Shown here one piece after another: positions 1 through 64,000 of a DNA stretch of 64,000 nt. Source of the stretch: an uncultured Candidatus Saccharibacteria bacterium (lineage in GTDB: Bacteria > Patescibacteriota > Minisyncoccia > Phycocordibacterales > UBA6899). The stretch covers positions 14,501 through 78,500 of the forward strand of contig CAYXYK010000001.1 in NCBI GenBank assembly GCA_964469335.1, read 5' to 3'. The notes below the pieces were generated by a model. That model saw only the letters and a program-made list of their open reading frames with translations. It was not told where the DNA came from and did no database searches. A program made the position numbers and the translations under genes. Numbering within the stretch: position 1 is the stretch's first letter; each line of letters starts with the position of its first letter.

Positions 1-2190
1 CTCATCATCATTGCAGTGATACTTGTCGTTGCCGCATTCGGTCGCGGCGGGGCACTCGGCGGAAACATCTATGACGCTGTGCACTTCCTGTTCGGCATCG
101 GCTACTATGTCATACCGCTACTGTTCGTGTTGCTCGGTATCAACTTCTTCCGTGCCGGCGGGCACAATGTGACGACCCCCGCACTCATCGCAGGTCCGTT
201 CTTCCTGATCTCGACACTTGGACTCTTTGCACTTATGGATAGTGCGAGCGGAACTGCAGGGCTCGGAGGATTCATCGGCTACTACATCATGACGCCTACA
301 GTGTATCTCTTTGCACCACTCCTGGCCGGTGTGATCCTTGGAGCGATACTCCTTGTTGCAGTGATGATCCTATTCGATACTCCGCTCCATCTCGGTTTCA
401 TGTTCTCATTCTTCAATCTCTTCAAGCGAGGCAAGAGTACCGATGCGGAAGAGGACGACGAAGAGGAGTACGAAGATGACGATGCGGAAGAAGCAGAAGA
501 AGAGAGCGAAGAAGAAGACGAGGAAGAGGAAGAATCGGAGGAAGAGCCGATCGCACAACCTGAACCGGTAAAAGAAACAAAACCGTCATTATTCGCAAAA
601 GCAGCAGAAGCGGTAGCATCAAAGAAAGACAAGTCAGACGAGGTACCGTTCCGCTTCAATTCAACCCTTCACTCGGCATACACCCCTCCCCCGTTATCAC
701 TGCTCGCTGGAGACAGAGGGAAGCCAGGATCAGGTGACGTGAAGGCCAACTCGAACATCATCAAACGCACCCTTCAAAACTTCGGTATCTCCGTCGAAAT
801 GGACGAGATATCACCGGGACCTTCGATCACCCGCTATGCACTGAAACCCGCGGAAGGCGTTAGACTGTCGAAGATCACCGCACTGCAGCACGACCTCGAA
901 CTCGCGCTCGCTGCGGCTCCGATACGCATCGAAGCTCCTATTCCCGGTAAGTCCCTGGTCGGGGTCGAGATCCCGAATACAAGCAAGTCGACGGTCGGAC
1001 TCGGATCACTCCTCAGTGAGAGTACCTGGAGTGAGAACCCGAACCCGCTCTATGTTCCCCTTGGTAAAGGCATATCCGGAATGGCGCAGTTCATGAACCT
1101 CGCAAAGATGCCGCACGTCCTGGTAGCTGGTGCGACCGGTTCCGGTAAATCGGTCACCGTTCACACCATCATCACTTCTCTATTATATAGGAACTCACCG
1201 GAGCAACTGCGCTTCATCATGGTCGACCCGAAACGCGTCGAGCTTACGGCCTACAACGGTATCCCCCACCTCCTCACTCCGGTCATCACCGAGCCAAAGA
1301 AAACGATTCTCACCCTCAAGTGGGCGACAAAGGAGATGGATAGACGCTACGATGTGCTCCAAGAGGAGAAGGTACGCGACATCAGTTCCTATCACAAGAA
1401 CATTCTCCAGCCTGCGCTCGAAAAATATGAGAAGCAGAAAGCAGAGGGTAAATTTGCCCAAGGAGAGGAACCTGAACTTCCTGAACTCATGCCATACATC
1501 GTGGTCATCATCGATGAACTCGCGGACCTGATGCAGGCGTATCCTCGCGAACTCGAGTCAGCAATAGTCCGTCTTGCGCAAATGAGCCGTGCAGTCGGTA
1601 TCCATCTGATCATCGCAACACAGCGTCCTTCGGTGAACGTCATCACCGGGCTCATCAAAGCGAATGTTCCTGCCCGTATCGCACTCCAAGTCGCATCACA
1701 GATCGATTCTCGCACCATTCTCGACATGTCGGGAGCAGAAAATCTCTTAGGAGCAGGAGATATGCTTTATTTGTCCGCCGAACTTCCGAAACCGATCCGC
1801 CTTCAATCTGCATTCATCTCGGAGGGTGAGGTGAAAAGTGTAGTGAAATTCCTCAAAGAACACTATGAAGGAACCTTGGGCGACGAACTAGCACTCTCAT
1901 CGGAGAACAAGAACATGTTCGCCGGTATCCCGGATGAAGTATTCTCGGGCGGCAGCAGTGGTGACGGCGAGGATGATGACGACAAATACGACGAGGCCAA
2001 GGAACTGGTCATGACGACCGGGAAAGCGTCGACGTCGTTCCTGCAGCGCAGACTGGGGCTCGGGTACGCACGTGCCGCCCGTATGATGGACGTACTTGAG
2101 GAACGAGGAGTGATCGGCCCGGGGAATGGGGCCAAGCCGCGCGAAGTCTTGATGCGCTCCGGCGATAGTACCGGCAGTGACGAAGAGTAG
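1..2190 (+). CDS. ftsK: DNA translocase FtsK/SpoIIIE, 5'-partial (reading frame open to window edge)
   Basis: N-terminal TM helices, then an acidic D/E-rich linker, then a motor domain. Walker A GATGSGKS, Walker B VVIIDELAD and a C-terminal gamma-like winged helix (KASTSFLQRRLGLGYARAARMMDVLEERGVI). No in-frame stop upstream of the GTG at 16. Confidence 0.9.
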   Translation, partial: LIIIAVILVVAAFGRGGALGGNIYDAVHFLFGIGYYVIPLLFVLLGINFFRAGGHNVTTPALIAGPFFLISTLGLFALMDSASGTAGLGGFIGYYIMTPTVYLFAPLLAGVILGAILLVAVMILFDTPLHLGFMFSFFNLFKRGKSTDAEEDDEEEYEDDDAEEAEEESEEEDEEEEESEEEPIAQPEPVKETKPSLFAKAAEAVASKKDKSDEVPFRFNSTLHSAYTPPPLSLLAGDRGKPGSGDVKANSNIIKRTLQNFGISVEMDEISPGPSITRYALKPAEGVRLSKITALQHDLELALAAAPIRIEAPIPGKSLVGVEIPNTSKSTVGLGSLLSESTWSENPNPLYVPLGKGISGMAQFMNLAKMPHVLVAGATGSGKSVTVHTIITSLLYRNSPEQLRFIMVDPKRVELTAYNGIPHLLTPVITEPKKTILTLKWATKEMDRRYDVLQEEKVRDISSYHKNILQPALEKYEKQKAEGKFAQGEEPELPELMPYIVVIIDELADLMQAYPRELESAIVRLAQMSRAVGIHLIIATQRPSVNVITGLIKANVPARIALQVASQIDSRTILDMSGAENLLGAGDMLYLSAELPKPIRLQSAFISEGEVKSVVKFLKEHYEGTLGDELALSSENKNMFAGIPDEVFSGGSSGDGEDDDDKYDEAKELVMTTGKASTSFLQRRLGLGYARAARMMDVLEERGVIGPGNGAKPREVLMRSGDSTGSDEE
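442..550 (+). repeat. GAA/GAG-rich DNA encoding an Asp/Glu-only low-complexity linker inside ftsK
   Basis: Translated stretch DAEEDDEEEYEDDDAEEAEEESEEEDEEEEESEEE. Confidence 0.8.
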
Positions 2191-2204
2191 TCGTACATTG
2201 AGCA

Positions 2205-2232
2205 AAAAAGGACGCCATCGGCGTCCTTTTTG
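2205..2232. terminator. Rho-independent terminator hairpin between convergent ftsK and the membrane-protein gene
   Basis: aaaaaggacgcc-atcg-gcgtccttttt: GC stem flanked by an A-run and a T-run. Confidence 0.6.
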
Positions 2233-2239
2233 TATGATC

Positions 2240-2590
2240 CTACTTATTGCCGCTCTCTTCGAGATGGAAACTGTGAAGAAAGCGATGAACGATCGGCGCA
2301 AAGATAATACCGATGGTCGTTACGAGCGCAAAACCACTATAGAGCGCATACCATCCTGCGAATATCTTGCTGGAGTCATTGTGGAGTTCTGAAAATGGAC
2401 CCATCCCGGCTAATATCATCGCTGCGTTCACGAACGAGTCCACCCAATTGAGTCCCTCAAAGTAGTGGTAGCCGAACATCCCGAACCAAAGTGAAGTAAG
2501 TATGACCAATGAACCCGTCGCGACACTGGTGAGCATTCGTCGAACGAATAGCCTGGGGTGCAGCAATGGACTTTTGTGGTGTTCGTACAT
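2240..2590 (-). CDS. small 2-TM membrane protein with an ion-channel pore-helix-like segment (degenerate filter)
   Basis: TM1, then LNWVDSFVNAAMILAGMGPF (pore-helix/filter-like, not TVGYGD), then TM2. About 116 aa. Confidence 0.45.
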   Translation of the reverse strand: MYEHHKSPLLHPRLFVRRMLTSVATGSLVILTSLWFGMFGYHYFEGLNWVDSFVNAAMILAGMGPFSELHNDSSKIFAGWYALYSGFALVTTIGIIFAPIVHRFLHSFHLEESGNK

Positions 2591-2673
2591 AAAGATATTG
2601 TAGCAGAAAGTGGAAATTCGAGAGACAAAAACCGCCCCCTTTTTTTCGCAGGTGGGCGGTCAACGAGTGGGGA

Positions 2674-2946
2674 TTATCTCTTGCGAGCCCGCGCAGCACG
2701 TTTACGCTTCTTTTTGGCGGCTTCGCGGCGCGTTGCGGCTACTCCACGACTGCCCTTTTCCGAAGGGACGGGGTAAGCTGGTCCTTCACCCAGGCCAAGT
2801 AGACCGGGAACCCCTGCGAACCCGGCACTCGAAAATGCGAGTGTCATGAGAGCGAGAGAGACGATGGGGCGATACCTTGGTCTGTACATGTTCCTCCTAA
2901 GAGTGCTGTTGGTAGTGAGAAGTCTGAAAATCACCATATCACTCAT
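2674..2946 (-). CDS. hypothetical small exported protein with a Lys/Arg-rich C-terminus
   Basis: Hydrophobic signal-like segment IVSLALMTLAFSSAGFAG, then a basic tail. Preceded on the minus strand by the hairpin at 2627-2650 with a T-run. Confidence 0.3.
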   Translation of the reverse strand: MSDMVIFRLLTTNSTLRRNMYRPRYRPIVSLALMTLAFSSAGFAGVPGLLGLGEGPAYPVPSEKGSRGVAATRREAAKKKRKRAARARKR

Positions 2947-2997
2947 TTGGGTGAAGTCAACGTCACAGCTGACCCTGAGTCATGTATATATAGAGTA

Positions 2998-3420
2998 ATG
3001 TTTTGGAACCTCAAGCGCGTCCTCACGACCCTGTTAGTCGTCATATTTGCCGGAACTATTTTCTACTATGCGTATTTCCAATCACGTGGGATTATTGCGG
3101 GCCCGACCATTGTCCTCACGACCCCCCATGACGGAGATGAGATCACTACTCCCCTTGTGCATGTCCAAGGCACGGCAGAACGAGCGAAAGAACTCACCCT
3201 TGACGGAAGAGCTATTTTTGTTGATCTTTCAGGGAATTTCGACGAACAATTGTTGCTCTATCCCGGCTATAATATAATTGAACTAGCAGCAAAAGACGCC
3301 GACGGGCGCGAGGAGAAGAAGACGATCGGGATCGTGTGGAGCGGGACGACCAGCCCCGCTCACCTCCCTGCTTCAATTCCCGCACCCCGAAATGCAACCG
3401 GTACACCCAAGATCGATTAA
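2998..3420 (+). CDS. hypothetical membrane-anchored protein
   Basis: ORF-track ORF 2947..3420; likely start is MFWNLKRV at 2998, followed by one TM helix. No recognisable domain. Confidence 0.45.
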   Translation: MFWNLKRVLTTLLVVIFAGTIFYYAYFQSRGIIAGPTIVLTTPHDGDEITTPLVHVQGTAERAKELTLDGRAIFVDLSGNFDEQLLLYPGYNIIELAAKDADGREEKKTIGIVWSGTTSPAHLPASIPAPRNATGTPKID

Positions 3421-3439
3421 TCAATAAACATACATTCAT

Positions 3440-4525
3440 ATGGCGGGATTCGTAAAGAAAGTAAAAAAAGAGAAGTCAGAAGCAGAACGAAGCGGTTCAG
3501 TAGGAATCGAGGCGACCATCAAGTCGATCCAGACGAAATTCGGCGAAGGTGCGATCATCAAACTCGGAGATCAGCCGAAAGTGAACATTGATGCGATCTC
3601 GACCGGCTCTATCGGCCTCGATCATGCGCTTGGAGTAGGCGGTATCCCCCAAGGACGTATCATTGAGATATTCGGTCCTGAGTCATCAGGAAAGACAACG
3701 CTCGCGCTCCACGTTGTCGCAGAAGCCCAAAAGAAGGGTGGTATCGCGGCATTCATTGATGCCGAACACGCACTCGATCCAGAATATGCGAAGAAGCTCG
3801 GCGTGAAGATCGACCAGCTCCTTGTCTCACAGCCGGACACCGGAGAACAGGCCCTCGAGATCTGTGAATCACTGGTTCGTTCCGGCAATCTCGACGTAAT
3901 CGTCATTGATTCTGTCGCTGCACTCACACCGAAGGATGAGATCGAGGGAGACATGGGAGCACAGCATGTCGGCAAGCAGGCACGCCTGATGTCGCAAGCA
4001 CTCCGCAAGCTCACCGCCATCGTCTCAAAGACTCACACCGTGGTCATCTTCATCAATCAGATTCGCATGCAGATTGGAGTGATGTTCGGCAACCCTGAGA
4101 CAACCCCAGGAGGAAAGGCACTCAAATTCTATACCTCGGTGCGTATCGACATACGCAAGATCGCACAAATAAAGAAAGGAGAAGATGTCATCGGGAGCCG
4201 CACCCGTGCGAAGGTCGTAAAGAACAAAGTCGCGGCGCCATTCAAACAGGCGGAGTTCGATCTCGTATACAACGAAGGTATCTCGCGCGAATCAGAGCTT
4301 CTGATGTTCGGAGAGAAGTATGGCATCATCACCAAATCCGGATCATCGTACTCTTACGGTGAAGTGAAGCTCGGGCGCGGGTATGATTCTGCTCGCCTAT
4401 TCCTCCGCGACAATAAGTCTGTCTCGAAGGATATCCTCAAAGAGATCCAAAAAAAGATGAAGGAGGATTCTTCATTCTCGATTGCACCTTCAAAGGAAGA
4501 CCTTGATGAAGGCTCCCCAGAGTAA
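3440..4525 (+). CDS. recA: recombinase RecA
   Basis: Walker [23 protein letters not shown], the L2 loop region, and full-length collinearity with RecA. Confidence 0.97.
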
Positions 4526-4710
4526 AATCCTTGTAACTGGCGAACTTCTTCTTTGGCTTCAGCCGCGAATTCCATCACCGTATCAGTTATACGGCTCAGG
4601 AATATCGCTCCCTTGCCGCCTCAAATTTCATCCATTTCCAAGGACTTTCGATTAGTTACAAGGTTTCGCATCTCATCCCGAAACAAAATTATTCACAAAA
4701 AGAAATAGGT

Positions 4711-4745
4711 AAGCAAAACAACACCCCAGGGTGTTGTTTTGCTTA
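4711..4745. terminator. Rho-independent terminator hairpin
   Basis: aagcaaaacaacaccc-cagg-gtgttgttttgctt, a perfect inverted repeat. Confidence 0.6.
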
Positions 4746-4769
4746 TGAATAGATTCAAGGATTCCAGAT

Positions 4770-5105
4770 TCATAGCCAAGCCTGAGAGCGCTTGCGAGAC
4801 ATGTCATAGCTGATCCATGCTATCAACCCCACGATACCAGAAAGAAGCGCGAGTGCGGTCGCTTCCGCATTCATGAGTGCGGATTGGTAGAAGAGGATGT
4901 CGCTCTTGATGTCGAACAGACTGGGGGCGTTGGCGATGACGTTCGCATAGGAAACATACAAGGTTGAACGCCAAAAGAACACACTAACGATAAGTGCCTT
5001 GAGGAACACCGGATGAAGTAGATAACGAATAGCAGCGACCAAGTAGACACGGCGCATGATGCGGCGAGTCAGGGCGGAATCCATTTTTTCTTTCGTTGTT
5101 TCCAT
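4770..5105 (-). CDS. putative membrane anti-sigma factor (hypothetical)
   Basis: Small protein with 2-3 TM helices immediately downstream of, and co-oriented with, the ECF sigma gene (6-nt gap). Confidence 0.4.
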   Translation of the reverse strand: METTKEKMDSALTRRIMRRVYLVAAIRYLLHPVFLKALIVSVFFWRSTLYVSYANVIANAPSLFDIKSDILFYQSALMNAEATALALLSGIVGLIAWISYDMSRKRSQAWL

Positions 5106-5110
5106 AAATA

Positions 5111-5707
5111 TTATGATGACGCACCGCCTTCTTCGAGCAACTTCTGAAATTCTCTCTTCGCACGATATATCTTCGTCTTAATCGCAGACACAGTCGATCC
5201 CTCCATCTCCGCGATCTCCTTTTGGGAATATTCGTCAATGAAGTGCATTCGAAGAGGTCTAGCAAGCTGCGATGGCATTCTTGAGAGGAATGAGGCGACA
5301 TAGTCACGCATCGTCTCCTCGTGTGAATAATTCGCGGGGTCAGGGAGTGTCTCGTAAAATTCGGGCTCGAGTTCTACGTGTGTCGCTCCCTTCTTTTTTA
5401 ACTTCTGGTAATGCGTAAAGGTCGTATTCATCAGGATCTTATACCCCCACGACTTGAATGTGGCACCGGGGACCGGCTGGAAACGTCGGGCATTGAAATA
5501 AATCTTGGTGAAGGTTTCCTGGACAATATCTTCGGCCTCTTCCCTGCTTCGGACCACACTTTCAGCTTTACGCAGGAATGCATCCTGATAGCGCGAAACA
5601 AGCACTGCGAAAAGACTCGGGTGCGTCAAGGAACGCTCAAGGACCACCTCATCTTTGAGATCTTCAATTTTTTCCTCGTGCTCATCGAGTAACATTGCCT
5701 TTATCAT
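5111..5707 (-). CDS. RNA polymerase sigma-70 family (ECF-like) sigma factor
   Basis: Region 2 (DIVQETFTKIY...FKSWGYKI) and a region-4 helix-turn-helix (YSQKEIAEMEGSTVSAIKTKIYRAKREF). Confidence 0.8.
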   Translation of the reverse strand: MIKAMLLDEHEEKIEDLKDEVVLERSLTHPSLFAVLVSRYQDAFLRKAESVVRSREEAEDIVQETFTKIYFNARRFQPVPGATFKSWGYKILMNTTFTHYQKLKKKGATHVELEPEFYETLPDPANYSHEETMRDYVASFLSRMPSQLARPLRMHFIDEYSQKEIAEMEGSTVSAIKTKIYRAKREFQKLLEEGGASS

Positions 5708-5843
5708 GTTCCAGATGTGCTATTTCTGCAAGTTCTCGCTTTTCAAGCCGTACATACATCTACTATAACGTCTCCATTCAGCAGAATGTCGCACTTAATG
5801 GCGGCTTGCCTTTTTTCAAAATACGGCTTAGAATAGCCATACT

Positions 5844-6413
5844 ATGCTTACTTACAGTGAAATCTTACCCAAAAAGATCATCTTAATCGATGACCAGCCT
5901 TACGAAGTACTAGACGCGCACGTTTTCCAAAAGCAAAAATCCCGTCCGGTGAACCACACCAAGGTGAAGAATCTGCTCTCTGGAAGCGTAAAAGAAGTAG
6001 TTTTCCACCAATTTGAAAAAGCAGAGGAAGCCGATATGGGCTCCAAGGAAGTGAAGTATCTTTTTCTCAATCGCGGCGAATACACTTTCTGCGACGCAAA
6101 AGACCCGTCAGATCGCTTCAAGCTCACTGACGCCCAACTTGGCGCAAATATCAAGTATATCAAACCGAACACGATTGTTGACGCGACGACATTTAACGGA
6201 GACATTATCGGACTTCGCTACCCCATTAAAGTAGAGCTCAAGGTCACTGAAGCAGCTCCTGCGGTACGTGGTAATACCTCCGGCAATGCAACAAAGATCG
6301 TGACACTTGAGACTGGGGCAACAGTGAACGTCCCGATGTTCATCAATGAAGGTGACATTCTCAGGATAAATACTGACACGGGTGAGTATACTGAGCGAGT
6401 AGAGAAGGCGTAA
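5844..6413 (+). CDS. efp: elongation factor P
   Basis: 189 aa with three OB/KOW-like domains and characteristic EF-P collinearity (…HVFQKQKSRPVNHTKVKNLLSGSV…). Confidence 0.93.
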   Translation: MLTYSEILPKKIILIDDQPYEVLDAHVFQKQKSRPVNHTKVKNLLSGSVKEVVFHQFEKAEEADMGSKEVKYLFLNRGEYTFCDAKDPSDRFKLTDAQLGANIKYIKPNTIVDATTFNGDIIGLRYPIKVELKVTEAAPAVRGNTSGNATKIVTLETGATVNVPMFINEGDILRINTDTGEYTERVEKA

Positions 6414-6445
6414 CAAAAAACACCCCGCTTGGGGTGTTTTTTGTT
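6412..6445. terminator. bidirectional terminator hairpin (member of a repeated hairpin family)
   Basis: aacaaaaaacacccc-gctt-ggggtgttttttgtt. Confidence 0.65.
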
Positions 6446-7310
6446 ACTTACGCGAGCCGGTCACCGAGCCCATCGATATCTCGGGGGCATCGTTAAGAAT
6501 CAGTGTAGGCGAGATCCCCTTCTCGGTAATGACGATTTTGGCGTTATTCTTGAGAGAATTCTCGGTCACTTCAAGAGTTCGCAAGAGTTGAGCATTCCCG
6601 ACGAATGACTTGTTGATCAGATCGAATGCTGCGGACTTTCCTTCTGCCTCAAGGATCGCTGCTTGCTTAGTTCCTTCTGCTGCCTTAATCGCCGCTCTGC
6701 GAAGACCGTCTGCCTCCGTCTCTTTTGCAGTAGCAAAATCGACGGCAGAGCGCTTTGCGTTCTCGGCGATAATGACCTGATTCATCGTTTCCTGCACCAC
6801 CTTCGGAGGAGTGATCTCTTTAAGTTCGACGCGCACGACATCAACACCCCATTTGTCTGTCTGCGCAGCAAGAAGACTACGAAGCTCATCATTGAGCACT
6901 GCACGTTTCGAATTCACATCTGCGAATGTCATGCCGCCGATGACATTTCTTGCTGTGGTTCTAGAAAGTACTTCTATCTGCAAAACGACATCATCAACCT
7001 CATAAAATGCATTTTTTACACTTTCTGCGTCGGAGCGAATGCGATAGAAGACGACAAGGTCGACAAGAGCATTGAGGTTATCCTTCGTGATGATCTCCTG
7101 CGGTTCGATCTGCGACATGGTCTCGGTCACATTGAGCGTACGCACCGTCTGAACGAGCGGGAATACCCAACAAAGCCCCGCATCAAGACTCTTCGTGTAC
7201 TTACCGAATGTCTCAACCACGCCACGGCGTTTTTGCCCGACAATACGGAAACCGCTAAAGATGAAAAAAACGAGAACGGCTATCACTATCCATACATTGG
7301 GGGTAATCAT
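6444..7310 (-). CDS. SPFH/band-7 (stomatin/prohibitin/HflKC-like) membrane protein
   Basis: N-terminal TM helix, then an SPFH domain, then a coiled-coil A/E/K-rich region. Confidence 0.85.
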   Translation of the reverse strand: MITPNVWIVIAVLVFFIFSGFRIVGQKRRGVVETFGKYTKSLDAGLCWVFPLVQTVRTLNVTETMSQIEPQEIITKDNLNALVDLVVFYRIRSDAESVKNAFYEVDDVVLQIEVLSRTTARNVIGGMTFADVNSKRAVLNDELRSLLAAQTDKWGVDVVRVELKEITPPKVVQETMNQVIIAENAKRSAVDFATAKETEADGLRRAAIKAAEGTKQAAILEAEGKSAAFDLINKSFVGNAQLLRTLEVTENSLKNNAKIVITEKGISPTLILNDAPEISMGSVTGSRK

Positions 7311-7350
7311 ATGAGCACATTATCGCACCACTTCGCAAATTTCACAAAGC

Positions 7351-7403
7351 AGTATGCATAACAAAAAACACCCCTGATGGAGTGTTTTTTGTTATGCATA
7401 CTG
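7351..7403. terminator. terminator hairpin with a 21-bp perfect stem, near-identical core to 6412-6445
   Basis: agtatgcataacaaaaaacacccc...gtgttttttgttatgcatact. Confidence 0.65.
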
Positions 7404-7404
7404 C

Positions 7405-7611
7405 TTACGCAGCGATATAAGGAAGGAGCCCCATGAAGCGTGATCGCTTCACTGCAAGTGCAAGTGCGCGCTGCTGCTTTGCAGAGAGCCCTGTACGGCG
7501 TGAGGTCATCACTTGCCCATGCGGAGTGAGGAACATGCGGAGTAGTTCCACATCCTTGTAGTCAACATACTTGATGTTATTTGCCGAAAGGTAATCTTGT
7601 TGTTTTTTCAT
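7405..7611 (-). CDS. rpsR: 30S ribosomal protein S18
   Basis: 68 aa with the S18 motif (…FLTPHGQVMTSRRTGLSAKQQRALALAVKRSRFMGLLPY). Confidence 0.93.
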   Translation of the reverse strand: MKKQQDYLSANNIKYVDYKDVELLRMFLTPHGQVMTSRRTGLSAKQQRALALAVKRSRFMGLLPYIAA

Positions 7612-7620
7612 ACTTATTGT

Positions 7621-8112
7621 TTAGAAAGGGATATCATCTGGATTAATGTCTTCGTCAGGATACTCGATCGTATCAAGCTCTGCGGGTGCCTGAGCACCTT
7701 GGCGAGGTGCGGATTTTGAGCTTGCTGACGCAGCTCCCGCGGCATGCTCTCCCCCACTCACTACACTACCACCAGAACTCGAACCTCCCTTCGGCCCGAA
7801 CTGGATCGTATCAGCGATGATCTCAGTACGGTACTTCTTTGTGCCGTCCTTGTCATCCCAGCTTCTGGTCTGGATACGCCCCTCGACGTACACAGCTGAA
7901 CCTTTTCGTAGATACTGCGACACGGTCTCAGCTTGGCGGGCGAACACCACGATATTGTGATAGTCGACAGATTCCTGCTTTACTCCGTTCTTATCCTTGT
8001 AGACACGGTTGGTCGCGACAGAGAATGAGGTGACCGGTGTTCCGTTCGGAAGTGCGCGCATCTCCGGGTCTCTGGTGAGATTGCCGTAGATCATTGCTTT
8101 ATTAATGTACAT
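7621..8112 (-). CDS. ssb: single-stranded DNA-binding protein
   Basis: OB fold, Gly/Ser-rich linker and an acidic C-terminal tip DDIPF. Confidence 0.95.
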   Translation of the reverse strand: MYINKAMIYGNLTRDPEMRALPNGTPVTSFSVATNRVYKDKNGVKQESVDYHNIVVFARQAETVSQYLRKGSAVYVEGRIQTRSWDDKDGTKKYRTEIIADTIQFGPKGGSSSGGSVVSGGEHAAGAASASSKSAPRQGAQAPAELDTIEYPDEDINPDDIPF

Positions 8113-8125
8113 ACGGGTTTGAGAA

Positions 8126-8620
8126 TTAGCTGATCACCAAATCTTCAATGGTTTTGTCGAGCTCCTCTTCGGAAAGCGCAGGCTTGTCTTCGACTTTGTC
8201 TGCTGGCTTCTCCGGAGCTTCCTCTCCACGTTTTACCTGAAGTGCCTTCTTTGGCGCCATCGTGTTCTCACGGACGGTCTTCACTAATATGAAGCGGAGA
8301 ACGTGATCATCTGCTTTCAACTCTGCATCGATCGCCTTGATGTCCTTCGGGTCGACTTCGAACTTGATCCAGCCAAAATACGCACTACGATAGAGTGCAC
8401 GTTTATTCGACGCGACCTTTGTCATCGCGTAGGTGAGCTCCATGTGGCGCGGAAATTCGTCCGCGATCACATGCCCACCTTTACCCTCAATAACATCACG
8501 GATCGCCGTGACGCGCGCGCCAACGCCGTCCTCTGGGACAGTGGGCACGATATGGAAGCCGACTTCGTAGATCTTAGGATCGTTCGGGATGGCTTCGATA
8601 CTTATTTCTTTATTTGTCAT
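8126..8620 (-). CDS. rpsF: 30S ribosomal protein S6 with an extended acidic C-terminus
   Basis: Position in the conserved rpsF-ssb-rpsR array, plus S6-like N-terminal fold motifs (YEVGFHIV, LRFILVK). Confidence 0.8.
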   Translation of the reverse strand: MTNKEISIEAIPNDPKIYEVGFHIVPTVPEDGVGARVTAIRDVIEGKGGHVIADEFPRHMELTYAMTKVASNKRALYRSAYFGWIKFEVDPKDIKAIDAELKADDHVLRFILVKTVRENTMAPKKALQVKRGEEAPEKPADKVEDKPALSEEELDKTIEDLVIS

Positions 8621-8697
8621 AATGAACGGATACTAACAGAGAACCGCGGAATTGTCTACAGCGGCTCCACAGAGCGGTTTTTTGGCTTTATTTAGGG

Positions 8698-9501
8698 CTA
8701 TTTCAGCCTGAATTCCCGGAAAGCATTCTCCACGAGCGCTCTCCTGACCTTTTCCTCATCCTCCCCCCTTATCTCTGCGATCCGCTTTACCGTCTCGGAG
8801 ACATAGGACGGTTCATTTCGCTTGCCTCGATATGTCTTGGGTGCGACGTATGGAGCGTCAGTCTCCGACATAATCCTTTCGAGTGGAATAAACCGTACGA
8901 CCTCATCGTAGTCTCCAGAAAATGTCAGCACTCCGGTGTACGACATAGTGAATCCCTTATCAAGAAAACGTCTCGCGATATCGACATTCCCCACAAAGAA
9001 GTGCACATTGCCGACCACATTCGGGTGTTCACTCAAGATTTCGAGCACATCTTCATATGCGTCCATGCTCCCCTTCCTTGGTCTGCCGTGGATCATCAAT
9101 GGCTTCCCTGACTTTTCGGCCACGTATATCTGCTTCTTGAACAATTCGCGTTGTCGTTTCTTCTCGCCTTCTTCCCCATTTGGCCAGGCATCGTGTTCGG
9201 GCCAATAGTAGTCGAGGCCACACTCGCCGATCGCAATCACCCGAGGATGCGCTGCCATCTTTTCGTATGTCATCAGGTCGAACTCTTCTTTGTGATTATC
9301 AGTCGGGTGAAGCCCGATGGTTGCCCACAGATCGGGGTTCGCTTCAGCAAGCCTTATTGCATGCTTTGACATCTCTAGGTCAGTGCCCACGACGATACTC
9401 TTTGTCTTCGCTTCGCGCATGCGAACGAGCACGTCGTCGAGATCAGCGATGAATCGACTATCGTTCAGGTGTGAATGGATATCGAAATACTCTGTAATCA
9501 T
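8698..9501 (-). CDS. tatD: TatD-family metal-dependent hydrolase (DNase)
   Basis: HSHLND, IGECGLDY, HGR, VHFF and ETDAPY metal-binding motifs. Conserved metG-tatD linkage. Confidence 0.9.
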   Translation of the reverse strand: MITEYFDIHSHLNDSRFIADLDDVLVRMREAKTKSIVVGTDLEMSKHAIRLAEANPDLWATIGLHPTDNHKEEFDLMTYEKMAAHPRVIAIGECGLDYYWPEHDAWPNGEEGEKKRQRELFKKQIYVAEKSGKPLMIHGRPRKGSMDAYEDVLEILSEHPNVVGNVHFFVGNVDIARRFLDKGFTMSYTGVLTFSGDYDEVVRFIPLERIMSETDAPYVAPKTYRGKRNEPSYVSETVKRIAEIRGEDEEKVRRALVENAFREFRLK

Positions 9502-9509
9502 GGGAAAAA

Positions 9510-10976
9510 CTAGGGCAACCGATTGAAGAGTGGCTTCTCCGGCATTTGATGGATGCGGATCAGCCGAAGAATCTCTTCAGCGGTGCGCGGAATAAAAGGA
9601 AGTAGCAGGTTCGCGATCGAATGTAATCGTTCGACCATTTCTGTGATGAGGACTTTACCTTGTTCAGGATCAGTTTTCACTACTTTGAACGGTTCGGTCT
9701 CTTGAATGTACACATCGAGCTCTGCGACCGCGGACATGACATACCCGAGAGCACGTTTTTGGTCGAACGCGGCGATCGCGTCATCCACCTTTGTGTGCGG
9801 CATCGGCACCGGGGTATGGACCGGCTTATCAAGATGCGTAGTAGCCATACGCATGATTCGACTGGTGAGATTACCTATTCCATTCTGAAGATTCGCCGAG
9901 TAGCTCGTCCGTATCGAATCAAGGGTTAAGTCCCCGTCCTCGAACGATGGCATATCATGCAAAAGAGTGAAGCGGAGTACATCCTCGGGATACGGAGTCG
10001 CCTCCTTATAGAGCTCGATGACGTCGAATGGATTGATCACATTCCCGAGTGACTTCGACATCTTCTGTCCTCCGGAAGTAATGAATCCGTTGATGATGAT
10101 GTGTTTCGAATTCGGAAGTTTTGCCGACATCAGCATTGCTTGCCACATCGCCGACTGTTGGCGATTGTTATCCTTACCACAATACTGTATGACCGGCCAC
10201 CACGCATTGAATCTTCCCATATCATCCGGCCAACCAATCGCGGAGATATAGTTTACGAGTGCATCGAACCAGACGTACATCACATGTTCATCGTCACCTG
10301 GCACCGGAACCCCCCATGACATCTTTGATTTGAGCCGTGAAATTGAGAAATCTTCGAGACCACGCTCAACGAATGCTCGGACTTCGTTACCACGGAAATC
10401 AGGTATCACGAAATCAGGCTGCTCTTGATACAGCTCTAGGAGAGGTTTCTGGTAGCGCGACCAACGGAAGAAATAGTTTTCTTCTTCTCGAATCTCAAGT
10501 TCGCGATTTGGATGAAGTGGACACTTTCCATCTACAAGTTCCGAATCGGTCTTTTCAAGCTCACATCCGACGCAGTATTTGACTCGGTAGAGTTTCTTGT
10601 AGATATCCGACTCACCTCGTTCGTTGGTATTTGTGAGACACTTGTTCCAGAATTCTTGAGCGGCCATGACGTGATGATCATCTGTCGTGCGAACAAAGTT
10701 GTCGACGGAAAGCCCAAGTAACCCCTTTAGTTCACGGAACTTCTCTGCATATCGGTCCGTATAACTTTTCGGATCGATACCCTCTTTTTCTGCCGCCTCC
10801 GCGATCTTTGCTCCATGCTCGTCAGTGCCGGTATTGAAAAACACCTCACTTCCCTTCAATCGATGGTACCGGGCGAGCACATCTGCGCGAATGATCTCCA
10901 TCGCGAAGCCCACATGGGGATCGGCGTTGACATACGGTAGTGTCGTTGTGATGTATACATTGTTCTTCTCACTCAT
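9510..10976 (-). CDS. metG: methionine--tRNA ligase (short form)
   Basis: HIGH-type motif PHVGF, KMSKS, and Cys residues of a zinc knuckle. 488 aa. Confidence 0.95.
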   Translation of the reverse strand: MSEKNNVYITTTLPYVNADPHVGFAMEIIRADVLARYHRLKGSEVFFNTGTDEHGAKIAEAAEKEGIDPKSYTDRYAEKFRELKGLLGLSVDNFVRTTDDHHVMAAQEFWNKCLTNTNERGESDIYKKLYRVKYCVGCELEKTDSELVDGKCPLHPNRELEIREEENYFFRWSRYQKPLLELYQEQPDFVIPDFRGNEVRAFVERGLEDFSISRLKSKMSWGVPVPGDDEHVMYVWFDALVNYISAIGWPDDMGRFNAWWPVIQYCGKDNNRQQSAMWQAMLMSAKLPNSKHIIINGFITSGGQKMSKSLGNVINPFDVIELYKEATPYPEDVLRFTLLHDMPSFEDGDLTLDSIRTSYSANLQNGIGNLTSRIMRMATTHLDKPVHTPVPMPHTKVDDAIAAFDQKRALGYVMSAVAELDVYIQETEPFKVVKTDPEQGKVLITEMVERLHSIANLLLPFIPRTAEEILRLIRIHQMPEKPLFNRLP

Positions 10977-11167
10977 ATGGACATGCTAACACAGGTCAGA
11001 GTTCCATGAAAACAGCTTAGGAATTCTGCGAATTTCACGAGAACAGATTAGCGCTTCGGTTTTGGTGCAATGCGAAGTCTTGGACTGAAAACATGTCGAG
11101 GAGACATAGTCGTCTATGTTGACTCAACTTTTTGAAGGAAAGACAAGCAGTGCGCAAAAACTAAGCG

Positions 11168-12259
11168 CTAATCCTCGAAGATCTTTTTCTCTTTCGCAAC
11201 GTCGCTAATGAATTCCATCAGTATCGCCGTGATCGGCACAGAAAGAATGATCCCGAGGAACCCGGCTACTTTCGCTCCGATGATGAGGGCAAGAATCACC
11301 AGCACCGGAGGAATGCCGATGACCTTACGTACCACCAATGGATAGATTAGATGGCTTTCAAATTGCTGGATGAAGAAATAAACAAGCATCACAATGAAAG
11401 CGGCTTTGACACCCGGGTCCACCGCAAGACTGACAAGATTTCCAGGGGGGTTTATGCCGCTACCATATGCAATCACAAGTCCCGGGACCGCTGAAAGGAT
11501 AGGGCCGAATACAGGGATGAGCTCAAAGAGCATCGCAATGAGCGCTAGGAACAGCGCGGACGGTAACCCCATTAGTGTCATCGCCAAAAAAACCAGCATG
11601 CCGACGAGCACTCCGAGCAATATCTGACCTTGTGACCACAGACCGATCTTCTGCTGTGAGCGACGCCAAAGGTCGAGTATGTAGGCACGAGATCTACTCG
11701 GCGAAACAAGACGAAGCAGATTCTCGATGCCGTGCTCCTGAGCAGAAAGATAAAACGAAAGTACGATGATGAGTACGAAGGAAAGAAAACCTCCAAAGAA
11801 GACACTGTATGACTTGAGTGCTCCCCCTTCAGCAAGACTGTTCTTGATCACTTCAAGCAGGTTTCCGCTCTGTCCGACGTTGCTGATACTGTCCGCAAGT
11901 GCGCTCCCTCCGGAGAGTGGACTCCATAAACTTGAAAGGTCGACATACTTCGGGATGATATCAGCGAGACGTGCCACATCATCGAGCAGCGCCGGAACGA
12001 AGAAATAGAAAATGACACCGAATGTCCCTGCTCCTAGCGCGTAGACGAGCACCAACCCTAGAAGTCGCGGAATGTTGTGCTTAACGAAAAAACGCACAGC
12101 CGGCTCAATGGCCGACGCAAGAATGATCGAAGTGAGAACCACCAGGAAGATATCACGAAGATACCAAAGTGTCGCAAAAAGACCGACGACGAGGATAGTT
12201 CGAAGAATAGTCCCTGTCGAAATGGTGATGTTGTAATCCCCTAATTCATCTTTCTTCAT
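11168..12259 (-). CDS. AI-2E family transporter (PerM/UPF0118)
   Basis: About 8 TM helices with AI-2E family architecture and length. Confidence 0.75.
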   Translation of the reverse strand: MKKDELGDYNITISTGTILRTILVVGLFATLWYLRDIFLVVLTSIILASAIEPAVRFFVKHNIPRLLGLVLVYALGAGTFGVIFYFFVPALLDDVARLADIIPKYVDLSSLWSPLSGGSALADSISNVGQSGNLLEVIKNSLAEGGALKSYSVFFGGFLSFVLIIVLSFYLSAQEHGIENLLRLVSPSRSRAYILDLWRRSQQKIGLWSQGQILLGVLVGMLVFLAMTLMGLPSALFLALIAMLFELIPVFGPILSAVPGLVIAYGSGINPPGNLVSLAVDPGVKAAFIVMLVYFFIQQFESHLIYPLVVRKVIGIPPVLVILALIIGAKVAGFLGIILSVPITAILMEFISDVAKEKKIFED

Positions 12260-12327
12260 TTACACATGATAGCACATCGGGGGGTGCGTCCAATATCCCT
12301 GACTGCACTTCGAATATCCACCAGAAT

Positions 12328-13599
12328 TCAGAATTTTAACAATTTTTCGAACGCTTTTTTATCCTTCCATGGACCGATGAGCGCAAGATTGAGATGCCCT
12401 GTGACAAAGATCTCTCTTGCCACTTTTTGTACGTCTTTAGCCGACACACTGCGCATGCGAGCAATGACTTCTTCAGGCGTCGAGAGCTTCTTGCGAAGGA
12501 TCTCTTGGAAACCGTAATACTCAGTGAGTTCATCTGACGATTCAAGTTCGAGAATCAGTCTCCCCGCTAGCATGTCCTTGGTCTTCAGAAGTTCATCTTC
12601 TCCTACAAGTTCTTCCTTGAGCCGGCAGAATTCATTCACGATCGCCGCGACTGCCTCCTCAGCCCGCTCATTTACGACACCGGCCGATGCCGCGAATATC
12701 CCGTGATCAGTCCAGGCACGATTCGATGCATTCACATAGTATCCAAGTCCCATTTCGGTGCGAACCTTCTGAAATAGGCGAGAACTCATTCCTGACCCGA
12801 GTACTCCGGAAAGTATTGAGAGCGGATAGTACGATGGATGAGTGATCGGGAACGTACGAACGCCGAGTACAAGATGTGTTTGATCGGATTCTTTGAACTC
12901 AACAAGAACCTTTGGCTTCGTCTGAGTATCGACTACTTTCAGTTTTCCGGTTTTCGGCTTACGCTTTTCTCCTCCGAGCGTCTTGGTGATGAAGGAAGTA
13001 ACCTTCTTCACGTCGAACTTCCCCGCAACGACAACAGTGGTCGCATTCGGTACATAGTGTGCCTTGCGGTACGCAAGGAAATCATCACGAGTGAACTTCG
13101 TCACCAGTTTTTTGGGCCCCAAGATCTCCCACCCTGCCGGCTGATCACCGTAGACAAGGGACATGAAGAGATCGTGTACCTTACGCATAGGCATGTCCTC
13201 ATACATGTCTATCTCGCCAACGATCGCACCTTTCTCCTGATCGATATCCTCCTGCTTGAAGAGAGGATTGCTATATATATCAGTAAGTAGGTCAAGCACC
13301 TTCGGGAGGTACGGAGCAGCAACCTTGGCATAGTAGCCGGTATACTCATGCCCGGTAAACGCATTGAATTCTGCGCCTAGACCATCGAGCTCTTCGGCGA
13401 TGACTTGCTGCGAAGGCCTACTCTTCGTGCCCTTGAAGCACATATGCTCAAGAAAATGTGAGATGCCGTTTTTGTCTTTGGTCTCGTATTTCGAACCGGT
13501 TTCTACGAGCACGAGGGCGGTAGCTGTTACTTGCTCCTGCATCGGAATAAGCAAGACACGAAGACCGTTCGGGAGTTTGATGGTGGTAGGTTTTTTCAT
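12328..13599 (-). CDS. M16-family zinc metallopeptidase (insulinase/pitrilysin-like)
   Basis: Inverted zinc motif HFLEH with a downstream Glu (YYGF…E). Two-domain length of 423 aa. Confidence 0.85.
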   Translation of the reverse strand: MKKPTTIKLPNGLRVLLIPMQEQVTATALVLVETGSKYETKDKNGISHFLEHMCFKGTKSRPSQQVIAEELDGLGAEFNAFTGHEYTGYYAKVAAPYLPKVLDLLTDIYSNPLFKQEDIDQEKGAIVGEIDMYEDMPMRKVHDLFMSLVYGDQPAGWEILGPKKLVTKFTRDDFLAYRKAHYVPNATTVVVAGKFDVKKVTSFITKTLGGEKRKPKTGKLKVVDTQTKPKVLVEFKESDQTHLVLGVRTFPITHPSYYPLSILSGVLGSGMSSRLFQKVRTEMGLGYYVNASNRAWTDHGIFAASAGVVNERAEEAVAAIVNEFCRLKEELVGEDELLKTKDMLAGRLILELESSDELTEYYGFQEILRKKLSTPEEVIARMRSVSAKDVQKVAREIFVTGHLNLALIGPWKDKKAFEKLLKF

Positions 13600-13625
13600 A
13601 GTGAGCTTAGAGTATACATGAGAAA

Positions 13626-13648
13626 AAAGAGGTGGTCACCTCTTTGAT
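13626..13648 (-). terminator. terminator hairpin downstream of glyQS
   Basis: aagaggtggtcacctctt followed by a T-run on the minus strand. Confidence 0.55.
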
Positions 13649-13657
13649 CTACTTGCA

Positions 13658-15070
13658 TTATTTCGACAAAAGCGACGAAAGGTCGCCAATCGCTACCCGT
13701 TTCTGCTCTCCTGAATCGCGATCACGGAGGGTTACGGTTTCCTTGTGCTCAACGTTCTCCCCTAGCGTATCAAAGTCGACCGTGACACAGTAGGGTGTGC
13801 CGATCTCATCCTGCCTACGATAGCGCTTGCCTATGTTGCCGTTATCGTCGAATATGACTCGTCCTCCGAGCTCTTTTTTGAGAATTGTGTAGACTTCACG
13901 AGCCTTTGCAACAAGCTCAGGTTTATTCTTCAGTAGCGGGAACACTGCGACCAAAACGGGTGCGACAGTAGCATTGAACTTAAGATATGTGCGTTTCTCT
14001 CCGCTCATTTCGTCTTCAGTGTAAGCCTCGGAGAGAACAGCAAGGATGCTGCGACCGAGCCCGAATGACGGCTCGATGACATGAGGAAGAAAATGTTCCT
14101 TCGTTTCTTCGTCAAAATATTCGAGATTGACCTTACTCCCCGCTTGATGACTCTTGAGATCGAAGTCACCTCGGTACGCCAGGCCATAGAGTTCTTTCCG
14201 CCCAAATGGAAAATCATACTCGAAATCAATGGTGCGTTTCGAGTAATGCGCACGATCGGCGTCCGCTACTTCAAGTTCGTGCACCTTGTCTTTCGAGAGT
14301 CCGATCGCAGCAGTGAAATTCCATACCTGCTTTCGCCAGTGCTCGAAGTATTCCTCCCACGTATCCGCCTTGATGAAATATTCGATCTCCATCTGCTCAA
14401 GCTCGCGAACACGGAAGATGAAGTCACGCGGAGCGATCTCATTTCGGAATGCCTTTCCTATCTGCCCAAGACCGAATGGGAGCTTTGGGTGGAATGAATC
14501 GATGACATTCTTATAATTCACGAACATACCTCCTGCCGTCTCTGGGCGAAGATAACTCACACTTGCGGCATCTTCCGTTGCACCGATCTGCGTCTTGAAC
14601 ATCATGTTGAATTGACGCACTTCTCCAAGCTCATTCTTATCTGGGCTTTTCACTCCATGCTTTTTGATCGCAGCGTCCATGTCCGAGAAGGACATTCCTT
14701 TCACGTCAACTCCAACTTCTTCAAGCAGGTGATCGGCACGATAACGCTTTTTCGTCTTGAGGTCTTCGACCAGGGGGTCGGAAAAACCGCCGACGTGACC
14801 TGATGCGACCCACACATTTGGGTTCATGAGTATCGCGGCGTCCATCCCGTACATATCCTCCCGGTCGTCGACGAACATCTTCCACCAAACATTCTCAATG
14901 TTCTTCTTGAGTGTGACCCCGAGTGGTCCGTAATCCCAAGTACCAGCAAGGCCGCCGTAGATCTCGGATCCCTGATAAATGAAGCCGCGGCGTTTTGCGA
15001 GCGAAATGATCGCTTCCATACGCTCATTCACGGCAGTTTTCTTTTCAGACATAATGCCCATCCTACACAA
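13658..15070 (-). CDS. glyQS: glycine--tRNA ligase, alpha2 homodimer type
   Basis: Class II aaRS motifs with GlyRS-specific collinearity (WDYGPLGV, FRNEI, anticodon-binding C-terminus). The true start is probably the MSEKK a few codons into the ORF. Confidence 0.92.
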   Translation of the reverse strand: MCRMGIMSEKKTAVNERMEAIISLAKRRGFIYQGSEIYGGLAGTWDYGPLGVTLKKNIENVWWKMFVDDREDMYGMDAAILMNPNVWVASGHVGGFSDPLVEDLKTKKRYRADHLLEEVGVDVKGMSFSDMDAAIKKHGVKSPDKNELGEVRQFNMMFKTQIGATEDAASVSYLRPETAGGMFVNYKNVIDSFHPKLPFGLGQIGKAFRNEIAPRDFIFRVRELEQMEIEYFIKADTWEEYFEHWRKQVWNFTAAIGLSKDKVHELEVADADRAHYSKRTIDFEYDFPFGRKELYGLAYRGDFDLKSHQAGSKVNLEYFDEETKEHFLPHVIEPSFGLGRSILAVLSEAYTEDEMSGEKRTYLKFNATVAPVLVAVFPLLKNKPELVAKAREVYTILKKELGGRVIFDDNGNIGKRYRRQDEIGTPYCVTVDFDTLGENVEHKETVTLRDRDSGEQKRVAIGDLSSLLSK

Positions 15071-15100
15071 TTTGAGCGCCAGAGGAAAGATTGTGAGAAA

Positions 15101-17056
15101 TTACTGCACAACGAACTCGCTCTTATCCCCTGCCTTCGGGTCTGCGTCAAGCAGCGTCGACATATCGGGTTTTTTCTGGATGATCTCCTGCCCAGTGAAT
15201 CCGTCAGTTGCCTGGAAGGTGATGTTCTGAAGCACATACGGCTTATCGCCGACCTGGCTCAAACTCGGGAGGAATACTATCTGGAATGCTGCTTCTCGAG
15301 GAGGAGTATTGACTCCGGTACCTGCAGGGATATCTCCGATGTTCCAAGTGACGGTATTGTTCGAGCGATTGAAGGTGATGTTCTCATTCGCTGGGAAGAC
15401 TGCTCCACCCCATGAGATATATGACGGGATGACGCCGGTGATCGATGCATTCTTGATGGCGTTCGATGTATTGATTACATCGAAGAGCACTGTGTAGGTT
15501 GTTTCCTGGTCCACCTTCGGAGGAATCGGTCCGCGGTTCGCAATTGGCCCGACGAAATGCATCAAGTGCGGAACGATCTGTGCTTGGGAAGTGATCTTCA
15601 CATTCTTTGTGATCTCGGTCTTCACCTCCTCGGGGACACCGCTGACTGAGAAATGCTTTCCTCTCACAGTAACGTCTGCAGTAATGACCGGATTCGTGAG
15701 CAGTTTATTATTCGTCACTGACGGAAGCGGCATAAATGAGAATTGAACATACCCCGCTCCTCCAGCCTCAACGTCGGCAAGGTCCTTGTCTCCGCGTTCG
15801 TCCCAAAAGATTGTATTGTCCGAAGAACGGAAGAAGCCCCCTTGCGAAGGATCGACGCTCGTTCGATCGAGGGCGACACCGGAAAGATGGACTTCGATCT
15901 GCGCATTGGTGATCTTCGAGGAAAGGTTGTTGGCCCATTCCACTCGCATGGTCACCCGATTGCCGAACTGCGCGACTGCTTCTTCTGCTGATTTTCCGTT
16001 TATCAAGAGATTGATGCCGATGAAAGGACGCTGAAGGACCACACTGGAGAGTACTTTGTAATAAAGAGTAGCGACATCCCGGGCTGTCTGATCGGCGCCT
16101 GCTCCGACGGAAGTTCGGAACACCGTTTCTTGTGATGCCTCACCGACCAGCACTCCGTGTATCTTGATGCTCTGTTTTGCGGCGGGATTCATGGTACCGA
16201 TACGCCAGACATTGTTCCCGAACGTCGGTTTCGGATCCGCATCGACAAATGTAAATCCGAGCGGGTACTCGACTTTGACCAACACGTCACGGAGCGGTAT
16301 GACCGTATTTGAAAGAGCATTCACTGAAAGAGTGATGTCTTGTCCGGAGTTAAGCTCCTTAAGGGTATCGACGGTGAGATTGACCGGGGCAGCAGCGAGA
16401 TGCACCTGACGGACATCTTCTTTAGTGAAGACAGAGTTGATGTTCTTGAAACGGAACTCAAGTGATGCGCGAAGCTCCTTGTCGGAATTCTCTTCTCCGA
16501 GGAATATCGCTTTGGTGTGGAATTCCACTTCACCTCCCGCAGGAATATCTCCGAGTACTTTCTTTTGATCATGGAGGTCTTTATTCGGGTCCCCTCCGTC
16601 TCGAGTTCCTGACGGATAGATGACCGTGAGGTTGCTGTATTCGAGTGCGACCTGATTCTGGTTCGCTACCTTGATAGTGATGTCCGCAGGCGTGCCAGGA
16701 GTAACTCCGACCGGAACATCGAACGAGATGATGATGTTCTTATCTGAGGGTTTTATCCCGGTGACCATCTGATAGAGAAGATAACCTCCGGAAAGTGCAG
16801 TCGAAAGCATCGCGACAATGACCACGATCTTGAGGATGAGTGCTCCGTAACTTTTCTTTTCCTTGCGCTCTGTCACGATGGTGGTATCCCCCCAATCTGA
16901 GGCAACTTCAATATCCGTCGGGGTGAGTTCTTGATGGTACTCCTCCTTGGGCTGCTCGCCTTGCAGCGGGCGATAGAGCCCACGCTTCGCTCGTTCAATG
17001 CGACTGCTTTCATACTCGGTATCCATATGCAGAAAAATTATACCACACTTGATCAA
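15101..17056 (-). CDS. large membrane-anchored surface protein with repeated beta-sandwich domains (hypothetical)
   Basis: Short cytoplasmic N-terminus, one TM helix (ILKIVVIVAMLSTALSGGYLLY), then about 550 aa of extracytoplasmic Ig-like repeats. No catalytic motif. Confidence 0.6.
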   Translation of the reverse strand: MIKCGIIFLHMDTEYESSRIERAKRGLYRPLQGEQPKEEYHQELTPTDIEVASDWGDTTIVTERKEKKSYGALILKIVVIVAMLSTALSGGYLLYQMVTGIKPSDKNIIISFDVPVGVTPGTPADITIKVANQNQVALEYSNLTVIYPSGTRDGGDPNKDLHDQKKVLGDIPAGGEVEFHTKAIFLGEENSDKELRASLEFRFKNINSVFTKEDVRQVHLAAAPVNLTVDTLKELNSGQDITLSVNALSNTVIPLRDVLVKVEYPLGFTFVDADPKPTFGNNVWRIGTMNPAAKQSIKIHGVLVGEASQETVFRTSVGAGADQTARDVATLYYKVLSSVVLQRPFIGINLLINGKSAEEAVAQFGNRVTMRVEWANNLSSKITNAQIEVHLSGVALDRTSVDPSQGGFFRSSDNTIFWDERGDKDLADVEAGGAGYVQFSFMPLPSVTNNKLLTNPVITADVTVRGKHFSVSGVPEEVKTEITKNVKITSQAQIVPHLMHFVGPIANRGPIPPKVDQETTYTVLFDVINTSNAIKNASITGVIPSYISWGGAVFPANENITFNRSNNTVTWNIGDIPAGTGVNTPPREAAFQIVFLPSLSQVGDKPYVLQNITFQATDGFTGQEIIQKKPDMSTLLDADPKAGDKSEFVVQ

Positions 17057-17072
17057 GCTTGAAGTACCTGTT

Positions 17073-17666
17073 TCAGAGTTGTGTCGCTCTCAGCGCGGAG
17101 TTGACCAATGTCAGTACACGAGGACGTTCGACTTCCACCAATTTGAGCACATCCCTTCTCCCCCACGCATCAGAGTGAAGTAGCGAGGAAAACTCATCTT
17201 TATTCTCCCAATATCCCAACTCCGACAGAAGTCTCACCACGAAAAGAAGCTCCGCCGACCGGAACTCACCGCCACTCGGCTCGTTGTGAAGAAAATCAAT
17301 GGCGGCGAGTATCTCATCGAACAGCCGCTCGTGCCGCTCCTCTCCTTGGATAAGCCTGCGGATGAGTCCAGCGTGCTGTGCAAAGATCAGCCGCTTCTCG
17401 CGGGAGCGCAAAAGCGAAGAATGCGATTCAACTGGGCGCGCAGAAATCAGTTTCCACCCGTGCTTGCCGTGTATGAGATCGATCTCCGCATGAGCGAAAG
17501 TCGTAAGCGCATAGCGTAACTTCGAACGCATCTCTCTGAGGCTCTTCGCGTGCGCAACTACGAGTCCAAGCTCTCGAGTATAGCATGAGAGCAACCGATC
17601 CCCCTCTCCGAAAGGACGGCTCTCCAAAATGAGTGCTTCGGTATGATAGATATGATACGCCACCAA
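17073..17666 (-). CDS. recO: DNA repair protein RecO (short form, no C-terminal Cys4 zinc finger)
   Basis: N-terminal OB fold (EALILESRPFGEGDRLLSCYTRELGLVVAHAKSLR) typical of RecO. Only 197 aa and lacks CxxC pairs. Confidence 0.65.
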   Translation of the reverse strand: MVAYHIYHTEALILESRPFGEGDRLLSCYTRELGLVVAHAKSLREMRSKLRYALTTFAHAEIDLIHGKHGWKLISARPVESHSSLLRSREKRLIFAQHAGLIRRLIQGEERHERLFDEILAAIDFLHNEPSGGEFRSAELLFVVRLLSELGYWENKDEFSSLLHSDAWGRRDVLKLVEVERPRVLTLVNSALRATQL

Positions 17667-17701
17667 TACAGTATATAGTCAGCGGTATCGCGAAACCAGT
17701 A

Positions 17702-20700
17702 TTAGGAAACCTTACTTACCGAAAGCATGTCTCCGACGGAGTAGCTCGCTGCACCAACTGCCGATAGGAGTTCGGACTCAAATTTTCTGGCGACTGCCTC
17801 ATGATCTTTGGTCACAGTAAGGGTGACACGGTCACTCGGCCTTAGATCCGCTTTTTTGCGCAGATCTTGCACTGTACGGATGAGATCACGGAGGTCTCCC
17901 TCCTCCTTGAGCTCGGGAGTGATGGTAGTATCGAGTTTTACTTCTTTCCCTTCACGGATCTCTTTTACGTTTACCTCGTCGGCAACTATCTCGGCAAGCT
18001 CCTTGGAAAGTTTCGGTGCTTCAAGGTAAGCAAGCGGCTGGCGGACCTTGATCCCGGCTTTTGCTCTAGCCTCAAGGGCGAGAGTGACAACCCTTCGAGT
18101 TTCCTCCATGTCAGAGAGGATGGAGCTCGCAGCAACACCGATGTCCGGCCAACTCTCGAGATGCACACTCTCTTTCTTCCCCTCGATCGGAAGTCTGAGA
18201 TAGAGATCTTCGGCGAGAAATGGCATTAGAGGGGCAATAAGGCGCGAGAACTGAAAGAGTACCCATCCTGTTGTCGTTCGAGCAGAAAGCGCATCCGCTT
18301 CATCTGCGCTCTTGAAACGGTCACGGGAGCGGCGTAGATACCATGTCGAGAGGTCATCGAGGAACGGCATGACTGGGCGTGCCGCCTTATCGAGCTCATG
18401 GGTGTCGAGGTGATGCGTCACCTCTGCGTGAGTCTCATACCAACGTGCAAGAATGTAACGGTCGAGGATATTCGATGACTTCGGCGCTTCTCGTGAAATC
18501 GTATGTCCTTCGCTATAGGTATCGAAGAAGGAACGGACATTATCGACACGCAGATTGATCTTCTTAAACACCTCATCAACTCCCATCATCGAAAACCGCA
18601 ATTCTTCCCCTCTGACGACTGGAGAATTGATCATATAGAAACGGAGTGCGTCCGCACCGAACTTCGCCGCAAGCTCAAGAGGGTCTGGGTAGTTCTTAAG
18701 TTTCTTGGACATCTTCTGTCCATCTTCAGCGAGTATGAGACCGGTGGTGATGACGCTTTTGAATGCGGAGCGGTCAAAGAGTGCGACAGAAAGGATAAGC
18801 ATGGTATAGAACCACCCACGGGTCTGATCGACCGCTTCGGCGATGAAGTCCGCCGGGAAATTCTTCACGAACATCTTTCCTTCCGGCGTACGCTCGTCGC
18901 CCATGTAGTGGAACTGCGCGAATGGCATCGAACCTGATTCGAACCAACAGTCGAACACATGTGGGATGCGCTCCATCTTGCCAAGTTCGCAGCTGCAGTG
19001 ATAGGAAACACGGTCGACGAACGGACGATGGAAATCGAGCTCATAGCTATCGTTGTGTGTGATCGGTGCGAAATCAAGCGGGCGAATCTCAGCGTTGTTA
19101 ATGTAGTCTTCTCCCTCGAGCTCTCGCATCGCGGATGCCTCTTCGCGGGTCGCACCCTTTGCGACCGCATTCATGAGCCATACTGAATACTCATGCGCGA
19201 CAATGAGCACTTTCTTACCTTTATGCTTCTGATCGATGTCGTAGAGAAATGCACCGATGCGTTTCTTCATCTCGGTAAGTGTCTCGCCTCCAGGAGTTGG
19301 TTTGTCAAATTTCTCGAGTGTTGAGGTAAAATACGCACGATAGGTCTCGATCGAACAGCCACTGAAATCCCCAGTGTTCACTTCTGCGATCCGCTCGTCG
19401 TAAACTATCTCTTTTTTCGGGATTCCGAATGCATCAGCAGCAAGCTCGGCCGTCTCCTTGGTCCGCAGCAATGGAGAGGAGATGATGATATCAAACTTTT
19501 CTTTGATCTTTGCGGTGGAATTCCTTACTTGCGTCTTCCCTTTCTCAGTAAGATGGAATTCATCGTCTTTCTTGTAGCTGAGGATGCCACGCACGTTGGT
19601 CTCTGCCTCTCCGTGCCGCATGACAAAATACGTATTCGTCCCGCGCGTGCGACCACGGAGTTCGTCGACCGATCCGAACGCTTCGACTTTTCCGCATTTA
19701 TTGCACTTCCACACCGGAAGCGGTGCTCCCCAGTAGCGAGTTCGCGAGATAGCCCAGTCGCGTGCACCTTCGAGCCATTTCCCGAAACGACCGCCCTTGA
19801 TATTCTCCGGGACCCAATTGATCTCATTGTTCTCTTCAATGAGTCGGGGCTTCAATTTGACTACATCGACGAACCATGACGAGGTTGCGTAGTTGAGAAG
19901 CGGCCAATCACAACGCCAGCAGTGCGGATAGGAGTGGACGATATTCTCCTTCGCAAAGAAGGTTCCGTGCTCCTGAAGATACTTGAGCACGAGGATATCG
20001 GTCGAAAGACGCTCTTTGTCGTCGTCACTCTTTGGCTTCACATAGAGTCCTGCAAAATCCTTCACTTCTGACTTCATGGTGCCATCCATCGATACATGCT
20101 GGATGAACGGAAGTTTGAGCTTCTTTGCGAGTTCCATGTCTACTTCACCGAATGCGGGTGCTTCATGCACGATACCGGTACCAGATTCGATGGTGACAAA
20201 ATCTGCAGGAACGACCTTCCAGCCGTTCTCGTGATTCTCTAATTTCTCGTCTGAAGCGTAGTAATCGAAGACTGGCTTATATACTTTACCGATGAGGTCT
20301 TTGGCGGGAACTTCAGTCACAGCATATGACTTTTCGTCGAGTGGAATGCCTGCCTTCTCAAACGTGTGCGCCATTCGCTCCTTCGCCATCACATATGTAT
20401 TGCCCTTGTGTTCCCCGTCTGCGAATTCCACTTTCACGTATGAGATATCAGGATTGACTGCAATCGCTACATTGCCGGGTAGCGTCCACGGCGTGGTGGT
20501 CCACGCGATGAGATAGGTCTTCGGCTCATCAACGAGTTCAAATTTCACATAGACCGAAATATCTTTCACATCTTTATATCCCTGCGCAACCTCTGATGCG
20601 GCAAGAGTGGTCTCGCAGCGCGGACAAATGTGCATCGACTTATAGCCCTCATAGATGAGCTTCCGGTCATAAAGATTCTTGAATGCCCACCAGATGCTCT

Positions 20701-21190
20701 CAGTATACGAGGCATCCATTGTTTTGTAGGCGTGCTCCATATCCACCCAGCGACCCATACGCGGGACTATCGCCCTCCACTCTTTGTCATAGGTCATCAC
20801 CGAGTCGCGGGCCTTCTGGTTGAACGCCTCGATCCCGTATTTCTCGATATCGGTCTTATGCTTGAGTCCTAGTTCTTTCTCAATCAAGTTCTCGATCGGA
20901 AGTCCGTGGCAATCCCATCCCCACTCGCGGCGGACATAGCGGCCACGCATGGTCTGATAGCGCGGGATGAGGTCCTTGATAGTGCCTTGGAGGAGGTGCC
21001 CATGGTGCGGGAGCCCGGTCGCGAACGGAGGACCGTCGTAGAACACGTACGGGTCTTTCCCCTCATTCGCAATGAGTGTCTTTTCAAAAATGTGATTCGC
21101 CTTCCATGACGCGAGAATGCGTTCTTCGCGCTCAGGGAATGTCTCTTTTTTCTCAGCTTTGGCCTCGTTTTCTTCCATGGTACTCGTCAT
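17702..21190 (-). CDS. ileS: isoleucine--tRNA ligase (type 2) carrying an embedded histidine-phosphatase domain
   Basis: HIGH motif PFATGLPHHGHLL, CP1 editing domain, WAISRTRYWGAPLP, KMSKS as QKMSKKL, and a C-terminal anticodon-binding region. The ORF-track N-terminus (MSSISTR…) looks non-native. Most likely start is MTSTMEENE at 21190. Confidence 0.92.
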   Translation of the reverse strand: MTSTMEENEAKAEKKETFPEREERILASWKANHIFEKTLIANEGKDPYVFYDGPPFATGLPHHGHLLQGTIKDLIPRYQTMRGRYVRREWGWDCHGLPIENLIEKELGLKHKTDIEKYGIEAFNQKARDSVMTYDKEWRAIVPRMGRWVDMEHAYKTMDASYTESIWWAFKNLYDRKLIYEGYKSMHICPRCETTLAASEVAQGYKDVKDISVYVKFELVDEPKTYLIAWTTTPWTLPGNVAIAVNPDISYVKVEFADGEHKGNTYVMAKERMAHTFEKAGIPLDEKSYAVTEVPAKDLIGKVYKPVFDYYASDEKLENHENGWKVVPADFVTIESGTGIVHEAPAFGEVDMELAKKLKLPFIQHVSMDGTMKSEVKDFAGLYVKPKSDDDKERLSTDILVLKYLQEHGTFFAKENIVHSYPHCWRCDWPLLNYATSSWFVDVVKLKPRLIEENNEINWVPENIKGGRFGKWLEGARDWAISRTRYWGAPLPVWKCNKCGKVEAFGSVDELRGRTRGTNTYFVMRHGEAETNVRGILSYKKDDEFHLTEKGKTQVRNSTAKIKEKFDIIISSPLLRTKETAELAADAFGIPKKEIVYDERIAEVNTGDFSGCSIETYRAYFTSTLEKFDKPTPGGETLTEMKKRIGAFLYDIDQKHKGKKVLIVAHEYSVWLMNAVAKGATREEASAMRELEGEDYINNAEIRPLDFAPITHNDSYELDFHRPFVDRVSYHCSCELGKMERIPHVFDCWFESGSMPFAQFHYMGDERTPEGKMFVKNFPADFIAEAVDQTRGWFYTMLILSVALFDRSAFKSVITTGLILAEDGQKMSKKLKNYPDPLELAAKFGADALRFYMINSPVVRGEELRFSMMGVDEVFKKINLRVDNVRSFFDTYSEGHTISREAPKSSNILDRYILARWYETHAEVTHHLDTHELDKAARPVMPFLDDLSTWYLRRSRDRFKSADEADALSARTTTGWVLFQFSRLIAPLMPFLAEDLYLRLPIEGKKESVHLESWPDIGVAASSILSDMEETRRVVTLALEARAKAGIKVRQPLAYLEAPKLSKELAEIVADEVNVKEIREGKEVKLDTTITPELKEEGDLRDLIRTVQDLRKKADLRPSDRVTLTVTKDHEAVARKFESELLSAVGAASYSVGDMLSVSKVS
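19050..19650 (-). other. histidine phosphatase (PGAM/SixA-like) domain inserted between the KCNKCGKV zinc-knuckle segment and the HRPFVD…CWFESG segment of IleRS
   Basis: RHG motif (YFVMRHGEAETN), second Arg (SSPLLRTKETAE) and distal His (VLIVAHEYS). About 200 aa absent from canonical IleRS at this loop. Confidence 0.7.
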
Positions 21191-21305
21191 ACTATCGGTT
21201 TTAGCGTAATGATGCAAAATGACATGAAAATCGCGCACCCCGAAAGGTGCGCGATGCTCTTGGATTTCTCCCTTGTTATTGAAACTGCCTACGGCAGGCG
21301 TGCCG

Positions 21306-21620
21306 TCAGTGCTGCTGACGCTTGCGGAAGACGAGCCTCCGATCTTCCGCCAGCTCGACGGTGGTCCCCTCGAGCTCGGGATGCGCGTCGAGATCGACGA
21401 CAATCTTGACGCCGTCCTGGTCGAGGATGATCAGGTCATCTTCCTTGTGGCACTTGCAGGGACGCCAGAGCGGGTGAGCACCATGAAGGGTACTCTCCGT
21501 GCACAGGCGAACCGTGCTCGGGGGAACACCCCCTTGGTGCTCGGTCAGCGCCCTCATCAGGAAGGCGAACGCTTCGGACGTGATCTCGACGGCCTTTTGG
21601 CCCAATTCTTGTAGCGGCAT
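21306..21620 (-). CDS. hypothetical small Cys/His-containing protein within a GC-rich segment (strand assignment uncertain)
   Basis: 104-aa ORF with high GC3. A fully overlapping plus-strand ORF (21273..21614) is equally long. No recognisable family. Confidence 0.25.
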   Translation of the reverse strand: MPLQELGQKAVEITSEAFAFLMRALTEHQGGVPPSTVRLCTESTLHGAHPLWRPCKCHKEDDLIILDQDGVKIVVDLDAHPELEGTTVELAEDRRLVFRKRQQH

Positions 21621-21733
21621 TTGGTATGCACTCCGTTTTCTGTAGGTTGATTGAAAAGAACTTGCCTACCCCTTTATTTTGAGGGGCAGATTTATTCTAT
21701 GCCTGATTCAGAAAAAGAAAAGGGGGGCTGCAA

Positions 21734-21997
21734 TTATTGCAGCAGCTTGGCGTACACACTGTCATTCCATGTCTTCACCCCCTCAATAGCGATGATATCC
21801 TCCTTGAGTTGATGCGCTTCGTTGTTGAGCTCTTTCATCCTGAGGTTATGTGCTTTTTCTTCGACATAGAGCTGATAGCCGTGATAACGATAGAAGAAAC
21901 CAACGATGAGCATGTTGGCAATGAGCGCCATCCCCATCAATATGGTGAGCCCATCGATTTTGATTATTTCCTTGCGTTGGTATTCGCTCATGTTCAT
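21734..21997 (-). CDS. FtsB/DivIC-like septum-formation initiator (TM + coiled coil)
   Basis: 87 aa: one TM helix (LTILMGMALIANMLIVGFFY) followed by a heptad-rich coiled coil. Start overlaps the stop of the upstream gene. Confidence 0.5.
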   Translation of the reverse strand: MNMSEYQRKEIIKIDGLTILMGMALIANMLIVGFFYRYHGYQLYVEEKAHNLRMKELNNEAHQLKEDIIAIEGVKTWNDSVYAKLLQ

Positions 21998-22263
21998 TTC
22001 GTGTTACTTCCTGGGGTTGTGGTTGATCTTGCGGCGACGTCAGCGCGGAAGGCGACAAGGCGTTCGATATCGCGTGATACCTCATGCTCAGATGCTGTTT
22101 GTTCTTTTCTTAGCTCAAGCATCCCGAGATAATGCCAAATGAATGACACCAGCGATACGATGAACATGGTGCCGAGCACGATGCTCCACACTCTCCCCAT
22201 TGGTGTCTCTGGCACCGATTCATCTGCTTGCCTATTGTTCGTTTCTGCTTCCATTTTGTACAT
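21994..22263 (-). CDS. FtsL-like small membrane coiled-coil protein
   Basis: 89 aa: TM helix (WSIVLGTMFIVSLVSFIWHYL) plus coiled coil. Start overlaps the argS stop by 1 nt. Confidence 0.45.
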   Translation of the reverse strand: MYKMEAETNNRQADESVPETPMGRVWSIVLGTMFIVSLVSFIWHYLGMLELRKEQTASEHEVSRDIERLVAFRADVAARSTTTPGSNTK

Positions 22264-23990
22264 TACATTCTATCGGGAGCAGGAATCGCAAGCAACCCAA
22301 GTCCACTCTTCATAATGTGAGATGTCACTTGTACAAGTGCGAGCTTGTACGGCTCATCGACAGCCCCGTCGAGAACCATGGTGCTCCCATAGAATGCATT
22401 GAACTCACGAGCAAGTTCTATGAGATACGTGGCGACATGATGTGATTCGCGCTCACGCATCGCGCGCTCAACGATCTCCGGATAACGAAGAATGTATCGA
22501 TGCAGCGGAATGATTTCACCTTCCGGAATCAGTTCGAGATTCGCTTTCTTTCCTTCCGCCTTCGCGATGAGTGAGCGGGTACGCGCATAGGTATACTGTA
22601 GGTATGGCCCTGAATCTCCCTCAAACGACAGAGACTGCTCGAAGTCAAAGATAATATCCTTCCCTGCCGATTGGCGTAGTATCGAGTATTTGATCGCGCC
22701 GATAGCGACCTGTTCTGCGATCGAATGTTTCTCTTCATTGCTGAGTTTATCGCTGGTAATCTTGGTGAATGCCTTTGTCTTTGTTTCTTCGATAAGTGAC
22801 TCAGCGGTGATCACGTCTCCCGTTCGAGATGACATCTTACCACTCGGCAACCTGAGCATGCCGTGGGAGTAATGCTCGGTCTTAGCAGCTAGTTCAGGGA
22901 ATACCTTCCCCATCGCATCGAGTAAGACTTTGAAATAATCGTTTACCTCATTGCCGGTGATGATGATCGAAACATCGTATGGATAGGTGTCGTATTTGAT
23001 CTTCGATAGTCCCAGTTCTTTCGCTTCATAGGTCGGGAGTCCCTCTTTGTTTATAAACACGCGGGTATGCAGCCCTTTCGTCTCGTCTCCTTTGTAAACA
23101 ATAGCTCCGTCGCTCGTTTCGAATATCGCAGGTGTATTTTTTTCTACGACTTCTTTTCCGAACACACCGGTATCCGACTCAAAGAAATAGAAGTCGAACG
23201 CTTTGCCGTCACCATGGTTCGTCCCTAGGCGCTTATAGACTGTCTCGAGGTACTCAAGACTCCATGAACGACCGATATCGTAACAACGATTTACCTCGCC
23301 ATCGGACCTGTCATATATTTTTTTATTGACCGCAACGATCTCTTGCTTTGCTGCTTCATCAGTCTTGAGCGCAGTAGCTCCGACAACATATGACTGTGCG
23401 AGAAATGCGATCTTTTCTGCATGTGACAACTCCCCTTCCGGCAGTCTTGCTTTGAGCATCACCCATACAGGGCAAGCGATCTGCATGCCGACATCCCCCT
23501 GGTAACAGGCGCGCATGGTTTCTGCGCCACTTGCTTCAATGAGACGTGAGACTGACTCCCCAACGGCATTGCTCATCAGGTGTCCGATATGGAATTCCTT
23601 GAACGGATTCGGGTCGGTGTATTCAACAATGACTTTTTTACCCCTTAGACTGTCGTTCTTGCCGAAGTCGTCACCCGAAGCGATCGCCTCCTTGAGCGCA
23701 TGCACAAAATATTGTCTCGAGAGTTTGAAATTGATGAAACCTGGACCTGCAATCTCGACGGTGAGGATATTCGGATCTTCCTTTGCGGCAATTCGTGCAA
23801 CCACTTCCTCAGCAAGTTCGCGCGGATTCTTGCCGATGCGTTTTGCTCCCACCATTGCCACATTGGTCGAAAAATCACCATGAGAGAGATCAGCAGGGCG
23901 CTCTACCGAAAAGAAAATATCCGGCGGAACCAGCCCGTCAATGCTCTTTTGGATGAGGTCTACGAGTCTGTCTTTCATCGGCTGAGTCAT
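22263..23990 (-). CDS. argS: arginine--tRNA ligase
   Basis: N-terminal Arg_tRNA_synt_N, HIGH-like FHIGHLMS and a C-terminal DALR anticodon-binding domain. Confidence 0.95.
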   Translation of the reverse strand: MTQPMKDRLVDLIQKSIDGLVPPDIFFSVERPADLSHGDFSTNVAMVGAKRIGKNPRELAEEVVARIAAKEDPNILTVEIAGPGFINFKLSRQYFVHALKEAIASGDDFGKNDSLRGKKVIVEYTDPNPFKEFHIGHLMSNAVGESVSRLIEASGAETMRACYQGDVGMQIACPVWVMLKARLPEGELSHAEKIAFLAQSYVVGATALKTDEAAKQEIVAVNKKIYDRSDGEVNRCYDIGRSWSLEYLETVYKRLGTNHGDGKAFDFYFFESDTGVFGKEVVEKNTPAIFETSDGAIVYKGDETKGLHTRVFINKEGLPTYEAKELGLSKIKYDTYPYDVSIIITGNEVNDYFKVLLDAMGKVFPELAAKTEHYSHGMLRLPSGKMSSRTGDVITAESLIEETKTKAFTKITSDKLSNEEKHSIAEQVAIGAIKYSILRQSAGKDIIFDFEQSLSFEGDSGPYLQYTYARTRSLIAKAEGKKANLELIPEGEIIPLHRYILRYPEIVERAMRERESHHVATYLIELAREFNAFYGSTMVLDGAVDEPYKLALVQVTSHIMKSGLGLLAIPAPDRM

Positions 23991-24050
23991 GGACGTATCC
24001 TAGCAAATACACACAGAATTGCCGAGTTTTCAACCATACTTAAAGGAAAT

Positions 24051-24587
24051 CTAGGACTTCCCCTTCCACAGTCCGAGCACGAGCATGATCATATCAAGCG
24101 CTTCGGTCATCTTGGTAAGGTCACCCCCGTTCACGACCAGATGATCGGTAACAACGATCGGCCCGCCTCGCTCCAAACGCAAGATCTGCATTGCATCACG
24201 AAAGAACTCCGAAAAGATGTTCCGTACCGGCAAATGGATGGTTATTGTATGGAGTCGCGACCCGTAGCGTCGTTTCAATACCTCGTAGTCAGCAGAATTC
24301 TCCAAGCCTTCGACGAGAATATTCTCATTCATATCGTTCGAGTCGATCATCCGAATGACCTCGTTGGCATAGTGATCCTCTCCATGCATCCTCCTCAATT
24401 CCTCGCGCACCATTCTTTCATTCGCATATCCCGCCGCGACGCCACGACGAAGCAGTTCATCCTGTATCACGTTTCCAAAACTGACTTTCGGGAGATGAAA
24501 GACCGCCATCAGATATCCGAGTGCTTCGACCTTTCCCGATCGAGGAACACCGAGTATCGCGATGACATTCTTCTTTTCCATGTTCAT
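24051..24587 (-). CDS. UPF0200-like P-loop kinase paralog with degenerate Walker A (probable pseudokinase)
   Basis: Collinear with the upstream paralog (HGEDHYANEVIRMID, VVTDHLVVNGGDL), but its P-loop reads GVPRSGKV instead of GMPGSGKT. Confidence 0.7.
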   Translation of the reverse strand: MNMEKKNVIAILGVPRSGKVEALGYLMAVFHLPKVSFGNVIQDELLRRGVAAGYANERMVREELRRMHGEDHYANEVIRMIDSNDMNENILVEGLENSADYEVLKRRYGSRLHTITIHLPVRNIFSEFFRDAMQILRLERGGPIVVTDHLVVNGGDLTKMTEALDMIMLVLGLWKGKS

Positions 24588-25156
24588 TACAGGCTTTTGG
24601 GGAGGTCAAGCTCCTTCATGATCGCATCAAGCCTCTCGGTCATCTCTGATAGCGTACCTTCATTCTGAACGAGGAAATCCGCGACTGCGATCGGTCCTCC
24701 TTGTTCAAGGCGAACGATCTGTGATGCGTCACGATGCTCTGCTTCTTCTTTCGTGAGCGGCCGGACCGGTCTGGTCGTCAGGCGATGATGACGGAGTGTC
24801 GGAGAAGCATAGATCGCGACGGTATGGAGCCTGTCGCCAAAGTGACGCTTGAGCACTTGGAATTCGGTCCAACTATAGAGGCTCTCGACGAGGATATTCT
24901 CGCCTTCCTCGCTTTGGTCGATCATCCTTATGATCTCATTCGCATAGTAGTCCTCGCCGTGGATCTCGCGGAGCTCTTCACGCACGCTACGCTCGTTCGC
25001 CGCGTTGATGGGAAGCCCTCGACGCTGCATCTCGTCGAAAGTGACCTTGCCGAAGTATACCTTCGGGAGATGATAGACCGCGATGAGATATTCGATGGCC
25101 TCGGTCTTCCCTGACCCGGGCATCCCCAAGATTGCGATGACATGTTTCTTTTCCAT
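24587..25156 (-). CDS. UPF0200-like (archaeal-type, dephospho-CoA-kinase-like) P-loop nucleotide kinase
   Basis: Walker A ILGMPGSGKT, VAIYASPTLRHHRL and ADFLVQNEGTLSEM, matching my recollection of the UPF0200 family signature. Confidence 0.7.
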   Translation of the reverse strand: MEKKHVIAILGMPGSGKTEAIEYLIAVYHLPKVYFGKVTFDEMQRRGLPINAANERSVREELREIHGEDYYANEIIRMIDQSEEGENILVESLYSWTEFQVLKRHFGDRLHTVAIYASPTLRHHRLTTRPVRPLTKEEAEHRDASQIVRLEQGGPIAVADFLVQNEGTLSEMTERLDAIMKELDLPKSL

Positions 25157-25243
25157 ATCGCCATCATACAGGGAGAAACAGAAAAAATAAAAAGTACTCC
25201 GTGGTAAAGAAAGGCGGCGAGGGTTACCCCTCGCCGCACGGTA

Positions 25244-26350
25244 CTAGTCCGTTTTGAAATGCTTCGACAGTCTTGCGCCGGACTGTGCTCGGTAATTCGA
25301 CGTACCGAGTAGGTCATAGTGCACATCAGGCACCTCGCACATCCGTTCAAGCCGAAAACGCGACAAAGGCTGTCCATGGCGGAAACACAGACGACGTTCG
25401 TTGGAACGAACTTCGAGCGTGATGGTCCGCCCGCGCCCCTCGCCAAGCGCACCGTAACCCCAGCCGGGATCGATGTACCCGGCGTAATGGGAACGGAAGT
25501 CACCGCTTCGCGAGTCGAGGTCCACCGCCTCACAGGCGTATCCCGGTGGGATGCGAAGAGTCTCCCAGGTCGAGAGGATGTAGAAACGATCACGCTCCGC
25601 CTCGAAGACACCCTTCCTGACCCGAACTTCGTCGAAGAAATCCCGCCAATCGACACTGCCGGTCGCCGACCCGAAGTCGAACACCTCCTGCGTTCGCTTC
25701 GCCGCATAACCCGCAACTTCGCTTTCAAGGTCGATCGAGAGGATGAGCGACCCGTCGTGATCGTTCGCGATCATCTTGCTGTAGGCGACCGGATCGCCGT
25801 TCGGATAGCAGACGAAGGGATTCACTTCGGTATACGCGAGCTCCATTTCGAGCTCTGAGAGCCGCGTGTCACGGTTGAAGAATCGCACCTGAGAGACAGC
25901 GAGGCCGGGCGGCATCAAGACAGGATAAGAGTTCGGGTTGACGATCGCCCACGCCTTGCCGGAGTACCCAGAAGGTGTGAGTGCGTCGAACCGCGAAACG
26001 CCGTCCGCAACGATGCGGACATGGACATCGTTCCGCCCTGTACTCGACTTTGGATTCGCGAACGCGTAGATCGAAGGCGGAAGTGCGAACTCCTCCTCAA
26101 GCGGGATGAGATAGGTCTCTCCCACCGTGAGTGGATTGTCGATGCTGTACGGACGCGCACCGAGCTCCTTCGCGAGCGGGAAGACCGCTTCGCCCTGCTT
26201 CGGCAGGAATGATCCTTTGATGCGATAGCACTCGCCGCCGAGATGCACATCGAGGGATGCGGGGCTCGGTGCTCCGCGAACATTCCTGATGAAACCGTTT
26301 TTCACGAGTTCGCCGATCAACCGATCGGGGAGCGCGCCGTTTTGTACCAT
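25244..26350 (-). CDS. dcd: 2'-deoxycytidine 5'-triphosphate deaminase, long form with a tandem dUTPase-like fold (DCD family)
   Basis: N-terminus collinear with Dcd (LPDRLIGELVKNG…SLDVHLG), two copies of the IDPGW-type core (GYSGKAWAIVNP and AGYIDPGWGYG), 368 aa. Local GC looks about 10 points above the surroundings. Confidence 0.75.
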   Translation of the reverse strand: MVQNGALPDRLIGELVKNGFIRNVRGAPSPASLDVHLGGECYRIKGSFLPKQGEAVFPLAKELGARPYSIDNPLTVGETYLIPLEEEFALPPSIYAFANPKSSTGRNDVHVRIVADGVSRFDALTPSGYSGKAWAIVNPNSYPVLMPPGLAVSQVRFFNRDTRLSELEMELAYTEVNPFVCYPNGDPVAYSKMIANDHDGSLILSIDLESEVAGYAAKRTQEVFDFGSATGSVDWRDFFDEVRVRKGVFEAERDRFYILSTWETLRIPPGYACEAVDLDSRSGDFRSHYAGYIDPGWGYGALGEGRGRTITLEVRSNERRLCFRHGQPLSRFRLERMCEVPDVHYDLLGTSNYRAQSGARLSKHFKTD

Positions 26351-26414
26351 GATGTAACCTCCATGATGGATGTTGAAATTGAGAAGATCCTCTCACGTAG
26401 TCCTATCATGTGAC

Positions 26415-26463
26415 CACACAAAAGAAAAGCCGCTTCACTTGAAGCGGCTTTTCTTTTGTGTGG
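26415..26463. terminator. strong terminator hairpin (23-bp perfect inverted repeat) downstream of rplK
   Basis: cacacaaaagaaaagccgcttca-ct-tgaagcggcttttcttttgtgtg. Confidence 0.7.
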
Positions 26464-26468
26464 AGTAT

Positions 26469-26894
26469 TTATTCCTTAACAGAAATACCCATCGACCTTG
26501 CGGTTCCGGCGACGATCTTCATGGCTGCTTCTATTGAAGCGGCATTGAGGTCCGGCATCTTCTTCTCAGCGATTGCACGGACTTGTTCCTGTGTTAGCTC
26601 ACCCGCCTTCTGAGTGCCTGGTTTGTTCGATCCCTTATCCTTACCCATCGCCTTCAAGATGAGGCGGGAGACTGGAGAGACCTTGGTAATGAAAGTGTAG
26701 CTTCGATCATCATAGACCGAGATCTCTACCGGAATGATCTCGCCCATCTGCGTTGCGGTTGCTGCATTGAACTTGGTGACGAAGTCACCGATGTTGATAC
26801 CAGCCTGACCGAGTGCGGGGCCTACCGGAGGAGCCGGAGTTGCCTTACCGCCCGCGATCTGGAGTTTCAGTTTCTTTGTAATGTTTTTTGCCAT
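26469..26894 (-). CDS. rplK: 50S ribosomal protein L11
   Basis: Full-length L11 collinearity ([14 protein letters not shown]…). Confidence 0.97.
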
Positions 26895-26999
26895 ATGGAT
26901 CTATTTTATTTGTGAACTGAGAAGCGAGAAGCCCTATCAAGTAGGCACTTTTCAGGTGCTCTCGATACTACTGAATATTGTGCTATTTAGCAAGAACCA

Positions 27000-27569
27000 T
27001 CAGATCTTCTTGATCTGGAGGAAGTCGAGTTCGACAGGAGTCTCACGCCCGAACATTGGGACCATGACTTTCACGCGACCGCGCTCTTCGTCGACTTCTC
27101 CAACACGGCCTTCGAGCTCTTTGAACGGTCCGTCGGTGATGATGACCGATTCGCCGACCGTAAGATCAATCGTGTGCTTTACCGTCTTCGATCCCATCCG
27201 ACCGAACAGACTGTCGATCTCTTTCTGGTCGAGAGGAACCGGCACGACACCTGCCCCAACGAAGCCGGTAACACGAGGAGTGTTGCGGACCACATACCAA
27301 GAATCCGGATCATAGATCATATTCACAAGCACATAGCCTGGATAGATCTCTTCCTCGACTTCGGCGCGCTTACCTCCCTTCATTTTTATCTTCTTCTCTT
27401 TAGGAACAACGACTTCGAAGATCTTATCTTCCATGCCGAGCGACTCGATACGTTGCTTGAGATTGCGGACGACCGCGTTCTCATAACCGGAGTACGTGTG
27501 GATCGCGTACCAGAAGCGGCCCGGCTGCGCAGAGAGAAGACCTGAAGTTTCTACTGTTTTTTCATCCAT
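27000..27569 (-). CDS. nusG: transcription termination/antitermination factor NusG
   Basis: NGN domain (WYAIHTYSGYENAV) and a C-terminal KOW (GESVIITDGPFKELEGRVGEVD). Confidence 0.95.
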   Translation of the reverse strand: MDEKTVETSGLLSAQPGRFWYAIHTYSGYENAVVRNLKQRIESLGMEDKIFEVVVPKEKKIKMKGGKRAEVEEEIYPGYVLVNMIYDPDSWYVVRNTPRVTGFVGAGVVPVPLDQKEIDSLFGRMGSKTVKHTIDLTVGESVIITDGPFKELEGRVGEVDEERGRVKVMVPMFGRETPVELDFLQIKKI

Positions 27570-27590
27570 GGTGATTAATATTACGGATGA

Positions 27591-27767
27591 TTAAATGAAA
27601 TGCTTGAGCCCAAGACTGAACAGGAAGTCGAGCAGGCCGAGGAATAGTCCCGTACCGATCGAGATCGACAGTACGATGATCGTGTAATTGATCGTCTGTG
27701 TGCGGTTCGGCCAACTCACGTGGCGAAGTTCCCCTCTCGTGTCTCTCAAATAGTCGATGAATCCCAT
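27591..27767 (-). CDS. secE: preprotein translocase subunit SecE (58 aa, below the ORF-track length cutoff)
   Basis: Manual translation of the minus strand gives MGFIDYLRDTRGELRHVSWPNRTQTINYTIIVLSISIGTGLFLGLLDFLFSLGLKHFI, a single-TM SecE fold in the canonical secE-nusG-rplK order. The overlapping 100-aa track ORF 27562..27864 is out of frame. Confidence 0.7.
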   Translation of the reverse strand: MGFIDYLRDTRGELRHVSWPNRTQTINYTIIVLSISIGTGLFLGLLDFLFSLGLKHFI

Positions 27768-27801
27768 AAGTGTTTCTGTGATCTGTTAATCTTTCCCTAG
27801 G

Positions 27802-27826
27802 AAAAAACGCCCGCAGGCGTTTTTTC
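27802..27826. terminator. terminator hairpin
   Basis: aaaaaacgcc-cgca-ggcgttttttc. Confidence 0.5.
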
Positions 27827-27898
27827 AGTTGAGTTGAGTATACTCTTTTCTCCCCCGTCGTCAAGCTGGGATTATCCCTAAAATACCCTTATTTCAGG

Positions 27899-28747
27899 CT
27901 ATTTTATTTCGTAGACGATGGTGACCGATGAAGTGTACTTGTTCTGTCCTGCCGGGATGTTTGCCGCCTCGGGCGCAATCGCTGAATCCGCCGACATCGC
28001 CTTCATCATCACTCCACCTCCATACCCGTAGATCGGATAATTCCCCCCTTCACTGAAGGACGAGATGCGCACAAGGCTCACTCCGAGATCAGCCGCGAGT
28101 TTCTCAGCTTTCGCCTTTGCTTTTGCGATCGCTTCCTCGCGTGCGACCGATTTTGCGGAATCTTCGTCTTCGAGCATGAAGTTCGGACCGGAAATATTCG
28201 TCGCACCATTGTCTGCAAGACCGCCGACGATGGTTCCTGCAAGGTCTGCATTCTTGTCGATATCGTGTATTTTCACATCGACACTCTCGGACACTTCGTA
28301 TCCGATCAAAACTTGCTTACCGGGAGGCTGAACACACGGGTACGCTATACACTCGATGCGTTTCTCCTGCCATTCATACTTCGGATAAAGGTTGTAGCCC
28401 GCTTTGATATCCTCATTCTTCACTCCAGATTTGTTGAGAAAATCATGGATCTTCTTCATCTTGTCATCGACGGTCTTACGAGCCTCTGCGGCGGTCTTTG
28501 CCTCTTGAGTGATCGAGAACGAGATCGTTGCGACATCTGGCGTAGCATATGATTCGCCTTCACCCGTCACAGTGATTGTCGGCTGCGCATTCACATCGCG
28601 CCCAATGAGACCGTACTCTTTGATGTTCGAGAAGAACATCGAGAGGAGGACGAGTGCGCCCGATACTGCAAGCAGAAGTACGCCGTACGCCACCTCTTTC
28701 GGGGGCGTCATGCGAACATTCATCTCACCTGAATTTTCTGTCGTCAT
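27899..28747 (-). CDS. SIMPL/DUF541-domain (YggE-like) periplasmic protein
   Basis: N-terminal TM anchor, then the characteristic SIMPL two-half architecture (…ITVTGEGESYATPDVATISFSI… and …GPNFMLEDEDSAKSVAREEAIAKAKAKAEKLA…). Confidence 0.7.
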   Translation of the reverse strand: MTTENSGEMNVRMTPPKEVAYGVLLLAVSGALVLLSMFFSNIKEYGLIGRDVNAQPTITVTGEGESYATPDVATISFSITQEAKTAAEARKTVDDKMKKIHDFLNKSGVKNEDIKAGYNLYPKYEWQEKRIECIAYPCVQPPGKQVLIGYEVSESVDVKIHDIDKNADLAGTIVGGLADNGATNISGPNFMLEDEDSAKSVAREEAIAKAKAKAEKLAADLGVSLVRISSFSEGGNYPIYGYGGGVMMKAMSADSAIAPEAANIPAGQNKYTSSVTIVYEIK

Positions 28748-28862
28748 AAAACGTATATTAATTGATTAACGATAGCTATACCTATATTAACATTATTCCT
28801 AGCCCTTTTGTGACATAGGCGTACTGCCCTGTCCCAGGATCTCCAAGACGTCCGATGGAGAC

Positions 28863-30656
28863 TCATTTTACTGTGACTGACTTCGCCAAGTTCCTGGGTT
28901 TATCAGGGTCATTTCCCTTGAGAAGCGCGAGGTGGTACGCCAACAACTGAATGGGGATAAGGCTTGCGATCGGTGACGCAAGTCCGAGATCCGGTACAGG
29001 GATCCATTCGTCAAAAAGCATGTCGTTCTCTGGCGCGATACCAATGATGTACGCACCGCGGCTTTTGAGTTCTGTGGTATTCGACTGCATGTCACGCTTC
29101 GTCTCATCGTTAGGGATGATCGCAATCACCGGTGTGCCTGCTCCGATGAGTGCGATCGGTCCATGCTTGAGTTCACCACCAGGAAACCCTTCGGCGTGGA
29201 TGTATGAAACCTCCTGTATCTTGATCGCCGCTTCATGTGCGATTGGTGCAGAAAGTCCTCTCCCGATGATATAGAGATCCGTCGCAAGGCGAAGCTTCTC
29301 GGCAACTTTCCTTGTATCGTGAACGATGTCACCGAGCAGCCAAGCACGGATATCGCGTACGACGCCACGGAGCAAGTGCTTACCTTCAGAAAGTTTCCCT
29401 CCCGCCGCATAAGCCAAAAGCAAGAGCACTGCGATCTGCGCTGTAGCTGCCTTTGTCGACGCAACGGCAATCTCAGGACCTGCGTTGATATAAAGTGAGC
29501 GATGAGATGTTCGATCGATCGATGAATCCACTACATTAAGAAGCGAGATGATCTTTGAGCCATGCTTCTTTGCTGCGGCAAGTGCTTCGAGCACATCCGC
29601 AGTCTCGCCGCTTTGAGAGACTGCGAACAATATACTGCGCTTGTCGAGGAACGGAATATACGCTGAGAACTCAGAACCGACGAAGGTTGACGCGAGCTTG
29701 CCACCGAGCTTCGCGAGATAGAGTTCTCCGAGCTTAGCCATCTTTGCCGCCGTACCGCAACCGATGAAGAACAGGTTTGGAGAGGATTTGAGCAGCTGCA
29801 CGATGTCCATCAATTTCTCATCATCTTGGCGGATCGCCTGATCGAGCGAGTGAGGTTGTTCAAGTATCTCCTTGAGCATGTAATGCGCGTAACCGTCTTT
29901 CGTTGCACTCACTTTGTCCCAAGTAATAGTGCGCCACTCGGGGTCGACCTTTTCTCCTGTCTTCTGATCACGAAAAAGGATATCTTCTGCACGCAATTTG
30001 ATCGAGACCGCATCACCGGGATACGCGACGACGCGGGTATGATCGATGAAAGCAGGGACATCAGACGCGACGTAGTACCCTTCATCACTTTTCCCTATCA
30101 CCATCGGAGACCCGACGCGCATCGCCATCAGATATGATTCGCCTTGGCGCATTGCAACAATCGCGTAGCGTCCCTCAAGCATCTTTCCTGTCTCGGAAAA
30201 AGCTGCCTCGAATGTTTTCCCTGTACTCATGAAATGCGCTATGAGCTGCGGGATCACCTCGGTGTCGGTATCTGACAAGAACAACTCACTCTCTGGAATA
30301 CCCGTCACCTCAACCAAATGGCGACGTAGTTCGTGATGATTCTCGATGATCCCGTTATGGATCACCGCAATACTCTTGTCGCGCGAAAGCTGCGGGTGAG
30401 CATTCTTCTCGAGTACTCCGCCGTGTGTGGCCCAACGGGAGTGGCCGATGGACATCTTTCCGACAATTCCTGAAAAATCAGACTCGCTTTTCTCGGATAT
30501 CTTCCCGACCGCACGGAGTAATTTCAGTTCGCCCTTCATTGGCGCAGCGATTCCCCACGAATCATAGCCGCGATACTCGAGATCACGGAGTGCGAAATAT
30601 GCCTTAACGGCAACTTCCTCTTCCCTCTTGCCGACATAGCCAAATATTCCACACAT
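28863..30656 (-). CDS. glmS: glutamine--fructose-6-phosphate aminotransferase (isomerizing)
   Basis: N-terminal MCGIFGY (Cys2 glutaminase) followed by two SIS domains. 597 aa. Confidence 0.95.
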   Translation of the reverse strand: MCGIFGYVGKREEEVAVKAYFALRDLEYRGYDSWGIAAPMKGELKLLRAVGKISEKSESDFSGIVGKMSIGHSRWATHGGVLEKNAHPQLSRDKSIAVIHNGIIENHHELRRHLVEVTGIPESELFLSDTDTEVIPQLIAHFMSTGKTFEAAFSETGKMLEGRYAIVAMRQGESYLMAMRVGSPMVIGKSDEGYYVASDVPAFIDHTRVVAYPGDAVSIKLRAEDILFRDQKTGEKVDPEWRTITWDKVSATKDGYAHYMLKEILEQPHSLDQAIRQDDEKLMDIVQLLKSSPNLFFIGCGTAAKMAKLGELYLAKLGGKLASTFVGSEFSAYIPFLDKRSILFAVSQSGETADVLEALAAAKKHGSKIISLLNVVDSSIDRTSHRSLYINAGPEIAVASTKAATAQIAVLLLLAYAAGGKLSEGKHLLRGVVRDIRAWLLGDIVHDTRKVAEKLRLATDLYIIGRGLSAPIAHEAAIKIQEVSYIHAEGFPGGELKHGPIALIGAGTPVIAIIPNDETKRDMQSNTTELKSRGAYIIGIAPENDMLFDEWIPVPDLGLASPIASLIPIQLLAYHLALLKGNDPDKPRNLAKSVTVK

Positions 30657-30752
30657 ACTCGTACTTATGATAACTCACGATATTGATTTATGTTGCAGTA
30701 AATGTGAATTACCCCGTGTCCTCTTTACAAAAACGCATATATAATAGGCAAT

Positions 30753-31046
30753 ATGAAGAGCTCAAAAGATATTCGTGAACTGGAGAAGCTTTCCGCTGAA
30801 CTTGCGCCCAAAAGCGGCTGCACAGTCTGTAGGCTGATCCTCATTGCGACGGTAATTTTATTCGTATCATCGGTATTACTCGCGCTATTTGCCCTCGGAA
30901 GTGCACGTTCGAACCTCGAACGAATGGAGCCAGAGCGGGTACTGACTCCAACACAATCCTCAGAGCGTATCCAGGTACTGCGTGAGTACATAGAAAGCCA
31001 ACGCGGTTCCACCACGCTTCTTATCGGTAAACCCCAAACAAAATGA
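30753..31046 (+). CDS. small single-TM membrane protein, hypothetical
   Basis: 97 aa, TM helix RLILIATVILFVSSVLLALFAL. Stop overlaps the start of the downstream giant gene (ATGA). Confidence 0.4.
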   Translation: MKSSKDIRELEKLSAELAPKSGCTVCRLILIATVILFVSSVLLALFALGSARSNLERMEPERVLTPTQSSERIQVLREYIESQRGSTTLLIGKPQTK

Positions 31047-34000
31047 AGCACACCACATTAGTGCGCGCATTCTTTGCCGTCATTCTCACTACGCTCTTTG
31101 GGTCACTCTTCTCTACTGCTTCTGCCGCAACCGTGTCGATCATCAATAACTGGCAAAACCCCGCGCCGTATTCTTTTTATAGCTACACGAGCCCCGTTCA
31201 TGTCGTCGGATCATATACCCTTCCCCCCGACTGGGTCGGCACTATATATGTCTGGCAGGACGGAGTACAGCTCCCACAAACGCTGACGGTCAGCAATCTC
31301 GGAGGAGTAACACCGAAAAATGCCCCATTCGACATCAATCTCGGGATCCAGCCAGCAGTACCTTCTCCTCATGAGATCAGTATTGAATTCTTTGGCGGAG
31401 CATCGTGTTTCATTCTTAATACTTGCCCCGGAACATCAAGCAACTGGACTGATGAATCGATCGTCCCGCGCACCTATACCGCATCGAACACACCGGATCC
31501 GGTGCTCGCAATTTCCTATGATGCGAACGGAACCATCCCGCTCCAAAGTCCTGCGTTCGATTTCGCCAACGTCCCAATGAACACGACCGACACCCGCACA
31601 CTCTATGTACGAAATGTCGGTGGTGGAACCGCGATTGGTGCTGCGTCTATCGCAGGTGGCTCCAATCCGTTCTATTGTGTCGGGACTTGCACCTACTCTA
31701 TCCTCGCCGGTGCCCCTGCGATACCGATACAGGTGCAGTATGCGCCCGGAAGTGCCGGGATGACTTCCTCCGGGGTACTCGCATTCGGCTGTACTTCCCC
31801 GAATTGTGCAGGGGTGAATGCAAATCTTACCGGAAGCAGTGTTGCATCCGCGGTTCCTCCGCAACTTGACCTCAGTGACAGCTATCTAAGTTATGGATAT
31901 GTGAACATCAACCAGTCAGTCGACCAAGATATCACCATCTATAATACCGGCGGCGGAGTGCTGTCCGGCTCGCTGACCTTCGGAGACCCGAGCTACTCGT
32001 GCATCCCAAGCTGTAACTACTCTATTCCCGCGGGAGGTTCATATACCCTCACTGTCAGATTCAACCCGACCACGGGTGGTGACCATGACACGAATGCCAC
32101 ATTCACAGGTGGTGCGACCCCTGAGACGATTGCTATCTACGGAAGCGGCAATGCTAAACCGATCATCGACATCAATTGTGTCGGGTGCGACGGCGTAGGG
32201 TCAGGTGGACAATACCACTGGGATCTTCCGAATCCGGTTGCGCCGGGACAGACTCTCTACCAGACGATCGAAGTCAGCAATGTCGGCGTCGGGGTATTGA
32301 GCGGCATTGTGACACCCACGCCGGGATCTTGGAACACGGCTGGTTGGCATTGTGTAAGTGTCACCCAAGGCGGCATTACAACGCCTTACACCGATGCAAC
32401 GCCGTGTGCTTATTCAAACCTCGTCAACGGCGGGCCACCCGCGATTGTCCAATTGTCTTTTGTCGCATCGGTTGCGAATGTTGGCCCACAGCATGACTAC
32501 ACATATTTCAGCAACACACCCAATCCGAGCGATGGACCTGACGACCTGGAACTTTCAGCTGCGGTGACTGTCGACCCATTACTGAATATCACAGGACTCG
32601 GGGGTGAACTTGTTTTCGTCGACACGCTCGTCAATGTTGCGACATCTGATCTCTACGGCAATGCAAGCGACGCAATTTTGCTTGAGAACGTCGGCACTAC
32701 ACCGCTCACGGTCGTGATCAATCTCCCGGTCGGGGCAGGTGTCTTCACCTGCGTCAATCCGCTTCAGTGCAACACACCGATCATCATCGCGGCAGGCGCT
32801 ACAGTTCCGGTCGCATTTTCCTTCAACCCGCCGACGCCATACTCGTACAACCAACCGTTCACCATCTGCGTCAGTGGAACCTGCGGCAATTACAGCATGC
32901 GAGGATTGGGGCAGAACCCTCAATTCGGCATTCAGTCGGTGATTCCGGGAGGAGAGAATATGGACCCGATGAAGATCTGCGCAGAGGAAAATAACACTTG
33001 CGCGTTCACCGGAACAAAGACCGTCTTTTTCGGCAATAACACCAAAAATGTTTCGAGGAGTGCAACCGGTGGGGTGTGGTGCGACATTGCTTCTTTTGGG
33101 AGTGACCCTGCCCCGGGTGTCAATAAATATTGCTGGTACGCGAACACGAACTCCGGGACTTGGACAAACAAGCCCTGGACGACAAGTAACCTGTTTGCGA
33201 TCTACAACAGTGGCATCGGTGGTACGATCTACTATAAGATCACAAGCCCGACTGATTTCAAATGCAGTACCTCGCGAAGTTGGTCCGGCTATTGCCAGGG
33301 ATATGTGTTCAACTATGACGAGCAGGATGTCAGCTACGGTGGTGATATCAAATATGCTCCCATCTACTTCAATCCGACTATTGCCGGACCGATCAGTCAA
33401 ACATTGACCATCCAATATCACTTTGTCGCATGGGATGGTTACAGCCCCCCAGATTGTAATTACTGCCACACAACGACTACGCCACTCACGGGAACTGGAA
33501 TCTCTGGCGCTCACCTATTTGCCATAACGACACCATTCCCCACCACCAATGTCGGCGCAAGTTCTACGGTGAATCTTACGGTATACAATGATGGAACAAC
33601 GGTAGATAATGGTGTCACTGTCAACTATGTGAGTGGGGAGTTCAGCTGCACTGCGAACTGCGGGCCATACAACCTCGCACCGGGAGGAAGTCAGATCGCG
33701 CAGGTCACCTTCAGCCCGACCAGCGCCGGCACAAAGAACGGAAGCTTCTTACTTACCTCAACGGATCCTGTCCCGGTCGGACCGGCAAGTGTCACTGTTC
33801 CGATGACAGGAGTGGGCAACGCGTCCCCTGTCGTCGGCATCCTCAATCCTGTCGGGGGCAGTCTCGACTATGGCGTAGTCAACCAAGGATCACAACGTGT
33901 CTCGGGGGATGGCACGCTTCCTGCGATCATCGTCACGAATACCGGGGCGGGACTTCTTACCGGGGACGCGACTCTGGTCGATGCGGTGCACTATGTCTGT

Positions 34001-34519
34001 GTCTCATGTCACTATGAGGCGCTTGCGAACGGACAGCAGCAGGAGATAAAGATTGCCTTCGTACCGAAAAGCGTCAGCCCTCCTGCCCTCAACAACACGG
34101 TGAATTTCTCGGGTGGCAATGCGCTGATCAATTTCCTGCTCTATGGACAAGGGGCACTTGGGGCATCATCGATAAACAGCCCCGATACGAATTTCGGCCG
34201 CGTAGTGATCCGTGCAGGAAACTTCAAGGAGCAAGTGGTCACCGTCTACAATCTTGGCAGCGTTGATGTCCCTGGCGGCGACATCTCACTTACTGGACCT
34301 TTCTCCTGCACACACCCGCCCACACCGTACAATGCCGTAACCAGTAAATGCAGCTACCCTGCTATCCCTGCAGGTGGTTCGGTACAATTCACCATTCGTT
34401 TCACACCAACTACGCCGGGAGCGGCGAGTGGAGTGCTCTCGCTTGGTGGATCATCGAATGCGCGGGTTCGACTATCGGGAACGGGTGTCGTACCGTCGGT
34501 AAAATTTAGAGAGAGGTAA
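31043..34519 (+). CDS. giant secreted cell-surface protein with at least 7 choice-of-anchor-D/ASH-like Ig repeats
   Basis: Signal peptide (…SLFSTASA/ATV), then repeated units of the form NxGxxxLxG…SCxYxIxAGxxxxIxVxFxPxxxG, e.g. IYNTGGGVLSGSLTFGDPSYSCIPSCNYSIPAGGSYTLTVRFNPTTGG. Confidence 0.75.
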   Translation: MKHTTLVRAFFAVILTTLFGSLFSTASAATVSIINNWQNPAPYSFYSYTSPVHVVGSYTLPPDWVGTIYVWQDGVQLPQTLTVSNLGGVTPKNAPFDINLGIQPAVPSPHEISIEFFGGASCFILNTCPGTSSNWTDESIVPRTYTASNTPDPVLAISYDANGTIPLQSPAFDFANVPMNTTDTRTLYVRNVGGGTAIGAASIAGGSNPFYCVGTCTYSILAGAPAIPIQVQYAPGSAGMTSSGVLAFGCTSPNCAGVNANLTGSSVASAVPPQLDLSDSYLSYGYVNINQSVDQDITIYNTGGGVLSGSLTFGDPSYSCIPSCNYSIPAGGSYTLTVRFNPTTGGDHDTNATFTGGATPETIAIYGSGNAKPIIDINCVGCDGVGSGGQYHWDLPNPVAPGQTLYQTIEVSNVGVGVLSGIVTPTPGSWNTAGWHCVSVTQGGITTPYTDATPCAYSNLVNGGPPAIVQLSFVASVANVGPQHDYTYFSNTPNPSDGPDDLELSAAVTVDPLLNITGLGGELVFVDTLVNVATSDLYGNASDAILLENVGTTPLTVVINLPVGAGVFTCVNPLQCNTPIIIAAGATVPVAFSFNPPTPYSYNQPFTICVSGTCGNYSMRGLGQNPQFGIQSVIPGGENMDPMKICAEENNTCAFTGTKTVFFGNNTKNVSRSATGGVWCDIASFGSDPAPGVNKYCWYANTNSGTWTNKPWTTSNLFAIYNSGIGGTIYYKITSPTDFKCSTSRSWSGYCQGYVFNYDEQDVSYGGDIKYAPIYFNPTIAGPISQTLTIQYHFVAWDGYSPPDCNYCHTTTTPLTGTGISGAHLFAITTPFPTTNVGASSTVNLTVYNDGTTVDNGVTVNYVSGEFSCTANCGPYNLAPGGSQIAQVTFSPTSAGTKNGSFLLTSTDPVPVGPASVTVPMTGVGNASPVVGILNPVGGSLDYGVVNQGSQRVSGDGTLPAIIVTNTGAGLLTGDATLVDAVHYVCVSCHYEALANGQQQEIKIAFVPKSVSPPALNNTVNFSGGNALINFLLYGQGALGASSINSPDTNFGRVVIRAGNFKEQVVTVYNLGSVDVPGGDISLTGPFSCTHPPTPYNAVTSKCSYPAIPAGGSVQFTIRFTPTTPGAASGVLSLGGSSNARVRLSGTGVVPSVKFRER

Positions 34520-34541
34520 TCGGCACAAAATCTAGAAACTC

Positions 34542-34579
34542 TACTAAAAACACTCCACGAAACGGGAGTGTTTTTAGTA
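34542..34579. terminator. bidirectional terminator hairpin (14-bp perfect stem)
   Basis: tactaaaaacactcc-acgaaacg-ggagtgtttttagta. Confidence 0.65.
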
Positions 34580-34648
34580 CTGGCATTGTCAGAAGTCTCA
34601 TTCCTCATACCTCCATCACTTGTTGGGGATAGGTATCACTGAGACACG

Positions 34649-36070
34649 CTATTTGAGATATTTTTTCACTAGGATATTGAATTTCTCGCCACGATCGAAC
34701 TCATGTAGAAATTTCTCGAAGCTTGCTGCCCCCGGTGAGAATAATACGGTGACTTTCTTTTGTTTCGACTCCTTTGCCTTTCGGAGAGCAGCAACGATAC
34801 ACTCTTCGAGCGTATCGAAAGTCAGGGGGTTGAAGCTCGCTAGCTGTTCGTGGAGTTTTCTCGTTCCCGTGCTGTCGAGAAGCATGACGGCGTCTTCATC
34901 GAGTGAGGACTTAATCTTCTCAGCAAGCTCAGAGTATTCAAGCGCCTTATCGGTTCCCCCTGAAATCAAGACGACTTTCCCTTCTTTGTTGAAACGCGAA
35001 ATCGCGGCGATTGTTCCATCCGGAGAGGTTGCGCAGCTATCATTGATGACCTGGATGTTTCCCTTCTTCATAACGAGCTCCTGCCGCATTGCAGGAAGAG
35101 AAAGATTCATTACATCCCGCTCCGCTATCACGCAGGTCGGATCAAACAATTTCACGGCAAGCACAGCTGCCATGAGATTTTCAAGATTGTGTTCTCCATA
35201 TGATGAAGTGAACTTCGTTACAGAGAAAAGGTTCTGCTCTATTCCTTCCGCACGGAAGACAAGCATGCCTTTCTTGGGATAGACACCGTTTTGCTTCCCT
35301 TTCAGTTCCGTACGACTCACGAAAAATACTGATGCTCTTGGCTTCTTTTTCAAGAAATAAGTCGTCCACTTGTTCTGTTTATTGAGAATCAAGAAATCTC
35401 CCTCATTCTGAGCGCTAAAAATATTCGCTTTCGCATCAGCATAATCAGAAATGTCACGATAACGATTAAGATGGTCCGCGTAAAGATTTGTAATAACTGC
35501 AATATGAGGGCTTTTCTCTGATGTGGGCAGATACTCCAACTGCCATGACGAAAGTTCTGCGACGACTACTGCGTTCCTTCCTTTGATTCGCGAATACTCC
35601 CGCAGCAAAGCGTTCTTTGGGGTATTGCCGGACGGAAGAGTGAGTGGATACTTTTTTTTGAGTAGCTCGGCGACAAATTGCGTGGTAGTAGTCTTCCCTC
35701 TTGTTCCGGTCACTGCGATTTGCACATGCTGATCGAAGCGAAAGAAGAGACTTGTATCGTTCTCTATCCTCTTCTTGGACTTTTTCGCAATATGAACATA
35801 CTCACTTTCTCGTGATACACCGGGGTTCACGACGATAAGATCATTCGTCTTGAAATCCCCGACTCGATGCCTTCCAAGAATGAACGTCACCGGCAATCCG
35901 CGAAGTGCACGCAATGAAGGCGCGAGGAGCACCGCCGAGCGCATGTCGGTTGCGCTGACTTTCGCCCCTTGCTTGATCAGCCATTTCACCGTAGCAACGC
36001 CACCGCCATGAAGACCCAGACCCATGACAAGCGCCTTTACGCCAAGTAATGGTTTACTGTCCCGTGCCAT
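34649..36070 (-). CDS. murD: Mur ligase, most likely UDP-N-acetylmuramoylalanine--D-glutamate ligase
   Basis: N-terminal Rossmann-like segment GLGLHGGGVATVKWLIKQGAKV, P-loop VTGTRGKTTTTQF, and Mur ligase middle and C-terminal domains. 473 aa. Confidence 0.65.
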   Translation of the reverse strand: MARDSKPLLGVKALVMGLGLHGGGVATVKWLIKQGAKVSATDMRSAVLLAPSLRALRGLPVTFILGRHRVGDFKTNDLIVVNPGVSRESEYVHIAKKSKKRIENDTSLFFRFDQHVQIAVTGTRGKTTTTQFVAELLKKKYPLTLPSGNTPKNALLREYSRIKGRNAVVVAELSSWQLEYLPTSEKSPHIAVITNLYADHLNRYRDISDYADAKANIFSAQNEGDFLILNKQNKWTTYFLKKKPRASVFFVSRTELKGKQNGVYPKKGMLVFRAEGIEQNLFSVTKFTSSYGEHNLENLMAAVLAVKLFDPTCVIAERDVMNLSLPAMRQELVMKKGNIQVINDSCATSPDGTIAAISRFNKEGKVVLISGGTDKALEYSELAEKIKSSLDEDAVMLLDSTGTRKLHEQLASFNPLTFDTLEECIVAALRKAKESKQKKVTVLFSPGAASFEKFLHEFDRGEKFNILVKKYLK

Positions 36071-36503
36071 TTTCTACAGGTTTGGTGGTGAGGAAGTTAA
36101 GCTCGGCTTTTTTGATGCGCACATCTTTGGAGAGTTCGCGTACAACACTCCTCGCTACGACACCATCGCCGTTATCATCGACCCGAATAAGGAACAACGG
36201 CACAGCAGTGAAGCGTTGCTCCATCTTTCCACCCACTCTCGCAATGATGGCGAGTGCGGTTTCCTCGCTGATATCGGCATTGAATTCCACGATGATCTGA
36301 TTGGAGATGAAGTCCCTCCCTGAAGCATTGTCCCTGACGACTTTCCCAATCGTTTCGGGATCTACTGGAGGAGGGAGATTCGTTGGGGAAGTGGAAACCG
36401 CGCGCTTTACATCGTTTATTCCGTAGACTCTCCACAAGACAACTCCCAGCAATAGGGTGGAAATTATGACCACGACCAGGATGATGTGCTTTTTCACTTT
36501 CAT
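36054..36503 (-). CDS. membrane-anchored hypothetical protein with a peptidase-propeptide-like (I9-like) domain
   Basis: N-terminal TM helix, then QIIVEFNADISEETALAIIARVGGKMEQRF…LFLIRVDD. The 3' end overlaps murD. Confidence 0.4.
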   Translation of the reverse strand: MKVKKHIILVVVIISTLLLGVVLWRVYGINDVKRAVSTSPTNLPPPVDPETIGKVVRDNASGRDFISNQIIVEFNADISEETALAIIARVGGKMEQRFTAVPLFLIRVDDNGDGVVARSVVRELSKDVRIKKAELNFLTTKPVENGTGQ

Positions 36504-36600
36504 TTCAGAATCATAGCGCGGGAACGAAAGAGAATCAAACGAACCTTAATCTACCCTATGGTTTACCCGCGGAATTAGTGTGTTAGGATGAAATCACTGT

Positions 36601-37248
36601 ATGCCAGGGATGAAAAAAATTGCGGTCATCTTTGTGTTCTTGGTCGCTTTTGTTGCATGGGAGGTTTCTCGTGAGTTTTTTCTTTCCTACCCGATTGTGA
36701 ACTACCCACCGAATGGTTCACTTGTTATGGTCTGGGGAGACAGCTTGAGCAGCGGGGTCGGCGCAAGTAGTCCGACGAACGGCTATGTCGGCATACTCAA
36801 GGAGCGCTTATCCCTCAAATTAGTGAACAAAGCAGTAAGCGGAGAAACGACAAGGGACGTCCTCCTGCATTTAGAGCGAGACCTGAACGAAGTCCATCCA
36901 GATATTGTCATGATACTCCTTGGAGGAAACGATCTTCTGCAGCAAATGCCCTTAGCGGAGACTCTCAGTAATCTCCGCAAGCTCATCGTGGCTGCCCAAA
37001 AACAGAAGGCAGTCGTTTATCTGATCGGTTTTCAGAAACACATCGACGACAACTATGCGAATGGCTTCAAAGCACTCGCAAGGGAGACGGGTGCAGTCTA
37101 TACAGGTGACATACTGGGTGGGATCATCGGCAACCAAACACTCATGGCTGATGAGATCCACCCGAACGATAAAGGGTATCTGAAGATGGCGGACAAAATA
37201 GCTCCGAATCTGGAAAGTCTTGTGCTCTCAGGGAGCAATGTAGAGTAA
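36601..37248 (+). CDS. SGNH/GDSL-family hydrolase (esterase/lipase-like)
   Basis: Block I VMVWGDSLSSG, block III LLGGNDL, block V DEIHPNDKGY. Confidence 0.85.
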   Translation: MPGMKKIAVIFVFLVAFVAWEVSREFFLSYPIVNYPPNGSLVMVWGDSLSSGVGASSPTNGYVGILKERLSLKLVNKAVSGETTRDVLLHLERDLNEVHPDIVMILLGGNDLLQQMPLAETLSNLRKLIVAAQKQKAVVYLIGFQKHIDDNYANGFKALARETGAVYTGDILGGIIGNQTLMADEIHPNDKGYLKMADKIAPNLESLVLSGSNVE

Positions 37249-37259
37249 CAATGAGAGAA

Positions 37260-37775
37260 CTAACGCGAGGGTATCTCCTTTTTTTCTACTCTGCCACTTT
37301 TTGAATAGTGAATCACTGTCACGTTTCTTTCTTTTGTAACCGTAACGAACACCACGAGACTTCCTTTCTCGATCATGAGTCGTCCGCTCTTTTCAGAACT
37401 GTTATCAAGCGTAATCTGATATCCCATATGTTCTGCTGCTTCTGTGTAGAAACTCACAATCGTATCAACGTCATCATTCGTGACATAGACCCGATCACTT
37501 CGCTCATTGAAAAACTCTCGCTCAGGTGCATATCGCGCACTTGGATATAGAGGAAATTCCTCACGGAATTGCTCATCACGAAGTTTCAAAAAATGCATGC
37601 CGTATATCCCCGCAAGAAGGAACAACAGTAGGATGGCACTGTTAAATAAGGAAATTTTTCTTTCTGGATGATTGGGTGAGATCCGGAAGAAGAGCAGCAC
37701 TTCTCGTAGTAATAAGATCGCAAGAATGAACAACGGGAGTAGCATCACAACCCAAGGAAGGTCCAGCATATTCAT
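37260..37775 (-). CDS. hypothetical membrane protein
   Basis: Two N-terminal TM helices, then a soluble domain. No recognised motifs. Confidence 0.4.
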   Translation of the reverse strand: MNMLDLPWVVMLLPLFILAILLLREVLLFFRISPNHPERKISLFNSAILLLFLLAGIYGMHFLKLRDEQFREEFPLYPSARYAPEREFFNERSDRVYVTNDDVDTIVSFYTEAAEHMGYQITLDNSSEKSGRLMIEKGSLVVFVTVTKERNVTVIHYSKSGRVEKKEIPSR

Positions 37776-39214
37776 AGATCGCGTTCATAAACTATTTCTT
37801 CACGAAGTAACCCCTTCAATCGATCAATGAGACGTCTTTCTCTGTCGGATGCGGCAGCACCCTCACGGCGAATACCGTACTGATAGTGTTCCCTTATGAA
37901 AGATTTGATAGTAGCAACATCACCCTCGATGTTGCTGGAGTCAATGATGACGAATGAGATAATGCGTTCGTCGAATTCTCCGAATGGGACCCGAAATATG
38001 AACATTCCACTCCCCCTTCCCGTGAGGGATATTGTCCCAAGACCGCCTGCATAGTCAGCGGCATGACCCAAGACCCAAGGATTCTTATTCTCCCACCTGT
38101 AGCGGAAAGCCCCACTCGATGCAAAGAGCTCATGGTCAGGAGAAAGTGAAACATCCAATAAGTAATGCTCGTGATCAAAAACGTAGCGGAAGAGGCGCGT
38201 CAGGTCACGTGCTGATGTGGTTGATTCCTCGACATAAACGTTTGAAGCGAAATGTGTGTCCGTCATCCCAAGCTGCACTGCTCGTTCGGTCATATATGCT
38301 GTGAGGGTATTGCTTCCGAGTTCACGCAAAAGTGCATCTCGAGCAGTCTGGTTCGCATCAAAGAGTAGCGGGTAGATGAGACTCCCGAGTGGGAGCTCAT
38401 CGTCGCGACTCGGCGGTCGCCGCGAACCTGCTTTGCCGGAAAGAAGTAACTCTCCAATACGAACATTTTTGTACTGATCGAGCGTCTCGATCGCAGTGAG
38501 TGCGGTCGCAAACGAGACGAGTACCCCCTCTTCGTAAGGAGCGTTCGCATTTCTTTCCCATAGCACATCTCCTGTCTCTATGTCCGTGATACTGAACGAG
38601 GGGGCGGTGACGTTCGGGAGTTTCCCCTCCCCCCGAAGATAGTAGCGTGAGCTCGAAGCAAAAGACGAGCGAGGCAAACCTCCGGTGACAATGATCTTCA
38701 CACCGACTGACGCAAAATCATATACCTCATTCGCGTCTGAGTCGGACAATTCAATGGAAATACCGTCGTTACTTACGGACACATCACCGTCCTTATCAAC
38801 GGGAGTACCATGAATGAAATAGTTATCACCGAACTCGATCGCGTAAGGCATCCACAAACCGCTTCTTCTTGAAAGATGTTGTGGCTCTTTTCCTGAAACC
38901 GCATAACTGCCGGTGGGGACTTCATAAAGCGAGAGCGGTGTAGCGAAAGAAATGACCCGGAAAGCCTTTGTACTTGTTCCGTCTTCATAGAGGGTGATTT
39001 TTTTTCCTGCCTCATCGACTGCGATCACCTTGCCGAGAGCGGGCAGGGTCGTGGACTCACGGAGCTCTTCATGCAGTGCCGCTCGATATATCGCGGCTGG
39101 AGAAAGAGACTTCACCTCACTGGTGACAGGGATGAGCGTAGCTCCTCCGGCAACAAGCCCAACGATTGAAAGCCATGCGCCAAAGATGAAATACAGGCCG
39201 GACTTATGAGTCAT
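37772..39214 (-). CDS. peptidoglycan-enzyme-like pseudoenzyme: YkuD (L,D-transpeptidase)-like domain fused to an S11 D-Ala-D-Ala carboxypeptidase-like domain, catalytic residues substituted
   Basis: Signal anchor MTHKSGLYFIFGAWLSIVGLVAGG. YkuD-like block ITLYEDG…PTGSYAV…YAIEFGDNYFIHGTP…VSVSNDGISIELSDSDANEVY, with SNDGIS in place of SHGCIR. S11-like block LVSFATAL (SxxK becomes SxxT), FDANQTARDAL (SGN degenerate), and YMTERAVQLGMTDTHFASNVYV. Confidence 0.55.
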   Translation of the reverse strand: MTHKSGLYFIFGAWLSIVGLVAGGATLIPVTSEVKSLSPAAIYRAALHEELRESTTLPALGKVIAVDEAGKKITLYEDGTSTKAFRVISFATPLSLYEVPTGSYAVSGKEPQHLSRRSGLWMPYAIEFGDNYFIHGTPVDKDGDVSVSNDGISIELSDSDANEVYDFASVGVKIIVTGGLPRSSFASSSRYYLRGEGKLPNVTAPSFSITDIETGDVLWERNANAPYEEGVLVSFATALTAIETLDQYKNVRIGELLLSGKAGSRRPPSRDDELPLGSLIYPLLFDANQTARDALLRELGSNTLTAYMTERAVQLGMTDTHFASNVYVEESTTSARDLTRLFRYVFDHEHYLLDVSLSPDHELFASSGAFRYRWENKNPWVLGHAADYAGGLGTISLTGRGSGMFIFRVPFGEFDERIISFVIIDSSNIEGDVATIKSFIREHYQYGIRREGAAASDRERRLIDRLKGLLREEIVYERDL

Positions 39215-39848
39215 AACCTTTCGCGTGAGTGAGGAGGGTTCGTAAACGGTTGAAACCCTGATACCAAAAAAAGAAACATACGGCAGTGAACGCTCCGAGT
39301 GTGTCTGCAAGCATATCCTTCTGTGCATCCCATATATCCCCCTGGCTTCCGAGATACGCGGCACCTGCGACAGGGTCACTGGTCGCCGCATATATCCATT
39401 CGATGAGCTCATAACTCATCGCAATGGTAGCAATGGTGAATATCGGATACGTGAACAGCATGAATCTGTTCTTTACGGAACGCGAGAAGAGCAGCCACTC
39501 AGCAATAGGAAATGCATAGAATCCAACCGAAAAGTGTGCGATGCGGTCGAAATGATTCCGTTCGAAACCGAACATATCTGTCACAAACGAGAATGGGACG
39601 TGCTCAAACGTGTAGTGCCCTCCGACGGTATGCAAGAAGACGAGTACACTCATCATGAGGTATGACACCAGCGAGAAACGCACGCCGAACTTATAGAGGA
39701 CGGCCAATGACCCTACAATGAGCCACACTGTCAGATTTTCTACAAACCATGTCATTCGATCGAAGGGAGTAATTGCAAGGACTGAGAACAACACAAGGTA
39801 GAGCAACAGAAGCGTGAGGAGCCACTTAGGTTGGGGGTGCATGTCCAT
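39204..39848 (-). CDS. polytopic inner-membrane protein (DUF2238/YjdF-like, tentative)
   Basis: About 6 TM helices and 214 aa. Weak family assignment. Confidence 0.45.
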   Translation of the reverse strand: MDMHPQPKWLLTLLLLYLVLFSVLAITPFDRMTWFVENLTVWLIVGSLAVLYKFGVRFSLVSYLMMSVLVFLHTVGGHYTFEHVPFSFVTDMFGFERNHFDRIAHFSVGFYAFPIAEWLLFSRSVKNRFMLFTYPIFTIATIAMSYELIEWIYAATSDPVAGAAYLGSQGDIWDAQKDMLADTLGAFTAVCFFFWYQGFNRLRTLLTHAKGYDS

Positions 39849-39865
39849 GCTTTCAGTATAGCAAT

Positions 39866-40489
39866 TTATTTCTGTTCATCCCCTGCGTTATCCAGTATTT
39901 CCACTCGCTCCTCCGCTTTTTCAACACGCTTTTGGATCCGATTGAATATAAATGAGATCAGTAAAACGATGCTCGCCCCGGCAATCAATCCGAGAAGTAC
40001 ATACTTTTCGGCTCGATGAAAGTGAGTGATGTACGTTTCAATTGCACTCCCAAGGAAGTACCCGATACTTGAGAAGACTGCTGACCATACTGCTGCCCCA
40101 AGGAGATTGAAGATGAGAAAGCGTACTCCACTGACGCGGCTTGTCCCGAATAGCACCGGTATGAGCATTCGAAAACCGTACATGAATCGTGAGCCGAAAA
40201 TGAGCAGATTTTGATATCGCTCCATCAGACGATGGATCTTCTTTGCGCGCTCCTTAAGTTTCGGACGCGCATTCACAAATTCTGTCCCACGGTAGCGGCC
40301 GAAGTAGAAGAAGATCTGATCTCCGATCATCCCCCCGAGGAATGCCGCAAAGATGACTCCCTCGAGAGTGAGATACCCTTCGAATGCGGCAAATCCAGCA
40401 AGAGCGACGACCGTTTCCCCTTCAAGAAGGGTCGCTACAAAGATGAATAGGTATCCGTATTCCTGTATGAATGAAAGCAGGGTCTCCAT
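39866..40489 (-). CDS. DedA/SNARE-associated (TVP38) family membrane protein
   Basis: GYLFIFVATLLEGETVVALAGFAA…GDQIFFYFGRYRG, the DedA signature. Confidence 0.85.
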   Translation of the reverse strand: METLLSFIQEYGYLFIFVATLLEGETVVALAGFAAFEGYLTLEGVIFAAFLGGMIGDQIFFYFGRYRGTEFVNARPKLKERAKKIHRLMERYQNLLIFGSRFMYGFRMLIPVLFGTSRVSGVRFLIFNLLGAAVWSAVFSSIGYFLGSAIETYITHFHRAEKYVLLGLIAGASIVLLISFIFNRIQKRVEKAEERVEILDNAGDEQK

Positions 40490-40537
40490 GCCGAGAGTAT
40501 AGCATGGGACCCTGCTTTGGAAATGCTTGCTACGGGA

Positions 40538-40915
40538 CTACTTTTTCAGGAGATCTCGGATCTCACTCAAAAGCTTCACTTCATCAGAAACCTCTTTCTC
40601 AGCAGCAGGCTTTGCTTCTTCTTTCTTTTTCATGGCATTCATCGCTTTTACGACCATGAAGAGCACAAACGCGACAACAAGGAAAACGAATGCTGCTTGG
40701 ATGAACTTCCCGTATGCGATTGTTGCACTCCCAGCAGTGTACGCGAGTCCCGAAAAGTCGATCCCTCCAGTGATAGCACCGATGATCGGCATCACAATAT
40801 CTCCGACGAGAGAGCTCACGATCGCACCGAACGCACCTCCAATGACCACACCGACCGCAAGGTCAACGACATTTCCCTTCATTGCGAACGATTTGAATTC
40901 TTGAACCATCGACAT
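40538..40915 (-). CDS. mscL: large-conductance mechanosensitive channel MscL
   Basis: [40 protein letters not shown] is diagnostic. The track ORF 40538..40993 starts upstream at a non-native Met; likely start is MSMVQ or MVQ at 40915 or 40909. Confidence 0.9.
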
Positions 40916-41017
40916 AACAGATTTGTTTATTACGTTAATCTTAGAAAAAATCATACACTGTGAGTGAGAAAAAGAGAAGCTTGAGTAAAACACGACAAGG
41001 CGGTACTCTCATATACA

Positions 41018-42085
41018 ATGTTCCACATGCTGAAACAGATCATCAAAGGAAGAGTATTCATATATGGCACACTGGTATTCTTTTGTGTCAGCGGATACCT
41101 GATCACCCGGGAACCTTCCCCCTCCCATCTTTCTCCGAACACGGCGTCAGTGCACTGCCTCGGGGCAAATGCGACATTTTATTGCTCAATGAACCACTTC
41201 GAGCTCATTACCCGGGCATTCGGCCCAAAAGTGGCAATGCAGAATCTCAAACATGAGTATTCGTCGAGAGCGGAGATCGTCAGTGATTGCCACCAACTCT
41301 CCCATGTCATCGGAAATAGCGCGGTCGAGCTCTATGGGGGCGACATCGCGAGAGCATTCAATGACGGAGATAGTTTCTGTTGGTCAGGGTACTATCATGG
41401 GGTAGTTGAGCGAGCAGTGAAAAACCACGGCGAAGCGTCATTCCTCCAGAATACGAATCAGCTTTGCGCAGCGATCCCAGGAAAGGAGCGCTACAGTTTC
41501 GACTACTATAATTGCGTGCACGGACTCGGTCACGGCATCATGGCGATCGAGGACAATGAACTCTTCGCCTCTCTCCCCCTCTGCGACAAGCTCGAAGGTG
41601 AATGGGAGCGTAAATCGTGTTATGGAGGTGTGTTCATGGAAAACATCATGGTCGACAACCGCAGCCACTTTGCGAAGTATCTCAAAAAAGACGACTTGAT
41701 GTACCCGTGCAACAGCGTTGAAACAATCTATAAGGAACAATGTTATCTGATGCAAACCTCATATGCTCTCAGCCAGAACGGATACAACTTCAGAGATACG
41801 TTCACACTCTGTGCCAACGTCGAGCCGGAGTTCCGAGATACCTGCACGCAATCGATCGGACGTGACGCTTCCGGTTCAACAGTCAGCAATATCTCACGAA
41901 CGATGACAAACTGTTCATATGCGCTCGATGATAATCAATACAAGAATTGCATCACTGGGGCAGTGAAGGATTTCATCTCCTACTTCCACGGCGATAACGA
42001 AGCAAGGGGGCTTTGCAGCGCACTCCCTCCTCGATTTACGTCACACTGTGACGAGATCCGTGTTTCGTATCTTCGAACACTATAA
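41018..42085 (+). CDS. membrane-anchored cysteine-rich repeat protein (hypothetical)
   Basis: N-terminal TM helix, then roughly 6 iterations of a CxxG/HG-containing unit (FCWSGYYHG, NCVHGLGHG, SCYGGVF, EQCYLMQ, DTCTQSIG, NCITGAV). Confidence 0.45.
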   Translation: MFHMLKQIIKGRVFIYGTLVFFCVSGYLITREPSPSHLSPNTASVHCLGANATFYCSMNHFELITRAFGPKVAMQNLKHEYSSRAEIVSDCHQLSHVIGNSAVELYGGDIARAFNDGDSFCWSGYYHGVVERAVKNHGEASFLQNTNQLCAAIPGKERYSFDYYNCVHGLGHGIMAIEDNELFASLPLCDKLEGEWERKSCYGGVFMENIMVDNRSHFAKYLKKDDLMYPCNSVETIYKEQCYLMQTSYALSQNGYNFRDTFTLCANVEPEFRDTCTQSIGRDASGSTVSNISRTMTNCSYALDDNQYKNCITGAVKDFISYFHGDNEARGLCSALPPRFTSHCDEIRVSYLRTL

Positions 42086-42682
42086 GACCTCTCTGGGCAA
42101 TCTCCAGATATAGAGAGCGAGCAAGAAAGAGACCGCAGACATGGTGAAGAATATGGATTCAAACCCGAATGCTTTGATCGCATACCCTCCGGCGAGCGCA
42201 GCGAGACCGGTCGCGATGGCAGTCATACCCTCGAGACCTCCCCACTCGGTGATCGAGCTTTCATGGGAGGTGTGGGCACTGTAAATGGCATCGAATGCAG
42301 GTACTCCGATTGCGGCAGCTATGCCCCAGAGCACTTGAGTGATGATGAGCTGGGAAAAACTGTCCATGAACGCATAGCTCAGGAACACCACCGAGCGGAG
42401 CACATACCCAAGTGCCAACAATAATTCCTGTTCCCTTACTCGCAATGACCACCTGGTGAAAAGAAGTGTGAGCACCCCGCAGATGATCTCGAATACCGCC
42501 CACGAGACTCCGGCTAGTGCGATGTCGCCGTTTATCTTTGTGACGAAGATCGCATAGAACGGTGCGAACATGCCGATCACGAAAGTGAAGATCATGTTGA
42601 GCGAGACCAGAATGCGCAGACTCTTGTTGAGGTGCACATTGGGAATGAAAAGGTGATAGAGCTGGCGTGCGAACGTGATCAT
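42080..42682 (-). CDS. half-size (6-TM) MFS-like membrane protein, possibly a truncated remnant
   Basis: Six TM helices resembling the C-terminal half of an MFS transporter. No partner half adjacent. Confidence 0.45.
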   Translation of the reverse strand: MITFARQLYHLFIPNVHLNKSLRILVSLNMIFTFVIGMFAPFYAIFVTKINGDIALAGVSWAVFEIICGVLTLLFTRWSLRVREQELLLALGYVLRSVVFLSYAFMDSFSQLIITQVLWGIAAAIGVPAFDAIYSAHTSHESSITEWGGLEGMTAIATGLAALAGGYAIKAFGFESIFFTMSAVSFLLALYIWRLPREVL

Positions 42683-42683
42683 G

Positions 42684-43220
42684 TTATTTCGACAGTGGGA
42701 GTTCTTCGATCACTTCAGTGAGCACCGGATGCGTTGCCATGAAACGGTAGGTGAAGAATGATAGCAACGCCCGAAGATTGTGCGCTTCATGCGCGACATC
42801 ACGCTTTCCTCCGAGGAGTTGCTCTATCTCATGCGACAATAATCCGCCATAATTTCTGATAACCTCAGTATCCGCCTCATCTTTGATGTACCGTATCGCC
42901 TTTTGATACTCCCCCTTCGGTAACCACATTGAACCGCATGAAGGACACAGAAGTGCAACCATTTCCCCGTTGTTCCAGTCGACTTCACGCATTATCGTGC
43001 TACATTCGGAACACTTTTCTTCTCGCTCTTTTGCAGAAAGCAATTCTTTCTTTTCCCAAAGCGAGACATCGAACCAGCCATGGGATTCGATATGGTCCTT
43101 GAGCACTTCGAGCTCCGTCTTCCTGAAGAACAGGCCGTGGCACAGATTACATACATGTGCGACAGTACCTCCGACATGGAGCTCAGTCAGCGTGTTCTCG
43201 ATATCGTGTGGACATTTCAT
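42684..43220 (-). CDS. tandem zinc-ribbon (zf-TFIIB-like) protein
   Basis: Two CPx…C and CxxC units: KCPHD…VCNLCHGLFF and KCSECSTIM…LLCPSCGSMWLPKGEYQ. Confidence 0.5.
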   Translation of the reverse strand: MKCPHDIENTLTELHVGGTVAHVCNLCHGLFFRKTELEVLKDHIESHGWFDVSLWEKKELLSAKEREEKCSECSTIMREVDWNNGEMVALLCPSCGSMWLPKGEYQKAIRYIKDEADTEVIRNYGGLLSHEIEQLLGGKRDVAHEAHNLRALLSFFTYRFMATHPVLTEVIEELPLSK

Positions 43221-43307
43221 AGTAGCCCAATCATAACGTTTCGCTGCAAAAAGGCAAAACCCGATCCACGCACCCAGGACGTTTGAAACTAAGTCATTGC
43301 TGCACCA

Positions 43308-43940
43308 ATGTGCCCTTCATGTTCGTATGTCATAATGAACAGACGTATGGAGCGAACAGACGAACAGCTTGTTACCCTGTACCGAGAAGGAGCAAGCGAC
43401 GCTTTCCAGGAACTTCTTGCACGACACTCCGACGGAATATACAATTTCACGTTCCGACTTCTTAAGAATCGCGAAGAGGCACAAGACATCACCCAAGAAG
43501 CGTGCATCAAGGCTTGGAGGAATATCGAGCGCTTCAATACGAATGAGAAGTGGAAAACGTGGATATACGCCATCGCCCGAAATACCGCGATCGACCACCT
43601 TCGAAAAAAACGTTCATTGGTATTCTCGGATACCGAACTTTCCTCAGGGGAGAACCCTGCGATCGATAATCAAAAAGATGACGAACCGCTCCCGGACAAA
43701 GTGGCGATGCAGATCGAAGACAAGGCACTCCTTGAGAAGGCTCTTGATGAGCTAACCCCCCTCTATCGAGAAGTGCTCTATCTTTACTACTATGAAGACA
43801 TGACTCTACAGGAAATCGCGACGCTCCTCGGTAAACCGATCGACACCGTGAAAAGTCAACACCGACGCGGCATGCGACTCCTGCGTGACGCCCTGATCCG
43901 CATCATTCCCCCTGAACATGCACCAAATTATCAAGGATAA
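43308..43940 (+). CDS. ECF-type RNA polymerase sigma factor
   Basis: Region 2 (DITQEACIKAWRN…WKTWIYAIARNTAID) and a region-4 helix-turn-helix (MTLQEIATLLGKPIDTVKSQHRRGMRLLR). The true start is probably MNRRMERT. Confidence 0.85.
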   Translation: MCPSCSYVIMNRRMERTDEQLVTLYREGASDAFQELLARHSDGIYNFTFRLLKNREEAQDITQEACIKAWRNIERFNTNEKWKTWIYAIARNTAIDHLRKKRSLVFSDTELSSGENPAIDNQKDDEPLPDKVAMQIEDKALLEKALDELTPLYREVLYLYYYEDMTLQEIATLLGKPIDTVKSQHRRGMRLLRDALIRIIPPEHAPNYQG

Positions 43941-43954
43941 TCGTATATTGAGAC

Positions 43955-44371
43955 ATGAAAGACCATTATTACAAACTCTTCCAAGGACTCGCCACAGAAC
44001 CTCTCCCAAGTGAGTGTCATGACCGCATCGCGCGTGAGATCGCACTCCTTGAGCGGCGAGTGGTCTTCGTGCGACGGATCTCCTTCGCCGCGGTATTTGC
44101 CGTTTTCATTTCCGTTTTCGTCCCATCTTTCAATTTCCTCGCAACCCAGCTTTCGGAATCTAGTTTCTATTCTTACGCTTCACTCCTTATGAGCGACAGT
44201 GATCTCACCTTCCTGCACTCACAGGAATTTATTTTTTCTCTGATCGAATCACTCCCGATATTTGGAATCACTATCACCCTGACCCTGATCTTCCTTCTTC
44301 TTGGCGCGATACGACTTGTAGCGATCGAATCGAGGCAGGCGACGGGATTTTTTACAACTCATGCAGCATAA
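43955..44371 (+). CDS. putative membrane anti-sigma factor
   Basis: Immediately downstream of the ECF sigma gene: a short cytoplasmic N-terminus followed by TM helices. Confidence 0.4.
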   Translation: MKDHYYKLFQGLATEPLPSECHDRIAREIALLERRVVFVRRISFAAVFAVFISVFVPSFNFLATQLSESSFYSYASLLMSDSDLTFLHSQEFIFSLIESLPIFGITITLTLIFLLLGAIRLVAIESRQATGFFTTHAA

Positions 44372-44380
44372 TCATCTATC

Positions 44381-44872
44381 ATGAAGCAATTCTTTAATTC
44401 CACTAATTACAAACGCCTGACACTCTGGGTCGGATTTGTCGTAGTCTTGCTCCTGACCTTCCAGGGAGGTATTTTCGTCGGATTCCACAAGGCTTCGATG
44501 GCATACCAGTTCGATGAGCGCTACCGTGGGGCATATGGAGAGCACTTTCGGTCCGGACCCTTCGGCCTTCCGCAGGATGATTTTCCCGAAGCACACGGTG
44601 CGGCAGGACGAGTACTTTCGGTCAGTCTTCCCACCCTTGTGATCGAAGACAAAAATTCTGAAAAGATCGTAGTCATTACCGATGAAACAGTGGTACGAAA
44701 GAACCGAGACAAAGTAGGCGCTGAAACGATCGGGGCGAACGACTTTGTTGTCGTTATTGGTTCACCGAATGCAAAGCAGGAGGTAGTGGCGAAATTCATA
44801 CGCATGCTTCCGCCCCCGCCGAACTTCATTGTGAGCACCAGCACGGCAACGAATACCGGAGCTACAAAATAA
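44381..44872 (+). CDS. hypothetical membrane-anchored protein
   Basis: One N-terminal TM helix. No motif. Confidence 0.4.
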   Translation: MKQFFNSTNYKRLTLWVGFVVVLLLTFQGGIFVGFHKASMAYQFDERYRGAYGEHFRSGPFGLPQDDFPEAHGAAGRVLSVSLPTLVIEDKNSEKIVVITDETVVRKNRDKVGAETIGANDFVVVIGSPNAKQEVVAKFIRMLPPPPNFIVSTSTATNTGATK

Positions 44873-44877
44873 CGAAC

Positions 44878-46659
44878 ATGATCAAAAACTATTTTCAAAA
44901 AATTCGGACTTTCATACCGGCGCACAAATTCTGGTCGGGAGTGATTGCTCTTATTGTGCTCTGGGGTGCCTATGCGGGCTTCAGCAAGATCACCAGTCCG
45001 GTCGGTGAAGTGCGCTATACGACCGCGATCGCAGTAAAAGAGACCCTGGTCACTTCTATCTCTGGATCAGGGCAGGTTTCTGCTTCGAACCAGATCGAGC
45101 TCAAAGCAAAAGCGTCCGGCGAGATCCTTTCCCTCCCCATTCGTGAAGGCAACATGGTCTCTCCGGGAACGGTGATCGCACGAATCGATTCCGCAGATGC
45201 GCAGCGAGCAGTACGTGACGCACAAATAAGCTTGAGGAGTGCTGAATTGACGCTTGAAAAGCTGAAGAAACCAACAGACCCCCTTTCACTTACACAGTCA
45301 GAAAATTCACTCGCTCGCGCATCAACATCGAAACAGAATGCGCTCGACAATCTGACAAAAGCATACAACGACGGATTCAATGATATATCCAACACCTTCA
45401 ATGATCTTCCCGGTGTTGTTTCCGGACTCCATGACCTATTATTCTTGCCGAACAACCAGCTCGGGGGCAATAACGTAAATAATATCGACTACTACTCCAG
45501 TTCGGCGAGTGTATTTGACCCGCGCGGAAAAGTCTATGGTGATGATACGTATGCGAAATACCAGGCGATGCTCACGGCGTACAACAAGAACTTCGCGGAC
45601 TACAAGGAACTTGACCGGTCGGCAGATTCAAGCGAGATAGAAGCAATGATTGAAGAAACTTATGCTACTTCCCTGCTTGCGGCTGATGCGGTCAAGAGTG
45701 CAAGTAATCTCATCCAGTTCTTCCAGGACCAAATGACGCAGCATTCACAAAAGATTCCAACGCTTTCTAATACACAACTCGCTTCCCTAAATAGCTACTC
45801 AGGAACAACCAACACGCACTTGAGTGAACTGCTCGCTGTGGAAAGCACAATCAAGAGCAATAAAAGCACAATCATCGACGCAGAACGCACGATTAAGGAG
45901 AACACTCAGTCGCTCGCGAAACTTGTCGCCGGCACAGACCCGCTCGACCTTCGCAGTGCAGAACTCACCGTCGAGCAGCGAACCAACGCCTTGCGCGACG
46001 CAGAAGAAACACTGGCAAATTATACGGTGCGCGCACCGTTCGCAGGGACCGTCGCAAAACTCAGCGTGAAGAATTACGATTCTGTCGGGAATGGAACAGT
46101 CGTGGCTACGCTCGCCGCGATGAACCAGATGGCCGAAATATCGTTGAATGAGGTCGATGTCGCAAAAGTTGCCATAGGACAGAAAGTGACCCTCACCTTT
46201 GATGCAATAGAGGGGCTATCACTAACGGGTGTGGTATCGGAAATTGACACCATCGGCACTGTTACTCAAGGGGTCGTAACTTATAACGTCAAGATCGCTT
46301 TTGATACCCAAGACGAACGCGTGAAGGGCGGCATGAGCGTCAATGCGTCGATTATCACAAATGTGAAAGCAGACACCCTCGTTGTTCCCAATAGCGCAGT
46401 AAAGACTCAGGGAACCGGACACTATGTCGAGATATTCGACCCCCCTATCGCCACTACGTCTGGAAATCAGGGTACGGTTTCGAAGGTAGCACCACACAAA
46501 GTACAGGTCGAAATCGGACTTGCCAATGACACCTCGACGGAGATAACATCGGGACTTAAAGAAGGAGAACAAGTGGTCACGAAAACCACAACTACAACTG
46601 CAGTAAAAACGGCAGCCCCCAGCCTCATCGGAGGAGGCTCGTCTCGAAGGATCCCATAA
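44878..46659 (+). CDS. efflux-pump periplasmic adaptor (HlyD/MacA membrane-fusion family) with an extended coiled coil
   Basis: N-terminal TM anchor, lipoyl/biotinyl-like halves (…GEILSLPIREGNMVSPGTVIARID… and …ANYTVRAPFAGTVAKLSV…), and a long alpha-helical hairpin. Confidence 0.8.
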   Translation: MIKNYFQKIRTFIPAHKFWSGVIALIVLWGAYAGFSKITSPVGEVRYTTAIAVKETLVTSISGSGQVSASNQIELKAKASGEILSLPIREGNMVSPGTVIARIDSADAQRAVRDAQISLRSAELTLEKLKKPTDPLSLTQSENSLARASTSKQNALDNLTKAYNDGFNDISNTFNDLPGVVSGLHDLLFLPNNQLGGNNVNNIDYYSSSASVFDPRGKVYGDDTYAKYQAMLTAYNKNFADYKELDRSADSSEIEAMIEETYATSLLAADAVKSASNLIQFFQDQMTQHSQKIPTLSNTQLASLNSYSGTTNTHLSELLAVESTIKSNKSTIIDAERTIKENTQSLAKLVAGTDPLDLRSAELTVEQRTNALRDAEETLANYTVRAPFAGTVAKLSVKNYDSVGNGTVVATLAAMNQMAEISLNEVDVAKVAIGQKVTLTFDAIEGLSLTGVVSEIDTIGTVTQGVVTYNVKIAFDTQDERVKGGMSVNASIITNVKADTLVVPNSAVKTQGTGHYVEIFDPPIATTSGNQGTVSKVAPHKVQVEIGLANDTSTEITSGLKEGEQVVTKTTTTTAVKTAAPSLIGGGSSRRIP

Positions 46660-46670
46660 CCATCACCTGC

Positions 46671-47375
46671 ATGATCGAAGTACGCAACGTAACAAAGGTC
46701 TACCGGACCGGAGACGTGGACAACAAGGTCCTCTCTGAGGTCTCTTTCACTATAGATGACGGTGAATTCGTGGCGATCATGGGTCCTTCAGGGTCCGGGA
46801 AGTCTACGATCATGCACATACTCGGTGCCCTTGATACCCCGACATCAGGGAAATATTTTCTTGACGGGAAAGACGTATCCACACTCAGCGATGACGAACT
46901 CGCGGAGATCCGGAAGAATCGTATCGGATTTGTATTCCAGAGTTTTAACTTGCTGAAAAGGACAACGGTATTGCGAAATGTCATGCTTCCCCTTATCTAT
47001 GCAGAAGTTCCTGCGGAAGAACGAGAACGCAGGGCGCGCGCGGCACTCACGGCGGCAGGACTCGATGAGTCGCATTACCTCCACCTCTCGAATCAGCTTT
47101 CCGGAGGGCAGATCCAACGAGTCGCCATTGCGCGCGCGCTCGTGAATGATCCATCACTGATCCTTGCAGATGAACCGACCGGAAATCTCGACTCAAAGAC
47201 AAGTGATGTTGTACTTGGAACGTTCCAGAAACTCAATGAAGAAGGTCATACAGTGGTGCTTATCACCCACGAACGCGATGTAGCTGAGCACGCAAGGCGC
47301 ATCATCTTCATCCGAGACGGTAAAGTGGTCGAGGACACAAAAAACACTACTAGACGAATAGCCGAACGATCATGA
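46671..47375 (+). CDS. ABC transporter ATP-binding protein (MacB/LolD-like)
   Basis: Walker [10 protein letters not shown], signature [15 protein letters not shown], Walker [12 protein letters not shown]. Confidence 0.92.
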
Positions 47376-48595
47376 CTACACGAGATATCATCGAAGAGAC
47401 CTATGTCGCTTTATCAGGAAACAAAATCCGTTCAGGGCTTACCATGCTCGGTATCATCATTGGCATCGGATCGGTCATCGCCATGATCTCAATCGGACAA
47501 GGGGCGCAAACTACTATCCAGTCGAGTATTCAGTCGATAGGATCGAACCTTGTCCTTGTTTCGCCAGGTGCCCAGCGTGGTCCCGGCGCGCAAGTCAGTT
47601 CTGGACGTGGTGCAGCGAGGACACTGAAACAGGAGGATGCGGACGCGATCTCAAAAGAGATCAGTCAAGTGAAAGCAGTTGCGCCTGAGCTTTCCGGCCG
47701 CTACCAAGTAACCGCAAAAGGAACGAATACCAACACTTCAATCGTCGGTACCACTGATGCATACCCGTCCGTTCGCAACGTTGAGATCGATCTTGGAAAT
47801 TTCATCACCGCCCAAAGTGTTGCGAGTATCTCGAAAGTTGCAGTGCTCGGACCGACCACCCGCGATGACCTATTTGGTTCTGGTACTGACCCGATCGGGC
47901 AGACCGTTCGGATCAAGAACATCGAATTCAAGATCATTGGCGTGACGAAGGCTAAAGGAGGGAGCGGATTCGGTAGTCAAGACGACATGATCTACATCCC
48001 GCTCTCTTCAGCACAGCGCTATCTCGCTGGTGAGGCGTATGTGACAACAATCAGTGTTCAAGCAGTTGATTCAGAATCGATGACTGGAGTACAGCAAGCA
48101 ATCACGGAACTTCTTCTCACACGACATCATATTAGTGATGCTACCCAGGCAGACTTCAGTACATTTAACCAAGCGGATATTGTTGCGACTGCATCGAGTA
48201 TCACTTCAACCTTCACGATTCTCCTTTCCGCAGTAGCGGGGATATCGCTCATCGTGGGAGGGATCGGCATTATGAATATGATGCTCACCTCCGTAACAGA
48301 GCGCACGAAAGAGATCGGGCTACGCAAGGCGATTGGGGCGAAGAATGTCGACATTAGCATTCAATTTCTTGTCGAGGCGGTCACGCTTACTTTTCTCGGG
48401 GGTGCCGCCGGGATACTTCTCGGAGTCGGGATATCATACGGGATAACCTATACCGGATTACTTCAAACGAGTGTTTCGCTCTCATCGATACTGCTCGCGT
48501 TCGGAGTATCAACGGTGATCGGCATCGTGTTCGGCTACTACCCTGCTCGTCATGCCGCGAGCCTGAACCCCATCGAGGCGCTGCGTTTCGAATGA
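47372..48595 (+). CDS. ABC transporter permease, FtsX/MacB-type
   Basis: N-terminal TM helix, a large periplasmic domain, then a C-terminal 3-TM FtsX-like bundle. Start overlaps the ATPase gene. Confidence 0.9.
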   Translation: MTTRDIIEETYVALSGNKIRSGLTMLGIIIGIGSVIAMISIGQGAQTTIQSSIQSIGSNLVLVSPGAQRGPGAQVSSGRGAARTLKQEDADAISKEISQVKAVAPELSGRYQVTAKGTNTNTSIVGTTDAYPSVRNVEIDLGNFITAQSVASISKVAVLGPTTRDDLFGSGTDPIGQTVRIKNIEFKIIGVTKAKGGSGFGSQDDMIYIPLSSAQRYLAGEAYVTTISVQAVDSESMTGVQQAITELLLTRHHISDATQADFSTFNQADIVATASSITSTFTILLSAVAGISLIVGGIGIMNMMLTSVTERTKEIGLRKAIGAKNVDISIQFLVEAVTLTFLGGAAGILLGVGISYGITYTGLLQTSVSLSSILLAFGVSTVIGIVFGYYPARHAASLNPIEALRFE

Positions 48596-49065
48596 TGCAT
48601 TTAACAGATAACATCAATTCTATGCAAAAAAATATTATCATTGCGGTTCTTGTGAGTGCTGCACTATTCGGAGGACTAGGATACATGACAGGGAAAAAAT
48701 CCTCGGTGAACAGTATGCCACCAGACGGGCAAGCATTTGCTCGAGGAGGAAATCTGGGAGGAGGCGCCCGTCTCGGACGTGGGGCAGGAAGCGGGATGAT
48801 CGGCGGCGAAGTGATCGCAAAAGACATGACGAGCATCACCGTCAAACTGCGCGGGACTCAGACAGACAACAGTGCGGGATCGAAGATCATCTTCCTCTCA
48901 GATGCGACTCAAGTGACAAAATCCGCACAAGGCTCAACTACTGATCTGTCCGTCGGAACACAGATCTCCGTATTCGGGACCACCAACGCTGACGGGAGTG
49001 TAAATGCACAAAGCATACAAATACGACCCGAGGGAAGCATACGCTCAACAACTACGCCTAACTGA
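48592..49065 (+). CDS. exported Gly-rich hypothetical protein co-transcribed with the efflux operon
   Basis: Signal anchor followed by a GG-rich and beta-rich region. Start overlaps the permease stop. Confidence 0.4.
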   Translation: MMHLTDNINSMQKNIIIAVLVSAALFGGLGYMTGKKSSVNSMPPDGQAFARGGNLGGGARLGRGAGSGMIGGEVIAKDMTSITVKLRGTQTDNSAGSKIIFLSDATQVTKSAQGSTTDLSVGTQISVFGTTNADGSVNAQSIQIRPEGSIRSTTTPN

Positions 49066-49101
49066 TACAAAAAACCGCCCATTGGCGGTTTTTTGTATCA
49101 G
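49062..49101. terminator. bidirectional terminator hairpin (18-bp perfect stem)
   Basis: ctgatacaaaaaaccgcc-catt-ggcggttttttgtatcag. Confidence 0.7.
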
Positions 49102-50112
49102 TTAGGAAACTTTCACGATATTCATCGGAGTGCCGTTCTTGTATGCGCCAATGTTGTCGATCGTCACATTGAGAATTCGTTCGATCGCCTCTTGAGTATT
49201 GAACGCGATGTGCGCAGTCACGATAACATGGGGGTGATTGATCAGGTAGTGATTCGCGAGCACCGTCCGGAGACTCTCTTCGTTGGGGTGTTGTGCAGCC
49301 AATAGCATGTTCTCATCTACCATTTGCCCTTCTTCCTCAAGCACATCCAGTCCTGCTCCTGCCAATATTCCTTCTTCGAGACCCTTGACGAGTGCCACCG
49401 TTTCAACAAGGCCTCCGCGTGAGGTATTGATGAAGTAACATCCTTTTTTAATCTTGCCGATGTTTCCCATATTGATCATGTGGTGCGTGTGTTCGTTGTA
49501 GGGAGCATGCAAACTGATGACATCCGACAGTGCAAGGAGTTCATCGAGTTCGACATAACGAAAACCAAGCGCTGCCGCCAGTTCTGTTTTTTGGTAGACA
49601 TCGAATGCAACGACGTTCATATCAAAGCCTCTCGCCATTCGGATCATATGCTCGCCGATATGCCCCGTGCCAATGATACCGATCGTCCTTCCGCGCAAAT
49701 CGAAGCCACGGAGTCCTTCCTGTGAGAATGACCCTGTAGTCTCGATCCGCTGATACGCATCGACAATACGGCGAGAAAGTGCCAGAAGCAGCGCCATGGC
49801 GAACTCTGCAACCGTGTGTTCTCCATAGGTGGGGACATTCGAGATAATGATCCCGCGTTTTGCTGCTTCAACAAGATCGATGTGGTCGTAGCCGGTCGAA
49901 CGAGTGACGATGAATTTGATGTTGGGGAATCGATCCATAACATCCGCATGAACCGGAGAATTCACGAATACAGACAAAACTGTGACATCCGGGTCATGGA
50001 GAGCAGCGTTTTCTTTCGTTGTTCCTTTGATGAAATTGAAGATATCGTCAGGAAAACGTTTCGCTACATAATCTTTTTCCCATTCTTCGTTATAGAAATA
50101 GGCGATGCGCAT
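49102..50112 (-). CDS. NAD-dependent D-isomer-specific 2-hydroxyacid dehydrogenase (D-lactate dehydrogenase-like)
   Basis: NAD-binding GIIGTGHIGEHMIRMARGFDMNVVAFD, plus a catalytic Arg/Glu/His arrangement typical of the 2-Hacid_dh family. Confidence 0.88.
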   Translation of the reverse strand: MRIAYFYNEEWEKDYVAKRFPDDIFNFIKGTTKENAALHDPDVTVLSVFVNSPVHADVMDRFPNIKFIVTRSTGYDHIDLVEAAKRGIIISNVPTYGEHTVAEFAMALLLALSRRIVDAYQRIETTGSFSQEGLRGFDLRGRTIGIIGTGHIGEHMIRMARGFDMNVVAFDVYQKTELAAALGFRYVELDELLALSDVISLHAPYNEHTHHMINMGNIGKIKKGCYFINTSRGGLVETVALVKGLEEGILAGAGLDVLEEEGQMVDENMLLAAQHPNEESLRTVLANHYLINHPHVIVTAHIAFNTQEAIERILNVTIDNIGAYKNGTPMNIVKVS

Positions 50113-50226
50113 AAGAGGAGTATGAACTTAATAAATACTTGTGATAAGTATAGCAGAATCTTTGGTCATTATTTGCTGGTATTGCTGATGAAAAGTCTTC
50201 TGAAATACAAGATGTCACGAGTCGAG

Positions 50227-50256
50227 TTATCCACTCTCATTCACAGTTTATCCACG
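50227..50256 (+). promoter_or_regulatory. two DnaA-box-like 9-mers (TTATCCACT and TTATCCACG), direct orientation, 21 bp apart, in an AT-rich promoter region
   Basis: 8/9 matches to the TTATNCACA consensus at 50227-50235 and 50248-50256. Confidence 0.3.
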
Positions 50257-50474
50257 CATTATTCACATATCGAGCTATAATGTATGTGCGTCGTTATTCC
50301 GCGTATTTCCATGCGCGATGAGGAAAACACGCATAGAACCATCCCGGTTGTTTGGAAGAGATCCATATTTCTTCGGAAATGTGAATTTCCCAGTTTTTGA
50401 GCCATAAATGGCTCGCTCAGAACCCCACCTCTGAGCACTCACATGTTATAAAATATTAATCACTAGTTCCCCAC

Positions 50475-51617
50475 ATGAACTACCCCCGTACGCTTCGGGC
50501 CTTTTCTGGCAACCCGAGCATAGCACTTGCGCTGATCGTTTCGATATTATTCTGGCTCATTGGACTTCCCTTCACTCTTGGCGTTGCGAATGCGGCAACA
50601 GTGACCCAATTCAGTGCGACTGCATCTTCAAGTGTTCCTTCTGTGAGCACAAATTACACGATCCGATGGACGGACGCGACACAAGTTACTGTCGGCCAGA
50701 CCATCAAGATCAGCTTCGATCCGGGTAACAGCACTTTCGATCTTGGGGCACTCGCAAACAATGAGGTGCTAACAAGTGCTGTTCCGACGAACCTTTCGAT
50801 CATCACAGCAGCGTGCGGGGCGGTGACACCCAACCAGGTGTCAATAAATGCAGGAATCTCAAACTCTGCTGGGGATAAAAGCGTGACGCTTACCGCATGT
50901 GGGACAATTGCGACAGGAACAAAGACCGTTCTGTTCACAGGCAATCACGTTCAGAATCCTTCATCTCCGGGAACATACCCTATCTCAGTGGCGGGAACTC
51001 AGACGGACAGCGGACTTACCTTGGTCGCGATCACCAATCGCGTGACGCTCACCGCATCAGTCGCTACAAGCTTCCTCTTTACGGTGGCGGGGCTCGCCTC
51101 GGGACAAACAGTGAATGGAGAGACCACCTCGACAACCACAACTGCTTCGTCGATCGCATACGGGGTGCTTGCTTCGGGAACTCCGATCATTGGCGGACAG
51201 GAGCTTACAGTTGAAACGAACGCTGTGCAAGGATTCATTGTCACAGTGAAGGAAGACCAGAACCTCACTTCGAGTGCGGGAGGACAGATCTACACCTTCA
51301 AAGACGGTGGGGCGAATTCAGTCCCGGTAGTATGGACTGCGCCGTCAGGGACACTAGGCAACGCGCTCACCTACAGTCATTTTGGGGTAACCTCAGACGA
51401 CGCGGACCTCAACGCGGGAGAATTCGTTGGATCGAAATATGCAGGAAATTTCGCAACAACGTCACGGACGATTTTTTCGAACGCAGGTGCCGCTGACGGA
51501 GTAACACAAAACGTCGGCAAAGCACGTGTTGCGTACAAAATAGAGATCACTGACCTTCAAGCCGCGGGAAGTGACTACACGAACCACCTTGTATATGTCT
51601 GTACTCCTACCTTCTAA
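50475..51617 (+). CDS. secreted Thr/Ser/Gly-rich surface protein (hypothetical, possibly surface-layer or fimbrial-like)
   Basis: N-terminal signal peptide ending VANA/ATV, then a beta-rich low-charge sequence. No enzymatic motif. Confidence 0.5.
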   Translation: MNYPRTLRAFSGNPSIALALIVSILFWLIGLPFTLGVANAATVTQFSATASSSVPSVSTNYTIRWTDATQVTVGQTIKISFDPGNSTFDLGALANNEVLTSAVPTNLSIITAACGAVTPNQVSINAGISNSAGDKSVTLTACGTIATGTKTVLFTGNHVQNPSSPGTYPISVAGTQTDSGLTLVAITNRVTLTASVATSFLFTVAGLASGQTVNGETTSTTTTASSIAYGVLASGTPIIGGQELTVETNAVQGFIVTVKEDQNLTSSAGGQIYTFKDGGANSVPVVWTAPSGTLGNALTYSHFGVTSDDADLNAGEFVGSKYAGNFATTSRTIFSNAGAADGVTQNVGKARVAYKIEITDLQAAGSDYTNHLVYVCTPTF

Positions 51618-51637
51618 ATAGTAGGAGTCAAAATGAT

Positions 51638-51667
51638 GAAAAAACCGGCATTATGCCGGTTTTTTTG
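51638..51667. terminator. bidirectional terminator hairpin
   Basis: gaaaaaaccggca-tta-tgccggtttttttg. Confidence 0.6.
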
Positions 51668-53315
51668 TATTCACATGGTCCATCGCATATTGCAACGTGC
51701 CCCGGACTTTCTTTCCCGGATTGAAAATATTCCCAGGATCGAAGATGTTCTTTGTCTCCACAAAAAGATCATACACCTCCTGACCGAACTCCTCTTCGAG
51801 ATATGGGGTACGAATGATCCCATCATTATGCTCACCGGTGATGACTCCGTGATAGGAAAATACCAGCTCGTAAACTTCTTTGCCGAGCGTTTGGATTATA
51901 TCCTTCGACTTCGGATCTGTGAGGTCCATGAGCGGGATGATATGGAAATTGCCATCGCCAACATGACCGGCGATCGTATAAATGAGTTTATACTTTCCTA
52001 GAATTGCATTGAGTTTCGGGAGGAACTCAGGGAGAAACTCAGGCCTAACGACGAAATCGTCGATGAATGGAGCAGTGCGTACACCATGAAGATTCTGACG
52101 CAATAACGCGAAGCTTTCACGGCGTATCACCCAATACTTTTCCGCTTCTTGTTCCGAGTGAAGCACACGGACCGGCACATGAAATGCATCCCGAACGTCT
52201 TTAGCCGCTTCCTCCGCGCGTTTTACCGCCGCCTCTTCTGTCTCGTCTGAGAACTCTGCAAGAAGCACCAGTTTCGGGACTCCTCCGGTCACCACGAGCC
52301 AGAACTCCGGAATGAAGCTGAGCCCAAGCGAAATGATCCCGCCACCAAGCCTCTTTGCTATCTGTGGAAAGAACCGCATCGCAAGAGTGAAGGTGTGGTC
52401 ATCATACGACTCGAAGCTTTCCGGCTTATGTGCGAGGACATGATTGACCAACTCTCCTAAAAACGACAGATCGTTGAGGAATATGGTCACCAAACGGCGG
52501 TGGGGGTTTGGCTTCACCAGTCCGAACGTAATCTCGGTATTGAGCGCAAGGGTGCCCTGAGAGCCACAAAGTAGCTTCGTGAGATCGAAAGTCCCCTTTT
52601 CTTTATCCATCACATTCCATAGTGCGTAACCCGACGAATTCTTGGAAACATTCGGTCTTGCCTTCTGAAGCAGCTCATAGTTCTTCTCGACCAGCTTGTG
52701 CATCTCTTTGTGGATCTTTCCGCTGCGAGTCTTTTCTTTTTCTTTTGTTTTAAGTTCGTCCATGGTGAGTGAACGGAATTCATCAGTACTTCCGTCATCA
52801 AGCACGACCTTGAGTTTTCTGACATATCGTTCTGTCTTTCCATACATCAGATTCTTCTCACCACCTGAATTATTAGCGGCCATTCCTCCGACCGCGCAGA
52901 TCTCTCGGGACGCGGTATACGACGGAAGGATGAGCCCACGCTTGAGGGTTTCCTTGTCGAAATCGCGATAGAACATGCCTGGCTGAACTGATGCTTCGTC
53001 CTCCCCCATCGAGATGAACTTATTGAGGTAGCGCATGCATTCAACTACGATCGATTCGGTGAGTGACCCCCCGGTCATGTCGGTACCTGCTGAACGCGCT
53101 GTGAGCGAGAGCTTCGCCCCTTTTTTGTTCTCGGTCGTCACGTACCGAACCAACGCACTGATATCTTCAGCATCCTTCGGGAAAGTGACCAGCTCCGGCT
53201 TCACCTCGAACAAACTCGTATCGTGGCTATACTGTTCGAGTATTGCCGGAGTAGCCTCTACGTCACCTTTGAAGAATTCTTTGATCTCTTGCGTTCTTGT
53301 GTTTTGAACAGCCAT
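51651..53315 (-). CDS. FAD-linked oxidase (GlcD / D-lactate dehydrogenase family)
   Basis: FAD_binding_4-type N-terminal domain (…ARSAGTDMTGGSL…) and an FAD-oxidase C-terminal domain. 554 aa. Confidence 0.85.
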   Translation of the reverse strand: MAVQNTRTQEIKEFFKGDVEATPAILEQYSHDTSLFEVKPELVTFPKDAEDISALVRYVTTENKKGAKLSLTARSAGTDMTGGSLTESIVVECMRYLNKFISMGEDEASVQPGMFYRDFDKETLKRGLILPSYTASREICAVGGMAANNSGGEKNLMYGKTERYVRKLKVVLDDGSTDEFRSLTMDELKTKEKEKTRSGKIHKEMHKLVEKNYELLQKARPNVSKNSSGYALWNVMDKEKGTFDLTKLLCGSQGTLALNTEITFGLVKPNPHRRLVTIFLNDLSFLGELVNHVLAHKPESFESYDDHTFTLAMRFFPQIAKRLGGGIISLGLSFIPEFWLVVTGGVPKLVLLAEFSDETEEAAVKRAEEAAKDVRDAFHVPVRVLHSEQEAEKYWVIRRESFALLRQNLHGVRTAPFIDDFVVRPEFLPEFLPKLNAILGKYKLIYTIAGHVGDGNFHIIPLMDLTDPKSKDIIQTLGKEVYELVFSYHGVITGEHNDGIIRTPYLEEEFGQEVYDLFVETKNIFDPGNIFNPGKKVRGTLQYAMDHVNTKKPA

Positions 53316-53405
53316 AAGAAGAGTATAACACTCTCCACCTATCTCCTCTACCTGAACGACCGTTGCCCAAACGTTGTGGATGGCAGCAACGGAAATGACT
53401 ATACT

Positions 53406-53777
53406 ATGGTGATGCCAAAAAAGAAGATGATTATTGCCCTGCTCTATATCGGGGCATTACTGTTGATCTCAGTAATGGGATGGTGCACCGTACACGTAGT
53501 GGATACTCACACACAAAATCGGATTATTTCAGCATCATCGACACTCATGAGACTTACACTCGACGAACTATCTCACTTCGATGGATCAAGTACGTCTCTT
53601 CCGATATACATAGGACTCGACGGCTTCATTTACGACGTCAGTACAGGGAAGTCTTTTTATGCCCCGGGTGCTGTGTACCACTATTTAGCTGGCAGTGATG
53701 CGTCACGGTCGCTGCGCATCATGGGAGCAGACATCATCAAACAAAAATATCCCATCGTAGGAATCATTGAAAAATAA
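53406..53777 (+). CDS. membrane-anchored cytochrome b5-like heme/steroid-binding protein, MAPR type
   Basis: LSHFDGSSTSLPIYIGLDGFIYDVSTGKSFYAPGAVYHYLAGSDASRSL matches the MAPR/PGRMC-type cytochrome b5 fold. TM anchor IIALLYIGALLLISV. The track ORF 53223..53777 begins inside the divergent FAD-oxidase gene, so the start was moved to MVMPKKK. Confidence 0.7.
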   Translation: MVMPKKKMIIALLYIGALLLISVMGWCTVHVVDTHTQNRIISASSTLMRLTLDELSHFDGSSTSLPIYIGLDGFIYDVSTGKSFYAPGAVYHYLAGSDASRSLRIMGADIIKQKYPIVGIIEK

Positions 53778-53854
53778 GCCGTACATAAAGGTCGGTTTCA
53801 GTATCCCCACCGTGATAGCGACACAGCGCATGCGCATGATACGATTTATGTACT

Positions 53855-55387
53855 ATGCCTCCATCAACACAACAGCATCGCGGTATCAATCTGTTCTATT
53901 TGATCCTTGCGATCCTTTTTGGCCTTGCGAACCTTTTTGCATATGCGGTGTGGTGGCCAACTGAAACACCGAAACCTGTCAGTGTAGTCGAAGCCCCGAC
54001 AATGATCACCGAACACCCTGAGGACCAGGTACTCGCCATTCAGACAACTGCGACCGCATCCTCATCGCTTCCGATCACTCAATCCACTTCGACGGTCTTT
54101 GAACTCATCAAGCCTGATGCAGAAGCAACGACCACTCTGACGCTCAATAAGGCGACAACTACGAAAGTAGCTGCTGCCACAGCAAAAACCACCACTTCGG
54201 TCGACCGCCTCTCTCCGACGACTCCGGGTGGACTAGTGGTACGTTCTGTCAGCTACAACCAGGTCGTTATCTCCTGGAATCCTTCAACCGACAATCGCGG
54301 TGTTGCCGGGTACGCGATATACCAAGATAGTGCGCTGATCGGAACGACGGTCAAGACCATCCAAGGATTCATCCGTCTTTCACCTTCAACGAAATACACC
54401 TTTGGTATAGCCGCCTTTGACTCTGCGGGGAATTCATCGAAGATCAACAATATCCTTGTGACCACCACTGAGAAACCCGCTCCTATTGCGGTCGTAGCGC
54501 CACTTCCACCACCTCCTCCGGCAGATCCGTCACCTGGCCCGCAATCACTTCTTCCGCCTCCACCACCCGCTGCACCAAATCTCTGCGGAAACAGTACGCA
54601 AGACAGAGGTGAAGAGTGTGACGACGGCAATACGAATGACAACGACATGTGCACCAACCAATGCAAAGCGGCGCGCTGCATGGACGGCATCGTCAATTAC
54701 ACTCTCGAGCAATGTGATGATGGAAATGAGGTCACAAACGACTACTGCGATAACCAGTGCCACAACCACGTACCGATCCTACCTGATGGAACCATTGCTC
54801 CTCCTGCCCCTGCCCCGTCTCCGAGCCCTACTCCCTCACCGACTCCAACTCCTCCTACACCTCCTCCTGTGGGAAGCTTCGCACTCACGGTCACAAAGAG
54901 CGGTTCAGGGACTATCACGTCATCACCTACGGGAATCAACTGCGGTGCGACCTGTAGTGCGAACTACACATCAGGAACCTCGGTCACACTTACCGAGTCA
55001 CCGAGCAGTGGATATATCTTCTCGGGATGGAGCGGCGCGTGCACCGGAAGCGGCACCACATGCACCGTCTCGATGACTGCGGCACGCAATGTAACGGCAA
55101 CTTTTGCGGTTTCCTCCTCTAATCCTGTCACCTACACGGTGAATGTTACCAGTGCGGGTAACTACAGCCCAACATCGCTCACACTCAATGTCGGCGACTC
55201 GATCAGATTCTCATACACCCCACCGGTCTCAGGTGAAGTCGTCACAAGATTCACTCCCTCAACCGTCTCAAGTGTGACAATTGACAGTGAATTCCAAAGC
55301 AGAACGAGGACATTCACCACAGCCGGAACCTGGACATTCAAGGCGACAGACCATAACGGTAACACTGGCACAGTCACTGTGCAGTAG
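53855..55387 (+). CDS. multi-domain surface protein: TM anchor, FN3 domain, Cys-rich (Myxococcus-type) repeats, Pro-rich linkers, InlB-B-like repeat, C-terminal beta-sandwich
   Basis: FN3 region LVVRSVSYNQVVISWNPSTDNRGVAGYAIYQD…KYTFGIAAFDSAGNSS. Cys-rich CGNSTQDRGEECDDGNTNDNDMCTNQC…CDDGNEVTNDYCDNQC. InlB-B-like LTVTKSGSGTITSSPTGINCGATCSANYTSGTSVTLTESPSSGYIFSGWSG. Confidence 0.7.
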   Translation: MPPSTQQHRGINLFYLILAILFGLANLFAYAVWWPTETPKPVSVVEAPTMITEHPEDQVLAIQTTATASSSLPITQSTSTVFELIKPDAEATTTLTLNKATTTKVAAATAKTTTSVDRLSPTTPGGLVVRSVSYNQVVISWNPSTDNRGVAGYAIYQDSALIGTTVKTIQGFIRLSPSTKYTFGIAAFDSAGNSSKINNILVTTTEKPAPIAVVAPLPPPPPADPSPGPQSLLPPPPPAAPNLCGNSTQDRGEECDDGNTNDNDMCTNQCKAARCMDGIVNYTLEQCDDGNEVTNDYCDNQCHNHVPILPDGTIAPPAPAPSPSPTPSPTPTPPTPPPVGSFALTVTKSGSGTITSSPTGINCGATCSANYTSGTSVTLTESPSSGYIFSGWSGACTGSGTTCTVSMTAARNVTATFAVSSSNPVTYTVNVTSAGNYSPTSLTLNVGDSIRFSYTPPVSGEVVTRFTPSTVSSVTIDSEFQSRTRTFTTAGTWTFKATDHNGNTGTVTVQ

Positions 55388-55474
55388 GATTTTTTCGCAG
55401 GAATATACGCAGAACCCCATATCTATCCACAGAATTGGGGAGTTTTGCTCACAAAATTGCTATAATTATGCGTA

Positions 55475-56524
55475 ATGCCACTTTTCATTGTCTTTTCGGT
55501 CGTTTTCGCGTCTCTTCTTGGAGCCGGGGAGTACATGAAGGTTTCTTATGTGGACCCTTCCACATTGCCGGAGCCAGAAGTGGTGACTCCCCCACCTGCC
55601 CCCACACCCGTGACCTCAATTCTAGGCTCTACCACCAATATCGCACTTGCGACCAACACCCCGGAACTTATGGTGCCGACACCATCGCCGCTACCCCCTC
55701 CTGCGCCACTGCCGGCCGTAAGCCCGAAAATAACCCCGGCGCCGAGCCCTGTAGTGCAAAATACCGACAAGACTCCGCCAACGTCGCCAAAAGGGTTCGA
55801 AGCGACATATGACGGAACGACGGTTCAGCTTTCGTGGTTCGCCTCGTCAGACAATATCGGACTGAAGGGGTACAAGATCTACCGTGACAAGAAACTGCTC
55901 GGCACAACGATTGAGACCTTCTATGCTGACCCGCTGGTGGCAAACCCTGCGTCACACTCCTATGCCGTGTATGCGTATGATAATGCAGGAAATCTCTCCG
56001 CGGGTCCTTCCGCAACTCCTGTTGCAGACACTCTTGCGATAAACACTCCGAGTCCTTCACCGACGCCGTCGCCAACACCTGCTCCTTCTCCTGCTCCGTC
56101 ACCAAGCCCTACCCCCACACCGAGTCCTACCCCTAGCCCAACGCCTTCGCCTGCGCCTTCACCTACGCCAACTCCCACACCAACCCCACCGCCACCTCCT
56201 CCTCCACCACCTCCTCCACCACCGCCACCTCCACCTGCAGCGGGGTGCGGAAGTGGCGGGACATGCTCCGCAGCAGATGTTGCTGCACATAACACAGCAG
56301 GCAACTGCTGGGTTTATACGACATCGAACAACAAGGTCTACAATATCACCGCCTATATTGCCGGGGGGCAGCATCCAGGTGGAAATGTCATCACTCCATA
56401 CTGTGGTACGAACTTTACTACATTCTTTACAGGCTCTATTGGGGGACAGAGACACTCAACAACTGCACGTAACATCGTCTTGAATCAGACCTCCGCCACC
56501 TACATCGGTGTGTACGCACCATAA
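55475..56524 (+). CDS. secreted FN3 / Pro-Thr-Ser stalk / cytochrome b5 (HPGG) protein
   Basis: Signal anchor, FN3 domain (GFEATYDGTTVQLSWFASSDNIGLKGYKIYRD…YAVYAYDNAGNLS), PT/PS repeats with an 18xPro run, and a C-terminal cytochrome b5 heme domain (VAAHNTAGNCWVYTTSNNKVYNITAYIAGGQHPGG…RHS) with both axial His. Confidence 0.8.
   Translation: MPLFIVFSVVFASLLGAGEYMKVSYVDPSTLPEPEVVTPPPAPTPVTSILGSTTNIALATNTPELMVPTPSPLPPPAPLPAVSPKITPAPSPVVQNTDKTPPTSPKGFEATYDGTTVQLSWFASSDNIGLKGYKIYRDKKLLGTTIETFYADPLVANPASHSYAVYAYDNAGNLSAGPSATPVADTLAINTPSPSPTPSPTPAPSPAPSPSPTPTPSPTPSPTPSPAPSPTPTPTPTPPPPPPPPPPPPPPPPPAAGCGSGGTCSAADVAAHNTAGNCWVYTTSNNKVYNITAYIAGGQHPGGNVITPYCGTNFTTFFTGSIGGQRHSTTARNIVLNQTSATYIGVYAP
56042..56246 (+). 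repeat. coding low-complexity Pro/Thr/Ser repeat including 18 consecutive Pro codons
   Basis: Translated TPSPSPTPSPTPAPSPAPSPSPTPTPSPTPSPTPSPAPSPTPTPTPTPPPPPPPPPPPPPPPPPPAAG. The CCN-rich DNA is a source of antisense ORF artefacts. Confidence 0.85.
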
Positions 56525-56538
56525 CCACACCACTGAAC

Positions 56539-57057
56539 GTGACAAAAAAGATCATTCGATTCATCACTCGACCCAGCGTTTCACTCCTGTTGATGCTTGT
56601 TCTTCTTTTACTGACGGCAGTATCGACACGGCTGCTTAGCGAGAACACACAAGAAAACAGGCGACTTGCATCGCTCGGGGTCGCACCGCTCGGTAGCGAA
56701 GTGTTCACTGACTCGATGTCACTTCGAGTCGAAAGTGTCCGAGAAGATAGCGTTGGTGCGCTCCCCTTCGTGCCACGCGACGGATTTACATTCATCATTC
56801 CGACACTGATTATCACCAACCTTTCATCAACTACTCGCGATCTTATCCCGACACTTGCACTCTATATCAAGGATCGCGATGGAAATGTCTACAACATGGC
56901 GGTCGCACCACTCAACACTGAGCAGTTTGGCGGACCGATACCTCCGCATGATAAAGTGAGACAAGAGATTGCATTCGAAGTGCGTAAAGATGCGAAAGGA
57001 CTTGTGATGTATTTTGAAGCAGGGGGTAAAGTGATGACGGAACGTCTCGAGAAATGA
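56539..57057 (+). CDS. DUF4352-like exported Ig-fold protein (hypothetical)
   Basis: N-terminal TM or signal helix, then a beta-sandwich-like region (…FTFIIPTLIITNLSSTTRDLIPT…KGLVMYFEAGG). Confidence 0.45.
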   Translation: MTKKIIRFITRPSVSLLLMLVLLLLTAVSTRLLSENTQENRRLASLGVAPLGSEVFTDSMSLRVESVREDSVGALPFVPRDGFTFIIPTLIITNLSSTTRDLIPTLALYIKDRDGNVYNMAVAPLNTEQFGGPIPPHDKVRQEIAFEVRKDAKGLVMYFEAGGKVMTERLEK

Positions 57058-57090
57058 TCGTTACAAAACAACCCCAAATAAACTAAATCT

Positions 57091-58482
57091 ATGAATTTTT
57101 ATTTTGAATTCCCTCGCTGGATCACCGAACCCCGAACAAGAGCAAAAACGTTCTGGTGGCTGATGTTCTGGCTTAACCTCGGGGTTATCATGTACATCTG
57201 GTGGAGCAGTTCTTCGCATTACTATATCGTCAACCCGGAGGGTGGAAACATGTATGTCGCACTCGGACGCCTGACCGGTCTGCTCATTCAGTACGCAATC
57301 GTCATCCAAGTACTGCTCATCGGACGAATCAGCTTCATCGAACAGGCATTTGGATTCGATAAGATGAATAAGCTGCACCGACTCATTGGTCAGTGGATTA
57401 TCGTTTTCCTCGTCGCTCACCCGCTCCTTCTTACCATCGGAAAAGCTGCTGGAAACGAGATCTCGATGTGGAACCAGTTCTCGGAATTCCTCGCCACATG
57501 GGAAGATGTCTTTCTCGCATTCATCGGGGCAAGCATCTTCATCTACGTCGCTTCGATCTCCTACGCCATCGTACGAAAGAAGCTCCGCTATGAACTTTGG
57601 TACTTTCTCCATCTTTTGACCTACCTTGCGATGGTGCTCGTATTCTTCCATGAGATCAACACAGGCGATCTGACCAAGTCCGCCGCATCAGAGACAAGCT
57701 TCATCCAGCATCCCTATCTCGCATATTGGTATGTACTCAATTTCTCCGTATTCGCTTTCGTTATCGTCTATAGATTCATGAAACCACTATGGAATTCACT
57801 CCGTTACGGATTCAAGGTCACCCATGTCGTTCTTGAGACCAAGGACACGTTTTCTGTCTACATCACTGGAAGGAATCTGGTTAACTTCAAATATAAGGCG
57901 GGGCAATATGCGAACATCACTTTCCTTCAGAAAGGACTATGGTTCACTCACCCGTTCTCTTTTTCTGCAGAGCATAACGACACCTATATCCGCTTCACCA
58001 TGAAAGCGCTTGGAGACTACACAAAAAGGCTCGGGGAACTCACCCCTGGAACACGAGTCATCCTTGACGGGCCACTTGGACTTTTTATCGAAGAAACTTC
58101 GCAGAACGACAAACTGCTCTTCATTGCAGGTGGTATCGGTATCACTCCCATTCGATCAATGATCGGTGACATCATGCGCAGGAAAAAGAACATCATTATG
58201 ATATATGCTGCCCGTACCGTGGACGATATTGCGTTTCGAAAAGAATTCGAACTCTTCCAAGCAAAGCAGCCTTTCCCGATCCACTACGTGCTTTCTACTC
58301 CGACTCCCGGTTACGAGAGTGGTTTCTTGGATAGAGAGAAGCTAGTGCGACTCGTTCCTGATTTCTTCGAGCGGGATGTATTTCTCTGTGGTCCTCCACC
58401 GATGATGGCGGCAACGGTCGAGAACCTGAAAGGACTGGGATTCAAGAATGTGAACCTCCACTATGAAATGTTCTCATTCTGA
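57091..58482 (+). CDS. ferric-reductase/NOX-family transmembrane flavocytochrome (FRD heme-TM domain + FAD-binding + NAD(P)H-binding)
   Basis: Six-TM ferric-reductase domain with paired His (HRLIGQWII…AHPLL; HLLTYL…FFHEI), FAD motif HPFSFS, NAD(P) motif GGIGITP, and a C-terminal CGPPPMM. Confidence 0.88.
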   Translation: MNFYFEFPRWITEPRTRAKTFWWLMFWLNLGVIMYIWWSSSSHYYIVNPEGGNMYVALGRLTGLLIQYAIVIQVLLIGRISFIEQAFGFDKMNKLHRLIGQWIIVFLVAHPLLLTIGKAAGNEISMWNQFSEFLATWEDVFLAFIGASIFIYVASISYAIVRKKLRYELWYFLHLLTYLAMVLVFFHEINTGDLTKSAASETSFIQHPYLAYWYVLNFSVFAFVIVYRFMKPLWNSLRYGFKVTHVVLETKDTFSVYITGRNLVNFKYKAGQYANITFLQKGLWFTHPFSFSAEHNDTYIRFTMKALGDYTKRLGELTPGTRVILDGPLGLFIEETSQNDKLLFIAGGIGITPIRSMIGDIMRRKKNIIMIYAARTVDDIAFRKEFELFQAKQPFPIHYVLSTPTPGYESGFLDREKLVRLVPDFFERDVFLCGPPPMMAATVENLKGLGFKNVNLHYEMFSF

Positions 58483-58525
58483 TGAAATCATAACGACTGA
58501 GTGATGCTCGGTCGTTATGATTTCA
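58483..58525. terminator. bidirectional terminator hairpin (15-bp perfect stem)
   Basis: tgaaatcataacgac…gtcgttatgatttca. Confidence 0.65.
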
Positions 58526-58528
58526 TAT

Positions 58529-58783
58529 TCAGGTTGGTCGCTCCAGATCTATACCAAGAAAGTCAGGTGAGAGTACGGGGGGCTCGATCTTTTTTTCTAT
58601 TTTTACCGCAGGGCTCTGAGACAACCCCTCGCGTTCCTCGTCGCTAAGAACTCCATCTTCGCCGGGCATATCAAGCAGCGGTGTGTCGGTTCTGCTCACC
58701 TCCTGATCCTTGAGAAAAAGGTTACCTACGAAAGGATTTCCAATTCCACCTACGTCGTTCTGTTCGTCAGTATTGTTGCTCAT
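58529..58783 (-). CDS. hypothetical small acidic protein
   Basis: 84-aa ORF with no motifs. Coding status uncertain. Confidence 0.3.
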   Translation of the reverse strand: MSNNTDEQNDVGGIGNPFVGNLFLKDQEVSRTDTPLLDMPGEDGVLSDEEREGLSQSPAVKIEKKIEPPVLSPDFLGIDLERPT

Positions 58784-58864
58784 GCTGTTTTATGTACTTT
58801 CAGTATAGCAAATCGCTGAAAAGACGATATTTCTCAAGGAAAGAACGGATGATATACTTCCCGT

Positions 58865-59527
58865 ATGGACCAAGAAGAACATGGACGATCGCTCGTCACC
58901 TGGGTCGTAGTAGTCGGCACACTGCTTGTCATAATAGCAGCGGCAAGCGGCTACGTGATCGCAAACCCAGAAAGCCTATATGAACTGTTCGGAGCCAAGG
59001 CTCCCGTAACCACACCAATAACGAATGTGAATGGCCCGGCACCCGTGGTGCACACACAACCCGCGCACACGAAACACTACTCAAGCATCTTTTTTGAATT
59101 CGATTATCCTGAGAATTTCTCGATCACAAGTGAGCTTATCAATGCAACGAGGACCGAAGATGGAAACTCTCGCGAGCTGTTTGGCAGTGCAGTGGTAATA
59201 CTCACCGCCACCGGAACCGACGGCACATATACCCTAAAGATCAACTCTGAAGTGAACTCGGAGCGCATCGGAGTGGAAGAGGCTTCAAGTAAGGCCAAAG
59301 AATCATTCGGAGCAAGACCCGACCGTGGGGCTAATGATTCATTTCAGAACATCACCGTAGTTGATCGACCTGGTTACAAATATTTCACTGAAGGAAAGAT
59401 CCATATTGGTATCCCGACAATGAACCTCAATTATGCTACGGAAATCACCTGGGACACTGTAAGCGGCACACGAGCGACAGCAAACGGCTACATCGGGACC
59501 CTTGAGGACAGCTTTACGGTAAAATAA
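58865..59527 (+). CDS. hypothetical membrane-anchored exported protein
   Basis: N-terminal TM helix (LVTWVVVVGTLLVIIAAASGYVIA) followed by a beta-rich domain. Confidence 0.5.
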   Translation: MDQEEHGRSLVTWVVVVGTLLVIIAAASGYVIANPESLYELFGAKAPVTTPITNVNGPAPVVHTQPAHTKHYSSIFFEFDYPENFSITSELINATRTEDGNSRELFGSAVVILTATGTDGTYTLKINSEVNSERIGVEEASSKAKESFGARPDRGANDSFQNITVVDRPGYKYFTEGKIHIGIPTMNLNYATEITWDTVSGTRATANGYIGTLEDSFTVK

Positions 59528-59533
59528 TCGCGA

Positions 59534-59569
59534 CAGAAAACAGGCGGCAGACCCGTCTGTTTTCTGTTG
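59534..59569. terminator. terminator hairpin
   Basis: acagaaaacag…ctgttttctgt. Confidence 0.55.
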
Positions 59570-60047
59570 TCATGGAGACTTATCAAATTATTGGTCGAGT
59601 TTCATTCTGCTCCTAAGGCGGATGCCCCTCTGGAGAAAGTTTAAGTAACCGACTCGATCGCAGCGACTCCGGACCACTTCGCTTTTCACTTCCCTTCCAG
59701 AGCATTGCGAGAAACCGTGTCTCCTTATAAATGAACCGAGTAAAATGTCCATAGCTCATAGCAGTATCTCCGGGAGTGCACCCGGGAAATGAACTGATAA
59801 TGGAGACGCACACGAACACCGCACGATCTTTCATGTTGCCGGAATATTGAGGTGGCAGCTTGTACCACCTCAGTCCGGCGACGGGATACCGATCCCGCCT
59901 TTTGGGTATCGCGTGACCTGCACGCAATGATTTTTCTCCGCTTTTTTTAAAAAACGATAACAAACTGCAACACATGAAAGAACATATTCGTTATCTGCGG
60001 TAATTATATTCCTGTCATATGAAGAGAGAATGAACTCACTGCCACTC

Positions 60048-61070
60048 TCAGCGCTTGCGAAAATGCACGAAAAATGTCGTTCCTTTCCCTATCTTGCTTT
60101 TCACTTCCACTTGCGCACGATGCATCGACGCGATCTCACGAACGATAGCGAGTCCGAGTCCGACACCTTCTTTTTTATCCAGCGTATTCGAAGCTTTGAA
60201 GAACGGCTCGAATACATGAGGGAGGTCATCAGCGGGAATGCCAAGCCCCGTGTCACGCACAGAAAGTAGCACTTCATCGAATGTATGTTTGATCGCAACC
60301 TCTACCAACCCATCTTTCGGTGTGTATGTGATGGCATTTTTTATGATATTGAGAATCATTTCCTCAAGTGCAGTGACGTTCCCGTACACGACGGCTGCCC
60401 CACGGTCGACAAGCCTGATGGTCACTCCTTTTTCCCCGGCACGCTTTTGCAGGATGTTGATCGCTTTCGAAGTTATCTGGGATAGATTGACCGCCGACAT
60501 TTGTACGTGATCAATTTTATGCTGTGCAGTGGAGAAATTCAGGAAGAACTGGATAATCTTCGACATCCGATCAACTTCCTCAATATTGCTTTTCAGTACT
60601 TCGATCGCTTCATCGCGGGTAAGGTCCTTACCTCGCAGAAGTGCCACTTCGGAACTGGTTTTCAGTACGGAAAGTGGGGTGCGCAGTTCATGTGAGACAT
60701 TTGCAATGAAGCGGCGCTGTTCTGTGTGCGCTTTTTTTGCCGGGCGAAGCGTGATCTCGGAAAGAAAGTACGCAATTCCTATGAACACAAGAAGTCCGAC
60801 GAGACGAATGATCCACGATACTCTCATCAACTGTGTGAACATCGTAAAATCACGAAGCCCATTCGTGTCGATTGGTCCGCTCATGAGTTCGGAAAAAGTG
60901 CTTCTTGTCGCGTAATCGACATATAATCCCGTCAGGACGAATGTCAAAGTACCGACGAAGATGTACAGAATGGTGATCCGTAGTTGAGCCGAAGCAAAAA
61001 GATCGGTAAGCAGCCTATGCTTTAAGCGTATAACCGATACCGCGAACCGTTTCCAGTAATTTTCGATCAT
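60048..61070 (-). CDS. sensor histidine kinase (HisKA + HATPase_c)
   Basis: Two TM helices, H-box ANVSHELRTPLSVL, N-box IIKNAITYTP, G-boxes DTGLGIP and GVGLGLAIV. Confidence 0.9.
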   Translation of the reverse strand: MIENYWKRFAVSVIRLKHRLLTDLFASAQLRITILYIFVGTLTFVLTGLYVDYATRSTFSELMSGPIDTNGLRDFTMFTQLMRVSWIIRLVGLLVFIGIAYFLSEITLRPAKKAHTEQRRFIANVSHELRTPLSVLKTSSEVALLRGKDLTRDEAIEVLKSNIEEVDRMSKIIQFFLNFSTAQHKIDHVQMSAVNLSQITSKAINILQKRAGEKGVTIRLVDRGAAVVYGNVTALEEMILNIIKNAITYTPKDGLVEVAIKHTFDEVLLSVRDTGLGIPADDLPHVFEPFFKASNTLDKKEGVGLGLAIVREIASMHRAQVEVKSKIGKGTTFFVHFRKR

Positions 61071-61689
61071 GTTTTTCGTCTATCTTCCTGCGTAGGTTTT
61101 TAATATGGACATCGATTACATTAGAAAGCGATGTGTCAGCGAAGTCCCAAATATGTGCGAAGATGTCCTCTCTCCCCATGACCTGATTGGGATGACGCAT
61201 CAGATATTGCAAGAGTTCAAATTCCTTGAGCGTCAGATCGATTTTCTCTTTTCCGCGATAGGCTTCTCTCGTAACGGGGTTGAGAGTAAGATCCCCTACC
61301 ACAAGTTCCTCAGGTAAAGTGACATGGGGCCGACGCAAGAGTGCATGCAGCCGAGCCACCAACTCATCGAATGAAAATGGCTTGACCAAGTAATCATCTG
61401 CACCACTATTGAGCGCCAGTACTTTATCTTCGATACTGTCTCGGGCAGTAAGAATGAGGATCGGGAGGGTTACCCCCGCCGTTCGCACATCGGCACACAC
61501 CTCAAAACCGTTCTTTATTGGGAGCATCAGGTCGAGGATCACGACATCGTAATCACCACGACAAGTGAGGATGCGAGTCTCTCCTTTCCCGCCATCAGTC
61601 AGATAATCCGCTGTGAACCCCTCCTGCTCAAGTCCCGCCTTGAGCCCGATTGCTAATTTCTCTTCGTCTTCAACTATAAGTACTTTCAT
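61015..61689 (-). CDS. OmpR/PhoB-family response regulator
   Basis: Receiver domain (MKVLIVEDE…ILDLMLP…LILTARD…KPF) and a winged-helix DNA-binding domain (…VIDVHIKNLRRKID…VRGIGYTL). Track ORF start moved to MKVLIVEDE. The 3' end overlaps the kinase ORF. Confidence 0.92.
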   Translation of the reverse strand: MKVLIVEDEEKLAIGLKAGLEQEGFTADYLTDGGKGETRILTCRGDYDVVILDLMLPIKNGFEVCADVRTAGVTLPILILTARDSIEDKVLALNSGADDYLVKPFSFDELVARLHALLRRPHVTLPEELVVGDLTLNPVTREAYRGKEKIDLTLKEFELLQYLMRHPNQVMGREDIFAHIWDFADTSLSNVIDVHIKNLRRKIDEKHDRKLLETVRGIGYTLKA

Positions 61690-61816
61690 ATGTGGTAATG
61701 GTAACAAAGGTAGCGTGAACTTTTCATGAAGGAACACTCATTTTTCGCTCAATTGTCCCAGTTTCTTCATTATAGAACTTCATGAAGGAACGGAAACCCA
61801 AAATAGCCCGTATTTC

Positions 61817-62413
61817 TCAATCATGAGTGCTAATACGGATATTTTCGATACGCAACCCAAGCGGTGACGCTTCAGGTAGTCTTTCGCGACGAGTTACGGT
61901 AAGTTGGTAAAAACCGAATACCCACGTAAACACAAGGGCAATGAGTTTATACAGTGTCCAATCGACAGGATGAAGGAAGTGCCGGGCAATCTCATTGCCG
62001 ATTACGAGAAGGTAAAAGAACACGGTCCAGCGAAGCGAGATTGTTTGCCATCCCTTTTCAGTGATTGCCATGAAATCACCGAAGAAAAACTTGAACGGGT
62101 ACCTTCCGATCAGCAGCCCGACAAAAAGTGCGGTCCCGAAACCGAAGTAATAAAGTGTATCTTTGATGATGATGAAGAACGGGTTATGCAGAAAAATCGA
62201 AAGGCCTGCAAAAAATAGGATGGTCCCTGACGCAAAAAGGCCGAATTTTGGTAACCTACGCTCAACAAGCGTCGAGAGCAGAAAAGTGATGATAGTGGCT
62301 ATGATAAGTACACGAAGCCCCATACGAAACCCTATCGTCTCTGAGGTAAATACGAATGCCGCTATAGGTAGGAATTCAGCCGTGAGGTTTGCAATAAGTT
62401 CTTTTCGGGTCAC
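61817..62413 (-). CDS. YciB/IspZ-like (intracellular septation protein A family) inner-membrane protein, tentative
   Basis: Five TM helices and about 198 aa. Collinear features: N-terminal L…FLPIAAFVF and …LRWTVFFYLLVIGNEIARHFL. Confidence 0.4.
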   Translation of the reverse strand: MTRKELIANLTAEFLPIAAFVFTSETIGFRMGLRVLIIATIITFLLSTLVERRLPKFGLFASGTILFFAGLSIFLHNPFFIIIKDTLYYFGFGTALFVGLLIGRYPFKFFFGDFMAITEKGWQTISLRWTVFFYLLVIGNEIARHFLHPVDWTLYKLIALVFTWVFGFYQLTVTRRERLPEASPLGLRIENIRISTHD

Positions 62414-62445
62414 CAGGAAAGCGTAACACGACGCACAACCACTGC

Positions 62446-62976
62446 CTAGGACTTTTCAATTCCTTTTAACCAATAGTATGCAACGACCTTTCGTGATGGT
62501 TCACCATCTTTTTTCATCCCAAATGTTGGATGATGTTTTTTGGGGATTCCTTTTGTTGGGTGGTTTGAGACTGCAGTATCCTTGTCGAGCCAGAATCCTA
62601 TATGTGCGTGTGGTCCGGTCGGATGAATTGCCGTCTCCCAAACGATGACTGCCCCGACTCGAGGCTTTTTAATCTTTTCCCATCCTGAAGACTCGAGCTT
62701 CTTTGTTAGCCCGGTGACTGTTGCGTGAATCCCACGGATATATCCGAAGCCGGAAAGTATGAAGCTTACGAAAAATGCACACGAAACACCCCCTCCATTC
62801 GCAATGTCCGTCATTTTTCTCCCCACCATTGCCCATTGATGGAGATAGGCATGCGAATCGACACTTCCCTCTATCATGGATATGTATGTATGGAAATTCC
62901 TTGCAGAAACCGACTTCATATTATGACAGTACTCGCTATTTAGGCATAACGCAAACCGAACGCATCTTGTAGCCAT
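62446..62976 (-). CDS. CHAP/NlpC-P60-like papain-fold cysteine peptidase domain protein
   Basis: Cys…His arrangement GGVSCAFFVSF … PRVGAVIVW … GPHAHIGFWLDKDTAVSNH. The true start may be an internal Met, which would remove the 41-nt overlap with the upstream gene. Confidence 0.5.
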   Translation of the reverse strand: MATRCVRFALCLNSEYCHNMKSVSARNFHTYISMIEGSVDSHAYLHQWAMVGRKMTDIANGGGVSCAFFVSFILSGFGYIRGIHATVTGLTKKLESSGWEKIKKPRVGAVIVWETAIHPTGPHAHIGFWLDKDTAVSNHPTKGIPKKHHPTFGMKKDGEPSRKVVAYYWLKGIEKS

Positions 62977-63475
62977 TCAGAAAATCCTTCTTCAAAAACT
63001 CTACTTTCCCCTCCTGTTCACTCTGTTTTTCAGGGTCTAGGATTAAGATCCGATCTTTCTCGATTCTATAGACAACAACAATATGCCCGCCTTTCTGTTC
63101 CGGGTCATAATTCTTCCACATAGAGACCAGAACGGGGCCTTTTGCGGTGTCTTCGGCGAGTATCGGAAACGAATCATCAGGAAGGATTTCTGGCCGCTCT
63201 TTCGGCAGATCCCTATTAAACGCGTCATATCCGAGCGATTTTGCTACTTCGACAAGCCCAACATGAGACCAGCCTACCCCTTCCCGGTATGCACCGAGTA
63301 GAATGGCGCTACGCAATAACTCCTCCATGGGAATAGTGCGATTTCGCTCATCATGCAGGTTCCAGTGATCAAGAACCATTTTGAGGGAAACAAGACCACA
63401 TCCTCGATATGCCCATTCTTCTCTAAGTGAGTGCTGGGAGATGAACGGGGGGCATGAGGCACCATTTTCTGTCAT
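62936..63475 (-). CDS. peptidase C39-like (papain-fold) domain protein
   Basis: REEWAYRGCGLVSLKMVLDHW (Q/CG…M motif) and GGHIVVVYRIEKD (His motif), in C39-like order. Confidence 0.55.
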   Translation of the reverse strand: MTENGASCPPFISQHSLREEWAYRGCGLVSLKMVLDHWNLHDERNRTIPMEELLRSAILLGAYREGVGWSHVGLVEVAKSLGYDAFNRDLPKERPEILPDDSFPILAEDTAKGPVLVSMWKNYDPEQKGGHIVVVYRIEKDRILILDPEKQSEQEGKVEFLKKDFLNGYKMRSVCVMPK

Positions 63476-63670
63476 GGGCCTATTTTATCTTTTTTTGGAA
63501 AGGAAAACACCATTGCCAGCGTGCAAGACAAGAAAAGCGACTCAGTGTCGCTTTTCTTGTTCGTCATTTATTTTGTTTAAGCAGCCTCCCGCAACCATCC
63601 CCAAAATGTGGGGCACATGCACAGAGAGAATCTCAAGTGTTGGTGAAATACCCCTGTTCGTTCGTTACAA

Positions 63671-63988
63671 CTACCTTATCGTTGAAGTGGTCGCAGTCAT
63701 CATCGTTGGGGTGTTCCCTACGGTACGCTGCATCATGATCACCCTTTCTCCGCCCGAACCATAATAGCCGTAATTTATCCCCCCCATTTTCCCTTCTGAA
63801 TCCCATCCGCCGTGCAGCATCATGTGATGGTGAGAATAGCCATGTCGTCCGTACTCGCCCCTTCCGTGGTGGCCGCCAGCGCACATGCCTGCAGCGAACA
63901 CTACGGCAAGCACCACAACCATGACAAAACAGCGCAGCATGCAGCAGCGCTTAAAACAATAACGATGCGTGCTGCCGGAGCAGGTCAT
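63671..63988 (-). CDS. small His/Gly/Met-rich exported peptide (possible metal-binding)
   Basis: Hydrophobic N-terminal segment, then GGHHGRGEYGRHGYSHHHMMLHGGWDSEGKMGGINYGYYGSGG. Lies at the window edge. Confidence 0.35.
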   Translation of the reverse strand: MTCSGSTHRYCFKRCCMLRCFVMVVVLAVVFAAGMCAGGHHGRGEYGRHGYSHHHMMLHGGWDSEGKMGGINYGYYGSGGERVIMMQRTVGNTPTMMTATTSTIR

Positions 63989-64000
63989 TCCCGCGTGACG

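Follow-up and report, generated by a model that had tools for sequence, protein, structure and literature searches.

A predicted histidine phosphatase embedded in the isoleucyl-tRNA synthetase of a patescibacterium, with stand-alone counterparts beside ileS in relatives

The 64,000-nucleotide stretch of DNA analyzed here (the window) encodes a complete type-2 isoleucyl-tRNA synthetase (IleRS), an essential translation enzyme with predicted synthetase and editing functions. Set within a surface loop of its connective polypeptide is a branch-1 histidine phosphatase, compact and well folded, whose PhoE/PspA/CobC-type fold is that of small-molecule phosphomonoesterases. This domain is very probably a genuine, active phosphatase. 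In related genomes, the same phosphatase subfamily occurs as a separate gene of ∼190 amino acids directly upstream of an ileS that lacks the insert, and on balance we favor the view that Patescibacteria maintain a conserved partnership between IleRS and phosphatase, of which the window shows the cis form and other genomes the trans form. The features discussed below are collected in Table 1.

Table 1. Features of the ileS locus, in window coordinates; residues are numbered from the M start of the ileS product
Feature	Position	Strand	Residues	Basis or content
recO	17073..17666	-		Conserved downstream neighbor, synteny anchor
ileS CDS, type-2 IleRS with insert	17702..21190	-		ORF; TIGR00392; best PDB matches IleRS2/eukaryote-type
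IleRS C-terminal part	17705..19039	-	718-1162	CP3 end, Rossmann second half, KMSKS, SC fold, anticodon-binding and C-terminal domains; 1ILE 488-821; Anticodon_1, DUF5915
KMSKS signature (KMSKK)	18701..18715	-	826-830	
CP3 zinc knuckle, second Cys pair (CSC)	18989..18997	-	C732/C734	Invariant
Histidine-phosphatase insert with linkers	19040..19645	-	516-717	202 aa
His_Phos_1 match	19133..19627	-	522-686	Pfam, E=6.1e-31
Second catalytic His	19193..19195	-	H666	Invariant
Predicted proton donor	19382..19384	-	E603	Invariant
Second phosphate-binding Arg	19463..19465	-	R576	Invariant
RHG motif	19610..19618	-	R525, H526 (nucleophile), G527	Invariant
IleRS N-terminal part	19646..21190	-	1-515	Rossmann fold first half, CP core, CP1 editing domain, CP2, CP3 start; pairs with 1ILE 8-480
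CP3 zinc knuckle, first Cys pair (CNKC)	19694..19705	-	C496/C499	Invariant across homologues
CP1 editing domain	19916..20578	-	about 205-425	Motifs TTTPWTLPGN and GTGIVHEAPAFG
HIGH signature (HHGH)	20996..21007	-	62-65	
argS	22263..23990	-		Conserved upstream neighbor

The ileS product comprises 1162 amino acids plus a stop, within an unbroken minus-strand ORF (17702..21403), and the methionine codon at 21190 is its likely start; residues 586-785 of the initial annotation, counted from an upstream TTG, correspond to 515-714 in our numbering. The ileS equivalog model TIGR00392 (NCBIfam) matches with 841.4 bits, above its cut-off of 621.4, and Pfam divides the whole protein into tRNA-synt_1 in two parts, His_Phos_1 (PF00300), Anticodon_1, and DUF5915. 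Sequence matches are far better to 1ILE (E 2.9e-209) and 8C8U (1.5e-206) than to the type-1 enzyme 1FFY (4.6e-83), as are Foldseek fold matches to 8C8V (E 4e-82) than to the type-1 enzyme 8C9E (1.6e-52). Scores of 682 and 657 bits against an exception-model cut-off of 1900 (NCBIfam) exclude MupA and MupB, the acquired mupirocin-resistance IleRS. The HHGH and KMSKK signatures and the CP1 editing motifs (TTTPWTLPGN at residues 231-240 and GTGIVHEAPAFG at residues 337-348) are intact, and the IleRS itself would remain a normal synthetase.

Alignment with 1ILE pairs only the flanks of the insert (query residues 16-515 with 8-480, and 718-1047 with 488-821), and the extra segment is therefore residues 516-717, which take the place of about 7 residues. 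The some 200 extra residues of the initial annotation, which gave 15-20 for the canonical loop, are thus confirmed. It had placed the insertion in the catalytic core, or active-site lobe; in fact, the insert is outside the adenylate-binding core, in CP3, a peripheral subdomain of the connective polypeptide, where it separates the Cys pairs of the zinc knuckle. The zinc motif of Tth CP3 has been described (PMC7191050). A profile search bears out the reading of a complete histidine-phosphatase domain, with PF00300 scoring 108 bits against a curated cut-off of 21.7 and positions 2-167 of its 194 covered. The insert shows the alpha/beta fold of the superfamily and the complete branch-1 catalytic core (RHG, second Arg, Glu, second His); E603 joins the RHG, second Arg, and distal His recognized earlier, whose coordinates are confirmed. 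The domain fold ends, before the linker to CP3, with a C-terminal strand that the stand-alone relatives share. The full-length AF2 model is rigid and confident, with a pLDDT of 90.2 and a pTM of 0.82. The domain bears a signature of its own, HE/HG-x-x-x-W after the second His together with E-K-F-x-K.

Assignment to a named enzyme family failed for each candidate. For dPGM, the scores were 79 bits against a cut-off of 225 (NF038349), 52 against 316 (NF002339), and 45 against 261 (GpmB, NF002901), so that of the "phosphatase or phosphomutase-like" module proposed initially, the phosphatase part stands with its invariant catalytic residues and the phosphomutase part does not. The PspA-type metal-independent phosphoserine phosphatase model NF045917 gave 66.8 bits against 350, PspA being nonetheless the nearest solved fold at an identity of only 27%, and the models for the alpha-ribazole phosphatase CobC gave 66.3 bits against 162.9 (TIGR03162) and 47.6 against 250 (NF011580). 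PADLOC anti-phage defense models matched neither the insert nor two stand-alone relatives.

All 120 best database homologues (54-100% identity), which come from independent assemblies of Parcubacteria-type Patescibacteria, carry the insert with a length of 200-209 amino acids. R525, H526, G527, N532, R576, E603, R644, and H666 are invariant in the 121 sequences, and the mean identity to the query is 53% for the insert versus 55% for the anticodon-binding and C-terminal part. The catalytic residues are all under strict purifying selection. A survey of relatives, as proposed in the initial annotation, thus reveals a lineage-wide feature of Patescibacteria IleRS rather than a one-off, with the catalytic residues conserved. 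Scanning genome contigs with the insert sequence alone returned one locus (L001, 70% identity).

The argS-ileS-recO order of the window recurs in relatives; there, the stand-alone gene falls between argS and ileS and abuts ileS or overlaps its start codon. It was directly upstream of ileS in all five informative look-ups of stand-alone relatives. For a broader census of 80 metagenome loci, the search pattern was derived from a narrower stand-alone alignment (A3), an alignment of 19 stand-alone proteins (A2) being too divergent for that use. The census comprised 45 loci with a stand-alone gene followed by ileS, 10 with an inserted domain, 16 with a stand-alone gene elsewhere, and 9 that were uninformative. 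Adjacency to ileS therefore holds for 45 of the 61 informative stand-alone loci, with a gap of at most 35 nt in 42 and tandem copies in two; neighbors of the other 16 genes include serpin, NYN-domain proteins, YbaB, and a helicase. None of the 30 CP3-covering IleRS with an upstream stand-alone gene contained an insert, and no stand-alone gene was found at the 10 insert loci or in the window. In a neighbor-joining tree of about 150 domain copies, stand-alone and inserted copies are interleaved in a star-like topology, which does not give the direction of evolution; relations between classes were judged instead from best-hit identities.

At least four loops of IleRS have received the domain. Other IleRS of the CPR hold 2-4 copies of the phosphatase at four different sites (CP2, CP3, the second half of the Rossmann fold, and the SC-fold/ABD junction), and RHG, R, E, and H are kept in every full-length copy of these multi-copy, multi-site enzymes. 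CP3 inserts of the L054 type are 55-68% identical to ileS-adjacent stand-alone proteins versus 38-46% to window-type inserts. A two-copy protein, P0236, was recovered on six contigs, the longest of 1.06 Mb, and its relative P0347, 58% identical over the N-terminal 560 amino acids, has two HAD_2 domains with DxDG motifs where P0236 has His_Phos. This replacement at the same site suggests that phosphatase activity is the selected trait. In Gracilibacteria and Peregrinibacteria, His_Phos stands in IleRS alongside inserted P-loop kinases of the AAA_33/AAA_18/Zeta type; the window's two AAA_17/18 kinase genes upstream of argS showed no meaningful similarity to them. The MetRS, the ArgRS, and a class II synthetase of the window carry no phosphatase domain.

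Our main explanation, which we hold with modest confidence, is that the domain is an active phosphomonoesterase that partners IleRS, in cis in the window and in trans elsewhere. Functional coupling to IleRS, as opposed to mere co-expression, seems probable, and the selected trait would be a phosphatase activity that is stoichiometric with IleRS and physically beside it. A small molecule is, by a slight preference, the expected substrate rather than tRNA or protein, since the closest folds belong to metabolite phosphatases and, in a relative, a capped HAD_2 domain occupies the same place. Aminoacyl-adenylate, a tRNA 3' phosphate, and a signaling nucleotide, proposed in the initial annotation, are further putative substrates. 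H526 would attack the phosphomonoester or terminal phosphoryl group of a small molecule made at, or competing at, the isoleucine-activation or editing site, for which a reaction product such as PPi or a nucleotide, a phosphorylated inhibitor, and a near-cognate metabolite are candidates; E603 would protonate the leaving group, and water would then free Pi, keeping isoleucylation running. Precise channeling geometry is disfavored, the four sites of insertion being spread over different loops.

Several considerations weigh against our main explanation. Sixteen of the 61 informative stand-alone genes lie away from ileS, diffusion weakens the rationale of a local clearance of PPi or AMP, and the explanation does not account for why only IleRS is involved, the other three synthetases of the window named above having no such domain. 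The different-loop sites, for their part, fit simple tethering or co-expression.

An unlikely alternative is that the domain is an ordinary metabolic phosphatase, acting for instance in sugar-phosphate, phosphoserine, or cofactor metabolism, whose link to ileS in tiny, regulator-poor cells serves co-expression or stability alone, with no chemical tie to aminoacylation. The kinship with metabolic phosphatases, the quarter of stand-alone genes located away from ileS, and insertions at several unrelated surface loops all speak for this idea, and IleRS may merely tolerate insertions, given that CPR IleRS also host domains as unrelated as DUF559, an IS200-type transposase domain, and an abhydrolase. 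However, the insertions are repeated, internal, and in frame rather than end-to-end fusions, and reach four copies; the upstream gene and the insert are strictly complementary; and a non-homologous phosphatase substitutes at the same loop. Taken together, repeated insertion, multiple copies, complementarity, and HAD replacement make selection for proximity to IleRS hard to avoid.

A broader proposal, which we put forward only tentatively and consider improbable as it stands, is that the IleRS of Patescibacteria is a hub for target-embedded protection by small-molecule-modifying enzymes acting in cis or translationally coupled. These enzymes (the histidine phosphatase in all cases, with a HAD phosphatase in its stead, and GNAT acetyltransferases and P-loop kinases in Gracilibacteria and Peregrinibacteria) would break down or alter a natural inhibitor that is phosphorylated or bears an amino group, or else a toxic near-cognate metabolite, at isoleucine activation. 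We know of no phosphorylated IleRS inhibitor. If true, the proposal would describe a new resistance or quality-control module built into an aminoacyl-tRNA synthetase (aaRS) and would imply that CPR habitats contain a novel class of natural products or metabolites directed at IleRS.

More doubtful is an involvement in tRNA end healing, whereby the phosphatase would restore a chargeable 3' end of tRNA-Ile while IleRS holds the tRNA, removing from A76 a 2'/3'-phosphate, the product of an opened 2',3'-cyclic phosphate, or a pyrophosphate. The domain is indeed tethered to the connective-polypeptide region around the acceptor-end entrance, the pairing of kinase and phosphatase in Gracilibacteria and Peregrinibacteria IleRS recalls the polynucleotide kinase-phosphatase enzymes of end healing, and toxSAS toxins pyrophosphorylate tRNA CCA ends. 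Yet the nearest folds are those of metabolite phosphatases, the domain's place in P0347 is taken by HAD_2, whose C1 cap normally excludes macromolecules, and a restriction to tRNA-Ile would go unexplained; to our knowledge, there is no precedent for His_Phos_1 acting on RNA ends. The acidic character of the window-type domain also speaks against this role. The net charge of the domain ranges from -7 to +15 across lineages and, as values swing in this way, neither net charge nor pI permits substrate or RNA binding to be read.

We give still less weight to a protein phosphatase that would dephosphorylate IleRS or another translation factor, for example reversing a kinase toxin, or to a ligand sensor that would bind a phosphorylated metabolite and control IleRS allosterically. 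Finally, it is barely credible that the insert is an artefact, whether from chimeric assembly or as a pseudogene with a frameshift, or a selfish element resembling an intein or mobile insertion that is either removed or without function: the architecture is unusual and some CPR IleRS do hold nuclease-like or transposase-like inserts, but the single open frame has no compositional break (GC 0.495 in the insert, 0.519 in the rest of the gene, 0.501 in the window), the same architecture in every one of the best matches excludes the frameshift or chimera that the initial annotation had considered, and only a conserved His_Phos_1 under purifying selection, with no Hint or endonuclease domain in the protein, lies between the tRNA-synt_1 halves (Pfam).

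Synthetases are among the best-studied enzymes, and the general view is that bacterial ones have no additions beyond those for editing and RNA binding. Throughout a very large bacterial radiation, however, IleRS is linked to an unrelated second activity, predicted to be phosphoryl hydrolysis, by three interchangeable routes, namely, an overlapping upstream gene, insertion into four or more loops with up to four copies, and a non-homologous HAD substitute, a classic signal of a real functional link. We know of no step in the aminoacylation cycle, as now understood, that needs a phosphomonoesterase. Identification of the substrate could reveal a new aminoacylation-related step, such as clearance of a product or inhibitor, proofreading of substrates, or repair of tRNA ends; a new selective pressure acting on translation in ultra-small bacterial symbionts could also emerge. 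Behind the name "class I tRNA ligase family protein", which thousands of database entries bear, lies this predicted bifunctional enzyme.

Our literature search found no description of an IleRS-phosphatase architecture, in agreement with the initial annotation, and the PDB copy searched held no solved IleRS with any domain at the CP3 site. The closest synthetases, T. thermophilus 1ILE and Priestia megaterium IleRS2 8C8V, are collinear with the window protein throughout (Foldseek E 4e-82, TM 0.71-0.80). With these type-2 (eukaryote-like, mupirocin-resistant type) enzymes it shares HIGH, the CP core, CP1 editing, CP2, the zinc-binding CP3, KMSKS, the anticodon-binding domain, and DUF5915-type C-terminal domains; it differs from them by the catalytic-type domain in CP3. 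Compared with the small branch-1 phosphatases (Hydrogenobacter PspA 4IJ5, PhoE 1H2E, CobC 6E4B, and glucosyl-3-phosphoglycerate phosphatase 6S2Q), the insert is only 21-28% identical, falls far under every NCBIfam equivalog cut-off, has its own signature, and is embedded in or operon-coupled to IleRS. A possible functional analogue, by analogy only, is TfxH, an immunity acetyltransferase against tiarins, which are aaRS-targeting Trojan-horse antibiotics; its authors draw a comparison with the protective acetylation of processed microcin C (bioRxiv 10.64898/2025.12.02.691738). TfxH likewise is a small-molecule-modifying enzyme that shields an aaRS from an inhibitor, but it acts by acetylation, not dephosphorylation, and is a separate protein. 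A curated precedent for an extra enzyme domain in IleRS is the GNAT-containing form (NF040702, "ileS_w_GNAT"), and GNAT occurs together with His_Phos in many Gracilibacteria and Peregrinibacteria IleRS; the window protein scores 300.9 bits against the cut-off of 1999 and has no acetyltransferase Pfam match, and the phosphatase association, for which we found no curated model or paper, is wider. Lastly, the bifunctional RNase H/acid phosphatase PRK07238 (NF005567) fuses a CobC-like His_Phos_1 to a nucleic-acid enzyme, and the insert matches its phosphatase half with 76 bits, far under the cut-off of 326; there, RNase H and phosphatase are joined end to end, whereas the domain in the window is internal to an aaRS.

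The window's ileS is a single open frame in an ORF scan, encoding an IleRS of 1162 aa from its ATG, and database homologs begin within a few residues of this start (1150 to 1158 aa, same 90% cluster). The product is assigned to ileS by NCBIfam model TIGR00392 (841 bits versus a cutoff of 621). A Pfam HMM search detects the class I synthetase catalytic family in two stretches, with His_Phos_1 (PF00300, aa 522 to 686, E = 6.1e-31) between them and Anticodon_1 and DUF5915 after them. The HHGH, KMSKK, and CP1 editing motifs are all intact, and the host enzyme is an ordinary type 2 IleRS. These data bear out the initial annotation in placing a histidine phosphatase domain inside the ileS product. 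In an alignment with Thermus thermophilus IleRS (1ILE), residues 16 to 515 pair with 8 to 480 and residues 718 to 1047 with 488 to 821, so that the extra segment spans aa 516 to 717 and replaces approximately 7 residues. It falls between Cys pairs C496/C499 and C732/C734 of CP3, the zinc-binding subdomain (for the nomenclature and the zinc motif in T. thermophilus CP3, see PMC7191050). The location within IleRS thus stands, but the catalytic core assigned at first gives way to a peripheral CP3 loop, away from the adenylate-binding core. The GC content of the insert (0.495) matches those of the gene (0.519) and the window (0.501).

Coordinates of features in the window
Feature	Position	Strand	Remark
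MetRS-like gene	9510..10976
Class II HGTP-type aaRS gene	13658..15070
DUF11/CLIPPER-like gene	15101..17056	minus	651 aa, N-terminal membrane anchor; downstream of recO
recO	17073..17666	minus	downstream of ileS
ileS, open frame	17702..21403	minus	ORF scan
ileS, from ATG	17702..21190	minus	start 21190
Insert	19040..19645		aa 516-717
HIGH motif of ileS	20996..21007		HHGH
argS-ileS gap	21191..22262	minus	three small ORFs
GC-rich stretch	around 21300-21600		GC 0.63; 104-aa ORF
argS	22263..23990	minus	upstream of ileS
P-loop kinase-like gene	24051..24587	minus	AAA_17/AAA_18
P-loop kinase-like gene	24587..25156	minus	AAA_17/AAA_18
Ig-like repeat protein gene	31043..34519	plus	1158 aa

Both the insert's active site and the IleRS around it are intact, and the insert is a genuine domain that has been conserved. 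All of the 120 best matches in a 5.8-billion-protein collection (NCBI, JGI, ENA, and Logan assemblies; 54 to 100% identical) combine PF00300 with the IleRS families, and the named carriers are Yonathbacteria, Lloydbacteria, Pacebacteria, Minisyncoccota, and the Parcubacteria group. Throughout a 121-sequence alignment, the insert measures 200 to 209 aa, and the RHG residues R525, H526, and G527, along with N532, T548, G551, S572, R576, E603, G607, R644, and H666, are invariant. Mean identity to the window sequence is 53% in the insert, close to the 55% of the anticodon-binding and C-terminal part and below the 71% of the catalytic parts; its evolution is thus that of a functional domain. AlphaFold2 models the full-length protein with a pLDDT of 90.2 and a pTM of 0.82 (insert region above 90) and the insert by itself with values of 95.9 and 0.92. 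The nearest structural relatives are the phosphoserine phosphatase PspA (4IJ5; score, 22.6), glucosyl-3-phosphoglycerate phosphatase (21.5), a histidine-family phosphatase of the riboflavin pathway (9MMH; 21.4), PhoE (21.1), and CobC (20.4), with the protein phosphatases SixA, Sts, and PGAM5 at 14 to 15. Several NCBIfam histidine phosphatase models match, all far under their own cutoffs. Identity as dPGM, PspA, or CobC was rejected on these equivalog scores, and the shortfall makes the insert a superfamily member of no named subfamily: it is a new subfamily of branch 1 histidine phosphatases, nearest to PspA, PhoE, and CobC.

The same phosphatase also exists as a separate gene. With the insert alone as the query against 1.84 billion cluster representatives, 897 matches were obtained at an E value of 1e-10 or lower. 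The majority of the top 150 are whole or fragmentary IleRS that carry the domain at this position, and domain-only proteins of about 185 to 210 aa are also found. The genes for five of these (P0252, P0169, P0199, P0213, and P0261) lie directly upstream of ileS on the same strand, with a gap of about 0 to 10 nt or an overlapped start, and the full-length ileS products at these loci (972 and 984 aa) lack the insert. The gene order there, argS-phosphatase-ileS-recO-DUF11/CLIPPER-like, recurs in the window except for the separate phosphatase gene, of which none was found in the 64 kb. Since recO followed by the DUF11-like gene also occurs at distant CPR loci (L002 and L010), argS-ileS-recO-DUF11-like is a conserved block. 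The three ORFs of the argS-ileS gap (89, 87, and 104 aa, the first two with a hydrophobic segment each) occupy the position of the relatives' stand-alone phosphatase, and no phosphatase likeness was found in them.

A census of 80 metagenome loci, collected by a stand-alone-type motif, comprises 45 with the stand-alone gene directly before ileS (at most 35 nt apart in 42; two tandem copies in 2), 10 with the domain in CP3 of IleRS, 16 with the stand-alone gene in unrelated contexts, and 9 uninformative. The two forms were never seen together: 30 IleRS ORFs downstream of a stand-alone gene reach beyond the CP3 site and all lack an insert, and a stand-alone gene is absent from all 10 insert loci. 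The association between IleRS and the phosphatase is evolutionarily persistent and has been re-invented. Because the census inserts are 55 to 68% identical to ileS-adjacent stand-alones and only 38 to 46% identical to window-type inserts, the switch between neighbor gene and insert happened at least twice; the neighbor-joining tree has no resolved direction. The 16 loci away from ileS (L025, L027, L031, L047, L053, and others) form a tight subgroup, about 90% identical to the nearest member, with neighbors including serpin, NYN-domain proteins, YbaB, DUF5320, and helicase; the partnership is thus not universal for the subfamily. In many insert-less IleRS after a stand-alone gene, and in several with an insert (L002, L014-L092; e.g., L002, 2709-5663), GVHH, GIHH, or GLHH replaces HxGH, whereas the window has the canonical motif. 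We take this swap to resemble the altered signature motif tied to mupirocin hyper-resistance in IleRS2, and a "hyper-resistant HIGH motif mutant" is named in PDB titles among the IleRS matches.

Some relatives carry several copies. Of the four in P0149, one sits in CP2 and the others at or after CP3; P0150, P0198, P0236, and P0255 are two-copy proteins. RHG, R, E, and H are kept in every full-length copy. Insertions are also seen in the loop that follows FAQFHY (about 759 to 777 in our sequence) and where the SC fold meets the anticodon-binding domain (about 902 to 907). The tandem stand-alone genes before ileS at L034 (1780-2947) and L075 (4504-5661) are the operon counterpart of these multi-copy inserts. 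Six contigs, reaching 1.06 Mb in length, encode P0236 (1419 aa), and most of its best 120 homologs, the named ones being IleRS of Gracilibacteria, Peregrinibacteria, and Peribacteria, contain His_Phos_1, often alongside other inserted enzymes: GNAT acetyltransferases, AAA_33/AAA_18/Zeta-type P-loop kinases, DUF559, an IS200-type domain, and an abhydrolase. IleRS of 1200 to 1860 aa from these three lineages (P0287, P0288, P0348, P0364, P0370, and others) are mosaics that join one to three phosphatase copies to GNAT, AAA_33/AAA_18/Zeta-toxin-like kinases, DUF559/REase-like domains, abhydrolase, or, within the editing region, an IS200 Y1 transposase-like domain. The strongest case is P0347 (JGI), which is 58% identical to P0236 across the first 560 residues and has no His_Phos; at P0236's first His_Phos loop it carries two tandem HAD_2 domains with DxDG motifs (residues 561 to 765 and 767 to 966, with 46% identity between them). 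The HAD_2 family comprises capped phosphatases of small molecules. This non-homologous displacement at the same loop indicates that selection acts on phosphatase activity.

Our working hypothesis is that the insert acts as a phosphomonoesterase needing stoichiometry with, and closeness to, IleRS, and that its target is probably a small phosphorylated compound made at, or interfering with, isoleucine activation or editing. The domain might remove PPi or a nucleotide product, destroy a phosphorylated inhibitor or near-cognate metabolite, or heal tRNA 3' ends; the small-molecule options rank first because of the nearest structural relatives and the HAD_2 substitute. Two points argue against a tight mechanistic coupling to IleRS: insertion sites are spread across several IleRS loops, and a quarter of the stand-alone genes lie elsewhere in the genome. 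Immunity to aaRS-directed Trojan-horse warheads is reported to be commonly provided by GNATs (bioRxiv 10.64898/2025.12.02.691738), and by analogy the co-occurrence of GNATs in CPR IleRS suggests, but does not demonstrate, that the inserts as a group are protective.

Around the locus, a 15-kb stretch contains four aaRS genes, of which ileS alone encodes an additional domain; searches across all 64 kb detected neither a tRNA gene nor an Rfam family. Just upstream of argS, two adjacent paralogous kinase-like genes, the first with a degenerate Walker A (GVPRSGKVE versus GMPGSGKTE), proved unrelated to the kinase inserts of other CPR IleRS. The protein with repeated HYDIN/ASH/Cep192-type Ig-like domains is presumably a large surface protein.

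In line with the initial annotation, no paper describing or explaining an IleRS-phosphatase was found in PMC and bioRxiv, a search with most subscription journals outside its coverage. The architecture is already present in databases, as seen from the curated precedent of an IleRS with an extra enzyme (NCBIfam NF040702, ileS_w_GNAT) and from JGI automatic names for some relatives ([quoted passage not shown]). The aminoacylation cycle as now understood has no role for a phosphatase, and for this aaRS with an accessory domain the comparative evidence of a functional link is unusually strong.

Follow-up and report, generated by a model that had tools for sequence, protein, structure and literature searches.

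Dcd and DCD-DUT enzymes supply dUMP to thymidylate synthase. They include the homotrimeric Dcd of E. coli and the DCD-DUT of M. jannaschii (PDB 1OGH); the structure of a longer form of the protein, from Agrobacterium tumefaciens, is deposited as PDB 2R9Q. To our knowledge, there is no published enzymology for long-form Dcd. A deoxynucleotide deaminase of another kind is the anti-phage enzyme DcdV, in which a P-loop kinase is fused to a zinc-dependent deaminase of the CDA fold, and which is under small RNA control and located on the genomic island VSP-1 (bioRxiv 10.1101/2021.03.31.437871). With regard to the ribosomal genes beside our locus, loss of rpL1 has been published as a trait of one clade within the Parcubacteria (PMC7304191; bioRxiv 10.1101/2022.01.07.475337), and PMC7304191 cites Brown et al. 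(2015) for the "subset of Parcubacteria lacking rpL1".

Here we describe a segment that lies between rplK and argS in a 64-kb stretch of DNA (the window, meaning the whole stretch that was analysed) and that encodes a long-form Dcd and two P-loop kinases, KinA and KinB. We conclude that the segment is probably a housekeeping dTTP-supply locus of Parcubacteria made up of Dcd, KinA, and KinB, in which rplA has been lost and dcd appears to have been exchanged. Loci of relatives are referred to by L numbers.

Layout of the locus and its transcription signals

The genes follow one another on the minus strand in the order secE-nusG-rplK, a hairpin, dcd, a second hairpin, kinA, kinB, and argS (Table 1). 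The open reading frames named in the preliminary description, which were a deaminase, two tandem P-loop kinases, and argS after rplK, were all confirmed. No tRNA, integrase, or other island mark was present at the locus, and no thymidylate synthase, tmk, or dut gene was found in the 64-kb window, nor did a close homolog of ThyA turn up on a contig as long as that of the window; the pathway downstream of Dcd in this organism is thus assumed.

Table 1. Features of the locus, with coordinates counted from the first nucleotide of the window
Feature	Coordinates	Strand	Details
secE	27591-27767	minus	PF00584, E 6.5e-17
nusG	27000-27569	minus	PF02357, E 2e-26, and KOW motif
rplK (ribosomal protein L11)	26469-26894	minus	PF03946 and PF00298, E ~1e-26; final ribosomal gene of the array
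rplK intrinsic terminator	26414-26463	minus	23-bp perfect stem, 4-nt loop
dcd leader	26351-26413	minus	possible promoter, small palindrome, ribosome-binding site
dcd	25244-26350	minus	368 aa; PF06559, PF22569, PF22769
Intrinsic terminator or attenuator after dcd	25214-25237	minus	10-bp stem with 9 G-C pairs, then CTTTCTTT
kinA	24587-25156	minus	189 aa; AAA_17/18
kinB	24051-24587	minus	178 aa; AAA_17/18
argS	22263-23990	minus	PF00750, PF05746, PF03485; conserved anchor downstream of the locus
Strain-level presence/absence segment holding kinB	24030-24599		
GC3-rich tract	24800-26350		dcd and about the 5' two-thirds of kinA, from sliding GC3

The perfect hairpin described after rplK was found as stated. 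The intergenic region between rplK and dcd folds with a dG of about -54 kcal/mol, and because an A-run precedes the stem and a T-run follows it, this terminator could act in both directions. A hairpin with a T-run is present at the same place in L001-L005, L008, L091, and L123, and in L005 it sits between convergent rplK and thyA genes. The hairpin after dcd also exists, a few bases away from the 25205-25232 first given for it, and has equivalents in L001, L005, L091, and L008. Terminator-like sites were not enriched in the surrounding region (9 between 21000 and 29000 versus 7.4 expected from shuffles). Both hairpins of the locus are far longer than the minimum of the scan and recur after the same genes in relatives; what had been taken for the brackets of an insert are intrinsic terminators.

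Within its leader, dcd has the sequence TGATAGGACT, which resembles an extended -10 element, together with a small palindrome (TGAGAGGATCTTCTCA) and a GGAGG ribosome-binding site. The leader is conserved with L005 in the form GTGATAGTACT...AGAGGATCTTCTCA...GGAGG, and L008 and L123 contain a similar element (TGGTAGTACT / TGGTAATAC). Such a leader would possibly serve as a promoter for dcd, which would then have its own start of transcription and be flanked by two intrinsic terminators.

Dcd belongs to the long form

The protein encoded by dcd has two domains in one chain (DCD_N, PF06559, E 4e-35, residues 4-159; DCD_C, PF22569, E 9e-39, residues 198-365) and is therefore of the tandem dUTPase-like type. 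It is a member of the family by Pfam, with a score against NF005734 (253.9 bits) below the 283-bit NCBIfam equivalog cut-off. A Dcd profile aligned residues 4-367 to residues 9-369 of PDB 2R9Q (E 1.7e-80), and K101, S102, G105, R106, D294, P295, G296, W297, L312, and E313 were invariant across 17 sequences including that of the window. Compared with the strains L001-4, dcd had nine synonymous and no nonsynonymous differences. Judged by the intact family residues and by these purely synonymous strain differences, Dcd is probably functional. Its predicted activity is that of a dCTP deaminase of tandem dUTPase fold, which would yield dUTP or dUMP for thymidylate synthesis.

The site next to rplK is conserved in Parcubacteria

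The statement that no rplA gene follows rplK proved correct, and tblastn searches over the 64 kb with four Parcubacteria L1 proteins found none. An rplK gene without a following rplA was also seen in L001-L010, L091, L094, L123, and L131. The further proposal, of an insert that replaces rplA and breaks up the ribosomal array, was contradicted by the comparison with other species. In 56 of the 69 informative Parcubacteria (GTDB) species loci, rplK immediately precedes dcd in the same orientation, which makes this arrangement the standard one, and in 14 of these 56 the gap from rplK to a long-form dcd is shorter than 300 bp. Genes found in the rplK-dcd gaps are thyA, thyX, DHFR, tmk, or NUDIX genes. 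Of 80 species loci, 33 have argS downstream of dcd, as do all close relatives, and tmk was near dcd in 21 loci.

Relatives differ in whether they have rplA at this position. The gene (PF00687, E 8e-60) is kept between rplK and dcd in six distant loci as well as in L125 and L126; the relatives listed above are without it, like the window. Because the relatives that retain L1 have the order rplK-rplA-dcd, rplA was lost from a pre-existing order of this kind. The window organism would belong to the L1-less subgroup of Parcubacteria, and the loss of ribosomal protein L1 in that subgroup would be the reason why dcd now directly follows rplK. The best explanation of this gene order is that the locus represents a normal, ancient site for thymidylate genes in Parcubacteria, downstream of secE-nusG-rplK.

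The contents of the site vary even among close relatives (those with NusG 90-96% identical to that of the window), in which the interval from rplK to argS has interchangeable thyA, DHFR, SHMT, dCMP deaminase, and tmk genes. The order is dcd-kinA-tmk in L094 and L123, dcd-tmk in L008, thyA-dcd-kinA-kinB in L005, thyA-dcd-kinA in L091, SHMT-kinA-kinB in L093 and L124, and thyA/DHFR/SHMT-kinase-tmk in L131. Some Parcubacteria (L125, L129) have a short-form dcd in the same locus. The interval between rplK and kinA is a variable slot, with cassettes of dcd, of thyA and dcd, of thyA, DHFR, and SHMT, or of dCMP deaminase, thyA, and SHMT. An acquired dTTP-biosynthesis module had been offered as the second of two options for the segment, and its biosynthetic part is supported by the neighbouring thyA, thyX, tmk, dut, DHFR, and SHMT genes of relatives.

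Composition and probable exchange of dcd

The preliminary description placed dcd about 10 GC points above its neighbours, and our windowed analysis of GC and GC3 agreed. It is the GC-richest stretch of the 64-kb window (59.3% versus 50.1%), with a GC of 0.593 and a GC3 of 0.702 compared to 0.499 +/- 0.025 and 0.542 +/- 0.049 for the 50 other genes (z = 3.8 and 3.2, respectively). No 368-codon segment of the other genes equals dcd in GC or GC3, and the highest GC among 1258 sliding 1107-nt windows was that of the one at 25201. Sliding GC3 was 0.68-0.78 across dcd; within kinA, the initial three windows had 0.72-0.77 and those after them 0.53-0.58. The GC3-rich tract extends into approximately the first 360 nt of kinA. 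Taken as a whole, kinA is only mildly raised (z = 1.8) and kinB is ordinary, while the GC3 of rplK and nusG is only slightly raised. None of the 68 other Parcubacteria loci has a dcd whose GC excess (mean +1.6 points, maximum +8.2) is as large as that in the window, and their GC3 difference had a mean of -0.01 and a maximum of +0.10. The GC3 excess was absent from dcd in 53 other Parcubacteria loci and also in L008, L094, and L123.

The gene trees of Dcd and ArgS gave different neighbours. Bootstrapped quartets of Dcd joined the window with L091, which is GC-rich throughout (GC3 ~0.72), in 97% of replicates, whereas those of ArgS joined it with L008 in 87.5% of replicates and never (0%) with L091. 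In these quartets the outgroup branch is very long and the sequences differ in composition, by which distance methods may be misled. Overall, Dcd identity follows housekeeping identity (Spearman 0.51). The Dcd proteins of the window and L094 are 44% identical at an RplK+NusG identity of 87.6%, a distance at which ~72% is typical, and Dcd occurs as three types, with 40-45% identity among them, in organisms whose NusG is more than 90% identical. The GC excess and the conflict between the Dcd gene tree and the species tree suggest that a copy from a related Parcubacterium of higher GC took the place of the resident dcd. Horizontal acquisition, as originally proposed, would hold in this limited sense of dcd being exchanged among related Parcubacteria, in line with its GC excess above that of the 68 loci, the tree conflict, and the variation of the slot. 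A source in a foreign phylum was not borne out, as all named nearest homologs are from Parcubacteria.

The direction and timing of the exchange are inferred. Synonymous sites of dcd are saturated between the window and L005 (dS ~1.7), yet GC3 is 0.67-0.70 in both. One old transfer with neutral amelioration afterwards fits poorly; the exchange would have to be more recent or to have recurred, or some local force would have to raise GC. The GC3 excess in the 5' part of the window kinA is weak in L005, and the strain-level divergence of dcd is the same as that of its flanks.

KinA and its paralog KinB

The assignment of the kinases to the UPF0200 type was confirmed for KinA, which matched UPF0200 protein SSO1041 (PDB 3LW7/3H0K; E 3e-12, residues 6-179 against 3-173). 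Its AF2 model (pLDDT 93.5) had 3LW7 as the top Foldseek match (TM 0.79/0.87), followed by AK, UMP-CMP kinase, and CoaE. The Walker A motif GMPGSGKT and the LID arginines R122, R125, R129, R132, and R142 are conserved. KinA scored 30.5 bits against PRK08356, with an NCBIfam cut-off of 189 bits, and is a member of a CPR family that is related but distinct. Members of this family are tagged as dephospho-CoA kinase by JGI. Among phage families, the best PHROG match was the unnamed "kinase" family phrog_10255 (E 5e-14), and the phage dNMP-kinase family phrog_139 was matched over the full length (E 1.5e-6). At this position in L131, with thymidylate genes on one side and tmk on the other, there is a different kinase that matches phrog_139 with an E of 1e-21.

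Every KinA context that we sampled was a thymidylate cluster; examples are dcd-thyX-kinA-tmk-dut in L125 and dCMP deaminase-kinA beside DHFR and thyA in L127. Neither KinA nor KinB matched the Tmk profile PF02223, and only the P-loop is common to them and the Tmk of L008. Since kinA occurs together with tmk in several relatives, KinA is not simply a substitute for tmk. It has the NMP-kinase fold, comes from the uncharacterised UPF0200 family, and is a regular member of CPR thymidylate clusters; its substrates are most likely pyrimidine deoxynucleoside monophosphates.

KinB is a paralog of KinA (56% identical) with an altered active site. Its Walker A motif reads GVPRSGKV, without G14 and T18 of KinA, a LID deletion of 12-14 residues takes three of the conserved arginines, and ESLYSW is changed to EGLENS. 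We predict from these changes that KinB is a pseudokinase and a degenerate duplicate of KinA. The gene is conserved in L005, L093, and L124, with a dN/dS of ~0.04 versus L124, and its position is held by tmk in L094, L123, and L131. In L001-L004, four assemblies from other samples at 97-99% identity, the kinB segment is missing and 29 unrelated bases are found instead. KinB appears to be an old duplicate of KinA that is under purifying selection in several lineages and dispensable in some strains, and it could act as KinA's non-catalytic partner. A bolder reading is that KinA represents an uncharacterised deoxynucleotide kinase family from the core of CPR thymidylate metabolism that was the source of the anti-phage kinase domain, that KinB, catalytically dead, displaced tmk from the locus, and that KinA, by itself or with KinB in a regulatory role, also phosphorylates dTMP. 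We regard this combination as doubtful; if true, KinA/KinB would be a non-orthologous replacement of the near-universal Tmk in the window lineage.

Alternative explanations

The history of the locus could be read in two other ways. A recent acquisition of the whole block from a foreign, higher-GC lineage outside the Parcubacteria, at the cost of rplA-rplJ-rplL, would account for dcd being the strongest GC outlier of the window. In the sister lineage L005, ThyA is 62-64% identical to proteins of Anaeromyxobacteraceae versus 48-51% to named Parcubacteria ThyA, and we also counted in its favour that thyA transfer into Patescibacteria has been reported (PMC12455944). We nevertheless consider this acquisition very improbable. 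The named relatives of Dcd and KinA are all from Parcubacteria or other CPR bacteria, the order rplK-dcd...argS is present across the class, and the loss of rplA is clade-wide with rplA still in place in the L1-retaining relatives. The unremarkable composition of kinB, the low z of kinA, and the equal strain-level divergence of dcd and its flanks argue against it as well. Alternatively, dcd might have been inherited vertically with no transfer at all, in which case its high GC and rapid protein divergence would be due to a local force, for example GC-biased gene conversion at a slot prone to recombination, or to gene-specific codon selection. We think this unlikely, although a persistent local force would explain the high GC3 of dcd at saturated synonymous sites in the window and L005 better than unameliorated foreign DNA would, the slot recombines often, and Dcd identity tracks housekeeping identity. 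Against it, dcd has no such GC3 excess in 53 other Parcubacteria loci or in L008, L094, and L123, and GC3 is only slightly raised in rplK and nusG, two genes with likely high expression. Further points against vertical descent are the conflict of the trees and the three Dcd types in organisms with NusG more than 90% identical.

The function of the locus has one competing explanation, which is that the three genes form a split anti-phage system of the DcdV kind that depletes dNTPs by removing dCTP on infection. It is the least probable of the readings considered here, and it fails on the deaminase itself: the window protein is a non-zinc Dcd of the dUTPase fold, has no HAE...PCxxC motif, and has no match in PADLOC. 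The kinase is where the likeness lies. The PADLOC dCTPase model matched residues 4-176 of KinA at profile positions 154-329 of 630 (E 1.7e-10, 38.5 bits), which is a remote match, and all tested members of the family, five relatives among them, at positions ~151-334 (E 1e-8 to 1e-12); the NCBIfam antiphage_deaminase model matched the family with E 1e-4 to 1e-6, with a KinA score of 20.8 bits against a family cut-off of 400 bits. Also in favour of this reading, some CPR relatives (L127) have the gene for a ComEB-type zinc dCMP deaminase immediately before kinA, kinB varies between strains, and there are signs of gene exchange at the locus. Against this, the position beside rplK is conserved in at least 56 species, the neighbours are biosynthetic, dcd is purely under purifying selection between strains, and the marks of an island are absent. 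The suggestion of a split kinase and deaminase for phage defence was thus not upheld, and the housekeeping role in dTTP supply remains our preferred explanation.

Comparison with known systems

The window Dcd has the full-length, two-domain tandem architecture of 2R9Q and the motifs of the long-form family, which are KSSTGR (N-terminal half) and RSG.FR, DPGW, and LE (C-terminal half). It differs from other long-form proteins in that its clade forms a long branch, with only 36-48% identity even to other Parcubacteria Dcd. The E. coli Dcd and 1OGH have the same fold and the same reaction class, a non-zinc deamination of dCTP, and their C-terminal catalytic segment aligns with the window protein (E 1e-5; TIGR02274, E 7e-11), but they have ~190 aa per subunit compared to two fused barrels per chain in the window. 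With the L1-less Parcubacteria, the window shares an rplK not followed by rplA and named relatives that are all Parcubacteria, where the absence of rplA refers to the window, 64 kb of a 409-kb contig, and to loci of ~17 kb in the relatives.

The AdkA-like protein SSO1041 from Sulfolobus solfataricus (3LW7 with AMP, 3H0K) is the best match of KinA in both sequence and structure, and it resembles KinA in length, in its P-loop, and in the arginines of the LID. The two are ~25% identical, and the archaeal protein has no assigned function (a literature search for the term UPF0200 found no paper), whereas KinA is tied to thymidylate gene clusters, as seen here in CPR bacteria. KinA also aligns over its full length with phage dNMP kinases (PHROG 139; DNMK PF21448; T4 gp1 type), but it is ~25% identical to the L131 kinase and has the P-loop GSGKT where the latter has GSGKD.

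DcdV (NF041025; PADLOC dCTPase) resembles the window locus in its N-terminal P-loop kinase domain, which is remotely homologous to KinA, and in pairing a kinase with a deaminase that converts C to U in deoxynucleotides. In L127 and L093, the KinA-family gene has as its neighbour a gene for a zinc dCMP deaminase, to which the deaminase portion of the defence model can be matched. The two systems have metabolites in common, with no sign of a common purpose: the window genes are separate, the deaminase is encoded upstream of the kinase and has a dUTPase fold, and the whole locus occupies a conserved housekeeping position.

A thymidylate-supply locus beside rplK

The segment running from rplK to argS is a housekeeping thymidylate-supply locus, sitting in its normal place in a Parcubacterium that presumably lacks ribosomal protein L1. 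A preliminary description had treated it as a GC-rich insert acquired in place of rplA. We recovered the same genes, hairpins and GC peak, with a slight shift in the coordinates of the second hairpin as the only correction, and the alternative it had mentioned, a dTTP-biosynthesis module, is supported by a conserved site beside rplK and by biosynthetic neighbours. The locus combines a probably exchanged long-form dCTP deaminase (Dcd), a thymidylate-linked kinase of the NMP-kinase fold (KinA) and its conserved inactive paralog (KinB).

Features of the segment and its flanks (window coordinates)
Feature	Position	Strand	Remarks
ORF	15101-17056	minus	651 aa
ileS	17702-21178	minus	~1158 aa
argS	22263-23990	minus	followed by three small ORFs, then ileS
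kinB	24051-24587	minus	178 aa
kinA	24587-25156	minus	189 aa
hairpin 3' of dcd	25214-25237	minus	10-bp G+C-rich stem, then T-rich run
dcd	25244-26350	minus	368 aa
palindrome TGAGAGGATCTTCTCA	26370-26385	minus	dcd leader, just 5' of the dcd ribosome-binding site
hairpin 3' of rplK	26414-26463	minus	perfect 23-bp stem
rplK	26469-26894	minus
nusG	27000-27569	minus
secE	27591-27767	minus
glmS	28863-30656
surface protein gene	31043-34519	plus	1158 aa, predicted

The compositional anomaly at dcd is real. Its GC content is 0.593 against a mean of 0.499 for the other 50 genes of the window (z = 3.8), and its GC3 is 0.702 against 0.542 (z = 3.2). Every 368-codon segment of the other genes fell below dcd in both measures, and the maximum among 1258 sliding windows of dcd length was the one covering this gene. 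GC3 stays high across the 5'-most ~360 nt of kinA before it drops; this step, which might mark a recombination end inside kinA, is clear in the window and weak in the sister lineage L005 (L-numbers denote loci of relatives), and the N- and C-terminal parts of KinA did not separate in their identities to relatives.

The two hairpins had been taken to bracket an insert. Relatives carry a hairpin and T-run at the same two gene ends, 3' of rplK and 3' of dcd; these are ordinary terminators and not insertion boundaries. A scan of terminator-like sites found nine where 7.4 were expected, which is no enrichment, so the case for these two rests on their length and conserved position. The small palindrome in the dcd leader, which is kept in L005 and not in L008, may serve as an operator or form a small hairpin with a regulatory role. 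Rfam searches of the 64 kb at gathering thresholds gave zero matches, including any known leader or riboswitch 5' of dcd. No tRNA gene was found in the whole window and no integrase-like ORF adjoins dcd-kinA-kinB.

Other genes nearby have features of their own. The ileS product carries a histidine-phosphatase domain (PGAM-like, PF00300) with an RHGE motif inserted in its catalytic region, and this insertion is kept in all family relatives seen (L001, L005, L093, L094, L131). The predicted surface protein shows faint matches to ASH, HYDIN and Cep192-type Ig-like domains and is conserved beside the locus in L001, L008 and L094. The 651-aa ORF had zero Pfam matches at E 1e-4 or better.

Loss of rplA and the class-wide position of dcd

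A tblastn search with four Parcubacteria L1 proteins found no rplA in the 64-kb window. A subset of Parcubacteria without L1 has been described (PMC7304191; bioRxiv 10.1101/2022.01.07.475337, both citing Brown et al., 2015), and the gap at this site probably reflects that clade-wide, already published loss. For synteny we used 80 species-representative loci around long-form dcd, 69 of which had enough upstream sequence. They came from a scan of GTDB species with a Dcd alignment that returned relatives of at most 47% identity, usable for class-wide synteny and not for the close clade; searching metagenomes with the Dcd protein alone returned matches of at most 53% and added nothing for the close clade.

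Of the 69 loci, 56 have secE-nusG-rplK close by on the 5' side of dcd and in the same orientation. The gap between rplK and dcd is below 300 bp in 14 of these 56, and elsewhere it is filled by genes such as thyA, thyX, DHFR, tmk or one for a NUDIX protein. The order rplK-rplA-dcd (Ribosomal_L1, E 8e-60) occurs in six loci that rank among the most distant, an Uhrbacteria genome among them, and a further distant Parcubacterium (L125) has rplK-x-rplA-dcd(short form)-thyX-kinA-tmk-dut. In the relatives L001-L010, L091, L094, L123 and L131, as in the window, rplK has no rplA behind it. The distant arrangement implies that dcd adjoined an rplK-rplA pair before rplA was lost, so rplA was not displaced by dcd and the proposed interruption of a ribosomal array falls away. 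When a gap in a textbook ribosomal operon coincides with a GC bump, a CPR genome can seem to carry an island; here the gap probably reflects the known loss of L1, and dcd stands beside rplK throughout the class.

A variable slot between rplK and argS

Contigs of close relatives, with NusG 90-96% identical to that of the window, were compared across the same interval.

Gene order in the window, in close relatives and in three further KinA contexts
Locus	Gene order	Remarks
window	rplK, dcd, kinA, kinB, argS
L001-L004	rplK, dcd, kinA, argS	97-99% identical DNA, other samples
L005-L007	rplK, thyA, dcd, kinA, kinB, argS	thyA on opposite strand
L091	rplK, two small genes, thyA, dcd, kinA, argS
L008	rplK, dcd, tmk, argS
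L094, L123	rplK, dcd, kinA, tmk	start and stop codons overlap in L094
L093, L124	DHFR, dCMP deaminase, thyA, SHMT, kinA, kinB, argS	no dcd
L131	rplK, thyA, DHFR, SHMT, different small kinase, tmk, argS
L125	dcd, thyX, kinA, tmk, dut	KinA context
L127	dCMP deaminase, kinA	KinA context; Nomurabacteria; beside DHFR and thyA, 3' of rplK
L129	dcd, thyA, DHFR ... kinA	KinA context; Moranbacteria

The occupants of the slot in the close relatives all serve dUMP/dTMP metabolism or the folate cycle of thymidylate synthase. What stays constant is rplK at one end and, at the other, a kinase followed by tmk or kinB and argS. Among these relatives the interval acts as a swap site for alternative dUMP/dTMP supply cassettes, which illustrates how very small genomes alter core-pathway genes through within-group exchange. 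No thymidylate synthase, tmk or dut was found in the 64-kb window. Among listed ThyA homologs, none came from a contig as long as that of the window (409,444 bp), a search that would miss a divergent thyA, a thyX or a copy on a different contig.

Function and origin of dcd

In Dcd both domains of the long-form dCTP deaminase are recognised (PF06559, E 4e-35; PF22569, E 9e-39), and the alignment to the Agrobacterium structure 2R9Q spans the whole protein (E 1.7e-80, family profile). It keeps every residue that is invariant among 17 aligned sequences, with KSSTGR, DPGW and the LE glutamate among them. Strain-level divergence of dcd equals that of its flanks and consists of nine synonymous and no nonsynonymous differences, on which grounds we regard it as a settled, presumably functional gene in the species.

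The GC excess is not general to this gene. Across 68 other Parcubacteria loci, dcd exceeds the rest of its locus by a mean of 1.6 GC points (maximum 8.2), and its GC3 minus that of neighbouring housekeeping genes averages -0.01 (maximum +0.10); the excess in the window is 9.2 GC points and +0.16 in GC3. In L005, thyA and dcd are both GC-rich (0.58 vs ~0.49), L008, L094 and L123 show little or zero excess at dcd, and L091 is GC-rich throughout (GC3 ~0.72). The window Dcd is 76% identical to that of L091 and 68% to that of L008; for ArgS and RplK the order is reversed (66% and 83% for L091, 76% and 91% for L008). In quartet tests, which involve a long outgroup branch and sequences of unequal composition, Dcd joined the window with L091 in 97% of bootstrap replicates, and ArgS joined it with L008 in 87.5% and with L091 in 0%. 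Where RplK+NusG identity exceeds 87%, Dcd is normally 60-84% identical, and the window clade and L094 share only 42-45%; the L123 Dcd is a third type (~41%).

The horizontal acquisition first proposed therefore stands in part. GC content and tree conflict favour exchange among related Parcubacteria, and a foreign lineage is disfavoured by named Dcd homologs that all belong to Parcubacteria (Nomura-, Yonath-, Giovannoni-, Kaiser-, Jorgensen-, Vogelbacteria and others). Several results thus point to exchange within the group and not to another phylum as the source, and the window dcd was probably exchanged with a GC-richer relative. A single old transfer followed by neutral amelioration fits badly, since synonymous sites between the dcd genes of the window and L005 are saturated (dS ~1.7) and yet both genes stay GC-rich. 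Exchange of dcd that was later or repeated, or a force raising GC locally in a slot prone to recombination, may account for the same observation.

Signs of similar events occur elsewhere. L048 and L058, and likewise L036 and L055, are 85-87% identical in RplK+NusG and only 44-49% in Dcd, so replacement of dcd in its slot is not unique to this family. The tmk gene also appears to have been exchanged between lineages, as the L008 Tmk (9186-9869) shares 71% identity with its counterpart in the distant L125 (6557-7249), where RplK identity is 56%, and only 26-39% with those of the nearer L094 and L123. The thyA genes of the sister lineages (L005, 5468-6328; L091, 1634-2494) are GC-rich, and the window has none. 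The nearest named homologs of the L005 ThyA are from Anaeromyxobacteraceae (62-64%, with Parcubacteria at 48-51%), which hints at acquisition from outside CPR. Outside the slot, glmS differs at 130 of 1794 bases in L002 and L003 and at 28 in L001, in strains otherwise 99% identical, which suggests a recombined stretch inside the gene.

KinA and its paralog KinB

In Pfam, both kinases match generic AAA_17/AAA_18 models only. KinA has an archaeal homolog in SSO1041 (E 3e-12; PDB 3LW7, 3H0K), a UPF0200 protein labelled 'adenylate kinase related', and a literature search on UPF0200 gave no paper. The AF2 model of KinA (pLDDT 93.5) matches the SSO1041 structure best (TM 0.79/0.87), followed by adenylate kinases, UMP-CMP kinase and dephospho-CoA kinases. 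Family members with 50-57% identity are common among CPR bacteria, and in all contexts sampled they lie inside a thymidylate cluster, irrespective of which deaminase or thymidylate synthase accompanies them. The whole of KinA can also be aligned to phrog_139, a family of phage dNMP kinases (E 1.5e-6), and in L131 its slot is taken by a kinase that looks unrelated (25% identity) and matches phrog_139 with E 1e-21. From these contexts, fold matches and alignments KinA is predicted to be a pyrimidine-branch deoxynucleotide kinase, which gives an orphan family a testable function. A role as a simple replacement or analogue of tmk did not hold, kinA and tmk being side by side in L094, L123 and L125.

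KinB is 56% identical to KinA and differs from it in the P-loop (GVPRSGKV vs GMPGSGKT), in a LID shorter by 12-14 residues that include three family-conserved arginines, and in EGLENS vs ESLYSW. Since these changes are common to the orthologs in L005, L093 and L124, and dN/dS against L124 is ~0.04, the gene reads as a putative pseudokinase that is maintained and not decaying. It is cleanly missing from four near-identical strains (window 24030-24599), and its position is that of tmk in L094, L123 and L131. The locus matters chiefly for what it suggests about the function of the KinA family and as an example of a slot whose cassettes are swapped.

Comparison with anti-phage dCTP deaminases

DcdV, which resides on the genomic island VSP-1, fuses a P-loop kinase to a zinc-dependent CDA-fold deaminase and is restrained by a small RNA (bioRxiv 10.1101/2021.03.31.437871). 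The likeness to the window genes is one of remote homology: KinA and its relatives are picked up by the kinase portion of the anti-phage dCTP deaminase models in PADLOC and NCBIfam, KinA with 38.5 bits and 20.8 bits (cut-off 400), respectively. The window Dcd, however, is of another, non-zinc fold with zero PADLOC match, and the genes occupy a conserved site beside rplK with biosynthetic neighbours. The suggestion of a split anti-phage deaminase-kinase is not upheld by this fold, this remote match and this housekeeping context. In L127 (4495-5555) and L093 (1705-2559), a ComEB-type zinc dCMP deaminase lies directly 5' of a KinA-family kinase with a 3-nt gap. These neighbours match, in that order, the deaminase and the kinase portion of the anti-phage model and stand in a thymidylate cluster, and this pair may be the unfused housekeeping counterpart of the defence fusion. 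Given its remote homology, the KinA family could plausibly be the housekeeping source of a domain now used in defence.

Follow-up and report, generated by a model that had tools for sequence, protein, structure and literature searches.

The plus strand of the window, by which we mean the whole 64-kb stretch of DNA from a member of the Patescibacteria (candidate phyla radiation, CPR), carries at positions 53406–58482 a row of genes for a flavocytochrome and its putative heme-binding surface partners. The locus raises the question of whether these genes form one system that carries electrons out of the cell, and whether such a system has been described before. Five co-oriented open reading frames without internal stops were found, separated in order by gaps of 77, 87, 14 and 33 nt, and Pfam searches agreed with the identities that an earlier sequence-only reading had given to all five products.

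The last gene (57091–58482, +) encodes a NOX/FRE-type flavocytochrome ("pFre") with Pfam matches to Ferric_reduct (60.9 bits), FAD_binding_8 (36.6) and NAD_binding_1 (55.8); NAD_binding_6 scored 21.8 bits, just below its cut-off of 22.2. Six TM helices with two b-heme sites, an inner one (H96/H174) and an outer one (H110/H187), were deduced from the sequence, and the cytoplasmic domain displayed the FAD motif HPFSFS (aa 287–292) and the NAD(P)H motifs GGIGITP and CGPPPM. The heme TM region and both nucleotide-binding parts of the original assignment were thus supported by Pfam and by the invariance of all four His residues, HPFSFS, GGIG.TP and CGP in 12 homologs of 45–84% identity. The loop charges obeyed the positive-inside rule, the outer loops were short (13–21 aa), and in the predicted topology the FAD/NAD domain is cytoplasmic while H110/H187 lie towards the exterior. 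The closest solved relative in the PDB was SpNOX (8QT6/8QQ7, E 3e-27), in which H69/H83 and H129/H142 have a spacing identical to that of H96/H110 and H174/H187. [quoted passage not shown] The O2 reduction seen in vitro, together with the NOX-like catalytic core, would also suit a true NADPH oxidase that produces extracellular superoxide or H2O2 for signalling or for attack on a host or competitor, with the b5 proteins in an accessory or protective role. We consider this improbable: it leaves unaccounted for the conserved and often translationally coupled b5 genes and the multi-b5 fusions described below, and many CPR bacteria inhabit anoxic groundwater and sediment.

The third gene (55475–56524, +; 349 aa) encodes a classical cytochrome b5 tethered by a stalk. 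An N-terminal hydrophobic anchor is followed by an FN3-like part that matches CbhB, a Pro/Thr/Ser stalk of ~65 aa (92% P/T/S) and a C-terminal b5 domain (Cyt-b5 at aa 266–334, 35.3 bits). The FN3 part, the stalk, the HPGG motif and both His ligands were as first read, but the proline run amounted to 17 residues and not 18. Within the heme domain (56231–56524, +), the first His ligand is that of HPGG and the second that of RHSTTA; GCGSGGTC, NCW and YCG contribute four Cys residues. Its PDB matches were the b5 domain of Scs7 (4ZR0, E 6e-7) and the bacterial cytochrome b558 (1CXY, E 2e-5), with which both His residues and the CW/CG cysteines aligned. The partner b5s of at least eight loci shared the two His residues and the Cys pair, and an N-terminal anchor preceded the domain in every partner b5. 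Since no positive residues precede the hydrophobic segment of the stalked b5, its orientation was inferred from domain content and not from the charge rule.

The first gene (53406–53777, +; 123 aa) encodes a membrane-anchored, MAPR-type cytochrome b5-like heme protein, as had been proposed, and fits the definition of cytb5MY (bioRxiv 10.1101/2021.11.17.468889). Its Cyt-b5 match (27.2 bits) covered profile positions 1–54 only, as expected for the MAPR type, and its PDB matches were Arabidopsis MAPR (1J03/1T0G, E 2e-13), PGRMC1 (4X8Y, E 4e-6) and archaeal cytb5M (6NZX). An anchor at aa 9–27, after KKK, was predicted to lie N-in/C-out and to leave a domain of ~aa 48–121 facing outward. Both b5 proteins are predicted to face outward, on the basis of a single N-terminal anchor in each, FN3, Pro/Thr stalks and conserved Cys pairs. 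Six loci kept the equivalents of PGRMC1 Y107 and Y113 (FY..PG..YH.LAG) as well as the KY motif (KQKYPIVG), and the MIHIR insertion was absent. Tyr-type ligation binds heme tightly in the ferric state but weakly in the ferrous state (bioRxiv 10.1101/2021.11.17.468889), which makes the MAPR-type protein ill suited to simple electron relay, and that role was not upheld.

Outward heme proteins of this kind could alternatively serve heme acquisition, with the MAPR and b5 proteins acting as surface receptors for heme of environmental or host origin and the NOX-like reductase reducing the bound ferric heme for release and uptake; such an arrangement would parallel the FRE-related Frp1/Frp2 of Candida, which work with CFEM hemophores. 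Tandem heme-binding domains on stalks are typical of the Gram-positive heme-relay proteins (Isd/NEAT), and CPR cells probably need exogenous heme. The tyrosinate-type ligation of the MAPR protein fits as well, and in two loci (L093, L095) the tetrapyrrole-binding membrane protein TspO is encoded near genes combining b5 with the head domain described below. Fungi take up heme through FRE-related proteins and extracellular hemophores (PMC9635878), and reductive heme release has been speculated upon in the preprint that defined cytb5MY (bioRxiv 10.1101/2021.11.17.468889). We nevertheless regard heme acquisition as unlikely. The partner b5s have the bis-His ligation and HPGG motif of classical cytochromes, proteins that carry electrons and do not serve in transfer, and the MAPR protein is absent from many b5-NOX clusters (L008, L011, L014, L090–L092, L095). 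Furthermore, heme transporter, heme oxygenase and HrtAB/HssRS-type genes were not found nearby, and both the neighbouring ABC/FtsX protein (MacB by score) and the two-component system are of generic type.

The second gene (53855–55387, +) encodes a 510-aa surface protein with 12 Cys residues and one N-terminal hydrophobic segment serving as anchor, followed by fn3, DUF4215 (a Cys-rich repeat), Flg_new_2 (InlB B-repeat) and a C-terminal head. The description of an FN3/Cys-rich/InlB-B surface protein was therefore accurate, but that of a mere scaffold was not, as evidenced by a conserved head that is elsewhere fused to b5. Comparison with relatives revealed variable middle repeats and a conserved N-terminus, FN3 and head. 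For the head itself (last 91 aa; 55112–55384, +), eight of ten weak phmmer matches in the PDB were plastocyanin, pseudoazurin or amicyanin. An AF2 model (pLDDT 78.9) compared by Foldseek with the PDB matched plastocyanin, pseudoazurin, amicyanin, CuA, EfeO (7WGU) and FtrB (8VUK) at E ~1e-5 and TM 0.6–0.74, which points to a cupredoxin fold. In the alignment of relatives the type-1 copper ligands were lacking, Ala taking the place of the ligand Cys and no Cys, His or Met being conserved, and sequence and fold comparison gave no recognisable redox cofactor site. Three acidic positions, D29, E42 and D58 in domain numbering, were conserved; it is these, with the fold neighbours EfeO and FtrB, that may link the head to metal.

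An exhaustive search for the head domain yielded 122 representatives; 71 held the full domain, which was C-terminal in 61. In 17 of these 71, all metagenomic proteins, the head was fused to b5 domains, one to five in tandem. Of the four head+b5 fusion genes examined, three adjoined a NOX gene: one (P0171) starts 12 nt past it, and another, with five b5 domains (P0166), overlaps it by 4 nt. The b5+head gene of L095 lies 3 kb from an MsrAB fusion. This neighbour bears on an MsrPQ-like alternative, whereby NOX and b5 would feed an extracytoplasmic reductase or oxygenase and not a free oxidant; methionine-sulfoxide repair and lipid or cell-wall modification are examples of such roles. MsrQ, the founding bacterial member of the TM family, feeds a periplasmic enzyme, eukaryotic b5 typically supplies desaturases and hydroxylases, and the best PDB match of the stalked b5 was the b5 domain of the hydroxylase Scs7. 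However, the MsrAB neighbour occurred in one locus only and the cluster has no conserved client enzyme, its only conserved partners being DUF4352 and the cofactor-less cupredoxin-like head; we give this alternative little credence.

The DUF4352 gene (56539–57057, +) specifies, in accord with the first reading, an exported Ig-like protein (30.4 bits), with an anchor predicted N-in after KKIIRFITR; a PDB sequence search gave no match. The gene lies directly upstream of NOX in the window and in L001, L003, L007, L008, L087 and L089, and always immediately so in Paceibacteria-type clusters; its product is possibly an adaptor.

The module recurred at NOX identities down to ~42–55% (L003, L007, L008, L011, L014, L088), and b5-NOX adjacency was kept across diverged CPR lineages, in these loci and in L090–L092 and L095. 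In loci fetched through the NOX gene only, with flanks of up to 10 kb on each side, all five b5 ORFs found sat within ~1.2 kb of the NOX gene, and in the surveyed flanks b5 ORFs occurred only beside NOX. An independent count placed PF00173 within 10 kb of PF01794 in 185 CPR genomes and in none outside CPR (bioRxiv 10.1101/2021.11.17.468889). FN3 and Pro/Thr-stalk surface proteins are common in CPR genomes, so that unrelated membrane and surface genes might come to lie together; yet the recurrent gene order, the overlapping or near-contiguous NOX and b5 genes, the b5+head fusions and the independent count make the chance of this negligible. The b5/NOX adjacency is not due to chance, and the coherence claimed for the module was supported. 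These conservation data effectively refute chance adjacency.

The claim that the system was undescribed did not hold. A "cytb5MY / pFre / cytb5-like operon" specific to CPR, accompanied by a two-component system and left without an assigned function, had been reported by Tamarit et al. (2021; bioRxiv 10.1101/2021.11.17.468889), and every feature of their description is present in the window. Our analysis adds the kinship to SpNOX, the contrast between ApbE and b5 as partners, the cupredoxin-fold head and the head+b5 fusions near NOX.

The partner contrast emerged from 80 species-representative loci (56 non-CPR, 24 CPR-type), scored for genes within 5 kb of NOX. The flavinylation enzyme ApbE was found in 41 of the 56 non-CPR loci and in none of the 24 CPR-type loci, whereas b5 was found in four CPR-type loci and in no non-CPR locus. 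The non-CPR branch of the NOX family thus pairs with flavinylated electron carriers, not with heme binders, which also speaks against heme acquisition. The ApbE/FMN-bind/PF01794+PF00175 arrangement is a "MsrQ-like" extracytosolic electron-transfer system (PMC8238504), and with ApbE-type partners replaced by b5 in CPR, b5 occupies the place of a known class of extracytosolic acceptors. With 20 of the 24 CPR-type loci lacking a b5 neighbour, b5 is an optional add-on and not the general acceptor; about 87% of CPR NOX homologs had no b5 neighbour in the earlier survey (bioRxiv 10.1101/2021.11.17.468889).

Domain identities, conserved ligands, predicted topology, synteny, the b5+head fusions beside NOX genes and the replacement of ApbE-type partners by b5 lead us to favour, with somewhat better than even confidence, a path from NAD(P)H through FAD and two hemes to the surface b5 and an external acceptor. 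In the flavocytochrome, FAD would accept a hydride from NAD(P)H on the cytoplasmic side, and single electrons would pass via the inner heme to the outer heme at the outer membrane face, which would reduce the bis-His b5 on its Pro/Thr stalk; b5 would in turn reduce an external oxidant, with a metal such as Fe(III) as leading candidate. The paralogous surface protein with its acidic head would probably be the terminal binding or docking element, the DUF4352 protein an anchored adaptor, and the MAPR-type protein would more likely handle heme, by capture or by loading of the outward b5s. Actual heme loading, the passage of electrons from NOX to b5, the nature of the acceptor and the use of the module to the cell are what we infer here. 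CPR bacteria are generally not known to make heme, so that the heme supply of a four-heme-protein module speaks against this path. So does the 64-kb window itself, in which no transporter for iron or another metal was found. The module probably expels electrons from a cell devoid of a respiratory chain, and it might serve to assimilate iron or, as an electron sink, to regenerate NAD(P)+. Patescibacteria have no complete electron transport chain (PMC7507113), so an outlet that oxidises NAD(P)H would be useful to them.

Two upstream genes, whose proposed identities were confirmed, had been suggested to feed the system. The FAD-linked oxidase (GlcD/D-lactate/D-2-hydroxyglutarate dehydrogenase-like; 51651–53315, −; FAD_binding_4 and FAD-oxidase_C) is divergent from the MAPR gene, has no hydrophobic segment and matched the N-terminal half of YdiJ in NCBIfam. 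It was near NOX only in a single lineage, that of the window with L001, L087 and L089, and also in L023 and in L003, where it lies 2 kb downstream; the NAD-dependent D-2-hydroxyacid dehydrogenase (49102–50112, −; 2-Hacid_dh) was near NOX only in close relatives. Such restricted proximity lends the feeding role weak support, an association of the oxidase with the module being possible. Downstream lie a sensor histidine kinase (60048–61070, −; HisKA/HATPase-type, with generic PhoR/PnpS/CopS-like scores) and an OmpR-family response regulator (61015–61737, −; best NCBIfam matches RppA and CopR/CusR-type, all below cut-off), which would make the module inducible. This two-component system was kept in the same position in L001, L087 and L089, and a kinase/regulator pair also lies directly downstream in the distant L088.

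Scans of the gene cluster at 53406-58482 against Pfam and NCBIfam bore out each of the domains named in the sequence-only reading. All five genes are co-oriented on the plus strand with intact open reading frames, are separated by gaps of 77, 87, 14 and 33 nt, and encode (i) a MAPR-type Cyt-b5 protein (53406-53777), (ii) a large surface protein with an fn3 domain, a Cys-rich DUF4215 repeat and an InlB B-repeat (53855-55387), (iii) a stalked protein with a C-terminal Cyt-b5 domain (55475-56524; 35.3 bits), (iv) a DUF4352 protein (56539-57057) and (v) a NOX-type flavocytochrome (57091-58482) with Ferric_reduct (PF01794, 60.9 bits), FAD_binding_8 and NAD_binding_1 domains. Two details required adjustment: the proline run in the stalk, reported as 18 residues, is present but is 17 residues long, and the NAD(P)H domain of NOX was matched strongly by NAD_binding_1, with NAD_binding_6 slightly under the cut-off. 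A two-component system located 1.6 kb from the NOX gene on the minus strand is comprised of a histidine kinase (60048-61070) and a response regulator (61015-61737). Outside the cluster, the window is ordinary chromosome containing FtsK, RecA, several tRNA synthetases, MurD, GlmS and a MacAB-like pump. Among named proteins, the closest homologs of NOX come from MAGs of Yonathbacteria, Paceibacterota and other Patescibacteria, hence the host is considered a CPR bacterium; scans for tRNA genes and Rfam families gave no match in the window, which also contains no rRNA that could confirm the host group. Promoter and terminator scans returned sites no more numerous than in shuffled sequence and were therefore uninformative on operon structure.

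A cluster of this type is already on record. In section 3.5 of a 2021 preprint (Tamarit et al., bioRxiv 10.1101/2021.11.17.468889), cytb5MY proteins are described as MAPR-like proteins of CPR with heme tyrosines. Among the 36 genomes counted there, cytb5MY is co-located with a putative PF01794 ferric reductase in 29, with other b5-domain proteins in 28 and with a two-component system in 22. The same source reports PF00173 within 10 kb in 185 of 1427 PF01794-containing CPR genomes and the PF00173-PF01794 pairing in none outside CPR, and assigns to the cluster an "unknown CPR-specific function". Every one of these features was observed in the window. The best solved relative of the MAPR protein is Arabidopsis MAPR 1J03 (E 2e-13), and PGRMC1 4X8Y and the archaeal cytb5M 6NZX were also matched. 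In alignment to 4X8Y both tyrosine cognates are kept (FY for Y107, gavY for Y113); the KYP motif aligns to KYP of 1J03, and the assignment of K163 and Y164 is from this short local alignment. The eukaryotic MIHIR insertion is missing and the chain ends about 12 amino acids past the KYP motif, so that the protein corresponds to cytb5MY as the preprint section defines it. A PF01794 gene follows 3.3 kb downstream of the cytb5MY gene on the same strand, the product of 55475-56524 provides the additional b5-domain protein with a predicted TM helix, and the kinase and regulator are syntenic in three close relatives (L001, L087 and L089) and adjacent in a distant one (L088); the nearest named homologs again place the host in CPR/Patescibacteria. 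The description of the system as undescribed was thus mistaken: the locus belongs to the cluster type in the preprint, to which the discovery should be credited. The two share the organism group, a tyrosine-bearing MAPR-like b5, a PF01794 protein, TM-bearing b5 proteins and a kinase with its regulator. They differ in the b5 partner: in the preprint, CBLA and CBLB could barely be recognized as b5 homologs, and in the window it is a clear HPGG b5 (35 bits). Section 3.5, the discussion and a term search of the preprint revealed no discussion of a mechanism, outward topology, DUF4352 or a cupredoxin-fold head, and no mention of multi-b5 fusions, a relation to SpNOX or an exchange of ApbE for b5. 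Searches of the literature outside subscription journals found neither later functional work on cytb5MY/pFre nor anything on extracellular electron transfer via b5 in Patescibacteria beyond this preprint. The remaining interest lies in the proposed mechanism, in the acceptor question posed by SpNOX, and in cupredoxin-headed multi-b5 surface proteins, which were not found in those parts of the preprint.

The cluster was found to recur in both close and distant relatives. In L001, L087 and L089, synteny with the window was complete and extended to the divergently oriented FAD-linked oxidase and, downstream, to the kinase and regulator. In L003, with a NOX 55% identical to that of the window, the order is MAPR, FN3 protein with head domain, a 604-aa b5 protein, a 203-aa b5 protein, DUF4352 and NOX. 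L007 and L008 carry b5, DUF4352 and NOX, the latter with a second b5 gene downstream; the b5 gene overlaps the start of NOX in L011 and is 1.1 kb from NOX in L014; and L088 has the order b5-like, MAPR, NOX, b5-like, response regulator, kinase. In the loci fetched via NOX alone, with as much as 10 kb of flanking sequence to either side, every b5 ORF found lay within about 1.2 kb of NOX. Chance adjacency, in which the genes would be neighbors without any functional connection, is excluded by this conservation. Inspection of L001 further showed that its stalked b5 gene (6349-7434, plus strand) is uncalled in the public annotation of GCA_031973135.1, in which three short minus-strand ORFs are called at 6450-7178; the product of the plus-strand ORF is a b5 protein of 362 aa that scored 490 bits against the window protein. 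Genes with Pro/Thr-rich stalks are evidently miscalled, and b5 partners are therefore probably under-counted in database surveys.

The proposal that an upstream FAD-linked oxidase and a 2-hydroxyacid dehydrogenase supply the system fared less well, since their synteny is mostly limited to the lineage of the window: the oxidase is near NOX only in this lineage, L003 and L023, and the dehydrogenase only in close relatives. Their metabolic coupling to the NOX module is at best a weak possibility. Between these two genes there is a 380-aa secreted or anchored protein (50475-51617, plus strand) without a family match; it has a homolog in L001 (623 bits), and at the corresponding position, by location and size, L087 and L089 have ORFs of 380 and 378 aa. 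Other neighbors were observed elsewhere. In L003, the cluster is immediately preceded by a dihydroorotate dehydrogenase gene, and genes for the NADPH-producing G6PD and 6PGD are also just upstream (1209-4844); in L088, a dihydroorotate dehydrogenase is 8 kb away (18152-19204). These neighbors may hint at cytoplasmic reactions that feed or depend on the module.

The assignment of the 57091-58482 product to the NOX/FRE type, with a ferric-reductase heme domain, an HPFSFS FAD motif and an NAD(P)H domain, rests on the Pfam matches and on motifs that are invariant in an alignment of 12 homologs (45-84% identity). These are H96, H110, H174 and H187, HPFSFS (residues 287-292), GGIG.TP (GGIGITP, residues 347-353) and CGP (within CGPPPM, residues 433-438). 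The His residues form two pairs, H96/H110 in TM3 (i/i+14) and H174/H187 in TM5 (i/i+13), with the same spacing as H69/H83 and H129/H142 of SpNOX. Six hydrophobic segments are present, five of them above the hydropathy threshold; the first (residues 22-40, Trp-rich) is below it and was read from the sequence. Each of the two predicted cytoplasmic loops contains four Lys/Arg residues and the three outer loops, 13-21 residues in length, contain none or one. On the basis of these loop charges, the dehydrogenase domain with its FAD and NAD sites is predicted to be cytoplasmic and the outer heme, on H110/H187, to be at the outer face.

SpNOX (8QT6/8QQ7; PMC11564096, PMC11031084) is the best solved sequence relative of NOX, with an E value of 3e-27 in a phmmer alignment that spans residues 144-463 of the query. 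In both proteins, six TM carry four His residues at identical spacing, the loops on the outer side are short and there is an FAD/NAD(P)H domain. In SpNOX, the inner heme is held by H69/H129 and the outer heme by H83/H142, the latter being strikingly exposed to solvent in the cryo-EM structure; under anaerobic conditions the enzyme transferred electrons directly to cytochrome c at 124.7/min, compared with 48/min for O2 and 3.6/min for iron; a canonical O2 site was not found, and its authors explicitly proposed a possible protein acceptor (PMC11564096). What the bacterial NOX homologs reduce is a question raised by the SpNOX structures, and the present cluster addresses the same question. SpNOX is without a known protein partner, whereas the window cluster encodes candidate acceptor proteins; in the CPR clusters, a gene for a candidate acceptor adjoins that of the enzyme, which renders the acceptor question directly testable with recombinant proteins. 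The production of reactive oxygen species is a rival reading, in which NOX would pass its electrons to O2, as SpNOX is able to do. Cytochrome b5 has a midpoint near 0 mV, thus a route through b5 would disfavor superoxide and favor acceptors of higher potential, for example Fe(III) complexes.

The b5 domain of the stalked protein aligned with the b5 domain of Scs7 (4ZR0, E 6e-7) and with bacterial cytochrome b558 (1CXY, E 2e-5). The claim that it contains HPGG and both His ligands was borne out: the His of HPGG, that of RHSTTA as second ligand and two Cys residues all align with these structures; the two His and the Cys pair are kept in the partner b5 proteins of eight or more related loci. Judged by these residues, the protein is a classical bis-His cytochrome b5 and a predicted heme binder. 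Cytochrome b558 of Ectothiorhodospira vacuolata (1CXY) is periplasmic and contains a disulfide. It resembles the stalked protein in its classical b5 fold in a bacterium and in Cys residues that align to the CW/CG cysteines of the window protein, but is small and soluble and is without a stalk, an anchor or a NOX partner.

The MAPR, large surface, stalked b5 and DUF4352 proteins each possess a single N-terminal hydrophobic segment. For MAPR and DUF4352, Lys/Arg clusters ahead of this segment argue for an N-in/C-out orientation. The stalked b5 has no positive residue ahead of its anchor; its outward orientation is inferred from the FN3 domain, the stalk (92% Pro/Thr/Ser), four conserved Cys residues and paralogy with the large surface protein. 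In the related loci, an N-terminal anchor precedes the b5 domain in every partner b5. Prediction from hydrophobic segments and domain content therefore points to extracytoplasmic b5 domains, as had been proposed. Extracellular electron-transfer chains normally use c-type hemes, and extracytoplasmic b-type cytochromes as carriers are unusual.

A comparison with NOX homologs from other bacteria suggested that b5 occupies the place of a different carrier. We scanned 80 species-representative loci of NOX homologs with purpose-built profiles, 56 being non-CPR (Chloroflexota, Actinobacteria, Dormibacterota and others) and 24 CPR-type, a split that follows the order of loci in the homolog list, such that a few CPR-type loci carry non-CPR bin labels. 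ApbE was within 5 kb of NOX at 41/56 non-CPR and 0/24 CPR-type loci, and cytochrome b5 at 0/56 and 4/24, respectively. The arrangement with ApbE is that of the extracytosolic electron-transfer systems linked to flavinylation and termed "MsrQ-like" by Méheust et al. (eLife 2021, PMC8238504), which have in common with the window the PF01794+PF00175 membrane family and a predicted transfer of electrons from NAD(P)H to a carrier that faces outward; the carrier in these systems is covalently flavinylated, whereas that of the window is presumed to be a protein with non-covalent b-heme. Cytochrome b5 thus has the genomic place that, in other phyla, belongs to a recognized class of outward-facing electron carriers. 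A jackhmmer search found no ApbE homolog in the window and, among the b5-type CPR loci, found one in L095 only; Pfam scans of the window cluster proteins revealed no FMN_bind. L095 (3956-12010) is a hybrid locus that combines a fusion of b5 and head domains, ApbE and a NOX-like gene with an MsrAB fusion and a pyridine-nucleotide disulfide oxidoreductase; by its gene content, it links the flavinylation-type and b5-type systems. A 194-aa protein encoded between its b5-head fusion and ApbE was considered as a candidate FMN-binding (flavinylated) protein, but a Pfam scan found no FMN_bind match in it.

The last 91 residues of the large surface protein (55112-55384), here termed the head domain, are conserved in the window, L001, L087, L089 and L003, while the middle repeats of the protein vary. 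The head sequence showed weak similarity to plastocyanin, amicyanin and pseudoazurin. An AF2 model (pLDDT 78.9, from a two-sequence alignment) matched cupredoxins (plastocyanin, pseudoazurin), EfeO and FtrB in Foldseek with TM of 0.6-0.74 (0.64-0.74 for plastocyanin and pseudoazurin) and E of about 1e-5, and the model thus supports a cupredoxin beta-sandwich fold. A redox-active copper site was considered and rejected: although the fold is that of a cupredoxin, the ligands are missing in all close homologs. The window head has Ala at the site of the copper-ligand Cys, Asn at that of the Met and Asp at that of the first His; across the 71 family members aligned to it, no Cys, His or Met is conserved, the conserved polar residues being D29, E42 and D58. 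A genuine cupredoxin (P0244) was only a distant match in the head search.

An exhaustive HMMER search, which replaced a word-indexed protein search with one match, yielded a head family of 122 representatives, with the full domain in 71 and at the extreme C-terminus in 61 of these 71. Seventeen head-domain proteins also carry one to five HPGG b5 domains, and the genomic context was checked for four such metagenomic fusions. P0171 (two b5 domains and a head) starts 12 nt past a NOX gene, the gene for P0166 (five b5 domains and a head) has a 4-nt overlap with a NOX gene, and P0161 is located with ApbE and NOX; for P0144 (four b5 domains), NOX was not found in the available contig. The presence of b5-head fusions beside NOX genes ties the head protein functionally to the b5 proteins and NOX. 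In P0144, P0164, P0166 and P0199, four or five tandem b5 domains are interleaved with Ig-like or InlB repeats and the head is at the end; we found no description of such poly-b5 surface proteins in the literature searched. On two unrelated contigs, genes for b5-head fusions are near a gene for TspO/MBR, a tetrapyrrole-binding membrane protein (L093, 4830-5225; L095, 910-1335), which could relate to heme or porphyrin supply.

The best-supported reading of these data is that cytoplasmic NAD(P)H would deliver electrons to FAD and then to the two membrane hemes of NOX, from the outer of which they would pass to the stalked b5 and on to an external acceptor, with the head-domain protein as a putative terminal binding or docking element. 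The earlier interpretation stands in part: the conserved cluster and motifs support a coherent redox module, and its novelty is removed by the preprint. Tyr ligation of the MAPR type is tight on ferric and weak on ferrous heme, according to the preprint (bioRxiv 10.1101/2021.11.17.468889), which would make for a poor relay, and the MAPR protein is missing from many b5-NOX clusters; for these reasons we assign it, with low confidence, to heme handling. Reductive heme acquisition is a rival for which Candida albicans provides a precedent, as Frp1/Frp2 and the CFEM hemophores (PMC9635878) likewise combine an FRE-family membrane protein with extracellular redox-sensitive heme binders. That system is eukaryotic, has an unrelated hemophore fold and has a demonstrated role in heme uptake, whereas the window has no evident uptake component: in a comparison with Isd/NEAT systems, neither a heme transporter, a heme-degrading enzyme nor HrtAB/HssRS-type genes were found in the cluster. 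An ABC/FtsX pair upstream and the two-component system had been suspected of sensing and exporting heme in the manner of HrtAB/HssRS; this was rejected on NCBIfam scores, in which the pair is MacB/LolCDE-like (LolD) with an HlyD partner and the regulators are generic PhoR/CopR-like. Beyond this pair, the locus has no further transporter. Supply of a specific surface enzyme, a further rival, would resemble MsrPQ (YedYZ of Escherichia coli), where a di-heme membrane protein with a ferric-reductase domain feeds an extracytoplasmic protein partner; MsrQ, however, is without a fused FAD/NAD domain and uses quinol or Fre, and its partner is a molybdoenzyme and not a b5.

Returning to transfer through the stalked b5, Patescibacteria are regarded as fermenters without electron transport chains (PMC7507113). 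A conserved and inducible NAD(P)H-oxidizing membrane module that feeds surface cytochromes would be one of few membrane redox systems in this group, with possible relevance to redox balance, to the supply of iron or heme, or to interaction with host cells. A farther-reaching version, which we put forward only tentatively and regard as less likely than not, is that the cluster encodes a b-heme extracellular conduit of CPR, in which a SpNOX-like NAD(P)H dehydrogenase would feed a stalked b5 (four or five b5 domains per chain in some relatives) and a copper-less cupredoxin-fold head at the end of the chain would bind the terminal acceptor, either a metal or a host surface, as an analogue of multiheme extracellular electron transfer conduits independent of cytochrome c and quinone. 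Like the Mtr/Omc multiheme c-type conduits, it would lead electrons outward along a chain of heme centers, relatives with four or five tandem b5 domains being putatively conductive; unlike them, its b-type hemes would be bound non-covalently, each in a b5 fold of its own with linkers between the folds, without cytochrome c maturation or a porin. If true, such a conduit would allow obligate fermenters to dispose of electrons outside the cell, and its b5 proteins would represent the protein acceptors long sought for bacterial NOX homologs.

Several minor features of the window were also observed. Between NOX and the two-component system are an 84-aa ORF (58529-58783, minus strand) and a 220-aa single-TM protein without a Pfam match (58865-59527, plus strand); L087 and L089 have ORFs similar in size and orientation at this place, as judged by position, and L001 has none. 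GC skew at 54000-58000 is -0.17 to -0.18, compared with about -0.04 elsewhere, to which the plus-strand CCN/ACN codons of the Pro/Thr-rich stalks probably contribute. Another large surface protein of this small genome, 1158 aa in length and with HYDIN/ASH-type Ig-like domains, is encoded at 31043-34519 (plus strand), and the isoleucyl-tRNA synthetase at 17702-21403 (minus strand; 1233 aa) carries a His_Phos_1 histidine-phosphatase domain inserted at residues 593-757, in the middle of its catalytic domain.
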